NCBI GenBank assembly: GCA_964016885.1
Contig: OZ024740.1
Location: 436,976,001-437,040,000, forward strand
Origin: Eledone cirrhosa
Taxonomy: Eukaryota
DNA: 64,000 nucleotides
Reading direction: 5' to 3'
In this document: positions 1 to 64,000 of the stretch, piece by piece
How the letters are laid out: the number at the start of each line of letters is the position of its first letter
How positions within the stretch are numbered: position 1 is the stretch's first letter
Program-made: the position numbers and the translations under genes
Notes under the pieces: generated by a model
What the model saw: the letters and a program-made list of their open reading frames with translations, nothing else
The model's database searches: none
What the model was told of the DNA's origin: nothing

Positions 1-3000
1 AACCAATTCTATCCTAATTATTCTACTAACTGTTAATATAACAAATTCCATCCTTACGACTCTACCAACTGTTAATATAACAAATTCTATCCTAAATTCC
101 ACCAACTGTTAATATAACAAATTCTATCCTAATGAATCTACCAACTGTTAATATTAACAAATTCCATCCTTACGACTCTACCAACTGTTAATATAACAAA
201 TTCTATCCTAATGACTCAACCAGCTGTTAATATAACAAATTCTATCCTTACGACTCTACCGACTGTTAATATAACAAATGTTATCCTTACGACTCTACCA
301 ACTGTTAATATAACAAATTCTATCCTTACGACTCTACCAACTGTTAATATAACCAATTCTATCCTAATGATTCTACCAACTGTTAACATAACCAAATTCT
401 ATCCTTACGACTCTACCAACTGTTAATATAACAAATTCTATCCTTACAACTCTACCAACTGTTAATATAACAAGTTCTATCCTAATGACTCAACCAACTG
501 TTAATATAACAAATTCTATCCTAATTATTCTACCAACTGTTAATATAACCAATTCTATCCTAATTATTCTACCAACTGTTAATATAACAAATTCTATCCT
601 AATGATTCTACCAACTGTTAATATAACCAATTCTATCCTTACAACTCTACCAACTGTTAATATAACAAGTTCTATCCTAATGACTCAACCAACTGTTAAT
701 ATAACAAATTCTATCCTAATTATTCTACCAACTGTTAATATAACCAATTCTATCCTAATTATTCTACCAACTGTTAATATAACCAATTCTATCCTAATGA
801 TTCTACCAACTGTTAATATAACAAATTCTATCCTTACAACTCTACCAACTGTTAATATAACCAATTCTATCCTTACGACTCTACCAACTTTTAATATGAG
901 AAATTCTATTCTTACGACTCTACCAACTGTTAATATAACAAATTCTATCCTTACGACTCTACCGACTGTTAATATAACAAATTCTATCCTTACAACTCTA
1001 CCAACTGTTAATATAACAAGTTCTATCCTAATGAATCTACCAACTGTTAATATAACAAATTCTATCCTTACGACTCTACCAACTTTTAATATGAGAAATT
1101 CTATTCTTACGACTATACCGACAGTTAATATAACAAAGTCTATCCTTATGACTCTACCAACTGTTAATATAACAAATTTTATCCTTAAGACTCTACCCAT
1201 TGTTAATATGACGAATTCTATCCCTACGACTCTACCCATTGTTAATATAATAAATTCTATCCTTACGACACTACCAACTGTTAATATAACAAGTTCTATC
1301 CTAATGACTCTACCAACTGTTAATATAACCAATTCTATCCTAATGATTCTACAAACTGTTAATATAACCAATTCTATCCTAATGAATCTACCAACTGTTA
1401 ATATTACAAATTCTATCCTTATGACTCTACCAACTGTTAATATAACAATTTCTATCTTTGTGACTCTACCAAGTCTTAATATAACCAATTCTATCCTAAT
1501 GAATCTACCAACTGTTAATATAACAAATTCCATCCTTACGACTCTACCAACTGTTAATATAACAAATTCTATCCTAATTATTCTACCGACTGTTAATATA
1601 ACCAATTCTATCCTAATTATTCTACCGACTGTTAATATAACAAATTCAATCCTTACGACTCTACCAACTGTTAATATAACAAATTCTATCGTTACGACTC
1701 TACCAACTGTTAATATAACCAATTCTATACAAATGAATCTACCAACTGTTAATATAACAAATTCTATCCTTACGACTCTACCAACTGTTAATATAACAAA
1801 TTTTATCCTTACGACTCTACCAACTGTTAATATAACCAATTCTATCCTTACGATTCTAGCAAATGTTAACATAACCAATTCTATCCGTACGACTCTACCA
1901 ACTGTTAATATAACAAATTCTCTCCTTACGACTCTACCACCTCTTAATATAACAAATTCCATCCTTACGACTCTACCAACTGTTAATATAACCAATTCTA
2001 TCTTTGTGACTCTACCAACTGTTAATATAACCAATTCTATCCTTACGACTCTACCAACTGTTAATATAACAAATTCTATCTTTGTGACTCTACCAACTGT
2101 TAATATAACCAATTCTATCCTTACGACTCTACCAACTGTTAATATAACAAATTCTATCTTTGTGACTCTACCAACTCTTAATATAACCAATTCTCTCCTT
2201 ACGACTCTACCAACTGTTTATATAACAAATTCTATCCTAATTATTCAACCAACTGTTAATATAACCAATTCTATCCTAATGACTCCACCAACTTTTAATA
2301 TAACAAATTCTATCCTTACGACTCTACCAACTGTTAATATAACAAATTCTATCTTTGTGACTCTACCAACTGTTAATATAACCAATTCTATCCAAATGAA
2401 TCTACCAACTGTTTATATAACCAATTCTATCCAAATGAATCTACCAACTGTTAATATAACCAATTCTATCCTAATTATTCCACCAACTGTTAATATAACC
2501 AATTCTATCCTAATGACTCAACCAACTTTTAATATAACAAATTCTATCCTTACGACTCTACCAACTGTTAATATAACAAATTCTATCTTTGTGACTCTAC
2601 CAACTGTTAATATAACCAATTCTCTCCTTACGACTCTACCAACTCTTAATATAACAAATTCTATCCTAATGACTCAACCAACTTTTAATATAACATATTC
2701 TATCCTTACGACTCTACCAACTGCTAATATAAGAAATCTTATCCTTACGACTCTACCAACTGTAAGTATAACCAAATCTATCCTAATGAAACTACCAACT
2801 GTTAATATAACAAATTCCATCCTTACGACTCTACCAACTGTAAATATAACAAATTCTATCCTAATGACTCTACCAACAGTTAATATAACAAATTCTATCC
2901 TAAATTCTATCAACTGTTAATGTAAGAAATTCTATCCTTACGACTCTACCGACTGTTAATATAACAAAGTCTATCCTTACGACTCTACCAACAGTTAATA

Positions 3001-4115
3001 TAACAAATTCTATCCTAAATTCTATCAACTGTTAATGTAAGAAATTCTATCCTTACGACTCTACCGACTGTTAATATAACAAATTCTATCCTTACGAATC
3101 TACCAACTGTTAATATAACAAATTCTCTCCTTACGACTCTACCAACTGTTAATATAACATATTCTATCCTTACGACTCTACCGACTGTTAATATAACCAA
3201 TTCTATCCTAATGAATCTACCAACTGTTAATATAAGAAATTCTATCCTTACGACTCTACCAACTGTTAATATAACAAATTCCATCCTTACGAATCAACCA
3301 ACTGTTAATATAACAAATTCTATCCTAAATTCTATCAACTGTTAATGTAAGAAATTCTATCCTTACGACTCTACCGACTGTTAATATAACAAATTCTATC
3401 CTTACGAATCAACCAACTGTTAATATAACAAATTCTATCCTAATGACTCTACCAACTTTTAACATAACAAATTCCATCCTTACGACTCTACCAACTGTTA
3501 ATATAACAAATTCTATCCTAATGATTCTTCAAACTGTTAATATAACCAATTCTATCCTAATTATTCTACCAACTCTTAATATAACAAATTCTATCCTTAC
3601 GACTCTACCAACTGTTAGTATAATCAATTCTATCCTAATGATCTACCAACTGTTAATATAACAAATTCCATCCAGACTCTACCAACTCTTAATATAACAA
3701 ATTCCATCCTTACGACTCTACCAACTGTTAGTATAACCAATTCTATCCTAATGATCTACCAACTGTTAATAAACCAATTCTATCCTAATGACTCAACCAA
3801 CTTTTAATATAATAAATTCTAATCTTACAACTCTACCAACTGTTAATATAACAAATTCTATCCTAATGATTCTACCAACTGTTAATATAACCAATTCTAT
3901 CCTAATTATTCTACCAACTGTTAATATAACCAATTCTATCCTAATTATTCTACCAACTGTTAATATAACCAATTCTATCCTAATGATTCTACCAACTGTT
4001 AATATAACCAATTCTATCCTAATCATTCTACCAACTCTTAATATAACAAATTCTATCCTAACGACTCTACCAACTGTTAATATAACATATTCTATCCTTA
4101 TGACTCTATAATCTG
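1..4115. repeat. 39-bp minisatellite array (consensus ACTCTACCAACTGTTAATATAACAAATTCTATCCTTACG), about 105 units, runs off the window start
   Basis: Direct tandem periodicity; produces 13-aa repeat ORFs (TLPTVNITNSILT) on both strands. Confidence 0.97.
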
Positions 4116-4399
4116 TTAATATAACATTAAAAAATTGAAAATATTTTCCTTGAATATCTACATTTCGACATCGGTTGTTTTTCTCTGTCACAATTTCGTG
4201 ATATAAACAGATAAAATCTTCATTTATTTATATCTATCCGAATAATTGACTATCACTTAAAGCATTCAACTAGAGAATATATCATCGGTCATCTATCTCA
4301 ATTATTAAACTTGTCTTGAGCCAACAGACTTATCAAGTTAAAACGTATCTCTATTTTGGGAGGCGTTTAATGACAGAGATACCAGTCCATCATTATGTT

Positions 4400-4560
4400 A
4401 CATCCCTCCAGCTACCAATGGTACTTATTTTTCAACTTAGTAAACTGGAACAATGTGAAACGAAATGTCTTGCTCAAGGACACAAGATATCTGGTTTTGA
4501 AATGGAAACCATGATCTTAAGAACGTGAGATTAAAACCCTAACCCTAGGCCGTGTGCCTC
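4400..4560 (+). mobile_element. Degenerate SINE fragment
   Basis: aaactggaacaatgtgaaacgaaatgtcttgctcaaggacacaa resembles the CORE-like segment of common invertebrate SINEs. Confidence 0.5.
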
Positions 4561-4694
4561 CCAAAACTCAATATTTAAGAAAGCTTAAAATCTTTCAGCT
4601 CTTCTCTATGGAATACTTTCTTCGCGGAATGAATTCTACAACAAATATATTTTTACTTTATTAAGAAAGTACTTATGATAACTGTGTTTAGTTA

Positions 4695-4892
4695 GTGTGT
4701 GTGTGTGTGGTGCGTGTGAGTTTGGTTAGTGTGTGTGGTGTGTGTGTATATGTGTGTGGTGCGTGTGTGTTTGATTAGTGTGTGTGTTGTGTGTGTATAT
4801 GTATGTGTGTGTTTGCATGCATGAATGAAACTATTTCTTTTTCTCTCTCCCTCTCACTCTCTTTCTCTCTCTCCCTCCCTCTTTCACTCTCA

Positions 4893-4923
<31 letters not shown>

Positions 4924-4960
4924 GCTCTCTATCTCTCTCTATCTCTATCTATCTATCTAA
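4695..4960. repeat. Compound (GT)n/(CT)n/(CTAT)n microsatellite
   Basis: Direct reading. Confidence 0.9.
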
Positions 4961-5578
4961 TTGTCTCTCTACATGATGTGTTTATATTGTCAGTATCACA
5001 CTATTTCATGTAGGGATCATAAGTTAACGGAATCTCTGCCTTAAATGTTACAAACAAGTCTGGGGGGAAATTTCCTGATGGCGACAAATTCTGAAAGATA
5101 CTATTTTGATTCTGTTGGTGCGCCAAACCGGCACGGAAGACGAACTGGAGAGGAGCAGGGAATATTTATTGAAGGCAACACGTCTAATAAAATAAAAGAT
5201 CCTTTTTCATGCTTGCCTTACCTTGTAGCTAGTGAGATACAGAATGTAATTTAGTTATAGTCAAGTGACAAAATGGCAGGTGAGATATTCTGATGGCTCA
5301 GTTATTTTTTCACAGTTCTTATTTTTCTTCCTTTATTTTGCTGTAAAAACTTCCCCAGAAAATAACGATATCAAATATAATGAAATTGGAATGCTGTGAA
5401 CAATACAATAAGACACAAGCCTCGCAATTTAATTTTAGACTTGTTTGGTTTAATTTAGCAGTAAATAATTTTAGAAATGTTTTCTTTAAACATATGTCAA
5501 GTTGTGAGATCATTGCAGGATGGAAGGACTTAATCCTTAATATAAGAGTCCTACTTTTATGATGGGAATTATTTGACA

Positions 5579-5650
5579 CACGAGGATAGGCTGAAATGTT
5601 CATAGGCTGACTATGAAGGAATGATGCGCTAGAGCTGTGAAATATTGCAT
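5579..5650 (+). mobile_element. Truncated mariner-type MITE (family A)
   Basis: Matches the left end of the complete copies at 19750, 38156 and 50087 (gctgaaaagttcataggctgactatgaagga). Confidence 0.75.
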
Positions 5651-5679
5651 ATATATATATATATTATATATATATATAT

Positions 5680-9054
<3,375 letters not shown>

Positions 9055-9082
9055 GTGGTTACACAACAGTTAGTTCACCATA

Positions 9083-9122
9083 CCGAGAACAATTGTTTCA
9101 CCTTCGCGGATCTACAGCTCGG
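9083..9122 (-). ncRNA. Minimal hammerhead ribozyme with one core substitution
   Basis: ccgag-CTGTAGA-tccgcgaaggt-GAAA-caattg-TT-ctcgg; the 3' part recurs at 15678-15723. Confidence 0.7.
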
Positions 9123-9404
9123 GATGTGTATGGTTATAGGAACATATATATATATGTAAATGTATGTATATATATGTGTATATGTATCTAAATGTAATCT
9201 GAGTTTTTCGAATATTATTAATAATATTCGATTCGTTTGCAATTATGCAGCCTCTTGTATGTATATATATATATGTGTGTGTGTGTATGTATGTATGTAT
9301 GTTCTGTTATTATTTCTGGCAATATTATTACAACAATATGACCCTCCCCAAGTATACTGGTGTTGCTACTAAATCAAGCTCTCTGTGCACAGGCGGAGTG
9401 TATA

Positions 9405-9625
9405 TAATAGAAGAAACGAGGAAGTTTAGTTTACATATGAAAAATATCTATTGCGTATCGACCTTTTACGCGCGTTTCGCAGAGGATTGGCTCAGCGGAG
9501 ACCCATAGGCGTTATGACCCGACTCCAGTCACCTTGAGCCAATCCTCTGCGAAACGTGCGTAAAAGGTCGATACGCAATAGATATTTTTCATATGTAAAC
9601 TAAACTTCCTTGTTTTTTCTATTAT
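9405..9625. repeat. Fold-back with ~90-bp arms carrying the right half of an HHR-like motif
   Basis: Arms aggaagtttagtttacatatg...ggattggctca and tgagccaatcc...aaacttcct; GAAA-cgcgcg-TA within the arms. Confidence 0.8.
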
Positions 9626-10035
9626 ATACATATATGTATATATATATATATCTTCCCCAAACTCTCACACTCACATACACACATGCGTACACCTACACAC
9701 AAATAACACACACCACCTTCCGCCCTCCCCGCTCGGACCCCCTGTTTTCCTTCTCCTCTCTCCTCCTCCATCCACCCACCAACACCTCTACACACCTCAC
9801 ACCCTTTCACCACTTGTTTTCATTTTAATCTTTTTTTCCCTCCTTTTAATTTTTTCCCCCCTTTTAATGTCTTTCCTACAATTCCCCCTCACACCCTCGG
9901 AACACTTTTCCTTCCCACCTTTCTCCTGGTAAAGGGCTTATGCCCGAAACGTCGTCCCCCACTCTCAAGCATGAACCTAATACCACACTCTTCGTACTGC
10001 ACACCTTATTATTGTTTTTGTTTTTGTTTTTTTTA

Positions 10036-10085
<50 letters not shown>

Positions 10086-10096
10086 ATATATATATA

Positions 10097-10236
10097 AGGA
10101 AGGAAGTGTGGTAAGGAACCAGATGGACCGTAACGCACCAGAGTACTCGATACTATGGGTAGTAGAGTGGGTAATAGGAAAAGAGTCAGGACCCCGACAG
10201 CAGAACTCAAGCCGTTTCGACGGCTATTTCTGGACT
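10097..10236 (-). mobile_element. PLE pLTR 3' fragment (family of the element ending at 57480)
   Basis: Homologous to 14855-14990 and to the reverse complement of 57340-57480. Confidence 0.75.
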
Positions 10237-10485
10237 AAACACAGAGAGAGAGAGAGAGAAAGATTAGGAAGACTACACACACACATCTACAGAGAGAGAC
10301 AGAAAAATAGAGGGAAGGGAAAAGAGAGAGCCGTTAGACAGAGAGAGATACAATTAAAGTGTTAGTTATTCAGAGAGAGATAGAGAGTCGGAAGGAGAAT
10401 GTGACACGGGAGGGTGTGTGGTAACTTTGCAGTGAAGTGGTGGGGGCAGGTATACCTAGCCGTCGCCAGCCGGGCGGGCCAGCTA

Positions 10486-10531
<46 letters not shown>

Positions 10532-10675
10532 TATTTTCCGTTGTGTTGTAATATAAATATTACACACAGTAGATTATCAGCTCACGTAGAGTTTGCTCGA
10601 CGGTTCCAGTGTAGTTCCAAAGTAATCCGGAGAAAAATAGAAAGATTTGAATGGATACAGTTTAGTTGAAAGGAA

Positions 10676-10794
10676 TTTATTGACACGTGTTTCTATAACA
10701 GTTACATAACCTAAAACAGCTATCTACAAACTTTTAGTTATGGCAGACATTCAATATTTCAATGTTATTATTTACTGTCATTTCATCAGAATAA
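10676..10794 (-). ncRNA. Hammerhead ribozyme with ~90-nt stem II
   Basis: Reverse complement of 14669-14785. Confidence 0.7.
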
Positions 10795-11383
10795 TATTAC
10801 TGAGGACCTATTTAGTTTTTATAGAGAATATTAGGAGGAAGGGGTTGAAGTTGTTAGAAGAATAGTTGAAGGAGTGGTTTTTCGATAGCAGTGAGAATTC
10901 TTGGTGGCAGTGAGTAATTAGATTCCCATCTGTTGTTTTGACATTTTTTATAGAATATATTATTGGTTATTTTTCTAAATCTATAGAAGGATTAGAGATA
11001 GTAAAGATATGCGTGGTTGGTTTTGTGTTTGCACTTAACATTCAGACTTAAATTTTTCTTTCAAGTGTACGTATTCTTTCACCCACGCATTCACGACACA
11101 AATATATTTTGCACACCTCTACAAAATACATATACTCACAATTCACATATTCATACTTACATATATATACACATGCATACACATATATATACACACATGT
11201 ATTCATGTACATACCATACGCGCTCATGTGTATACATTTTCATACTCAACTTATCTTTATATATACAACACGTATAGACACACACATATATACATACATA
11301 CTCTAGTCCATGTGTACACACATACACATACATACACATCCATATACACATACATACATACACATATATATATACATACATAC

Positions 11384-11430
<47 letters not shown>

Positions 11431-11447
11431 CATATATACACACATAT

Positions 11448-11484
<37 letters not shown>

Positions 11485-11759
11485 AGCACTTTAATACATG
11501 AATACACTTACATCTAACTATACACATCAAACATATATATATATATTTACTTATTTATATACATTTTCACATATATATACATACTTATGGACGTTTTTAG
11601 ACACATTCATTATCGCATATTTGTACCTATTCTCATCAGCATATCTTTTCATTATTAGTATGGTAATTTAAGGTTATTAATATATGTTGAGAAGAAATTG
11701 TTTTTATATTTTTCTAACTAGATTAAGGTTTATATAGTTGGGGGATGTCCCTCTTTTAT

Positions 11760-13406
11760 GTAATATTCGGCTTGTAGTGGGAAAAAAGGGTTTTAGTTCT
11801 GTGACGGCAGAATAATGTTCGTTCAATTCTGTTATTCAGCAGTTTCTTCTTGTGTGTGATTATGTAATAAATCTCAAGATTACACAATTTGCAGAATTTT
11901 GGCTCCTGGAAAAGCTTTGGGTTTTAGCTAATTTTTCCCATTTTAGGGTAAACTTTTGATTGCTATCCCTGAGCGTCCAAGCTTTCTCTGCTAAAGTTGT
12001 TACATTTCTTTGGCTCTGGTGTTTTATTGAGTAAGAATGCCTATACAATCGAGATTTAAACGATGTTGCCGTTGATCCCACGTAATACCACTCGTTGCCT
12101 CCGGATTTAATGGTACACTTATAAATAATATTTTTTTCCAGGCAGTTATTGCCGAGGGGGCAGTTGTCAGGATAGGTGCAGTTACAGTTGTGTACGTTGG
12201 GTTTTCTCTGGAGTAGTATTGCGGACGAACTTAGGTGTGGTTTATTTATGTTCTGTAGTGTATTGTCTACTGTTTTTTGGGGGTTCTTTGTACTTAAGTT
12301 CTTAGTGTTTTCGTTTAACCTTCTAGTATTGATCTTTTTTATGTGTTGTTCAAGGTTTAACGCTGTAGAGTATGACAGTCTTATAGTGGTAGGGTTTAGG
12401 ATTTTGTGGTATTTGTGTGATGTGGGAAAATGTCTTTTAATTATTTTAAAGAAGAGTACTGGTAAATTTGTACTAATGGAGCTATTGTATTCGGGGTTAT
12501 ACCATAAGTACTCTTTGCATCGCTTTCTATTAGTTTTGTTTGTTGGTTTACTGGTGTGCATACTATGGTAGTAAGTGTGGTTTGGTGTTGTGTTATTATA
12601 TCTACCTATGTGGGATTTATTTTGGGTGTTTTGATTGTTCCCATCTATGTACTCTATTTTGTTGAGGTAGCCTGCTTTACTAAGGGCGTTATCGTAGTAC
12701 TCGGCGTGTTCCTTAAATACTTGTATGTTAGAAGATAGACCCGAGATTCTAAGGGAAATATTTTTAGGGATAGATTTAATTATAGAGATGGGGTGGTTAG
12801 ACCCAACATTTACGTATTTGAGATTTTCATTCAATTTATGAAACGGTTTAATCAAACCAGAGTTTAAATTGAGTGTGACATCCAGGAAGTTAACTACTTT
12901 AAGGTTGTATTCATATGTTATAGTTAGTCCTATTTCGAGTAGTAGTTTTCTTATATCTTTGCGTAGTTTTTCTAGTTTTTGGTTATTAAGGTTTTTAGCT
13001 AGGAGGAGAACATCGTCGCGGTATATTCCGCCGTGGAGATTGCTGAATTTTTCCTGGAGTCTAAAGGCGATAAATAACCCCACAATATCAGTTATTTCCG
13101 CCGAATCGTTAGAGCCCATTGTTATGTCAAAGTTAGAGGGTCTATCTTTACGTACCCAATAACTGTTCTCAAATTTGACTATAGTTTTCCTAGCTTCTAA
13201 TATAATCTTAATTTCATCGTTTGTAAGGTCGGAGTTATCCTTAGCAAACTTAATGGCTCTATTCAAAGTTTCAGGTGATATCGATGCGTAATATTCATCG
13301 ATATCAAACTGGATAAACTTAGATTTATTCTTATTGCTAATGCTATTAAACCATCTTATTGCTTCTTGGGTCTTCCCCCAGAGTTTAATGTTAACCTTAG
13401 CCTTAA
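11760..13406 (-). pseudogene. PLE reverse transcriptase plus GIY-YIG endonuclease, N-terminally truncated
   Basis: FIQFDIDEYYASI (upstream of the annotated ORF, same frame), FDITMGSNDSAE, IYRDD, FLDV, CNC-x5-CPL, NIIY..YYVGST, CKLC..LLN..CRH; 1-nt frameshift near 11895 relative to the right arm. Confidence 0.92.
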
Positions 13407-13983
13407 TTTAAATCTCGATTGTATAGGCATTCTTACTCAATAAAACACCAGAGCCAAAGAAATGTAACAACTTTAGCAGAGAAAGCTTGGACGCTCAGGG
13501 ATAGCAATCAAAAGTTTACCCTAAAATGGGAAAAATTAGCTAAAACCCAAAGCTTTTCCAGGAGCCAAAATTTCTGCAAATTGTGTAATCTTGAGATTTA
13601 TTACATAATCACACACAAGAAGAAACTGCTGAATAACAGAATTGAACGAACATTATTCTGCCGTCACAGAACTAAAACCCTTTTTTCCCACTACAAGCCG
13701 AATATTACATAAAAGAGGGACATCCCCCAACTATATAAACCTTAATCTAGTTAGAAAAATATAAAAACAATTTCTTCTCAACATATATTAATAACCTTAA
13801 ATTACCATACTAATAATGAAAAGATATGCTGATGAGAATAGGTACAAATATGCGATAATGAATGTGTCTAAAAACGTCCATAAGTATGTATATATATGTG
13901 AAAATGTATATAAATAAGTAAATATATATATATATGTTTGATGTGTATAGTTAGATGTAAGTGTATTCATGTATTAAAGTGCT

Positions 13984-14020
<37 letters not shown>

Positions 14021-14037
14021 ATATGTGTGTATATATG

Positions 14038-14084
<47 letters not shown>

Positions 14085-14668
14085 GTATGTATGTATATAT
14101 ATATGTGTATGTATGTATGTGTATATGGATGTGTATGTATGTGTATGTGTGTACACATGGACTAGAGTATGTATGTATATATGTGTGTGTCTATACGTGT
14201 GTATATATAAAGATAAGTTGAGTATGAAAATGTATACACATGAGCGCGTATGTATGTACATGAATACATGTGTGTATATATATGTGTATGCATGTGTATA
14301 TATATGTAAGTATGAATATGTGAATTGTGAGTATATGTATTTTGTAGAGGTGTGCAAATATATTTGTGTGTGAATGCGTGGGTGAAAGAATACGTACACT
14401 TGAAAGAAAAATTTAAGTCTGAATGTTAAGTGCAAACACAAAACCAACCACGCATATCTTTACTATCTCTAATCCTTCTATAGATTTAGAAAAATAACCA
14501 ATAATATATTCTATAAAAAATGTCAAAACAACAGATGGGAATCTAATTACTCACTGCCACCAAGAATTCTCACTGCTATCGAAAAACCACTCCTTCAACT
14601 ATTCTTCTAACAACTTCACCCCTTCCTCCTAATATTCTCTATAAAAACTAAATAGGTCCTCAGTAATA

Positions 14669-14785
14669 TTATTCTGATGAAATGACAGTAAATAATAACA
14701 TTGAAATATTGAATGTCTGCATAACTAAAAGTTTGTAGATAGCTGTTTTAGGTTATGTAACTGTTATAGAAACACGTGTCAATAA
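14669..14785 (+). ncRNA. Hammerhead ribozyme with ~90-nt stem II
   Basis: ttatt-CTGATGA-a-atgacagt...actgttat-a-GAAA-cacgtg-TC-aataa. Confidence 0.72.
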
Positions 14786-14819
14786 ATTCCTTTCAACTAA
14801 ACTGTATCCATTCAAATCT

Positions 14820-14854
<35 letters not shown>

Positions 14855-14855
<1 letters not shown>

Positions 14856-15037
14856 CGAAGGAAATGTGGTAAGGAACCAGGTGGACCATAACGCACCAAA
14901 GTACTCAATACTTGGGGTAGTAGAGTGGGTAATAGGAACCAGTAAGACCCCGACGGCTGAGCTCAAGCCGTTTCGACGGCTAATTCTGGACGTCGAAACG
15001 GCTTGAGCTCAGCCGTCGGGGTCTTACTGGTTCCTAT
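14855..15037. mobile_element. PLE pLTR 3' fragment with terminal inversion
   Basis: Arms 14932-14977 and 14991-15037 are perfect reverse complements and contain the HHR stem III half. Confidence 0.8.
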
Positions 15038-15344
15038 ATATATATATATATATATAAGAGAGAGAGAGAATATATGTGTGTGTGTGTCTGTGACACTGTG
15101 TGTGTGGGGTGGTCTGTGTATATGTGTGTGTGTGGGGTGGTCTGTGTATATGTGTGTGTGACCGTGTGTGTGTGTGACTGTGTGTGTGTGTGTGTGTGTG
15201 TGAATGTGACTGTGTGTGTGTGACTGTGTGTGTCTATGTGTGTGACTGTGTGTGTCTATGTGTGTGACTGTGTGTGACTGTGTGTGACTGTGTGTGTGTG
15301 ACTGTGTGACTGTTTGTGTGTGTGTGACTTTGTGAATGTGTGTG

Positions 15345-15391
<47 letters not shown>

Positions 15392-15631
15392 CTGTGTGTG
15401 TGTGAGGAAAGTTAAAGAGGTGGAGACCTTTATAGACATCAGTTGCTTAAGAAAGGAAATAAAGAAAGAAGAAATAGAGGAGAGAAATATGAGAGGAAAT
15501 TAGCAGTGCAACATGTAGTTATATGAAGAGTTTTACCTTTAGAAATTAACCCCCTCCCCCTCCCCTCCGCCCAGTGGGGGGGGGGGGGGTAATTAAGCAA
15601 ATAACATATTCCACAAACACTAAAGAAATTA

Positions 15632-15678
<47 letters not shown>

Positions 15679-15757
15679 AGTGGTAACGCAACTGTTAGTT
15701 CACCATACCGAGAACAATTGTTTTGTATATATACGTATATAATTTTGTATATAATTG

Positions 15758-15851
<94 letters not shown>

Positions 15852-16900
15852 CATACATACATACATACGAATCACATTTATTGAGAATATTTAAATGCTA
15901 CACCAAATTAAATTAAAGTAAATATTCTACCTTAATTTCATTATTGAAGACATGAGTTTCTTTCCAACTGGAACGGAAGAAACCATTGAAATCTTATGAA
16001 CTAAATATTTCAAGGGTTTCTTGTGTTTTACTTTTATTTCCATTTTGTTTTTTGTATATTTTAATATATTATTTGTACAAAAATTAATCAGATCGTAAGT
16101 AATTACTAACGCAATATTATTATTTTAATAACGAACAACGTTTGTTATTCGGTAACTCATTAACTAGTTTTTCTTTTCTTTTATGTTTTCCTACCTCAAT
16201 TATTTGTAAGAAATGTACCAAACGCACTGTGAAGTTCACTTGAAACTCTACTTCACTTGTTTTCCTAATATGCAAATATGTATTTCATATGTTGCTTTGA
16301 CTATTAGCAATTAGAAAGGTCCTCCGTCGGTTTCAACGATGAATCCTGTTCTAGTTGTTCGATTAATGGAATGGCTTGCTCGTGAAATCAGTGTGTATGT
16401 AGCTGAGAATTCTACAGACACGTGTACCCTTAACGTAATTCTCAGGGGGATTCAGGATGGCAAGGCTGGTCCTTTGAAATACGAGTATAATCCATCCGGC
16501 GGGTTTCCAAACAGTTTCCGGGGTTGACCGGAAACTACAGACAACGATATTTACCGGTTGACACGCTGTCGTATCAAACTCGAGATCCAGTAATTGTGAA
16601 ACGAACTCCTTAACTATTCGGCCAAGCTTCAGTCACTGTTAGTAACTAAATATTTTATATACTCACTAAAGTCACAAGTTGTGAACGATAGCACCGTTGG
16701 TTCATTAAAATATATATATAATGATGAAATATATAATTTTATATATATATCTATATATATATATATATATATATTAGGGTAAATATTGATGCAATTCAAT
16801 TCAAGCACTCAACGTTCTTTTTCCACATAGGAGTGACGGAGTAAATATCGAATAAGGAAAAGCGAAGTAGTTTCAGATGTTCAAGTCCTTTAATAATAAT

Positions 16901-16974
16901 GCTGTGATATATATTTCAGTGACGACACTGGCCACACTGTTCTGTGTGCGTGTGTCGTGTCATCATCAGACAGC
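16901..16974 (-). ncRNA. Type I hammerhead ribozyme
   Basis: gctgt-CTGATGA-tgacacgacac...gtgtcgtcact-GAAA-tatata-TC-acagc. Confidence 0.9.
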
Positions 16975-17816
16975 TTGTTACATAATAAGGTTATGTTTCC
17001 GAGACAATCCAAATTGGATCGACAAGGGAACGGATGAATTGCGTGTTCTTGGGTTTTTCATCCGCTCCCTTGTGAGTACCAATTCACCCCCACCGGCCTG
17101 CGCAAGCGCATGTCCGAAGGAAGTTGACCATTTTCCACCGCAGACTTCAACGAAATTTGCTTTGTCAGTTCACCCTGTCATCCAAAACAATGGCCCACCA
17201 ATGCCTGTACCATATTTTACTGCTACCCATCACGGCTGTGGCAGTCAGCCGAGAGCCAAAGGGGATGGGAGAGTGTTAGTTTACCCCTCACTAAGCGTTG
17301 ACGGTACTACTGACCATCACCTTATTAGGGAAAATAAACTTATTCTAGGTATCATGGTTTTACGTTGGAAGTTAAGAGTGAGAGTTGGAAATAAAAATTA
17401 AAATCCTAAATCAAATATCAGAAATTATAAAATAAACAATTAAGAAATTAACAATTAGAAATTGTACCAGATTCACTAATGCCTGGAGCCCTGTAGTTAT
17501 AATGTACGACACTGTCGTTCAATATGTGGATAGAGTAACTGACACTAGAATCCCTCTCAGAACATATTACTTAAACACCTCTCTCCATATTATTTACTCA
17601 CTTCAGTCTATATTTTTACTCACCTCAATCCGAATTATCACCTGAAAAGAATGTGGAGAATGGTCAACTTCCTTCGGACATGCGCTTGCGCAGGCTGGTG
17701 GGGGTGAATTGGTACTCACAAGGGAACGGATGAAAAACCCAAAGGCACGAACTTCATCCGTTCCCTTGTCGATCCAATTTGGATTGCCTCGGAAACATAA
17801 CCTTATTATGTAACAA

Positions 17817-17890
17817 GCTGTTTGATGATGGCACGACACTCGCACACAGAACAGTGTGGCCAGTGTCGTCACTGAAATATATATCACAGC
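17817..17890 (+). ncRNA. Hammerhead copy with C3-to-U core mutation
   Basis: gctgt-TTGATGA...GAAA-tatata-TC-acagc. Confidence 0.8.
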
Positions 17891-19088
17891 ATTATTATTA
17901 AAGGACTTGAACATCTGAAACTACTTCGCTTTTCCTTATTCGATATTTACTCCGTCACTCCTATGTGGAAAAAGTACGTTGAGTGCTTGAATTGAATTGC
18001 ATCAATATTTACCCTAATAATTTAGCTCCAATAGTTGAGCGCTTTACGATGTAACCGATATGGTGGAGAAGAGAGGAACCAACCATAAGCTACCCCGGAA
18101 ATTCCCTCTACCATGGGGATGAAACCCCTTACACTGGACGGACATAATAGTAACTTTCGGCAGGATAAATACGCGGAAACAAATAATAGGATAAACCCCT
18201 ATTTTCCTGCACCAAATCGCACTTGAACAGAGACCCCCTCAATTCAATCTATACATGGACAGATGGACAATCATATGGATCATATATGTACTCTGTGTTT
18301 TTGCATTTATTCACTGTTAGTTCTGTTCTTTTCTTTTGTGTACTTTATGTCTGTTTTTCTTTGATTTTGTTCCATATGACGGAAATTAGGACTGTGTACC
18401 AGATTCACTAATGCCTGGAGCCCTGTAGTTATAATGTACGACACTGTCGTTCAATATGTGGATAGAGTAACTGTGACACTAGAATCCCTCTCAGAACATA
18501 TTACTTAAACACCTCTCTCCATATTATTTACTCACTTCAGTCTATATTTTTACTCACCTCAATCCGAATTATCACCTGAAAAGATTTTTTTAATTCTTTT
18601 TTTAATTCTTTAATTTCTAATTGTTAATTTCTTAATTGTTTAATTTATAATTTCTGATATTTGATTTAGGATTTTAATTTTTATTTCCAACTCTCACTCT
18701 TAACTTCCAACGTAAAACCATGATACCTAGAATAAGTTTATTTTCCCTTATAAGGTGATGGTCAGTCGTACCGTCAACGCTTAGTGAGGGGTAGTATTAT
18801 GACTCCCATCCCCTCTGGCTCTCGGCTGACTGCCACAGCCGTGATGGGTAGCAGTAAAATATGGTACAGGCATTGGTGGGCCATTGTTTTGGATGACAGG
18901 GTAAAATGACTAAGCAAATTTCGTTGAAGTCTGCGGTGGAGAATGGTCAACTTCCTTCGGACATGCGCTTACGCAGGCTGGTGGGGGTGAATTGGTACTC
19001 ACAAGGGAGCGGATGAAAAACCCAAGAACACGCAATTCATCCGTTCCCTTTTGGATTGCCTCGGAAACATAACCTTATTATGTAACAA

Positions 19089-19162
19089 GCTGTCTGATGA
19101 TGACACGACACTCGCACACAGAACAGTGTGGCCAGTGTCGTCACTGAAACATATATCACAGC
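19089..19162 (+). ncRNA. Type I hammerhead ribozyme
   Basis: gctgt-CTGATGA...GAAA-catata-TC-acagc. Confidence 0.88.
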
Positions 19163-19210
19163 ATTATTATTAAAGGACTTGAACATCTGAAACTACTTCG
19201 CTTTTCCTTA

Positions 19211-19300
<90 letters not shown>

Positions 19301-19389
19301 CAACATGAATGAACCTGTTATTTTTATCTAAAAACATTTTTCCAATTCCAACCCGCCCGTCCCCTCAATCTATCTTATTTATCATTCTT

Positions 19390-19425
19390 TCTTCTGATGA
19401 AGGACTAGCGTCCGAAATGTTAAGA
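19390..19425 (+). ncRNA. Minimal, degenerate hammerhead in a ~210-bp PLE 3' fragment (19300-19512)
   Basis: CTGATGA-a-gga ctagcg tcc-GAAA-tgtTA; weak stem I; a similar decayed motif lies at 9926-9957. Confidence 0.6.
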
Positions 19426-19509
19426 CCCTCTTCCTTCTATTTCAAGCGTTAACCTTATATATCCCTTCCATATACTGTACCGATTGTGTTGTTATTTCTG
19501 TTTACCTTT

Positions 19510-19569
<60 letters not shown>

Positions 19570-19749
19570 TATATGTATATTATACATATGTATGTATGTG
19601 TGTGTGTGTAAAGAATAATCGTGGGAAGTAATTTAATATAATGGCGAAATAAACTCTTCTAATGCTAAACAAACGTTCAATTTTAACCTGTTCTAAGGCA
19701 ACATTCCTTTAATATAACTAATACATTTGTCACTACTAATCATATGAGT

Positions 19750-20117
19750 TACGCGGTTTGGCTGAAAAGTTCATAGGCTGACTATGGGGCAAGAGCTGTG
19801 AAATGTTGCATGCATTCATTTCAACTCTTATTATTAATAACTGCATTGTTTCTTTTCCAGTGACTATGTTGAAAAATAAACCTCATTTAGTTATTCCATG
19901 AGAATGTCTTGGTCAGTCTATGAAGGAGTGATGCTAGGGCTGTGAAATTTTGCATGCATTAATTTCAACTCTTGTTATAAATAACTGTTTTATTTATTTC
20001 CATAGACTGTGTTGAAAAATACACCTCATTTGGTGATTTCATGAACTTTACAACCTCATTTGGTCATTCCATGAGAGTATCTTGGTCATTCCATTAACTT
20101 TTCAGTCGACACTCGTA
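19750..20117 (+). mobile_element. Mariner-type MITE family A with internal duplication
   Basis: TIRs tacgcggtttggctgaaaagtt / aacttttcagtcgacactcgta, TA ends. Confidence 0.8.
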
Positions 20118-20574
20118 TATTTTAACCGTTTTGTTACCATATTTCTGATGCAATACCCAGCCCATATCTTTTAATGTATTTTGAAAAAAATAAAAAAAAT
20201 GTTGATGAATTTAGTCAAATATATAATCGCTTCATTAGTAAACTGATGTTTGAAATACTTAAAGTTTCTTAAATGAAAGTCGTAATATTTTAATATAAGT
20301 ATATTTTACAATAGTTTTGTATCATGGAAATTTCGACTGATATGGAAGCAAGGCTAGTAAAATAAATGTATCACAGGAGCAAGAATGAAAGCCTGAATTC
20401 TGTGAATATCGAACATAATCGATTTTGCGAAATATTTGTTACTCTTTCTCTTATAATATTTATTGTAACTAAATAAGACAAGAAGAGATATCAGGAACCT
20501 CTACTAAAATATATCTTTTTAATATATTATCATTATTATTGTTGTTGTTTTTGTTGTTGCTGTTGCTATTGTTG

Positions 20575-20775
20575 TTAAGGGCGTTGGATTGGCAGTATTG
20601 GTAAAGCGTCGGACACAATGCTTTTTAGCATGTAGTTACGACTTTTTACCTTCAAATCCCGCCTTTCATCCTTACGTGGTCAATAAAATATAACACCAGT
20701 AATGCACTGGGGTCGATTTAATCGACCTTCCCCTCCCCCAAGTTGCTGGTCTTGAGCCTATAGTAGAAACCATTA
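20575..20775 (+). mobile_element. SINE (Meta-domain-like family)
   Basis: gcctttcatccttacgtggtcaataaaa...ggggtcgatttaatcgac; other copies near 6170, 41200, 41835, 49505, 52200 and 62880. Confidence 0.7.
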
Positions 20776-20904
20776 TTATTATTACATAGCTAGATGGTAA
20801 TATATCCACATTCTTTATATGGTAATATTTCTGTCGAAGTTTCTCATCAATCATAATAATAAGTCAATGATCCAGACATTAGTGTATTAATTGGGTTGAA
20901 CTCA

Positions 20905-21195
20905 ATGAAAACTATGCATATATAAATATATATATATAAAACTATATATATATAAAACTATACATATATAAAACTATATATATATATATAAAGCTATATA
21001 TATATAAAACTATACATATATAAAACTATATATATATAAAACTATACATATATAAATATATATAAAACTATACATATATAAAACTATATATATATAAAAC
21101 TATACATATATAAAACTATACATATATAAAACTATACATATATAAAACTATATATATATAAAACTATACATATATAAAACTATAGATATATAAAA
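20905..21195. repeat. AT-rich ~16-bp minisatellite (AAAACTATACATATAT)
   Basis: Direct reading. Confidence 0.85.
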
Positions 21196-21279
21196 CACTT
21201 CCTACACCCCGGTGTCTAATGAGAGTAATCCCCAAAGCACTAGTTGTTAGACTAGATCGAAGACAGTTTGGAATGTTTT

Positions 21280-21900
21280 CAATCTAACATAAGGTTGGCT
21301 TCATATTTCTATTTGAGATTTTCCGTGTCTCGCTTGCAAAAGTTGTCTTTTATATTTGTTAAACAACAGGAGATGGGAAAGTGCCTATGACCTTCACAAG
21401 TCCTCAAGGACTCGTTTGATGTTCAGCTTAGTATTCAGTTTTAACTTCTGCAAAAGAAACATGGCAGATAGAGAATTCCAGAAATAGAATTCAGCAAGGC
21501 GTTATAGGATCTGTGAAATTAAAGACAGTATAAGATGAAGGAGATGGTGTGAAGCTTAGGCCTAGGATTGAATCTTGGGGAGGTTGATGGAGACGTCATT
21601 AAATCATGTTTACAGCGTCTCTTGTTCATAGAAGCCATACAAATCTGATGTAAAATATCTTCACTAAGGGGTATAAAGGAGAAATAAGAGGGGTCATTAT
21701 CAACACAGAAGTGTGTACAGTTAAAAGTACTATAATCAGAGCCTTAATGTACAGAGGAAAGAGTTTGGGGAACATAACCGTTCCTTGAACCTCGATATAA
21801 TTGAGTTGGTGTGGGTTGAACAGATCCCTGTCATCGCTCGCTGTTATGATGCAGTCTGATAAGACATTTCTGAACGACACAGACAGCGAGACAGCTTGTA
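21280..21900 (-). mobile_element. Highly decayed LINE 3' fragment (CR1/L2/Jockey-like)
   Basis: Minus strand gives a WNSL motif typical of LINE ORF2 C-termini; otherwise degenerate. Confidence 0.35.
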
Positions 21901-22489
21901 AGATTGTTATTTCAGACGCTGTCGAAGGTTTCGTTGTTTTTTATGGACTTTAGTATTACTTCCAGTGAAGTTCTCGAGAGTGAAATATTTTAGTGTGTTA
22001 TTGATTCTTGAGATACATTGAAAGTAAGGAGTAGGGTGGCTGTATATGACTGCCGCCTTAAATTGGCTTTTTATCAAATACAACATAAAGGAATGTGTAG
22101 GATTAACAAGAAATCAATATATTATATTACATATAGTTAACTTATTATAAACTTATGAATTTAGTTGACTTGTGAATCGAGGTGAAAAATAGTTGTAGAA
22201 ATCTCAATTTAACAACTAATAAAATGTAAAGAAAATAGAGAGGACTGAGAAGACACACCAGGTGGTCGACAGTTCATATCGTGTCCCTGGCACTGTGTAA
22301 TGTGCTACTTAACCAAGACACTTAAATCTCAAATGGTCGAGATCATCTGTCCAATAATACATATTACATTTGAAGGAACAACTTGCCAAGTAGCGGCGGC
22401 GGCGGCGGCAACGTAAAGTTAGCCTTTGTAGAGCCATGATCAACATTTTCCTGTGGATAGAGTTTAGAGAGGAATCAGTGAACTTATAA

Positions 22490-22780
22490 ATCACGACACG
22501 GCTCTGTCGCTTCGGTTACAAACCCGGGCTCTGCTGTCTGCAATGCAGAGGAAGATAGTCAAATATCAGGACCTGACCGACCGCTCCGTCTTTGTACTGG
22601 CCTCGTCGAGACTTCTGGTGTCGTTGGTCGCCACACAGTTGATTTCCTCCATAAAGTCGAAAATACGGCGACCCGCTTGAGGAGGGAACCCCGTGAGGTG
22701 GGGTGGCTGGTGCAGCCGGTGTCTCTGGCCATTCTCAGTGGTAACGCTTTTGCCGTTTTGTCCGCGGGGCGCAGCTGAGG
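22490..22780 (+). mobile_element. 3' fragment of a restriction-like-endonuclease non-LTR retrotransposon (CRE-like)
   Basis: Frameshifted translation AVCNAE..IVKYQDL..FV..ETSGVVG..FL..REPREVGWLVQPVSLAILSGNAFAVL matches the CRE-type RLE C-terminus. Confidence 0.7.
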
Positions 22781-23212
22781 CACCACTCAGACTGGGGTGT
22801 AGTACCCCCCCCCCCCCCTCTCCCTTTCTTCTGCCGCTTGATCTTTCTTTATTTTTCTCCTTTTCATTTTGTTCTTCTTTCTCTTCTGTTTCCTTTATCA
22901 ACGTGTTTTGTTGTTATTAGTTACTTCTCAATTGTCAATGGCCTTTCATGACGTCAGATTTTGTAGATTGAATAAAGTTAATGTAATTATCATTAACTCT
23001 TGCCACCCGGTTTAACTCCACAGCTGGTCCTTCCGGGGCCTTTAATAAAATACACTCTACTGAAAACATTCAAGATAGATCTTGTGATAACTTACTTCTC
23101 TTCTTCCTTCTCTCCTCTAAGCCGTGTAAAAAGAAAATTAATATCCATTTTACTGCTTTCGTAAAACAAAAGTTTCACTTTGAAGATACAATTAATGGAA
23201 ATAAAGGTGCAA

Positions 23213-23586
23213 AGAAATAATTGTTTCTATTTTTGGCACAAGGTCAGCAATTACCCAGTACATTATTGGTACTTTATTTTATCGACCCTGTAAGGATGAA
23301 AGGCAAAGTTAACCTCGACGGGATTTGATCTCAGACCATAAAGGGACGTAACTATGCTAGAAAGCATGGCGTCCGACCCTCTACCGATACTGCCAATCCA
23401 CCGCCCTAAGGTAGAAAGAAATAATGGTTTCTTATATAGGCACAAGGCCAGCAATTTTTTTTTTTGGGGGGGGGTCGATTTAATCGACTCCCAGTACATT
23501 ACTGGTACTTTATTTTATCGACCCCGTAAGGATGAAAAGCAAAGTTAACCTCGGCGGGATTTGAACTCAATGTAGAAAGAAATAAT
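23213..23586 (-). mobile_element. Two head-to-tail SINE copies
   Basis: ggcacaagg..actggtactttattttatcgacccc..ggatttga occurs twice, bounded by aaagaaataat three times. Confidence 0.8.
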
Positions 23587-24198
23587 AATGTCCATTATGA
23601 GCTGCTTTCCCATTAGACTCAACATAGTTCCGAAAACTATTTTCGGTCATAGCTAAAGACACACTAAAACCAGAATATCCATAGTTTTAAAGGTAATGGA
23701 TATTGGTGGAACATTCCAATGAAAACATAAATGGAGGGCCAAAATAACTGGCCTGATGTAGTTCTATGTAACATGAAACAAAAGTTATGTACTGTCATAG
23801 AGAGCACGTGTACGGGTGATGTTTAAGGTCGTAGAAGATAGAAGCAGTGAAATAATGTGGGAGTTATAGCTGTTATATCTTCACTGTATACTCTCAGGTG
23901 TACCTGCTATCATAGCTGCACTATAGCTTTATATACAAGCTTGGAAATGCTGAAGGTTTCCAAGAAAGAAGGATGTAAATTGATTCGCATTCTCCAACTT
24001 CTATCGATTAGTGGTACAGTGAAGACATTCCAAAGATTCTCCTGAAATTAACATATGGAAACAACAACATGCGTGCACATGGTATATACTCAGAGACATA
24101 AAAAAAAGTAACCAAGGGCGGTGCTCCAGCATGGCCTCAGCCGGATGACTGGAACAGGTAAAAGAGTTAAAGAGAAAAGAGTAAAAGAGAGCACATAC

Positions 24199-24259
<61 letters not shown>

Positions 24260-24533
24260 CTGTATGGTGAAGAGATATGTCCACTCATAGCATGGATGTA
24301 AATATATACATACTAACTCACCCGTGTATTTACTAAGTCTGTTAACTGCCTGGACTAAAAAAGGATTTTATATAATTTGTCCCCTTGTTAGTGGCCGACA
24401 TGAATCATGAAAAGAAGAACTTAAATCTGAAAGAAAAATAGCACACACACACACACACATTTCTCTTATATTTTATCCCTTAATTCTACACACACACATG
24501 TAAACACACTTCTTTAATATTTCATCCGTCAAT

Positions 24534-24606
<73 letters not shown>

Positions 24607-24904
24607 TTCTCTACGTCAATTCAACACACTGTTATATGAGGATTCGGTGAAGATTCTTCTCTGAACATAATCTCCATTTGAAATAGGTTTTAAGTAAAGG
24701 TTTTATTAAATAAAACTCACACAAGAGCCACTTATCTCTTATCAGATGATGTTAGTTGTGTAAGATTGGAACATCATTGGTTTATATGACACGGATTGGA
24801 GTTGGAAATAGAGAGAAACTGAAGAATAGATGTTTTTCACAAATGAAAAACCCAATTAAGAAAAACAGCTTATAGAAATATATTATCTTGATAAATACAC
24901 ATAC

Positions 24905-24976
<72 letters not shown>

Positions 24977-25107
24977 AGATATATTGTGTATATATATATA
25001 TATTTATATATATATTTATATATATGTATGTATATGACTATATATATATACATACATATACACACACAATATATATAAACCAACCAGTGGTATAGATATA
25101 CAGACAC

Positions 25108-25163
<56 letters not shown>

Positions 25164-25215
25164 ATGTGTCTGTATATCTATACTACTGGGTGGTTTACCT
25201 TCATTGTATGTGTGG

Positions 25216-25302
<87 letters not shown>

Positions 25303-25981
25303 AAGGTAAAATAGCCAGTAGTAAATATATAAAATTTCAGCTGAGCTTAAGATTTTATCTTATTTAACAGATGCTTAGTTATGTCGGAAACATAATCTTG
25401 TTAACTTTCTAAGTGCAGCTAGAGCTGACGAGACTTTCTTCCATTCTGATTACCGTTCTCCATCTCACACTGTATAATTTAGTATTATTTCCTCTCATAA
25501 CCATAATATACCCACCATCCAAATTTCAAACGTAATTTTGGTTGTCCATCTTTATACATCTACTCACTGCTAGATATTTTCTTCAATAAACCTTCAACTT
25601 TTCTCATATTTTCTTCATTTCCTGATATACGTTGGTTGTTTGTCTTTATACATGCAAATAACACCGTCATTGCTGCTACTCGTCTATTCACAGTCAGCAG
25701 AGACCCTAACCTGAACACCAGCCTGTACCCAATAAATAAGGCTTACCCAGCCAGATTTTAATAACCATACAATGGAGGAGACAGACGTTATCAAGTTGCA
25801 GCAGATAAATACAAACCTTTATATATTTTCTTCATTAATTCTTCTCCAGTTTCTCGCATATTTTCAACTCCTACCAATATATTTTAGCCTTAAAATATAT
25901 TGCTAGGTGTCTGTGGTGTTGTTGAGCTAGAAACGGCTTAGAAACTCTCACCTACATGTTATATCTATGGCCAAAACACCT

Positions 25982-28900
25982 ACCTGTAGATAGGTAACAG
26001 GTTTATACTGTAGATAGGTACCAGGTTTATACTGTAGATAGGTACCAGGTTTATACTGTAGATAGGTAAAAGGTTTATACTGTAGATATGTTTCTTTTAT
26101 TTGCCACCAGGGCATCAAAAGTGGGACAAGTACAATGGGGGGAGTTTACAAAACAAGGCGTCCTCAATAAGGAGGAGGCAATAACAATATATAAAAATAA
26201 AATAAAATATGACAAAAAATAAAATTTATAACAAAGTCCTCAATAGAGAGGAGGCGCCTTGGGGGGTCGCACACACCCCCGAAAAAAGTGTGCAACCCTT
26301 CTCCTCAGGAGCACAGAGAAGGGGTGCTCCCTTGGTCTTTCATCTTCCTCACCTATAGTCTGATGTTGAGTGAAGGCCCATTCACACGGGCCATACTCGC
26401 CACTTTCACCCATCTTTCATAGAAACGGCTGGGGTGCAGCACCTCTCTCTCCATCCTGATCCTTCGTCCGAAATGATATCGGAAGAAACGGACCAGTTGT
26501 TGGCCAGAGAGAAAGGTGTCTGACCTCAGTCTTTTCAGACGCGTCCACCATACAACCTCTTTCGCCATGGCTATTACGCACAGAAACACCGCCTCTCCTT
26601 CGTTTTTGAAGAGGGGAGGCGGCTTGATCGTTACAATAGACTCGGTGGTCAACCGGATCGGTCCCACCCTTGACAGCAGTTGTTCGACATAGCCCCACAG
26701 ATCGGCAATGCCCGAGCAGTGTACCAATGCGTGTGCAACGGTTTCCTCGTCGCACGCGCATCTGGGACAGATATTTTTCGATGGGTCCCTACCCGGGCGC
26801 CCGTGTCTATAGAGCCTTTCTCGAACAGGCAGAGCCCTTCTGTAGCATTGCCAGGCCAGGGACCTCTGGAAGTTATCCATGGGTCCCGGGCTGAATGTCC
26901 TACCGAACAGGTTGGCCAGTTCGTCTTCCTCCATGCCTAGGGCTTCTCCGAGGGCGTCGTCACACCTGCTAACCACCAGCCCTCTATAGAATGACGAGGT
27001 GGATTCTCCACTGACAGCCGGGTCCGCCTGCCAGAGAGCCGTGAGCGCCTGGGCACACTCGGTGTGCCAGGCGCCCAGTTTTCTCGGTCTTTGCTTGACC
27101 CAGGATTGCAGCTCGGTGAGTGAGACGAGTCTGGGAAAGGCTCGCCTCACAAACGGGGCCCACACCGGTTGACCGGAGAGGAATACCTGGAGGTGCCGTA
27201 GCCTTAATGCGTGTTTACGTATCATTAGCCACGGCATCCCCAGCCCTCCTTTCGAAGGCTGTTGACAGCAGATGGATCTCCTCACCATAGGAGCCCGCTT
27301 CTTCCAAAGGAATTGGAAGAGTGCGCGCTCCATTTTGGCGAGCGTTTCCCTTGGGCAAGGCACAACGGTCAAGCGGTAGTAAATGACGGACGCTATATAA
27401 GTGTTCGCCACCTCCGCCCGACCTTTCAGGGACAGTTTGCACTCGGCCCACTTCTCGGTCAGTGCAAACACCCTGTTCATCACCTCGCCCCAGTTCTTCT
27501 CAACCTGGAGGTCTGGTCCGAACCAGACCCCGAGCAACTTCACCGGGCCCTCCGTCCAGCGCCCGACGACGCCATCGGAGGGCATCGATCTGCCCCTCCA
27601 CGTGCCGAGTTGCAGACCGATCGACTTGTCCCGGTTCAGCTTAGCCCCTGTAAACCTTTCGTACTCCTCCAGTAAGGTGCGGATCGCCCCGATTACCGAG
27701 GCCGTCGACACCATTACTGTTACGTCATCGGCGTAGGCTGACACCGCTTTCCGCAATCCCGGTTCCAACGGGATGCCCTGCAACAACTCCAACTTCCGCC
27801 GCAGTGGCTCTAGAGTCATTACATACAGAAGGGAGGAGAGAGGGCACACCAGGTTTATACTGTAGATAGGTAACAGTCTTATATTGTAGATTTGTACCAG
27901 CTTTATACTGTAGACAGGTACCAGCTTTATACTGTGGATAGGTACCAGGTTTATACTGTAGATAGGTAACAGGTTTATAGTGTAGATAGGTACCAGGTTT
28001 ATATTGTAGATAGGTACCAGGTTTATACTGTAGATAGGTACCAGGTTTATACTGTAGATATGTACCAGGTTTATAGTGTAGATAGGTAACAGGTTTATAC
28101 TGTAGATAGGTACCAGGTTTATACTGTAGATAGATACCAGGTTTATACTGTAGATAAGTACCAGGTTGATACTGTAGACAGGTAGCAGGGTTTTACTGTA
28201 GATAGGTACCAGGTTTATACTGTAGACAGGTACCAGGTTTATATTGTAGATGGGTAACAGGTTTATACTGTAGATAGGTAACAGGTTTATACTGTAGATA
28301 GGTACCAGGTTTCTACTGTAGATAAGTACCAGGTTTATACTGTAGATAGGTACCAGGTTTATACTGTATATAGGTACCAGGTTTATACTGTAGATAGGTA
28401 CCAGGTTTATACTGTAGATAGGTAGCAGGTTTATACTGTAGATTGGTAACAGGTTTATACTGTAGATAGGTACCAGGTTTATACTGTAGATAGGTACCAG
28501 GTTTATACTGTAGACAGGTACCAGGTATATACTGTAGATAGGTACCAGGTTTATACTGTAGATAGGTACCAGGTTTATATTGTAGACAGGTACCAGGTTT
28601 ATACTGTAGATAGGTAACAGGTTTATACTGTAGATAGGTACATGGTTTATACTGTAGATAGGTAACAGGTTTATACTGTAGATAGGTACCAGGTTTATAC
28701 TGTAGATTGGTAACAGGTTTATACTGTAGATAGGTAACAGGTTTATACTGTAGATAGGTACCAGTTAGATACTGTAGTTAGATACCAGGTTTATACTGTA
28801 GATAGGTACCAGGTGTATACTGTAGATAGGTAACAGCTTTATACTGTAGATAGGTTCCAGGTTTATACTCTAGATAGATAACAGGTTTATACTGTAGATA

Positions 28901-29406
28901 GGTACCAGGTTTATTTTGTAGATAGGTACCAGGTTTCTACTGTAGATAGGTACCAGGTTTATACTGTAGATAGGTAACAGGTTTATACTGTAGATAAGTA
29001 CCAGGTTTATACTGTAGATAGGTACCAGTTAGATAATGTAGTTAGATACCAGGTTTATACTGTAGATAGGTACCAGGTGTATACTGTAGATAGGTAACAG
29101 CTTTATACTGTAGATAGGTTCCAGGTTTATACTCTAGATAGATAACAGATTTATACTGTAGATAGGAACCAGGTTTATACTGTAGATAGTTACCAGGTTT
29201 ATACTGTAGATAGGTACCAGGTTTATACTGTAGATAGGTAACAGGTTTATACTGTAGATAGGTACCAGGTTTATACTGTAGATAGGTACCAGGTTTATAC
29301 TGTAGATAGGTACCAGGTTTATACTGTAGATAGGTACCAGGTTTATACTGTAGATAGGTAACAGGTTTATACTGTAGATAGGTAAAAGGTTTATACTGTA
29401 GATATG
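25982..29406. repeat. 24-bp minisatellite (GGTACCAGGTTTATACTGTAGATA), left part, interrupted by a Tx1 fragment
   Basis: Direct periodicity. Confidence 0.96.
26091..27849 (-). mobile_element. 5'-truncated Tx1-type LINE (RT C-terminal half, Cys-rich domain, 3' UTR)
   Basis: CPLS, YADD, zf-RVT-like CPRC..ETVAHALVHC; clearly homologous to but diverged from 29407-31161. Confidence 0.93.
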
Positions 29407-29667
29407 TTTCTTTTATTTGCCACTAGGGCATCAAAAGTGGGACAAGTACAAAGGGGGGAGTTTACACAAAAAGGCGTCCTCAATAAGGAGGAGGCAATAA
29501 AAAAATATAAAAATAAAATAAGATATAACAAAAAATAAAATTTATAACAAAATCCTCAATAGAGAGGAGGCGCCTTGGGGGGTCGCACACCCCCCGAAAA
29601 AAGTGTGCAACCCTTCTCCTCAGGAGCACAGAGAAGGGGTGCTCCCTTGGTCTTTCATCTTCCTCAC

Positions 29668-32600
29668 CTATAGTCTGATGTTGAGTGAAGGCCCATTCAC
29701 ACGGGCCATTCTCGCCACTTTCACCCATCTTTCATAGAAACGGCTGGGGTGCAGCACCTCTCTCTCCATCCTGATCCTTCTTCCGAAATGATATCGGAAG
29801 AAACGGACCAGTTGTTGGCCAGAGAGAAAGGTGCCTGACCTCAGTCCTTTCAGACGCGTCCACCATACAACCTCTTTCGCCATGGCTATTACGCACAGAA
29901 ACACCGCCTCTGCTTCATCTTTGAAGGGGGGAGGCGGCTTGATCATTACAATAGACTAGGTGGTCAACCGGTTCGGTCCCACCCTTGACAGCAGTTGTTC
30001 GACATAGCCCCACAGATCGGCTACGCCCGAGCAGTGTACCAATGCGTGTGCAACGGTTTCCTCGTCGCACACGCATCTGGGACAGATCTTTTTGGCGGGC
30101 TCCCTACCCGGGCGCCCGTGTCTGTAGAGCCTTTCTCGAACGGGTAAAGCCCCTCGGTAGAACTGCCAGGCCAGGGACTTCTGGAAGTTGTCCATAGGTC
30201 CCGGGCTGAATGTCCTACCGAACAGGCTGGCCAGTTCGTCCTCCTCCATGTCTAGGGCTTCTCCGAGGGCGTCGTCGCACCTGCTGCGTACCAGCCCTCT
30301 ATAGAATGTTGCGGTGGAGTCTCCACTGATAACCGGATCCGCCTGCCAGAGGGCGGTGAGCGCCTGGGCACACTCAGTGTGCCAGGCGCCCAGTTTTCTC
30401 GGTCTTTGCTTGACCCAGGATTGCAGCTCGGTGAGTGAGACGAGTCTGGGAAAGGTTCGTCTCACAAACGAGGCCCACACCGGTTGTCCGGTGAGTAATA
30501 CGTAAAGGTGCCGTAGCCTTAATGCGTGTTTACGCATCATTAGCCACGGCATCCCCAGCCCTCCTTTCGAAGGCTGTTGACAGCAGATGGATCTCCTCAC
30601 CATAGGAGCCCGCTTCTTCCAAAGGAATTGGAAGAGCGCGCGCTCCATCTTGGTGAGGGTTTCCCTTGGGCAGGGCACTACGGTCAGGCGGTAGTAGATG
30701 ACGGACGCTATGTAGGTGTTCGCTACCTCCTCCCGACCTTTCAGGGATAGTTTGCAACTGGCCCACTTCTCGGTCAGTGCAAACACCCTGTTCGTAACCT
30801 CCGCCCAGTTTTTCTCCACCTGGAGGTCCGGTCCGAACCAGACCCCGAGCAACTTCACCGGGCCCTCCGTCCAGCGTCCGACGACGCCATCGGAGGGCAT
30901 CGGTCTGCCCCTCCACGTGTCGAGTTGCAAACCGATCGACTTGTCCCGGTTCAGCTTAGCCCCTGTGAACTTTTCGTACTCCTCCAGTAAGGTGCCGACC
31001 GCCTCGATTTCGGAGGCCGTCGACACCATTACTGTCACGTCATCGGCGTAGGCCGACACCGCTTTCCGCAATCCCGGTTCCAAAGGGATGCCCTGCAACA
31101 ACTCCAACTTCCGCAGTAGTGGCTCGAGAGTCAACACATACAGAAGGGAGGAGAGAGGGCACCCTTGTCGGATGGACCGCGCGATTTTGAACGGCTCCGA
31201 GAGGTAGCCGTTCACCTTGACCCTAGAGCAGATGCGGCTGCTGTGCATAGCAGTGATCCAGCCCCTGAAAACGGGTCCGAAGCCTGCCGCCGCTAGCACC
31301 GCATTCAGGTAACCATGGTCGACCCTATCGAACGCCTTAGATTGATCCAAGTTGATCAGAGCCCCACCAAAGCCGGGTTCGTTCCCAACCCTCTCTATGA
31401 TGTATCGCATGAGGTGGAGGTTGTCATGGATGGACCTGGATGGGATAGCGCATGTCTGCGCATCTCCCACCAGGTTGCCCACGACAAGCGCCAACCTCTT
31501 TGCTAGCACCTTGGCCAAAATCTGTAACTCTGTATTTAGCAGAGTTATGGGCCTGAAGTTACTTATTCGTCCCCCTTGTTCTCGTCCTTCCTCACTAGCG
31601 TGACTACGCCCTTGGTCACAGTACAGGGAATTCTCCCGTTCTGTTGCCAGTTGCAGTAGACCGCCTCGAGGAGATCGGGGAACAAGTCCGACATAGCTAG
31701 ATATAATTCGTAAGGAAGACCATCGAGACCCGGGGATTTGCGTTTGCCGCATTGGCTCAGCACGTCCTCTATCTCAGCGGCCGAAATCGGCTCCTCGCAG
31801 GACTTCGCCTCCCTGTCCGAGAGGCGCGGCAGGCCGTCGAGGTATGGACCGAAGTCCACGTTCCCAACCGGCTCCCCGCCCCTCCCGAACAGTCGGGCAA
31901 AGTGCCTTTGAAAGGCCTCACACATCTGCTTAGGCTCAAGAATCGCCCGTCCATCCAGGTCTCGCAAAGACCGGATGGTGGATTTAGTTCCACTGTTGGC
32001 CTCTGTCACGCGGGCCCAGCTAACAGCTTTGGTCCCCTCGTTCCCTAGAGCACGTATTTTACTTCGGACAACGCAGCCTTCGTGCTTCGCGTCGAAAAAC
32101 TGGCTCAAAGCCGTTCTCGACGCTAGCACTCTGGCCACGTCGCCGCTTCTAATTGCCTCTTCTACTCTATCTATTAGCTCCCTTTCCTTCCTATTCCTAT
32201 CCGCAGCTAGAACCTTACTAAATTCTATCGAGACTACTCTAATCTCTCTCTTTAGAGATACCCACCACCTGCTGTTGACGATCGCTCCAGTCAACCGTTC
32301 CTTAACTAACGTTCTAATCCGATTCCTGTAGGCTCTACTTGCCGGCAAGGACAAGTTGAGCTTCCAGTAACCGGGGCCCTGTCTATGAGTTCTGTCAAGG
32401 TTGACCATGCAGGTCACTCATTTGTGGTCTGAATAGCCAACCATGCGCATTTTTGGACAACTTAAAAAGTCCTTATCCTTAATTCTAACTAAGAATCTAT
32501 CTAGGTACGACCTAGATGATCCGCTACGATTTGCCCAAGTCCAGGTTGGCGCAGTCGGAAAATCTAGTCGATATCTATCGGCCAGGTCAAATCGACCGAT

Positions 32601-33104
32601 TAACCCTTTGAGGATATTACACCCCTCTCTATCGGGGCAGGCCCCTACGTAGTCCCAGCGTGCATCTAGGATACCATTCCAGTCCCCCACTAATAGCAAG
32701 GAGCGGGACGTCCCTAGAAAAGTCTCCAGACGATGGAAGAAGTCCGGCCGCATTGACCCGAAAGGGCCGTAGGCGGCTACCAACCTAAACGCTCCGCCTT
32801 TACCACTGCCAAGGTCCAGAACCACTAGTCGACCCTCCGGGTCCAAATGTACCATCTGTGTTGCGAGACCCAGATGTTTTTGCAGCAGAACGACAACTCC
32901 ACCCCCACCTTCGGGCTGACAGAGAGATGCGTGCATCTCAAAGTCATCAAAGGTGGGGGCCAGCTGTCGCACGTTGCTGATTCGGGCCTCGCAAATAACC
33001 ATCACATCTATACGTTGTGACCTGAGGTCATTTAGAAGCATTGCTTGCTTCCAAGTTGAGCCCAGGCCACGCGCATTTAAACACCCTACTCTTAGCATAG
33101 CCAT
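29668..33104 (-). pseudogene. Tx1 ORF2 (APE endonuclease plus RT), disrupted by one stop and at least two frameshifts
   Basis: LNARG, GDWN, YLDRF, SDH; PGLDGLP, FRPITLLN, LDQSKAFDRV, RQGCPLS, YADD; TGA at 32418. Confidence 0.93.
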
Positions 33105-33128
33105 GTTGGTGGTGAAGAGAAAAGGCAC

Positions 33129-34933
33129 TTACCTCTCTGCGTCCCGGGTATCGGGCTGCACAATTTCCATTAGGGTGGGGGATGGGTTGTTGGGTGGGGT
33201 GGTAGTTTGTGGAAGTGTGGGGGCATCAGTGTGTTGTGTGGTTGGGGAGCTTGGAGTTGTGTGGGTGTTTGGGGAGGGAGTGGGATAGTTTTTTAGGAGG
33301 ACGCGGTTAATGGGCCCGACGCAGGGGGGACCCACGTCCTCTTTAAAATTGTTTTTTAAAGTTTTATAGGTGTCCTGTGGGGCCTTAATCATTTTGAGGT
33401 GGGGGAAATCCCCTGCCTGGGTGAAGTTAGGCCCTTGTGTTTTTATTAGATTGTTGTTGTACACAATGTTTAACAGTTTTTTGTTTCTTGTGTTTATGTA
33501 TGTGTATGCATGTTTTTGTTTTTGTGTGGTGTTTTTTGTTTGCTGTTGTTGTGAGCTCTTTTGTGTTGGTGTCAGTGTTATGTTTTGGGGAGGGGTTGTT
33601 TTCATTTGCGTGTCTGAGGTGTGTTTTCTTTTTTTTCTTTTGACTGTGTGGAAGTGCTCCCCCTCGTCTGACGACGAACTAGGGTCATCTTCCGCGTTGG
33701 AGGGGAGGCGTATATATTCGGGTTGTTTTTGCGGTGCGGGTGTTTTGGTAATTGTTTTTGTTTTTTGAGTGGAGGGGATGGGTTGGACATTGTTTTGTTT
33801 TGGTTTGAGCTGTGGTGGTTGTTTTTGTAGTGGTAGTTGTGGTGATTGTGTTGGTTGTGCAGTTGTTGGTGGTGTAGGCAGGATTGGGGTTTTCTTATTA
33901 AGTTGGAGACAGACAGCCCTCAGGTGACCTCTGGTTCCGCAGAGGTAACACGAGGGCCGCCTACTCTCAACGGTAATGTTGATGAAAGTTAGATCATCCA
34001 GTATGACGCGTTCAGGGATCTGGGCGATCCTTTCGGGTCTCATTTGAACTACAAGTTCGAGGCTCGTTCCACTGAACGCGTCACCCGATGCCTTTCCCAT
34101 GGACACCAGCATGTCATCATCCAGGTCCAGGAAACCTGTCAAAATCCACCATATGTCCATAATCGGCAGGAAGGTGTGGATTTTTATTTTTTGTGTTCTT
34201 CTACCCATGTACCTAGGGTAGAAGGTGTATGTGGTGGATGTGATTGGTTTGATGGACAGTTTCACTGCTGTGTCCCTGTCCTTCATGAGAATGGATAGAC
34301 TCCCGTAGAGTCTATCCTTCTGAATGAAGGTGATGTCCTTCATGACGTCTTTTAAAACCAGCTCTATCTCACTCTGTGATGGTTGAGCTGGTTTTTTGCT
34401 ATTATTCGAGATTGTCCTAAACATGACAGTGTTTAGGAGTCTCTGGCTTTTTAGTTCGGGGGGGGGGGGGGGGAATGGATCGTGAATGAACCATTTTCCC
34501 CGTACACTATATATTTTTTGGCATCTGCCAGTAGCTCCTTCGCTTTGGTTATATCTACTGGCAGATAGTCGAGGCTTTTCCTTGCCGTCTCGGCGAAAGA
34601 GAAATTTTATTTGTTTGTGTTGCTGTTGTAGTTGGTGGTGTTGTTGTTATCATTGTTGTTGTTGTCACAGTTATTGGTCTTATTGTTGTTATTATTGTTA
34701 TTGGTGTTGTTTTCGTCCGTCGCATTGTTGTTGTTCTTGCTGTTGCTGGTGCCGCTGGTTCTTTGGGTTGTTGCCATGGCAACGTCAAGTTGTCGGTTAA
34801 CAGGTGGAGAAAATCCTTCCTCTGCCTGACCTTTCTTTTTGACCTACCTCTGCTACTGTGACAATGGCAGGGGGAAGCTGTAAGCTTATCTTCCCCTTTC
34901 CTCCTTCGAATTTTGGTGAAGATGCTTCAGCCA
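33129..34933 (-). pseudogene. Tx1 ORF1 (gag-like, zinc knuckle), N-terminus disrupted
   Basis: CYLCGTRGHLRAVC CCHC motif in ORF 33129-34424; probable ATG near 34933 (MAEASSPK). Confidence 0.8.
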
Positions 34934-35110
34934 TTTTTATCAAAATAGGATTTTTCGAAATATTAAATGTTTACAACACTATTTCGCCTAAAGGCGTAGA
35001 ATATTTTGAGAGACTGACCAGATCAAAATTTGACCTGGCAGTCCCTCTACAAAATGGTACAAAAATGAAAGTTTACAGTTCACAATTTCCAGTTAAATTT
35101 AAACGAAACT

Positions 35111-37720
35111 TAGGTAAAAGGTTTATATTGTAGATCGGTACCAGGTTTATATTGTGGATAGGTACCAGTTTTATACTGTAGATAGGTACCATTTTTATAC
35201 TGTAGATAGGTAACAGGTTTATACTGTAGATAGGCAACAGGTTTATACTGTAGATAAGTACCAGGTTTATACTGTAGATAGGTACCAGGTTTATACTGTA
35301 GAGAGGTAACATATTTATACTGTAGATAGATACAAGGTTTATACTGTAGATAGGTACCAGGTTTATATTGTAGATAGGTACCAGTTTTATACTGTAGATA
35401 GGTAACAGGTTTATAGTGTAGATACGTACCAGGTTTATACTGTAGACAGGTAACAGGTTTATACTGTAGATAGGTGCAAGGTTTATACTGTAGATCGGTA
35501 CCAGGTTTATATTGTACATAGCTACCAGGTTTATACTGTAGACAGGTAACAGGTTTATACTCTAGATAGGTACCAGGTTTATACTGTAGACAGGTAACAG
35601 TTTTATATTGTAGACAGGTAACAGGTTTATAATGTTGATATGTACCAGGTTTATACTGTAGATAGATACCAAGTTTATACTGTAGATAGGTACCAGGTTT
35701 ATACTGTAGATAGGCACCAGGTTTATATTGTAGATAGGTACCAGATTTATATTGTAGACAGGTAACAAGTTTATACAGTAGATAGGTTCCAGGTTTATAC
35801 TCTAGACAGGTAACAGGTTTATACTGTAGATAGGTACCAGGTTTATATTGTAGATAGGTAACAGTTTTATACCGTAGATAGGTATCAGGTTTATATTGTA
35901 GATAGGTAACAGATTTATACTGTAGACAGGTACCAGGTTTATACTGTAGATAGGTACCAGGTTTATATTGTAGATAGGTACCAGGTTTATACTGTAGACA
36001 GATAACAGGTTTATACTGTAGATAGGTACCAGGTTTATATTGTAGATAGGTAACAGTTTTATACTGTAGATAGGTATCAGGTTTATATTGTAGATAGGTA
36101 ACAGTTTTATACTGTAGACAGGTAGCAGGTTTATACTGTAGATAGGTAACATGTTTATACTGTAGATAGGTAACAGGTTTATACTGTTGATAGGTACCAG
36201 GTTTATACTGTAGATAGGTACCAGGTTTATACTGTAGATAGGTACCAGGTTTATACTGTAGACAATTAACAGGTTTATACTGTAGATAGGTACCAGGTTT
36301 ATATTGTAGATAGGTACCAGTTTTATACTGTAGATAGGTAACAGGTTTATATTGTATATAGGTACCAGGTTTATACTGTAGACAGGTAATAGGTTTATAC
36401 TGTAGATAGGTACCAGGTTTATATTGTAGACAGGTAACAAGTTTATACTGTTGATATGTACCAGGTTTATACTGTAGATACGTACCATGTTTATACTGTA
36501 GATAGGTACCAGGTTTATACTGTAGATAGGTACCAGGTTTATACTGTAGATAGGTACCAGGTTTATACTGTAGATAGGTACCAGGTTTATATTGTAGATA
36601 GGTACCAGATTTATACTGTAGACAGGTAACAGGTTTATACTGTAGATAGGTACCAGGTTTATATTGTAGACAGGTAACAAGTTTATACTGTTGATATGTA
36701 CCAGGTTTATACTGTAGATAGGTACCAGGTTTATACTGTAGATAGGTACCAGGTTTATATTGTAGATAGGTACCAGGTTTATACTGTAGACAGATAACAG
36801 GTTTATACTGTAGATAGGTACCAGGTTTATATTGTAGATAGGTAACAGTTTTATACTGTAGATAGGTATCAGGTTTATATTGTAGATAGGTAACAGTTTT
36901 ATACTGTAGACAGGTAGCAGGTTTATACTGTAGATAGGTAACATGTTTATACTGTAGATAGGTAACAGGTTTATACTGTTGATAGGTACCAGGTTTATAC
37001 TGTAGATAGGTACCAGGTTTATACTGTAGATAGGTACCAGGTTTATACTGTAGACAATTAACAGGTTTATACTGTAGATAGGTACCAGGTTTATATTGTA
37101 GATAGGTACCAGTTTTATACTGTAGATAGGTAACAGGTTTATATTGTATATAGGTACCAGGTTTATACTGTAGACAGGTAATAGGTTTATACTGTAGATA
37201 GGTACCAGGTTTATATTGTAGACAGGTAACAAGTTTATACTGTTGATATGTACCAGGTTTATACTGTAGATACGTACCATGTTTATACTGTAGATAGGTA
37301 CCAGGTTTATACTGTAGATAGGTACCAGGTTTATACTGTAGATAGGTACCAGGTTTATACTGTAGATAGGTACCAGGTTTATATTGTAGATAGGTACCAG
37401 ATTTATACTGTAGACAGGTAACAGGTTTATACTGTAGATAGGTACCAGGTTTATATTGTAGACAGGTAACAAGTTTATACTGTTGATATGTACCAGGTTT
37501 ATACTGTAGATAGGTACCAGGTTTATACTGTAGATAGGTACCAGGTTTATACTGTAGATAGGTTCCAGGTTTATATTGTAGATAGGTACCAGGTTTATAC
37601 TGTAGACAGGTAACAGGTTTATACTGTAGATAGGTACCAGGTTTATATTGTAGACAGGTAACAAGTTTATACAGTAGATAGGTACCAGGTTTATATTGTA
37701 GATTGGTAACAGGTTTATAC
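35111..37720. repeat. 24-bp minisatellite, right part, with a 792-bp (33-unit) higher-order duplication
   Basis: Variant units recur 792 bp apart (gacaatta at 36261 and 37053; gataacag at 36001 and 36793). Confidence 0.95.
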
Positions 37721-38155
37721 TAGAAGCAATAAATATTTGTTTGTGTTTAGTTTGTGCGTAGTTCACCTAGTCCCAAATTGGAAATATTTTATTCTGGGAC
37801 AGTTCTATAACTCTTGCATTTAATCAGTTCTGATTTCCATTCCCTAACAACTGGTTCATCTTCCTTCATGTATTTCTCGCTCGTTCATTTTCTCTCTTTT
37901 TTGTTAATTTCATGATGTAAACATTGTATATTTTAAAGAGAATCCATCCAGTGTACTCTAGAATATACATTCATTAGCTTCTCGAAACAAGTGCCGTGCT
38001 GTAAGTAATGAGATCTCACAAAGTTGAATCCGATTTTGGATTCTCACTTAAAGATCACTTCAGTTCCACCTCACTTGTTCTTGTGAACGGTAAGGATACT
38101 TCAAGGTATTATTTATCCTCCCCCTCCTTTGTGCTTCGTTCAAAAGAACCCAACA

Positions 38156-38355
38156 TACGAAGGTCGGCTGAAAAGTTCATAGGCTGAATATGAAGGAGTG
38201 ATGCTAGAACTGTGAAATCTTACATGCATCAATTTCAACTGTTCTTATTAATAACTGCATTGTTTCGTTCTAGGGATTATGAAAAATTAAACCTCATTTG
38301 GTCATTCCACGAGAGTATCTTGGTCAACCTATGAACATTTCAGCTGCTCCTCGTA
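38156..38355 (+). mobile_element. Mariner-type MITE family A (~200 bp)
   Basis: TIRs tacgaaggtcggctgaaaagttcatagg / cctatgaacatttcagctgctcctcgta. Confidence 0.85.
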
Positions 38356-39462
38356 TCAAATTCTATTTCTGCCAACAACTACACAAATATTTGTTTTTAA
38401 ACAAAATGAGAATTCCCTTAAGTCTTGTGTCCTTCAATAGTAGCAAGTCTTCATTGGGAATATGCCGAACTTGTCAATAATACTCCCCAAAGGAAGAAAT
38501 TGTTCCTTAGTCATAAATGATGTTTAAATACTTCTGAAATTATCTATTGATTTGTGGTTGAGGAAGGGATAGGAAGCTGTCACCTATATGTTTTTCACGA
38601 GGGAATTACTGAGGCGAAGGGAAATAAAATGATGTCAGTTGGGAATGGAAACTAGAAACAGAGACTTCTTGTCGAGAATTTCACTTTATTCTGCACGTCT
38701 CATGAAAACTCTGCAGTCACATGTCTCTTCTAGATCGACATTTCAAGTAACTTTCGAGAAAGTTTCCTACACAAAAGAGCTTTTTATTATCGTTACTTTT
38801 TTTTTCACCAAATATTCGTTATCTTCCTGGTTTTAAATTCTTTCTTTAAAAAAGTGAAAAAAAAAGAAAAAGATTCCCACTCTCATATATGCATCATTCA
38901 TGGTTTGTTTGATCCCAACAGATTTATACATCTTACATCGTTCTCATTTTCTTTAACTATAGTAGCCTTCTAAATCCCTTCTACAATTGTCAGCTGTATG
39001 TTATTTTTCTAATATTTATTTTAAATAAAAGATATTTATTTAATTTTATTTATTTTTCTCGTGCTATTTTTCTTATGCAATGGAGAAACATGTTTCACAC
39101 ATCCTGAAAAATCTTCTGTCAATTTAGAATTGGTTTTTGATTTAAGTTGGTGTTTTTTTTTTGCGGGGGGGGGGGGGGGGGGTATTTGCTTTTTTCACGT
39201 CAACGCACCCGGTTTCCTTCATAGTATCTACTTTTCATAAAACCAACTTTTCAACTTGAAAACATTATTTCAAATTTATATAAAGAGTAAAATTTTGGAT
39301 TGCTATCATTTTAGTTTCTTTTCATTCGGTAACGGGGAGATAATTATGCATTTGCATAATTATTTCAGGGTAAAGTGGTTGGATAGGGGAAGATTTTCAG
39401 GTGAGAATCGAACCCAGCAAGAAAAGTCTGAAGCTTGCTTCTGACTTGAAGATGCTCGTCAA

Positions 39463-39517
<55 letters not shown>

Positions 39518-39670
39518 TAATTGGATTAATTTCTGATTAGACGCAAGGACCTTCGATTTGGGTGAAGCTAAATGACCTCACATGGGGACTGAAATATATA
39601 TATATATATAGTAATAAAATAAAAGATTAAAGTTTAAGCAAAGATTCTTTGCTTAAACTTTAATCTGTTA

Positions 39671-39774
<104 letters not shown>

Positions 39775-39919
39775 ATTATGTGTTAGTTGGTTACCGACAC
39801 TTCATTATACAGGGTAGAGCACTAGACGAAGTGCACGGGTAGCTCTGTTTACTCCGGAGTAATTTAAAAGCAAGAAGTGTAAGTCAACAGTTTCAAATTA
39901 ACTTCATTTATTCATATTC

Positions 39920-39978
39920 ACTGCAATATATATTTCGGTGATAATCATTATTCAGCAGCTATGACCTCATCAGGTAGC
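39920..39978 (-). ncRNA. Hammerhead ribozyme in a short fold-back PLE end (39771-40020)
   Basis: gctac-CTGATGA-ggtcatag...tatcacc-GAAA-tatata-TT-gcagt; related to 43974. Confidence 0.7.
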
Positions 39979-40938
39979 TGTCTGATGAGGTCATAGCTAT
40001 TGACTTACACTTCTTGCTTATATATATATTTATATAAATATATATAATTTCAACCTTTTTGTTGAGGCGAAGGTAAATGAATTAGGCAGCATTAGAACGT
40101 GAAGCTGTCGTGAACGAAGTCTTTATAGTTACAAGAACGTTAATCACTTTATTTGTTCTGTTTGATACTTTACCATGCCGAGAAGAACAAGAAAGTTTAC
40201 AAAAAAATTATTAGTATCATCAAAACCTTCACCGCCATCAGCTCAATCACCAGCAACACCATTATCATTCTATTTTTAACGCCACTATTACCACTACTGA
40301 CTACAATATTTCCACCAACATTATCGCCACTGCTACCATCTCTGCCGTCAAAAATCATTATAACAATCGTATTCGTAGTAAACAGCCACAAGATACCCCC
40401 AATAAAATGTGTTTGCAATAAAGATGAGCTTTTGATACTCGGAGCGCTCTTGAATACTGAAAGTATGCGGAAATGTCTTATGAGCAGTCGTTTATTGTTC
40501 TCGAGGTATACATTTGCATGTTTTATTACCACTTTATGGGATTCTTGTAGGTATTAACAGTTTTAGAACAAAGCTTAAGATACACCGGAAACTTACATAA
40601 AAGTGGCTATTTTATAAGGACGAACACATAATTCCTTTATGAACAGCGAAACATTGAAAAGCTCTAGTCAAGGGAAGAACTAAATATTAACAAAGAATCG
40701 AAAGTTAGATAATTTATTTTAGATAAGGGAATTAAACAGAAACATTCTGAGTTGCATTTCAAAATGGAAGCTACTCGTTACGTTGCAGCGTCTCAAAATA
40801 CTTAGTAAATTCATTTGTTAAGTATATTATGCATGCATAAACTACATTGTTCTCTTTTAACCATAATTAACAAAACAAAAAATCTCTGAAGATATAAAAC
40901 AAAATTACAAGATGGTGGTAGTGTGTGTGTGTGTATGT

Positions 40939-40971
<33 letters not shown>

Positions 40972-43544
40972 GTATTTTTTACTATTTGTTTGGGTTTTGC
41001 CATTCAACACATCTATAAATTCAAACCACGAAATTACGCCTTCAGACATGCATTACATTAATAATGTATTTATCATTAATATATTTTTACCTTTTTAATT
41101 TAAAATATACAACGACCTCCTTCACTTGTTTCCTCTATTTATATATTTTACACTTATTCAACAATCTATTGGTTTAGCACCTTCTCTGAGATATAGATCA
41201 GCAAATTGACAGAGTCGTTAGATCATTGGATAGAATAATTGGCGGTATTCGTTTCGGCTCTGTGCACCGCTCTTAGTTCAAAACCTGCTGAGGTCAACTT
41301 TGCCTTTCATCCTTTGGAGATCGATAAAAAAAAATCAATCCAGTACTACGGTCGATTTTTCCTCATTTCCGCTTTATCTCGCACTCACTTCTTCTCTGGG
41401 AGAAATCGACTATGTACAGATATGGGGAGAGGGTGGGCTCCGCCAGATTAAAAAGTAAATGTCTGAGACACGCTGTATGTCACTGCCGATCCCTGCGACT
41501 ATCAGGAGTTACGAGTCCATACATATTAGATACATGCAAGTTGTCCAAAACTCAGTTTTAGAGTCCTAATAATATTTTCTACACATAGTAGAATATAGAT
41601 GTAAGAGTTGGACTGGATTTGTAAGAACCTGGTTTAGAAAAATTAATTAAATGAGCAATTTAAACATAAAGATCTTAAGACTTCCCAAATATAAGAGCAA
41701 AACAATATCTCTGAAAATAATTTCAGATAATCTTAGTGTTGAATACTAAATAAATGTCTTCTATAAAAAAAAAAGATTTAAATCTTGGTCAAATTAACGT
41801 ACATTAATATTTTAATATTTGTAATGAGTTTAAAGGTGGTAGATTGGCAGCTTCGGTAAAGCGACGGAAAACATGTTTCGTGGCATATAATTCCGGTCCT
41901 ATATGTTCCGAGTTCAAATCCAGTCAAGGCTAGCTTTACTTTTCATCCTTATGGGGACAATAAAATAAAGTCCCAGTATGGCCCTAGGATCGATCCAAAA
42001 TTGTTGGCCCCATGATGAAATCAGAAACCATTCTTTGTAATGGGCTTGGGAAAAGCTGTGAGAAATTCATTTTGAAACACCATCCTTGCGAGTTCGATTC
42101 CACTGCCCGGCAACTGATGTTAGTGTCTTCTACCATCGTCCCAGTTGACTAATGATTTGTGGATGAAATGTGGTACATGCACATTGTGTGAGAGCAGCCA
42201 CAGATGTTTTGTGCTTGTATACACCGGTGTAAATCGGTGCAAATTCCTTGTCGTATTTAGAACCACAAAGCGAGGTAGCTATGTAAAGGAACTTAATTTT
42301 GATAAACTCACATTTTCTACAAATAAAGTTCGATAAAAGGATTACCAAAGAAAGTACAGAGCTTGATATACTTGATAGAAACTAGTTATGACGCAGTTCG
42401 GTTACTAAAATGAGAAATGAAAACAGTAAAAATATAAACCACAGACCACTACAGAAGTAGGTTTTGCTATAAATCTATCTTTCATATGTAACAATATCAT
42501 TATTTTAGCGACAGACGATATAAGCTCCCAGCAAGCCGTAGCTAAGACACGATTTCTATCCTCTGTAGACGTAATCTAACTTCACGTATGCCACTTATAT
42601 CCTTAGTAAAAACTGTAGACATTGAAGGGAAGTGAGGATGCTGAGCCACAGTTATCTTATTTTCCTCCATTTCTCTTTTCTCTCTGTGTTTCCATCATCC
42701 AACCAAATATATATTTATATATTAAAATAGTTGAAAAATCGCATCGATATAATGTTTAATGAATTAAGAATTAAGAAAGCCGTTTAGTATGCATATGGAA
42801 TAAACAATTTATTCTATTCACTTTCAAAAAATGAATTATTTATAAAGTTTTTTCGGCTAACACGCTACAGACAGAGCTGCGGTAAATTCGAGACATCAAC
42901 TTTCATACGAACTTCGATTTCTCGTTCTGCCATTTTGACTTGTTTGTTCGATAACTTTCGGTAAATGAAATTGTCTAAACAGGTTGTCTTTGCAAATGTG
43001 GTGTCAATAGTTCCTCTTACGATAGAGAAAGAGCTTTCGTTGAGGTCTTTCTCCTTCTAAACGTCCGGATATTGATAGCTCAATTAATATCTGGCTCCAC
43101 GCTCAAGTTTTCTTTCTCTAACATTTCATTTCATTAACGAGAATGTTCATCTCTTATAAAACATATGACCGTGATACTTCGTAAGAAAGAGCAACCTAGA
43201 AACGCGGTATGTCAATACAGCTCCCTCTACGACTCCCTCGAGAGTTACGGGCCCATACATACGCTATATATACAATCAGTAAATGACATACGCCATGCAA
43301 AACATACTACCCGGATGTTACAGGTTTTCTATATCTAATTTAGACCCACATTCTTCCTATTGTTACTTCATCCATTTTAGTTCCATATTAAATGACAGTC
43401 ATTTATAATGTTTTTTGATAAACTACATCGATGGTTGAAATATTTCTTCACAACAAACTATGCAACGAAATCGACAATCTTTTCACTGCACATGTTTTTC
43501 AATTGAACTCAATTAATTTGATGTCTTTCCTGTCATTTCAATTT

Positions 43545-43615
<71 letters not shown>

Positions 43616-43700
43616 TATATAGTAATAATAATAAATTTGAAGACTAAAATCCAAAGAGGGTTCGATATATACATATATATATTGCTTAAACTTTAATCTG

Positions 43701-43768
<68 letters not shown>

Positions 43769-43825
43769 TTGGCCTGGGCCAATACTGGCCGAAACCTATC
43801 AAAGTTATATATAGATATAAATATA

Positions 43826-43914
<89 letters not shown>

Positions 43915-43973
43915 CAAGGCTCTGATACCATCAACACTATAAACACAGAGCTGGCATATCTAAGAACTGACTA

Positions 43974-44029
43974 ACTGCCTGATGAGGCCATAGCCATTCA
44001 ATGGCTATCATCGAAATATATATAGCAGT
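43974..44029 (+). ncRNA. Type I hammerhead ribozyme in a ~165-bp element between (TA)n runs
   Basis: actgc-CTGATGA-ggcc atagccat tca atggctat catc-GAAA-tatata-TA-gcagt. Confidence 0.9.
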
Positions 44030-44070
44030 AAATAAAGGATTATGAGTTCAATCAATTGACTTATGTTTCG

Positions 44071-44116
<46 letters not shown>

Positions 44117-44120
<4 letters not shown>

Positions 44121-45795
44121 AGAGTATTGAAGTTTGCTTGAAGCATTGCGGAACAATAAGTAAATATCTTTAAGTCGTTTGGAAGCCTCGACAATGCAAA
44201 TGGGTAAATCTCCGGGTAACAAGGTCCGGTGGTGGAGAGAGAGATGTAAGTGGGGGTACGTTGAGATGCGTGGTGTGTATAAGATGTGTGAGATGTGTAG
44301 AATGAAGGAAAGAGTATAAAGGATAAAAATAAAAATAACAACACAAGAGAGAGTTACCTTGGGAGAGATTTAATAGTTCCTATATATTTCGGATTCACAT
44401 CCATCAACTGGGGGTTTTTTCCGGGGTGGGGGAAAAGGTTGTCTGTCGGACAAGTCCGGAACGCGTCTTTCGCTGTTTGTTGTTTTGAATATCTGAGGTA
44501 TTCGGCAGAGCGCGCGTGCGCGTGAAATGGGGTCGGTCGTACAGAGGTCAGCGGCCGAATGAGGGAGTGGGATGGCGCTAGCTGTCAGTCCATTCTCTGC
44601 CTGTTTGTTAAATGTTACTGTGTGTGTGCGTGTGTTGTTGTCTCGCTTGAGTGTGTGTGTTGTGTGTGTTGTTGCCTTGTTCATCTGTATTGGCAGTGTA
44701 GTATGTTCGTATGGTGGAATGCTACTGTGTGTGTGTGCGTGTGTGTGTGTAGTTGTCTCGTTTGCGTGTGTGTGTGTGTGTGCGTGTGTTGTGTGTTGTT
44801 GCATCGCTTGTTAACTTAAACCAGCCATTTCATTTCGCTTCTCTCTGATCGGTTGTTTATTTGCGGTTGCAGTTGTTTGATAAAAAGCGCTTCCTTGATA
44901 CGTAGCGTGCCGACGTTTCTTTCAGTCGCTAGAATTTTGACAATGGGCCTTCCGTCTTTGTTTCCGCATTTGTCTATGTGTTTCCGGAAAGACGAGGCCC
45001 TGATTTTAGTGTGTTCCTTGATCCGGATGTGCAAAGGTCGAATTGTGCTACCTATGTAGTATTGGTTGCACCTGTCACATTCTATCTTATACACGACGTA
45101 TGTGCGTAGGCAACAGTTAGCATGGCGTATTGGGCAGTCTCTGAGGGAGCATGCGTCAGTAGATTTTTCGGGTTTCCTGGAGAGGCATCTTCGCAGGGAG
45201 GGGCCCGAGTGGGCCAGGTGGATGTCGAGGCCCTCCCTCCGTATAGCCTTGCGGATAGCGTTGGTGGTTTGCTCGCCCAGGTGTGGTATTTTAAGGAAGC
45301 ACTTGCCTTGGGTGCTTCTCTGTCTCTTGCGTCTGGTGTCTCCTATTCTGTCTGTGATCGAGGTAGGGTACCCGTTCGTCTCCAGCACCTCGAGGAATCG
45401 CTTGGTATGAGTGACACCACTCGCGGGATCGCTGCATCTGTTTTTGATTCGCGCGATCTCGTTCGTAATGTATCCTCTTTTGGCACTGTTAGGGAGGGCG
45501 GACTTGTAGTGAACGAATAGGTCCCTGCAGGCTGCCTTTCTGTAGAAGTTGCAGTGGATCCCTCCTTGTTCCGTGATGTTGATTCGGAAGTCGAGGAGGG
45601 CAAGTGACCCGTCTTCGTTGGGGTGTTCAACACTGAAGTCAATGTTCTCGTCCGTGTTGTTGAACGTCTCATAGATTATGTTCGCCGTGTCTTGGGAAGA
45701 TGTGAGGATGAGGATATCGTCCACGTATCTTGAAAAAAAGGCTACGGCGTTGGGGTGGCAGGCGTTGAGTGCCTTGCGTTCGAGGTTGTCCATGT
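44117..45795 (-). mobile_element. 5'-truncated Penelope-like element (RT C-terminus plus GIY-YIG, ORF 44816-45795) with 3' UTR
   Basis: RYVDD, LLDF, FYRK, VVYKIECDRCNQYYIG, RIKEH, IKEALFI..PQIN; (TA)n flanks. Confidence 0.92.
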
Positions 45796-46043
45796 TATAT
45801 ATATATAACAGATTAAAGTTTAAGCAAAGAATCGCTGCTTTCACCCTTTTATTTAGGTTTGTTGGTTCACCACTGGATAGAACTGGTCATTCCGTATGGT
45901 CAACCTCGATGTAATATTAAGGAGAGCACTCGACGTAATGCAACTCACCCGTCTTCGTTTGTATAGTTGGTGGTGCGAGTACGGAGTTAATTATTATAAA
46001 ATAACAGGAGACTGGACTGGCGTAATTCCTTAAAAGGTTTATT

Positions 46044-46101
46044 ATACTATGATCATTTCAATGACCGGGTTCAGTATGAATCTGGTGACATCATCAGGTA
46101 T
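46044..46101 (-). ncRNA. Type I hammerhead ribozyme in PLE 3' fragment 45805-46200
   Basis: atac-CTGATGA-tgtcaccagattca tac tgaacccggtcatt-GAAA-tgatca-TA-gtat. Confidence 0.82.
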
Positions 46102-46200
46102 TCGAAATTTAACAAAGGAATGTAATAAACAAAATCCATGGGGCTGAAAAGCAGAGACAGGAGGGCGGCCGAACATTTACCAGCTTCTAGCCCGGTCAGC

Positions 46201-46338
<138 letters not shown>

Positions 46339-46404
46339 CGTAAAATAAGAAAATCCTTTAAAAAAGTTTTTCAAAAATTTTTTAACTTACTTACTTAAAT
46401 TTTC

Positions 46405-46486
46405 ACTCCAACTAATTAGTTTCTGCAATGGGATAAAGACAGTTACGTAATCTAACTGTCGAGAATTCATTGCGTCATCAGGGAGT
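46405..46486 (-). ncRNA. Type I hammerhead ribozyme
   Basis: actcc-CTGATGA-c-gcaatg..internal gacagtta/taactgtc hairpin..cattgc-a-GAAA-ctaattag-TT-ggagt. Confidence 0.9.
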
Positions 46487-46959
46487 CTATTCTCAGCTAA
46501 GTCTCCAGGCAATGCGCGGACACTGGCGGCTCATATAAAAATAATAATAATTCGGTAGATGGAACAGCTAGCGGGGACTGAATTCCATGCACTGAAATCC
46601 TCATTGCCTCTAGTCAAATGGCCGATTCTAAAGAATCAATCACGTGACACAGAGGCTAGTCAGTAGGAATGGGATGGTAAGATGACAGACGCCTACTAAC
46701 ACCCCCAAAAATTTTAGAAGTGGTTTTGGCAGGTTTGCTCGACAAATCAGTGATTTGGAGATAAATATAGATAATTTAATATATCAACTAACATAAGCGC
46801 ACAGATGTACGCTAATGCCAGCAAATACACAGGTTATGTCATAGTACCTAGGTGGTTCAATGCAGGAGGATGCAGAACAATAATATAAAAGACGTAAAAT
46901 AAGAAAATCCTTTAAAAAAAGTTTTTCAAAAAATGTTTAACTTACTTACTTAAATTTTC

Positions 46960-47041
46960 ACTCCAACTAATTAGTTTCTGCAATGGGATAAAGACAGTTA
47001 GGTAATCTAACTGTCGAGAATTCATTGCGTCATCAGGGAGT
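46960..47041 (-). ncRNA. Type I hammerhead ribozyme
   Basis: Second tandem copy, 555 nt from the first. Confidence 0.9.
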
Positions 47042-47640
47042 CTATTCTCAGCTAAGTCTCCAAGCAATGCGCGGACACTGGCGGCTCATATAAAAATAAT
47101 AATAATTCGGTAGATGGAACAGCTAGCGGGGACTGAATTCCATGCACTGAAATCCTCACTGCCTCTAGTCAAATGGCCAATTCTAAAGAATCAATCACGT
47201 GACACAGAGGCTAGTCAGTAGGAATGGGATGGTAAGATGACAGATGCCTACTAACACCCCCAAAAAAAATTTTAGAAGTGGTTTTAGCAGGTTTGCTCGA
47301 CAAATCAGTGATTTGGAGATAAATATAGATAATTTAATATATCAACTAACATAAGCGCACAGATGTACGCTAATGCCAGCAAATACACAGGCTATGTCAA
47401 TTTTTTTTTTTTGGGGGGGGGGGGGTGTTAGTAGGCGTCTGTCATCTTACCATCCCATTCCTACTGACTAGCCTCTGTGTCACGTGATTGATTCTTTAGA
47501 ATCGGCCATTTGACTAGAGGCAGTGAGGATTTCAGTGCATGGAATTCAGTCCCCGCTAGCTGTTCCATCTACCGAATTATTATTATTTTTATATGAGCCG
47601 CCAGTGTCCGCGCATTTCCTGGAGACTTAGCTGAGAATAG

Positions 47641-47722
47641 ACTCCCTGATGACGCAATGAATTCTCGACAGTTAGATTACCTAACTGTCTTTATCCCATT
47701 GCAGAAACTAATTAGTTGGAGT
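47641..47722 (+). ncRNA. Type I hammerhead ribozyme
   Basis: Inverted third copy with intact core and stems. Confidence 0.9.
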
Positions 47723-47909
47723 GAAAATTTAAGTAAGTAAGTTAAACATTTTTTGAAAAACTTTTTTAAAGGATTTTCTTATTTTACGTCTTTTATATTA
47801 TTGTTCTGCATCCTCCTGCATTGAACCACCTAGGTACTATGACATAACCTGTGTATTTGCTGGCATTAGCGCACATCTGTGCGCTTATGTTAGTTGATAT
47901 ATTAAATTA

Positions 47910-47983
<74 letters not shown>

Positions 47984-48089
47984 TAACAGATTAAAGTTTA
48001 AGCAAAGAATCGCTGCTTTCACTCTTAACGGGATCTTCTGAAACTAAAAAAATCAATCTTTGGATTTTAGTCTTCAAATTTATTATTAT

Positions 48090-48170
<81 letters not shown>

Positions 48171-48307
48171 CGGAAGGGATATTCAATTTGTTGGTAATTC
48201 AACAAATATAAATGTTTATAACTGATTCAGAGCACTCAACAAGTTTTCTGGAGTATAATACACAATGATATTAAATAAATGGAAACTATATTTATAAAAC
48301 CATATTT

Positions 48308-48367
48308 ATTCTATTATATATATTTCAAGGGTACCAAAAATGTTGGTACGCTATCATCAGATAAAAT
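48308..48367 (-). ncRNA. Type I hammerhead ribozyme in PLE pLTR fragment 48168-48450
   Basis: attttat-CTGATGA-tagc gtaccaa cattt ttggtac cctt-GAAA-tatata-TA-atagaat. Confidence 0.85.
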
Positions 48368-48661
48368 ACGAAGTGTGTTTTATAAATTTTGACATAACCA
48401 AGGATAATATATATACCTTAACGGTTCAAGTTATCCCTGGATAACGCAGAATATATATAGACAAAAAAAGCTAAACGATTTTTAATATTCCTCAATACAT
48501 TAAAATTACTGTTTCTCTATCTCCCTTTCAATTTTGATAGTAAATGTTTCTAAACTAGTATAAACGTAAACCAGATCTTTAAAAATATCCTTGAATACAA
48601 GATAAAACGAAGTTAGATGGCCTCAGATAATTTACATTAAATGTCATGAATAATTACCACA

Positions 48662-48994
48662 TGCTCTTGGGTCCCAAATGATAGGCAGGGTTGGAATAAG
48701 CAGTGTGGTTGGAAATTTGATCATTTTTCTAGGTTGTCTCCCTTGATATTTTTTTAGAAACCAGAATTAGTCGTTTAGTTTACATGTTAAGACACCAGCC
48801 CATCTTATTTATTTAATAACGTATGGGATTTCTTGAAATGCTCTTTTTTTTTAGTCATATTTAATGAATAAAAAAATTTGATTATCGCTGGAATGCTACC
48901 ACTTAAAATCAGGAAGGGTTGGAATGAGAGTGTGAGGGGGGATCTGAAACATTAATAAGCGGTAGGGGGGACGATTATTCGAGACCCAAGAGTA
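48662..48994. mobile_element. MITE family B (~330 bp)
   Basis: TIR-like ends ctcttgggtcccaaat / attcgagacccaagag; second copy at 54553. Confidence 0.65.
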
Positions 48995-49207
48995 TATTGT
49001 ATGTTTTTATGTTATGCACAATAAGTATTTTGAATGCAGCCGGTGAACCATTTTTCTCTTCTATTTCAACGTGGGTTTCATTGAACATCTTAACAAACAT
49101 TTATTACATTCATAATTTTATTAATGGTGTTATTTCTGTTCTTAAAGACTAAACCAGGTGGAGACACATTCATATTTTGTCTTAAACTACAGATAGAATC
49201 ATAGGAA

Positions 49208-49483
49208 CAACATCGTGACATACAAGTCTGGTGGATCCTAGCTTTTTTCAATATCGTGACATACAAGTCTGGTAGATCCTAGCTCTCTTCAACATCGTGA
49301 CATACAAGTCTGGTGGATCCTAGCTCTCTTCAACATCGTGACATACAAGTCTGGTGGATCCTAGCTCTCTTCAACATCGTGACATATAAGTCTGGTGGAT
49401 CCTAGCTCTCTTCAACATCGTGACATACAAGTCTGGTGGATCCTAGCTTTCTTCAACATCGTGACATACAAGTCTGGTGGATC
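49208..49483. repeat. 41-bp minisatellite, about 7 copies
   Basis: caacatcgtgacatacaagtctggtggatcctagctctctt repeated with no spacers. Confidence 0.95.
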
Positions 49484-50086
49484 AAATCGTAACCAAGAGA
49501 GGAATCAATGCCAGTACTGGTCATTTGTTTATCAAACCCAGTTAAGTTGACCTCGGTAAAAGTTAAGTTGACTTCGGTAAAAGTTAAGTTGACCTCGGTG
49601 GGATTTGAACTTAGAGTGCAGAAAACAAAATCAAATGGCGTTCCAATTCAATGGTTTGGGCATTACCATATATAGCAATATTTTTATAGCGAGTTACCTC
49701 TTTTGTTACGCTCAGTAACTGATGTAAAACAAAAAACAGTTCTAAAAATAGTAGAACAGAATAGATTTAAGTACTTCATTTGAGCTAGGAGAGGAATTCT
49801 AAAGTGATCCTCCAGCAAGCTATACGTGGTTCAAACTTCATCAATGTGCCTGATGCTCTTGTTTGAAATTAGAGTTTATGTCTAATATCACTTTCCCTTA
49901 AAAAACATTTTTATGGAATTGTTGGAGTGTTGGATAAAAATATGAAATATGGGAGATATTTTGACTTGTTTAGATTCCTTCATATAAACAGAGAACATAC
50001 ATATAAGTAATAAGTAGAGGGAAAAGATTTGGGTTTAATTAGATGTAATTAAAGCAATAGTTTATTGATATAAGTGAGAATTTATA

Positions 50087-50289
50087 TACCAGGGTCAGCT
50101 GAAAAGTTCATAGACTAACCAAGATACTCTCATGGAATTACCAAAAGAGGTTTATTTTTCAACATAGTTCCTGGAAAAGAAACAATGCAGTTATTAATAA
50201 GAAGATTTTAAATTAATACATGCAAGATTTCACAGCTTTAGCATTACTCTTTTATGGTCAGCCTATAAACTTTTCAGCCGACCTTTGTA
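50087..50289 (-). mobile_element. Mariner-type MITE family A
   Basis: Reverse complement of 38156-38355, TIRs and TA ends. Confidence 0.85.
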
Positions 50290-50917
50290 TGAGTGACAGA
50301 AACTATTTAGTCGGCAATGTTATAAAAACGGTTAACAACCACTGAAGGTCGGAGACTGTGAAAGTCATTCTTTTTAGATGGCATTTAATGGGAGAATTTG
50401 AAGGCATTTGGATAAAAATATAGGAAACAAGTTTTCAATACGTCTGACGAAGTCTGGTTAATACTGTATAATATTTTATGGCTCTCACTCTGTCTCGCAA
50501 GGGACTACATATACTTAAAGTATCAACGCTATGGTGGAATATACGTGACTAAATTTGAAGAGATATATTTCCCAGAATATTACTTGGGAGCCCAGGAATA
50601 TAGATTAATGTGTCTATATACAGGTGATAGGTCATAGATTGAGAATTTGTGAATATAGTTTCTGTATATAGGTGCAAGTTTCTAAATATTAGGGAAAATA
50701 TACGCGTTACACACACACATCTATCTATATATATATATATATATAGATATAGATAGGTAAATATACACGGGTGTGTATGATTGTGTATAGAAGATTATAT
50801 TAATAAGAGGAATTCCAACTTTGTCTGATTTACTCGTTTTATTTACAATCCTTTAAAATATATATAATGGTATTATAATGAAATAGTATGATAGAATATT
50901 AAATTCTAAGTGTTAAT

Positions 50918-50956
50918 TGAACAAGTACTTTCATGCTTTCGCAATCTTCAGGTTCA
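50918..50956 (-). ncRNA. Minimal type I hammerhead ribozyme
   Basis: Reverse complement of 51923-51961. Confidence 0.88.
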
Positions 50957-51922
50957 TGATATGTGGTGACAGTCGAGTTTGCAATTTTCAACTGTAATGA
51001 GATGGGTAAATTTCCTACCTTTTATACATTTTATACAGAGAAAAGTGGCTCCAGAATGCAAAGCCCTGTAAACTGTATTTCGACCAATCAGTGTGTAGTT
51101 TCACTGAATTACTACAGCTGATTGGTTTAAGCGTCACGGCTGGTTGAGCATGCTAACGACCAATAGTCATATCCAACGTATCAATTGTTTTGCTTTTTTG
51201 AAATGATGAAAATAGCATATTCTATTAATCATCACCATCAACATCACTTTTATTATTATTATTATTGTTGTTGTTGTTGTTGTTAGTGGTCGTGGTCATA
51301 GTGGTAGTAGAAGTAATACCCCTAGGCGTTATTATTGTTCATTTAGCTTGGGTTTGAATTTATCAATAAAATTCTTTTCTTTGATTTTTCTCTTGATTTC
51401 ACTTGGGCTGTGTAATTTGTAGAATGGGAATATTATAAATATTCCCTGACCACATGTTGCCAGGTGGCCGCTTAGGGGTATCTGACGGACATTTGGGTCT
51501 CTGATTTGTTGACGGTGTACCCGTGCACGTTCCGATAGTGCATTTCCAGTTTGACCGACATATAGTTCTTCACAATTCGGGCATTTAATGCAGTAAATTA
51601 GATTTCTGCTTTTGCAGTTCATATTTGCATTTGTGAATATTTTTCCAGTTTTTGTTTTCATATATTGACCGGCGTGTATGGATTGACATGTGCCGCATCG
51701 ATTATCATTGCATTTAGATACAGTGAATGATTGGTCTTTGTTGTTAAGGTCAAACTTTGCTTTTGTTAGCAATTGCTTCAAATTTTTTGGCTGTCTTTTA
51801 CTGTCGTTTACAGGGCTTTGCATTCTGGAGCCACTTTTCTCTGTATAAAATGTATAAAAGGTAGGAAATTTACCCATCTCATTACAGTTGAAAATTGCAA
51901 ACTCGACTGTCACCACATATCA

Positions 51923-51961
51923 TGAACCTGAAGATTGCGAAAGCATGAAAGTACTTGTTCA
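51923..51961 (+). ncRNA. Minimal type I hammerhead ribozyme
   Basis: tgaac-CTGAAGA-t tgc gaaa gca t-GAAA-gtac-TT-gttca. Confidence 0.88.
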
Positions 51962-52075
51962 ATTAACACTTAGAATTTAATATTCTATCATACTATTTCA
52001 TTATAATACCATTATATATATTTTAAAGGATTGTAAATAAAACGAGTAAATCAGACAAAGTTGGAATTCCTCTTA

Positions 52076-52138
<63 letters not shown>

Positions 52139-52473
52139 ATTGCCTACTCAAATAGAGCTTGGCCACCTCAATATTATATTTCTAATTTAGGTGAAGCTCA
52201 ACAATATTAGGGATAAGGGAAGGTCGATTATATCGACTCCAGTGTGTCACTGGAAGCATAAAAAGGAAAGCTGACCTCGGCGGGATTTGAACTCAAGACG
52301 TAAATAGCCGGAATATAGAGGGAAAAAATATATATATATACACATACATATATAAACACACAGGGGCCGACCGTTAAGGAACTAACATGACACATCTGGC
52401 AGGCCTATTAATCAGGAAAAGTAAACCTTTACCAAACCTTTTTTTAATGAAATTTCATTGCTTTATAGGTTTA

Positions 52474-52530
52474 CCGTCTGAGGAGCTTGGAATGTCATAA
52501 TTATAGTCCTCGGTGAAATATATATTACGG
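52474..52530 (+). ncRNA. Type I hammerhead ribozyme in PLE 3' fragment 52362-52690
   Basis: ccgt-CTGAGGA-gcttgga...tcctcggt-GAAA-tatata-TT-acgg. Confidence 0.75.
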
Positions 52531-52688
52531 ATTTTAATAAACCTGAACAAAATGAACATGGCCTCGGATTTTTTATTGATATATAATGCTCCGGCTTACA
52601 CATTTATACAGGTCGTTGAGTGCTTTGTTTTATCTACTTCACAACCGACAGACCATGATGTGGTCCACACATCCCTGTTCGGTTACCA

Positions 52689-52739
<51 letters not shown>

Positions 52740-52999
52740 ATGCCACGAAACTACGTAGTCGAGGAATTTAGGAACAGTTTAGGTATGATACATTTTATTA
52801 CTAATTATATCTAAATGTTTCTTCTCTCTTCATAATGTATTTTTAACTCTGATACTGGTTCAGTCTGGTTCAAACTGAATTGGTCTGTCCCAGTCATTCA
52901 TTGAGCAACATCGGTGAAGTTGGCACCCTTAACTCACAGTTGGGTGCGGATGCATTCATGTATATATGTGTGTGTCCGCATGTATCTGTGTGTTTCTTA

Positions 53000-53055
<56 letters not shown>

Positions 53056-53204
53056 GTTGAAAAGGTAACACACCAAAGAGAGATATATTCTCTCTGGTGT
53101 GTTACCTTTTCAACATATTGTATTTTAAAGAGCTCAGGATCTCTTCTCCTTTGAGCACATTATTTACAGGGAATAGCGAGGGCCTATGCCTCCGTTAACT
53201 TATC

Positions 53205-53238
<34 letters not shown>

Positions 53239-53383
53239 GTATTGGTAGTTACCAGTTAGACTAGTTAGACCATATTCACATATGTACTCGACACTTGAGA
53301 AAGTATTGAGTATGCATATTTAATAGTTAGTGCCCGACGGCTCAGCTCACGCCGTTGAAACGGTGTGAGCTGAGCCGTCGGGC

Positions 53384-53490
<107 letters not shown>

Positions 53491-53657
53491 AGAAAGAGAG
53501 AAAAATTAGATCATAACAAATATATTATAGCAAACAAACATCATATACGAAGCTCGAACTTTAGAACTTACGAAGCACCGGGAGAATATAAAGTTTATAG
53601 AAGATGTAGTATATAGAGGCGCAGAGGATAATTGTAAGTACAGTCGGCTGTTATAAA

Positions 53658-54067
53658 ATAGTTTATGTAATAATTGTTTCTACTTTTGGCACAAAGCCAG
53701 CAATTACGCCAGTGCATTACTGGTACTTTATTTTATCGACCCCGTAAGGATGAAAGGCAAAGTTAACTTTGGCGGGATTTGAACTCAGAACTTAAAGGGC
53801 TGTAACTCTATGCTGCAAAGCATGGTGTCCGACCCTCTACCGATACTGCCAATCCACCAATAGTTTATATAATAATTGTTTCTACTTTTGGCACAAGGCC
53901 AGCAATTATCTCAGTGCATTACTGGTACTTTATTTTATCGACCCCGTAAGGATGAAAGGAAAAGTTAACCTCGGCGGGATTTGAACTCAGACCATAAAGG
54001 GGCGTAACTATGCTGGAAGCATGGCGTCCGACCCTCTACCGATACTGCCAATAGTTTATATAATAAT
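53658..54067 (-). mobile_element. Two head-to-tail SINE copies separated and flanked by a 17-bp repeat
   Basis: aatagtttat(g/a)taataa at 53658, 53859 and 54051. Confidence 0.85.
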
Positions 54068-54552
54068 ACTTACAGTTATTATCTGCATTTGAGCATACTA
54101 CAGCTATAAACTTGATATTCTCTCAGCGCTTTGTAAGTTCCAGCTTCCCATACGATATTTGTGTATATTTTCAAAGTTGTTAGATTCAGTCCTCTAATTC
54201 AGGCGGTAAGATTTTGTCAGAGGTCCCTTAGTTCAATGAGCACTCAGCCAGTATCTGCGAGATACGATGTTCGATCCCTCGTAACGGCTGCTGACAATTT
54301 CTTTTTCCGTCTGTCAGGGTCTTCACACTATTTTATAAACTTTATGTAGCAGCCAACTGTACTCACAGCTATTTACTGTGTTGAGCAAACTACATTTTCT
54401 ATAAACTATAATTTAGAAAAATAATACTGAGATTTACAGAATCTTGGTTGTTTCAACAAACGAAATAAACATCATTGTTTCTTCGCTCCTTTTTTTAATA
54501 TAACATTTTGTATGAACCAATTTCGTTTCGTTGGGTGCTGTAAATTTGTACG

Positions 54553-54892
54553 TACTCTCAGGTCCCAAATAATAGGTGGGGATCGATTAACCGGGGCGGG
54601 GGCATTTGCTTAAATTCTTATAAGCGGAGGGTTGAGAAATCGGTAATTGTATAGCGTACGTGTGTAAATATGGGATTTCTTGTAATGTTCTTTTTTTTTG
54701 TTATATATAATGTATTTTAATGTAAAATAAAACTATTATTTGGTTCTCCCGCTGCTGTATCAATATGAATCACTTACAGTAACATTTCGCAGGAGATAAA
54801 TTAGCAAAATTTAATTAGCGTGTGGTGGTGGAGGGGGGGGGGTCTGAAAATTTAATAAGCGGAGGATGAGCATTATTCAGGACCTCAGAGCA
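54553..54892. mobile_element. MITE family B
   Basis: Homologous to 48662-48994; TIR-like ends. Confidence 0.65.
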
Positions 54893-55060
54893 TATATTTT
54901 AAAATAGATGCATCTTCAACGTTTTCTTACTTTTTTACCTATATAGCCTGATTTGTACAGAATTCTTTAATTTTGAACCCTTTCATTTTTTCTCACTGTG
55001 TGTGTGTGTTTTAAGTAAGAATATAACAACAGTGTGACTCTATAATTTCTTATCGAGTCC

Positions 55061-55270
55061 CTATGCAAATACCAGCGTTATTTGAAAATGTTTCGCAGTG
55101 GACCCCATATAGTTCCACTCGCGTTCACCAGATCTAACAGTGAAAAGATAAACTAAACTGGTCTCCAGGCATTTGTTCTGGAGAGGACATCTATCTAGTC
55201 GGGACCAGTTACATTTGATCATTTTTCTATGTAAGGGTTCTAAACTATAATATATGGAATGATACATGGT
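55061..55270 (-). pseudogene. Decayed PLE GIY-YIG fragment
   Basis: KCN..RCPLQNKCLETSLVY..WNYMGST. Confidence 0.7.
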
Positions 55271-55671
55271 AATATTTTTTGTATATCTCTGTGTGTATAT
55301 ATTTATGTGTGTATTTATTTATAAGGTAGTTGTGATTCGCCAGTAACGTTTTATTATATTCCACTGTAATTGAATTCGATTTTTTACAATTGATAATTGA
55401 GAATAGCGATTTCAAGACAACAACAAGATATGAAACATATGTGAATGTCAGAAATAAAACCTACTGTACCGCTTATCGGTATTAATCCTCTGTTTACCTA
55501 TTGGAACTACTCCACGGTTACTGATCATGGAACTATCAAAGGACAAACCTACGATCTACCTACTGAATCTGATTGAGCCAACCACCACAGTATAGTGAAA
55601 CACTCCTCCGTATAGGATACTAATTGAGCCAACCACCACAGTATGGTTAAACACTCCTCCATATAGGATAC

Positions 55672-57480
55672 TGTAGTGGCGTGACGCCAGGCCGGGTTTC
55701 GGAAAGTATGTCTGTGTTGGTATAGCCGGGTCTTGAAGTCACAAGCGGTTAATACTATATAAGCTTTGTTGGAGGTGTCCGTCCTCACGTTGCACTGGTA
55801 GATCACATAACGATCTCTGCATCTGTTGTCGAGGGGGCAAATGGATCCAACAGGACAGTTACACCTCCTGGTCGGCTCTCCACTGCTATCTAGGTTATTT
55901 CTTCCATAGGGCTTGAGTTTTTCCGAAACCCGGCCCAGCGTCACGCCACTACACTTTCGGGCCACATCTGGGACCTCAAAGATAACAATATAACCTATAA
56001 TATCACTTGGAGCTTACTGTCCAGAGCCAACTCTTACACGGGAGGACGCCGTCCGTGTAACTTATGCTCGGAGGAAACATTACAAATGTTGTTTTCGACG
56101 GACCAACTCCTAAACAAGAAAGACGAACTGGTAACTGCATGCAAACACAGATTGCGTAGGACTTACCTCGCCCTCAAACCCCATAATGACCCGGGAGGAG
56201 GGGTAGACAAGGGCTGTAACACCCCACTTGCCGATTTTGTAATGGGTAGCCCCTGCTTACAAAGGTAGACGTAAGATTTTCTTTTATATTTTTTATCGTT
56301 TCCTCTATATTTCCTTCTTCCCCCATCCCTTCCTCGTCCTTCCACCCCAGTTCTCCTTCTTTGTCGTCGTTCTTTTCACCTTCTCGCCCACCCCGAGGCA
56401 GCCCTTCGGTCCTCTGTAACCTCAGTACCCCCGCCCCCACCCCCTATTCTATGATAGAATTGGCCGACTCCGCTTTTTATAGCAGATGTGCTAGACCCCC
56501 AGATACTTGCTTTCTTATCTGATTGCTGCCCATTTCCGTGATTTCTAGATTTCTTAGTGGTATCTCTGCTTTAGTTTCTCGTATATCAGTATTTTTTTTT
56601 TTGGGGGGGGGGGGGGTCTGAATTAATTTTTCGTATTAATTTTCATATATATCGTACGAGCATTTATGTAGTTTGCATTAGAATTTATGTATTGTAGCGG
56701 TACTCTTATATATCGTATTAGTATTCATTTTCGGGATTCTGAATTAATATTTCGTATTAGTTTCGGGATTCTGAATTATTATTTCGTATTAGCTTTCTTT
56801 AGTATTTTGGCCCCCTACTTGTTGACCTGTCATTGTAAGATAGATTTGGCCGATTACTACTAACTCATATAATTCTTTCACTACAATCTCGTATTTAGTA
56901 TCCTGCCCAACCTATTAAACTTTTCTATAGTTTAGCAGTACCAGTGAGAGATTTGATGATTGTGGTAGGGGAATAGTAACCAGAAATTGTGTTATTTTAT
57001 ATTTTTAACATTCTTATTTTTCTATATAGATTTACTCCATAGATTTACTTATTGTTTCGACTTCCTCCCCCCTCCCCCTCTTGACCTCTTATCCTTAGGA
57101 TTCTGCTGTAGTTGTCACTTTCAACGCACGACTGGGTTTCCTCCACTCCCTCTCCCTCTTTCTTCTACTGGCAAGTTCAGATACCCCTTCCTTCCACAAA
57201 ATGCCATGATAGAATTATGATAGAATTATGTGTCTCAACAATAAACTTTTGACCAATCCTTGTGACAATCACTTTTACCATATATGGAATTACCCCCTGA
57301 GAAGCTCGGCTATTCATTTACCAGGATAAAAATATTCATTTAGTCCAGAATTAGATGTCGAAACGGCTTGAGCTCAGCCGTCAGGGTCCTACTCGTTCCT
57401 ATTACCCAATCTACTACCCTAAGTATTGAGTACTTTGGTGCGTTATGGACCATCTGGTTCCTTACCACATTTCCTTCATT
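55672..57480 (+). mobile_element. 5'-inverted, truncated PLE: minus GIY-YIG piece 55672-55930, plus-strand EN C-terminus 55935-56200, 3' UTR and pLTR
   Basis: CNCPVGSICPLDNRC..VIYQC on minus; RHATTLSGHIWDLK..CNLC..LLNKKDELVTACKH on plus; both pieces share the RHATT segment. Confidence 0.85.
57291..57387 (+). ncRNA. Degenerate hammerhead with long stem II and a true hairpin stem III
   Basis: acccc-CTGAGAA-..cggcta..(loop)..tagatgtc-GAAA-cggct tgagctc agccg-TC-agggt; the 14991 copy reads TC-ggggt. Confidence 0.65.
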
Positions 57481-57558
57481 ATATATATATATATATGTGT
57501 ATATGTATATATGTATATGTATATATATATATACATATGCATATATATATGTATATAG

Positions 57559-57615
<57 letters not shown>

Positions 57616-57887
57616 TGCAATATTCTATACGTATTATTAACTTTGCAACTGTTGTTTTTTTTCCTAGTGGTATCTATAAAACACCGAAATATTATCCTCT
57701 GTGGAGCTGCGAGGCTTTACGTCTGACATTACGTTTTGAATGGAATCAGAAAATAAAGTTACAAGTTGTAATTGTCTACTTCAACATCAGTGAATTATGT
57801 TAGGACGAGGAGAGGGGGTTATTTTAATATTTATTGTTAGATTTCAACATATTTCCCCCTTATCATACTCCCCTGCATTCATCTGTT

Positions 57888-57918
<31 letters not shown>

Positions 57919-57959
57919 CTGTATATATTATGGAGTATGGCCATTGCACGAGAAGAAAA

Positions 57960-57997
<38 letters not shown>

Positions 57998-58011
57998 TAA
58001 AAAAAAAAAAG

Positions 58012-58049
<38 letters not shown>

Positions 58050-58051
<2 letters not shown>

Positions 58052-58412
58052 GGTGGCTGCCAACTCGTTTTCGAGTACGGCCACTACTTTATATCCATGT
58101 AGGAGAACCCCTACCGATGCGCTGAACGAGTGTGACTTTTTAGTCCAGCCAGCGACTTGAAAACTCTGGACCAAACACTACACTTGTGACAATTTTTGAC
58201 ACATAGTGCTGGGCCCATGGTACCATGTGACGACAAGTGCAGAGAGATCTCCAGATATAAAGCAATGCCTGTGCCGTGAAGCTTTTATAGTGAGCAAAGG
58301 TACTGCACAAAGCCAGTCCCACTCTTAACCAAGATGATATTTACCAAAAAGAAGAACAAGTCAACATCATTGGATACCATCAGGGTTGCAGGTGTTTTAT
58401 CAGAGTTTTCCT
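58050..58412. mobile_element. Possible RTE-UTR-derived fragment
   Basis: gcaggtgttttatcagagttttcc resembles gcaggttttatatcggagttaact in the RTE 5' region near 62448. Confidence 0.4.
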
Positions 58413-58484
58413 TATATACATACATACATACATACACACATACATACACATACACACACACATGTACACACATACATTAATAAC

Positions 58485-58536
<52 letters not shown>

Positions 58537-58614
58537 GCAATAATAATAATGACAACAACAATAATAATATACATATTCATATATATATACACACACACAC
58601 GCACGCACATAAGC

Positions 58615-58620
<6 letters not shown>

Positions 58621-58653
<33 letters not shown>

Positions 58654-61600
58654 AGCAACTAACAGTGCTGCGATCGAATGTGGCTTTTTAGCCCAGCCAA
58701 TGATCTAAAATGTCTTGCACAGAGTCGGCAACCAAAACATTCACTGGGAATAGTCGGCTGTGGTTGGAGTTCGTGTACTTTTGCATGTCTCTTGAGCCCT
58801 CCTGCTGATTTACATTCTCTACCACATGTTTGGCAAGCATGATGAGTAGCATCTCCAACAGCAGCCTGGTAGTCAACCACTGGTCTTACTTTATGACTGC
58901 GAAGATGACTTTCGAGTCCAGCTTTGCTTAGGCAGAGTCTCGCACAGACGCTGCATGTCAGCACCATAGGAGGACCCTCGCCGTCTGGAAGTGCAACAGC
59001 AATGCCCTTCCTCACATCCCGCTTTACTTTCTCGTGTGCGATTCGAGATGCCTCAAAGGCAACTTTTCCCTCATATACAGTCTTTCTCCATTTATTACGA
59101 TCAGCAGCAATATTTTCCCATGTATCAGTAGAGATGTTAGCGTCTTTCAGAGAGGCTTTCAATGAATCCTTATACCTCTTTTTTGGTTTATGTGGCGGTC
59201 GTTTTCCTTTAACCAACTCTCCATAGAAGAGTTGTTTTGGTATTCTAGAATCCTTCATCCTGGCAAGGTGACCACTCCAACGGAGTCGTTGCTTAAGCAC
59301 AAGAGCTTCTATACTGTCACACATAGAGCTTTCCAAAATCTCGACATCACTGATGTGGTCCCTCCAGTGAACGCCATAGATCCGTCTGAGACACATCTGA
59401 TGGAAACGCTCCAATTGCTTAAGGTGGCGTCGATATGTGACCCAGGTCTCGCAGGCATAAAGAAGACAAGAGAGTACACATGCCCTGTACACCTTTACCT
59501 TTGTCCTCCTGCATATGTCTCGCCGACCCCAGAGTCGCCTTTCTAGCTTTCCGAAAGCATCACTTGCTTTCCTAATCCTAAGTGAGATTTCACTGTCAAG
59601 GTTGCCGTATCGATTGACAGTGCTTCCCAGGTAGACAAACTGATCAACCACTCCAAGTCGTTTGCCATACACATAGATGTTTGGTTCAGTGTACTGCTTA
59701 CTAGGGGCAGGTTGGTACATGACGACGGTTTTCTTGAGACTGACAGTCAAACCCAGGGCAGTGCAAGCGTCAGAAAATGCATTCAAAATGTGCTGCATAT
59801 CACTCTCTGTGTGCGCTACAAGATCGCAATCATCTGCATACAAGAGGTCTCTTATGATTGATGTAAATACTTTTGTCTTCGCAGCAAAGCGCCTGATGTT
59901 AAATATGCTGCCTGAGGTTCGATATCGGATGTAAACACCATGCTCGCAATTCCTGAATGTAGTACAGAAAACCATTGCAAAGTATATGGCAAACAGGGTC
60001 GGTGCTGGAATATCCCCCTGTTTCACTCCATTTTTTACTGAGATAGGCTCCGACATGTTACCTCCGACATTAACCCAAGCCTTCATGTCGTCATGGAAAG
60101 ACCTAACTAACGCAAGGAACTTATCAGGGCAACCAAGTTTCTGGAGAACCTTCCATAATGCATCTCTGTTGACAGTATCGAAAGCCTTTGTCAGATCGAC
60201 AAAAACCTGATACAGATCCAACCCTTGTTCAATGCACTTCTCCTGGAGCTGTCTAACTGAGAAGATCATATCAGTAGTGCCGCGTCCAGCACGAAAACCA
60301 GATTGACTTTCAGGAAGAACACAATCTGCAATGTGTGTCAGCAGACGGTCCAGAAGCACCCTACATAAAACTTTCCCTACGACAGAAAGCAATGATATAC
60401 CTCTGTAGTTCCCACAATCATTCCTGTTACCCTTTCCCTTGTACAAGACCACCATTACTGCATCTCTCCAGTCCTCAGGCACGGATTCATTAGCCCATAT
60501 CCTTCCAAACAAAGAGCGAAGATGTTGCAGGAGTCTCTCACCACCATATTGTAGGAGCTCAGCATGTATGCCATCCATACCTGGAGATCTTCCACTGTTC
60601 AGCTTCGAAATAGCCACTGCAACCTCCACAAGCGTCGGAGGTTCTGTGAGAGCTACTTTCACAGGACTTTCTGGAATGAGATTGAGGAAATCTTCACTGA
60701 CGACAGACGGCTGATTCAAAAGATCATCAAAGTGCTCTCGCCACCTTCGTAGAATTCCCTGTGAGTCACGAAGAAGTTCTTTGCCATCCTTGCTGCGAAG
60801 CGGTGTCACCAGAGAAGAAGACGGTCCATCAACCTCACGCAAGAGACTGTACAACAGCTTTGTGTTATTGGAATCAGACGCAGTTTGTATCTCACCAGCC
60901 TTCTCACTCCACCACTGATCCTTCATCTGAGAAAGACTCCGCCTAACACGTGAATTTACATCCCTGAGCTCCTCATGCAACGTATTCCTCTCCTGTGGTT
61001 TTGCCGTCAAGTAGCGTGACAGAGCACGCCTCTTATCAGCAAACAAGTCTTCTATATGTACATCATTCTCATTAAACCAGTCCTGATGTTTTATCTGCAC
61101 CAATCCCAGAACACGCCTGCCCACATCATAAACCGACTTTTTAAGGGTCGGCCAATCCTCACCAAGATCTGCAGCCTGCATCTCTTCTTCCAATGTCCTC
61201 TTCACATTTTTATCCTTAAGACGAGCAGCATTCAATCTTTTGGGCAGGGTAACACCAGGAGCCCGGATTTTACGTTTGGTGATTAGTTTCACTTTTGCGC
61301 GTCCCAGGCGGTGGTCCGTCCAGCACTCAGCTCCACGAAGAACACGAACACACTGCACATCCTGTCTGTCACGCATCCTGACTAGGACGTAGTCCAAAAG
61401 ATGCCATTCCTTAGATGCAGGATGCATCCATGTGGTCTTGAATTTGTTCTTTTGTTGGAACATGGTGTTGGTAACACGCAGATCCAGCTCCTCACACATC
61501 TGCAGCAGGAGCATACCATTGCTGTTACACTTTCCCACCCCATGCCTTCCGATTACATTCCATGTGTTAAAATCCCTACCCACTCTAGCATTAAAGTCAC

Positions 61601-62580
61601 CAAGCACGATGACTTTGTCTGCCTGAGGGATATTTCTTAGAACACCTTTCAAGGCATGGTAAAAGGACAGTTTTTCTTCATCGACAGAATTCATAGTTGG
61701 AGCATACACACTCACCGGGGTAGCATATCTTCCCTTGTCCAGCGGAACTCTCATGGACATAAGACGCTCACTAATCCCTACTGGGAATTCTTCTAATTTA
61801 TTCACAAGTACAGTCTTAACAGCAAATCCTACCCCAGCCTCTCTTCTGGTTCCTTCATCTCTTCCTTTCCAGAAGAATGTATATTCTCCACAAAATTCCG
61901 TAAGATGACCATCTCCAGCTAACCTCGTCTCAGATAAAGCCACGATGTCAAGATCGTAACGTCGAAGCTCCTTTGCAACAAGAGCGGTCCTTCGTTCAGG
62001 ACGCTCCAAAGAATCCCTGTCAAGCAGCGTCCGTACGTTCCAGCAGCCAAGACTAAATGCCCTGTTTGGCTCTATTACAATGGCACGATGACGAGCGGGC
62101 CCAGGCTGTGATAACTTGGGGCCCCTGCCCTTATTGCCAATGATCTTTTTTGTTCCAGAACCTAAATTGCCAATTATCTCTTTTACATTGTTCTGGAACA
62201 TCATTGAATTGGAAAAAAAGAAAAAAAAAAAAGTAATAATAATAGTAATAATAATAATAATAGTACACTCTTTTACTCTTTTACCTGTTTCAGCCATCCG
62301 GCTGAGGCCATGCTGTGCAATGCCTGTGCGTGACGAATATTTTTAAAGTGAGGAAAGACTGTGCACTGAGCCAATCCCACTCTCTGAGCGACAGTAGCTA
62401 TAACCCGAAAAGAAGAAAAGATCAACATCATCGGTAACTACTGAGCCGCAGGTTTTATATCGGAGTTAACTCAGTTTCCTGAGATGCCTTCTCCTAGAAG
62501 AATGCCCTGACAAGGGCTAGGGGTTCTTCACTCCCAGTGGTTTAACTGCGCGATCGGGCATCCAGCCCGATTATTTCTAT
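58621..62580 (-). mobile_element. RTE-clade LINE, near full length, 5' UTR interrupted by a SINE tail and (TTA)n
   Basis: Single APE-RT ORF, (GT)n 3' tail, GC-richer 5' region 62316-62580. Confidence 0.9.
58659..62204 (-). CDS. RTE endonuclease/reverse transcriptase with three C-terminal C2H2 fingers (start codon uncertain)
   Basis: WNVRT, LSETR, GDFNARVG, WTDH, YRGISLL, FVDLTKAFD, GVKQG, YADD, RLRWSGH; uninterrupted frame. Confidence 0.95.
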   Translation of the reverse strand: MMFQNNVKEIIGNLGSGTKKIIGNKGRGPKLSQPGPARHRAIVIEPNRAFSLGCWNVRTLLDRDSLERPERRTALVAKELRRYDLDIVALSETRLAGDGHLTEFCGEYTFFWKGRDEGTRREAGVGFAVKTVLVNKLEEFPVGISERLMSMRVPLDKGRYATPVSVYAPTMNSVDEEKLSFYHALKGVLRNIPQADKVIVLGDFNARVGRDFNTWNVIGRHGVGKCNSNGMLLLQMCEELDLRVTNTMFQQKNKFKTTWMHPASKEWHLLDYVLVRMRDRQDVQCVRVLRGAECWTDHRLGRAKVKLITKRKIRAPGVTLPKRLNAARLKDKNVKRTLEEEMQAADLGEDWPTLKKSVYDVGRRVLGLVQIKHQDWFNENDVHIEDLFADKRRALSRYLTAKPQERNTLHEELRDVNSRVRRSLSQMKDQWWSEKAGEIQTASDSNNTKLLYSLLREVDGPSSSLVTPLRSKDGKELLRDSQGILRRWREHFDDLLNQPSVVSEDFLNLIPESPVKVALTEPPTLVEVAVAISKLNSGRSPGMDGIHAELLQYGGERLLQHLRSLFGRIWANESVPEDWRDAVMVVLYKGKGNRNDCGNYRGISLLSVVGKVLCRVLLDRLLTHIADCVLPESQSGFRAGRGTTDMIFSVRQLQEKCIEQGLDLYQVFVDLTKAFDTVNRDALWKVLQKLGCPDKFLALVRSFHDDMKAWVNVGGNMSEPISVKNGVKQGDIPAPTLFAIYFAMVFCTTFRNCEHGVYIRYRTSGSIFNIRRFAAKTKVFTSIIRDLLYADDCDLVAHTESDMQHILNAFSDACTALGLTVSLKKTVVMYQPAPSKQYTEPNIYVYGKRLGVVDQFVYLGSTVNRYGNLDSEISLRIRKASDAFGKLERRLWGRRDICRRTKVKVYRACVLSCLLYACETWVTYRRHLKQLERFHQMCLRRIYGVHWRDHISDVEILESSMCDSIEALVLKQRLRWSGHLARMKDSRIPKQLFYGELVKGKRPPHKPKKRYKDSLKASLKDANISTDTWENIAADRNKWRKTVYEGKVAFEASRIAHEKVKRDVRKGIAVALPDGEGPPMVLTCSVCARLCLSKAGLESHLRSHKVRPVVDYQAAVGDATHHACQTCGRECKSAGGLKRHAKVHELQPQPTIPSECFGCRLCARHFRSLAGLKSHIRSQHC

Positions 62581-62709
62581 GTCCCCGCGCAAAAAAAAAA
62601 AAAAATCACTTATTGACACTTATACGTACGACATACACACACACGCATACATATGCGCGCACACAGCAACACTCATACATACAAACAAACACACACACGC
62701 TACTCACTT

Positions 62710-62759
<50 letters not shown>

Positions 62760-63049
62760 CCGTCATTACTGATACAAGATTACAAGATTATGTCAACTGT
62801 TGACTTTCAAGAGTTTGTATAGTTGAAGCCGATCGTATTACAGTCCAGTATTACTATAATTGCTTTACAGCATAGAGTTATGGCTCTCCACGCTCTGAGC
62901 TCAAATCCCGCCGAGATCAGCCTTGCCCTTCATCCCCACGGAGTCAACAAAAGAGAGTACCAGTGATGCGCTGGGCAGTCGCTGGATCCGTGCCAAAAGC
63001 AGAAAAATTATTATTAAAGTTGTTTTCTTAAGGCCCGGTCGCTGGTGAT

Positions 63050-63195
63050 GGTGATGGCGGCGGTGGTGGTGGTGGTGGTGGCAGTTGATGTTGTTGTTGT
63101 GTTGTGTGTGTGTGTGTGTGTGTTTTGTTATATACATACATACACATATATATATATATATATATATACATATACACACACACACACTTATATAT

Positions 63196-63248
<53 letters not shown>

Positions 63249-63441
63249 CACACACACACACTTATATATATACACATATATATATATATACACACAAACG
63301 CATACACATATATACATACACATACAATATAAAATATAAATGTATATACACACATACACATATACACACACACACACACCTATATATATATATATATACA
63401 CATATATACACATATGTATATATATATATATATATACACAC

Positions 63442-63531
<90 letters not shown>

Positions 63532-63632
63532 ATATATATACACACACATATATACATATATATATTTACACACACAGACGCACACACACACATATATATA
63601 CACACACACATACATACATATATATACATATA

Positions 63633-63701
<69 letters not shown>

Positions 63702-63704
63702 CAT

Positions 63705-63735
<31 letters not shown>

Positions 63736-64000
63736 CATACACATACATAGACATATATACATACATATATACATACATATACACACATACACACACACAT
63801 GTATGTATACATACGCACACATACATACACACATACACACACACACATATATATATATGTGTCTTTATATGTGTCTTTATATGTCTTTATATGTTTTTGT
63901 GTATGTATGTGGATGTATATGTACATGGGTGTGTGATTGATGGTGTGTGCCTATATATTCCTACATATGCCCGTGTGTGTATGTACGTATATACGCACAT
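63050..64000. repeat. Compound (TA)n/(CA)n microsatellite
   Basis: Direct reading. Confidence 0.95.

What the first reader, a model, noticed from the sequence alone, without database searches (positions are those of the whole stretch)
16773..19212. Large (~1272-nt) non-coding unit bracketed by two direct HHRs, with inverted arm and internal template jump
Seen: HHR cleavage positions at 17885 and 19157 on the plus strand, with no RT or EN coding between them. An inverted copy occupies 16773-17463. The upstream partial unit jumps from cctgaaaaga (~17650) to gtggagaatgg, skipping about 350 nt present at 18584-18935. The upstream HHR has a C3U mutation. Inference: an unusually long retrozyme or non-autonomous PLE, integrated with several RT template switches.
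Basis: partly seen in the sequence, partly recalled or inferred. Interest (0 to 1): 0.75.

Follow-up and report, generated by a model that had tools for sequence, protein, structure and literature searches.

The report
Oversized ribozyme parasite of Penelope transposons
This is one copy of a repeated, roughly 1.3-kilobase non-coding element with a predicted self-cutting RNA motif, longer than the animal examples in the papers read here, and its layout indicates it was likely pasted in by a Penelope-type jumping-gene enzyme that probably switched between RNA templates.

Summary
Hammerhead motifs lie at 17885 and 19157 (+), with a third at 16906 (-). The inverted arm, the 351-nt skip and C3U are all present.

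Corrections: the downstream ribozyme is damaged too (U15.2C), so only the inverted one is unmutated. This copy carries deletions, so the family unit is about 1.3 kb.

The interior is neither a decayed PLE ORF (profile score below 0 bits; controls 8-113) nor single-copy host DNA. It is highly repeated in one coded organism and present in a second.

The layout is that of a Penelope-like insertion: partial tandem, inverted 5'-truncated arm, one long and one short 3' end, microsatellite target. Both end sites recur at other family copies.

Allele patterns suggest the upstream repeat came from a different unit than the rest, which argues against copying round one RNA circle at this locus.

Best reading: a long non-autonomous, PLE-mobilised element, like a retrozyme but above the reported animal range (170-400 nt; at most 972 bp in a survey capped at 1 kb). 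Cleavage, expression, circles, the helper element and the local junctions are untested. New variant of a known kind.

The parts
16740..16774 (.). (TA)n microsatellite, left flank and likely target
16773..17463 (-). Inverted, 5'-truncated arm (I): from the U-rich tract through the hammerhead to the long 3' end, about 134 nt after the cleavage site
16772..16849 (-). 78-nt 3' extension ('tail') present at this end and absent at the right end
   Evidence: both end sites recur beside (TA)n in other copies
16901..16974 (-). Type I hammerhead motif, C17 at 16906; the only one of the three with both an intact core and a palindromic stem III
17463..17650 (+). Segment B, second copy of 18395-18584, joined head-to-head to the inverted arm with 1-nt overlap
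17651..17652 (+). 2-nt filler at the jump that skips 351 nt; ends of the skipped part are not GT-AG
17653..18019 (+). Upstream partial repeat (D1, pseudo-LTR); its 3' end at 18019 is the family's natural long end
   Evidence: summed contig depth falls from about 102,000 to 3,700 at 18020
17817..17890 (+). Hammerhead motif, C17 at 17885, with C3U at 17822
18020..19213 (+). Main unit (D2): non-coding, multi-copy body plus hammerhead and short 3' end, 56 nt after the cleavage site
18585..18690 (+). U-rich tract; the landing point of the jump (18584) and the 5' end of the inverted arm (18612) both map to its start
18917..18993 (+). Short block with raised depth and unrelated flanks in raw reads; possible promoter or shared module (inference)
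   Evidence: tables 2, 6, 7
19089..19162 (+). Hammerhead motif, C17 at 19157, with U15.2C at 19150 (T in nearly all other copies)
19214..19300 (.). (TC)n(TA)n(TG)n microsatellite, right flank; no target-site duplication discernible

Best explanation
This is one insertion of a multi-copy, non-coding family of about 1.3 kb that carries a type I hammerhead motif near its 3' end and is likely mobilised in trans by a Penelope-like element's endonuclease and reverse transcriptase. Shown: anatomy, multi-copy status, no detectable RT or EN coding, two recurrent 3' end sites beside (TA)n, and allele differences between the pieces. Inferred steps: (1) a PLE protein cut both strands of a microsatellite and primed cDNA from both ends; (2) the left cDNA started at the long site and stopped after about 690 nt at the U-rich tract; (3) the right cDNA started at the short site, copied the whole unit, crossed the tandem junction into the upstream pseudo-LTR of a linear partial-tandem transcript, gained 2 nt and switched to the interior of another copy of the same unit for 190 nt; (4) the two 5' ends were joined head-to-head. 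Ribozyme cleavage, probably as a dimer through the palindromic stem III, is predicted for intact family members. This locus probably cannot release a unit-length RNA efficiently.
For: Layout matches published PLE insertions: partial tandem, inverted 5'-truncated copy, tail at one end, microsatellite bias (PMC8557442); two direct plus one inverted pLTR around unrelated cargo moved in trans (PMC3846280); both strands cut and extended from two internal start sites (PMC11167929). Two coding PLE remnants in this window have similar inverted arms (10637-14825, 50727-52134). Family data: 2472 contigs of X1 laid, 30 of 30 bins covered, depth highest around the 3' end; organism B holds interior and ribozyme (12 contigs, 25 of 30 bins); loose (AT)n ends at 17946 (18 contigs), 18017 and 19212; 5 of 13 listed joints are strand inversions; one diverged contig spans 17977-18121; 29 of 29 bins covered in X2 and one contig spans 18563-18653. 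Non-coding: a 44-protein PLE profile scores the unit at -0.8 bits, four control remnants at 8-113. Mixed templates: at 19026, 19028 and 19035 D1 has the family-majority base while I and D2 share the minority base; B equals D2 at 188 of 188 aligned positions while the other four comparisons differ by 2.2-3.6% (P about 0.001-0.005).
Against: No autonomous partner with this 3' end was found; only this 64-kb window could be searched. The link between the 5' and 3' halves across the U-rich tract rests on one listed contig with 22 letters left of 18585 and on depth continuity; raw RAD reads give almost no depth there. The tail is 78 nt, against 30-40 nt in the papers read. Stem II lacks the canonical G10.1-C11.1 pair, the predicted active fold lies 2.3-3.7 kcal/mol above the minimum, and Rfam gives no hit. 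Family-majority alleles come from organism A, which may not be this genome's species. Later gene conversion or a later duplication of B could give the same allele pattern. One of 44 tblastn queries gave a short hydrophobic match at E 3.6e-4.
Confidence: 0.7

Rival explanations
1. A true giant retrozyme: a unit-length RNA cut at two hammerheads circularises, and reverse transcription round that circle gave the more-than-unit direct arm.
For: The direct arm is longer than one unit and runs through the ribozyme. The motif resembles canonical retrozyme hammerheads, including the U.U base of helix II of axolotl HHR_Amex2 (PMC7229834). A>G changes exceed T>C on the ribozyme strand (16:6 in X1, 29:14 in X9), which fits an edited RNA intermediate but not specifically a circle.
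Against: One circle would make D1 and D2 identical at insertion, yet D1 has the family-majority base at three sites within 10 nt where D2 and I do not. No multimer array is present here. The unit is not rod-like: only 3 of 21 windows reach z of -2.4 or lower.
Confidence: 0.12
2. A composite: a shorter hammerhead family (about 0.6-0.7 kb, U-rich tract to tail) with 18020-18584 as a separate repeat or captured DNA that is only loosely associated with it.
For: Depth is modular, with peaks at 18508-18555, 18620-18730 and 18921-19010. Run X4 covers 18651-19213 at 48-422 but 18021-18650 at 0-26. PLEs capture 0.9-1.5 kb of host DNA between pLTRs (PMC3846280).
Against: Both junctions are crossed by diverged contigs from other loci (17977-18121; 18563-18653). 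Both halves occur at similar low depth in organism B. No joint from 18019 to the U-rich tract is among the 13 listed. 5' truncation explains much of the gradient.
Confidence: 0.1
3. The element is real, but segment B and the jump are a later DNA rearrangement or an assembly error, not an RT switch.
For: B is identical to its partner apart from a 2-nt indel while other pieces differ. The jump joint is absent from the 4 runs laid. Such loci are hard to assemble (PMC8557442).
Against: X1 lacks this locus's private alleles (18233, 18376, 18380: all depth carries another letter), so absence of the joint says little. The filler bases and the allele matches to real family variants are not what a collapsed assembly gives.
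Confidence: 0.06
4. The interior is a decayed or internally deleted ORF of an autonomous PLE.
For: In Poseidon-type PLEs the ORF starts at hammerhead stem II (PMC11167929), and an ATG sits there here.
Against: That frame stops after about 16 codons. Each frame has 22-30 stops in about 424 codons and the longest open run is 73 aa. The profile score is below 0 bits while equally long control remnants score 8-113.
Confidence: 0.02

Closest known systems
Metazoan non-LTR retrozymes (Cervera and de la Pena 2020, PMC7229834; Li, Clavereau and Pollet 2026, 10.64898/2026.07.22.740005)
   Same: Non-coding, low GC (39%), multi-copy, type I hammerhead with short palindromic helix III, proposed dependence on PLEs; U.U at the base of helix II as in HHR_Amex2.
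   Different: Unit about 1.3 kb against 170-400 nt, or 51-972 bp in a survey whose tandem search stopped at a 1000-bp period. One full unit plus partial arms, not an array. Stem II segment of 45 nt with an internal loop. Circular RNA not shown.
Penelope-like element insertions and pLTR-flanked cargo (Arkhipova et al. 2013, PMC3846280; Craig et al. 2021, PMC8557442; Frangieh et al. 2024, PMC11167929)
   Same: Two direct plus one inverted pLTR, tail at one end only, two RT start sites, AT-rich target, non-coding or unrelated sequence carried in trans.
   Different: The cargo here is a shared, amplified family found in at least two coded organisms, not a one-off capture. The tail is 78 nt, not 30-40. 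No ORF.
MRC1 and other non-autonomous Chlamys PLEs of Chlamydomonas (PMC8557442 section 10; PMC9940879 passages)
   Same: Non-autonomous PLE derivatives with pLTRs and head-to-tail insertions.
   Different: Algal. Most Chlamys lack canonical hammerheads. Their 3' similarity to an autonomous partner is known; here no partner was found.
Plant LTR retrozymes (PMC4918200 and PMC5680766, search listing only; features as summarised in the 2026 preprint)
   Same: Comparable size class (600-1000 nt) and a non-coding unit between two hammerheads.
   Different: Type III hammerhead in true LTRs, PBS/PPT and 4-bp TSD, Gypsy-dependent. This one is type I with PLE-style ends.

Membership tests
Type I hammerhead ribozyme | Core CUGANGA, GAAA, NUH in type I order with helix I | tested here: met
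   Met at 16906 and 19157; C3U at 17885; 5-bp helix I; 5 of 5000 null regions
Type I hammerhead ribozyme | Short palindromic helix III allowing dimer cleavage | tested here: met
   Self-complementary 8-mer in I and D1; broken in D2 by 19150; T in 131338 of 131343 summed depth in X1
Type I hammerhead ribozyme | G10.1-C11.1 pair closing helix II | tested here: not met
   U.U, then G-C, A.A, C.C, then 8 bp. Precedent HHR_Amex2. C.C at the fourth position also in the two other same-stem-III motifs of the window. No Rfam hit
Type I hammerhead ribozyme | Self-cleavage | not testable with these tools
   Needs in vitro transcription
Metazoan non-LTR retrozyme | Non-coding, GC below 45%, multi-copy | tested here: met
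Metazoan non-LTR retrozyme | Short monomer (170-400 nt; up to 972 bp in the 2026 survey) | tested here: not met
   1272 nt here, about 1.3 kb in the family (papers)
Metazoan non-LTR retrozyme | [quoted passage not shown] | tested here: inconclusive
   One full unit between two direct motifs, each with a damaging change; other loci not available
Metazoan non-LTR retrozyme | Accumulates as circular RNA | not testable with these tools
   Needs RNA data or a northern blot
Non-autonomous Penelope-like element | Partial tandem forming a pLTR plus an inverted 5'-truncated copy | tested here: met
Non-autonomous Penelope-like element | Optional 3' tail at one end, from two start sites | tested here: met
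   Ends at +56 and +134; other copies end at +55, +61 and +132 beside (TA)n; 78 nt instead of 30-40
Non-autonomous Penelope-like element | AT-rich or microsatellite target | tested here: met
Non-autonomous Penelope-like element | 3' end similar to an autonomous PLE | tested here: inconclusive
   No blastn or tblastx match in the rest of the window; only a shared 7-mer found after the fact; genome not held
Autonomous PLE (intact or decayed) | RT and GIY-YIG coding similarity | tested here: not met
   with positive controls
Plant LTR retrozyme | Type III hammerhead in LTRs with 4-bp TSD | tested here: not met
   Type I order; no TSD discernible in the microsatellite flanks; PBS/PPT not tested

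The most novel reading that the evidence does not exclude
Intact members of this family make a 1.3-kb self-cleaved, circular non-coding RNA, larger than any animal retrozyme in the papers read. It is the first of a kilobase-size class that tandem-repeat surveys capped at 1 kb cannot see, with promoter-like and ribozyme modules shared with the shorter ribozyme repeats of the same genome.
Probability: 0.2. Interest if true: 0.65.

Novelty: new variant of a known kind. Interest (0 to 1): 0.42.

Why it matters
It extends hammerhead-bearing PLE parasites in animals past 1 kb and bridges short retrozyme arrays and pLTR-flanked cargo. The most recent survey read here could not have found such units by design. 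Its three arms carry distinguishable alleles, so the family gives a genomic test of a long-open question: whether more-than-unit PLE insertions come from a circular RNA or from linear partial-tandem transcripts and template switching. This locus favours the second. The architecture itself is known, so the surprise for a specialist is moderate.

Tried and rejected
No whole genome is held, so copy number, other full-length loci and the helper PLE could not be obtained.

Rfam gave nothing at gathering level and only microsatellite-driven or sub-threshold noise at E up to 10. No tRNA or tmRNA. The bacterial promoter scan is not applicable.

Run search: no RNA holder listed. X7 gave 0 contigs on 18380-18830, which proves nothing; X6 gave one 103-nt match and low-complexity hits. 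X4 has no library on record, so its pattern is not used as expression evidence.

A 23-nt ribozyme motif found 0 matches in metagenome and viral contigs.

A 176-aa antisense frame at 16871-17401 is longer than 995 of 1000 null regions but was rejected. It has no Pfam or Atlas hit, it is broken in D2, and the family-majority letters at 18938-18941 put a stop in it near codon 88 (worked out by hand).

Pfam alone was too weak a test, since it missed the clear PLE ORF 11863-13407. A profile was therefore built.

The skip is not a spliced intron. The rise in depth at 19050 is partly clipping at this copy's 11-nt deletion, so it is not taken as a family boundary.

One search read four control ORFs on the wrong strand or with the stop included and was redone; one search read the 5731 motif on the wrong strand and was redone.

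Earlier-finding look-ups by place (near) and by sequence returned nothing.

Full report
Observation. The sequence claims hold. I name the pieces I (inverted arm, 16773-17463), B (17463-17650), D1 (17653-18019) and D2 (18020-19213). I is the reverse complement of 18612-19213 continued into 17942-18019. B repeats 18395-18584 with 0 substitutions in 188 positions and one 2-nt indel. Two filler bases join B to D1, skipping 351 nt whose ends are not GT-AG. I and B meet head-to-head at 17463 with a 1-nt overlap. Both outer ends are 3' ends and run into microsatellites.

The ribozyme. Three type I hammerhead motifs have C17 at 16906 (-), 17885 and 19157 (+). A motif of this strictness arose in 5 of 5000 null regions. 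D2 has U15.2C at 19150, which destroys the self-complementary helix III; nearly all other copies have T there. Only the inverted motif keeps both features. Helix II is atypical: U.U, G-C, A.A, C.C, then 8 base pairs. A U.U base is known from axolotl HHR_Amex2, which cleaves weakly alone and better as a dimer (PMC7229834). The C.C at the fourth position recurs in the two other window motifs with the same helix III (44024 and 5731), which supports this register. Rfam does not score it, the open-core fold is 2.3-3.7 kcal/mol above the minimum, and activity is untested. With both direct motifs damaged, this locus is unlikely to release a 1272-nt RNA efficiently (inference; C3G abolishes cleavage in the anole PLE).

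Not a decayed ORF. The six frames of 17886-19157 carry 22-30 stops each and the longest open run is 73 aa. Pfam gave one irrelevant hit at E 0.058 but also missed a clear PLE ORF in the window. I therefore built a profile from 44 relatives of that ORF. It scores the unit at -0.8 bits at best, and four equally long control remnants at 8, 21, 66 and 113 bits. One of the 44 proteins gave a 23-residue hydrophobic tblastn match at E 3.6e-4, which I regard as compositional.

A family, not a local accident. No genome is held, so I laid public runs. In organism A (X1) 2472 contigs fit 17886-19213 and all 30 bins are covered. Summed depth is 2,800-12,700 over 18021-18605, 1,900-35,500 over 18606-19055 and 77,000-157,000 around the ribozyme and tail, while single listed contigs have depth 5-12. 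The tool warns that these sums are not copy numbers, but the interior is plainly highly repeated. Depth drops from 102,000 to 3,700 at 18020, so 18019 is the natural long 3' end and 18020 the start of the next unit. A diverged contig spans that junction (17977-18121). Organism B holds both halves (12 contigs, 25 of 30 bins). Across the U-rich tract X2 covers 29 of 29 bins and one contig runs 18563-18653; this link is the weakest, since raw RAD reads give almost no depth there. Other copies carry 11, 18, 7 and 1 nt that this copy lacks, so the family unit is about 1.3 kb.

PLE footprints. The ends lie 56 and 134 nt after the cleavage site. Other copies end at +61 (18 contigs, X1), +55 and +132 (X4), each followed by (TA)n, and 5 of 13 listed joints are strand inversions. 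Partial tandem, inverted 5'-truncated copy, one-ended tail and (TA)n bias are described for PLEs (PMC8557442). The tail reflects two internal RT start sites, and the anole enzyme cuts and extends both strands (PMC11167929). [quoted passage not shown] Two coding PLE remnants and a 555-nt non-coding ribozyme repeat in this window have similar two-armed layouts. No partner sharing this 3' end was found in the window.

Templates. All three arms share minority alleles at 18938, 18940, 18977 and 19144, so they come from one sub-lineage. At 19026, 19028 and 19035 D1 has the majority base (0.85, 0.89, 0.71 of X1 depth) while I and D2 share the minority base. One site conflicts: at 18979 D1 and D2 share the rare base. 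B is identical to D2, whereas the other four comparisons differ by 2.2-3.6% (P about 0.001-0.005 for 0 of 188). One RNA circle would give D1 equal to D2. The simplest reading is a linear transcript from a partial-tandem donor, copied to its upstream end, followed by a switch with two added bases onto another copy of the unit at the U-rich tract. Gene conversion or a later duplication of B would give similar patterns, and the majority alleles come from organism A, which may be a sister species. X1 lacks this locus's private alleles (18233, 18376, 18380), so its lack of the jump joint neither confirms nor refutes the assembly. A>G exceeds T>C on the ribozyme strand (16:6, p 0.011, in X1; 29:14, p 0.004, in X9) while G>A and C>T are balanced. 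This fits RNA editing fixed by reverse transcription, but the runs share sites and the direction is not polarised.

Comparison and novelty. It works like a metazoan retrozyme or a non-autonomous PLE. It fails the retrozyme size criterion (170-400 nt; 51-972 bp in a survey with a 1000-bp tandem ceiling), so I file it as a long non-autonomous PLE-type element. Six literature searches returned no report of an amplified, hammerhead-bearing, non-coding animal family above 1 kb. Repbase, Dfam and most subscription journals were not searchable, and I read no supplements; those of PMC8557442 and the 2026 preprint may list longer families. Papers seen: 10.64898/2026.07.22.740005, parts 1-3 of 5; PMC11167929, parts 1-2 of 4; PMC7229834, 4 passages and part 3 of 6; PMC8557442, 12 passages and section 10; PMC3846280 and PMC4209133, 12 passages each; PMC6431247, 11 passages; PMC9940879 and PMC7722844, 3 passages each; the rest as search listings. 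Earlier notes from this scan describe 310-591-nt two-armed ribozyme repeats in this genome and call it a cephalopod. I did not test the organism, and those notes are leads, not support.

Verdict. Real and multi-copy, with a known architecture at an unusual size. New variant of a known kind; interest 0.42.

Noticed in passing
window 46329-47920: Second two-armed non-coding ribozyme repeat: hammerheads at 46410 and 46965 (-) and 47717 (+), 555-nt period, arms 97-99% alike, flanked by (TA)n.
   Followed up: partly
window 10637-14825, 50727-52134, 7545-8997, 44816-45886, 55082-56013: PLE remnants with RT and/or GIY-YIG similarity. The first two have inverted arms. The Cys-rich linkers look Neptune-like (recalled, not tested).
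   Followed up: partly
window 17899, 44033, 47767, 52024: The 7-mer TAAAGGA lies within 100 nt after the cleavage site in 4 of 6 distinct hammerhead families of the window, including one coding PLE; background is 1.4% per 100 nt. Found after the fact; possibly a shared recognition signal.
   Followed up: partly
window 44024 (+) and 5731 (-): Solo hammerheads with the same palindromic helix III and a C.C mismatch at helix II position 4, each ending about 50 nt downstream in (TA)n.
   Followed up: partly
window 18917-18993: Raw reads align to this block with unrelated flanks on both sides (125-200 reads per end). It contains a GCGC-rich near-palindrome resembling an NRF1 site (motif recalled, not tested).
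   Followed up: no
window 19097-19103 and 19144-19147: In these copies the ribozyme core also reads as a perfect box C and box D pair (motifs recalled). The family-majority letter at 19144 breaks box D, so this is probably coincidence.
   Followed up: no
window 19100: 189 raw reads of X9 and one contig of organism B continue after the first core half with a different helix II: a sister family shares the sequence upstream of the ribozyme.
   Followed up: no
window 18651-19213 versus 18021-18650: Run X4 (library not on record, 88 million letters) covers the 3' half deeply, with a 382-nt contig that keeps several of this copy's minority alleles, and the 5' half hardly at all. Unexplained.
   Followed up: no
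window 1-4126, 25984-37721, 58659-62342: A 39-nt tandem array; a 24-nt tandem array interleaved with non-LTR retrotransposon ORFs; and an intact 1227-aa EN-RT ORF on the minus strand. Family labels not tested.
   Followed up: no
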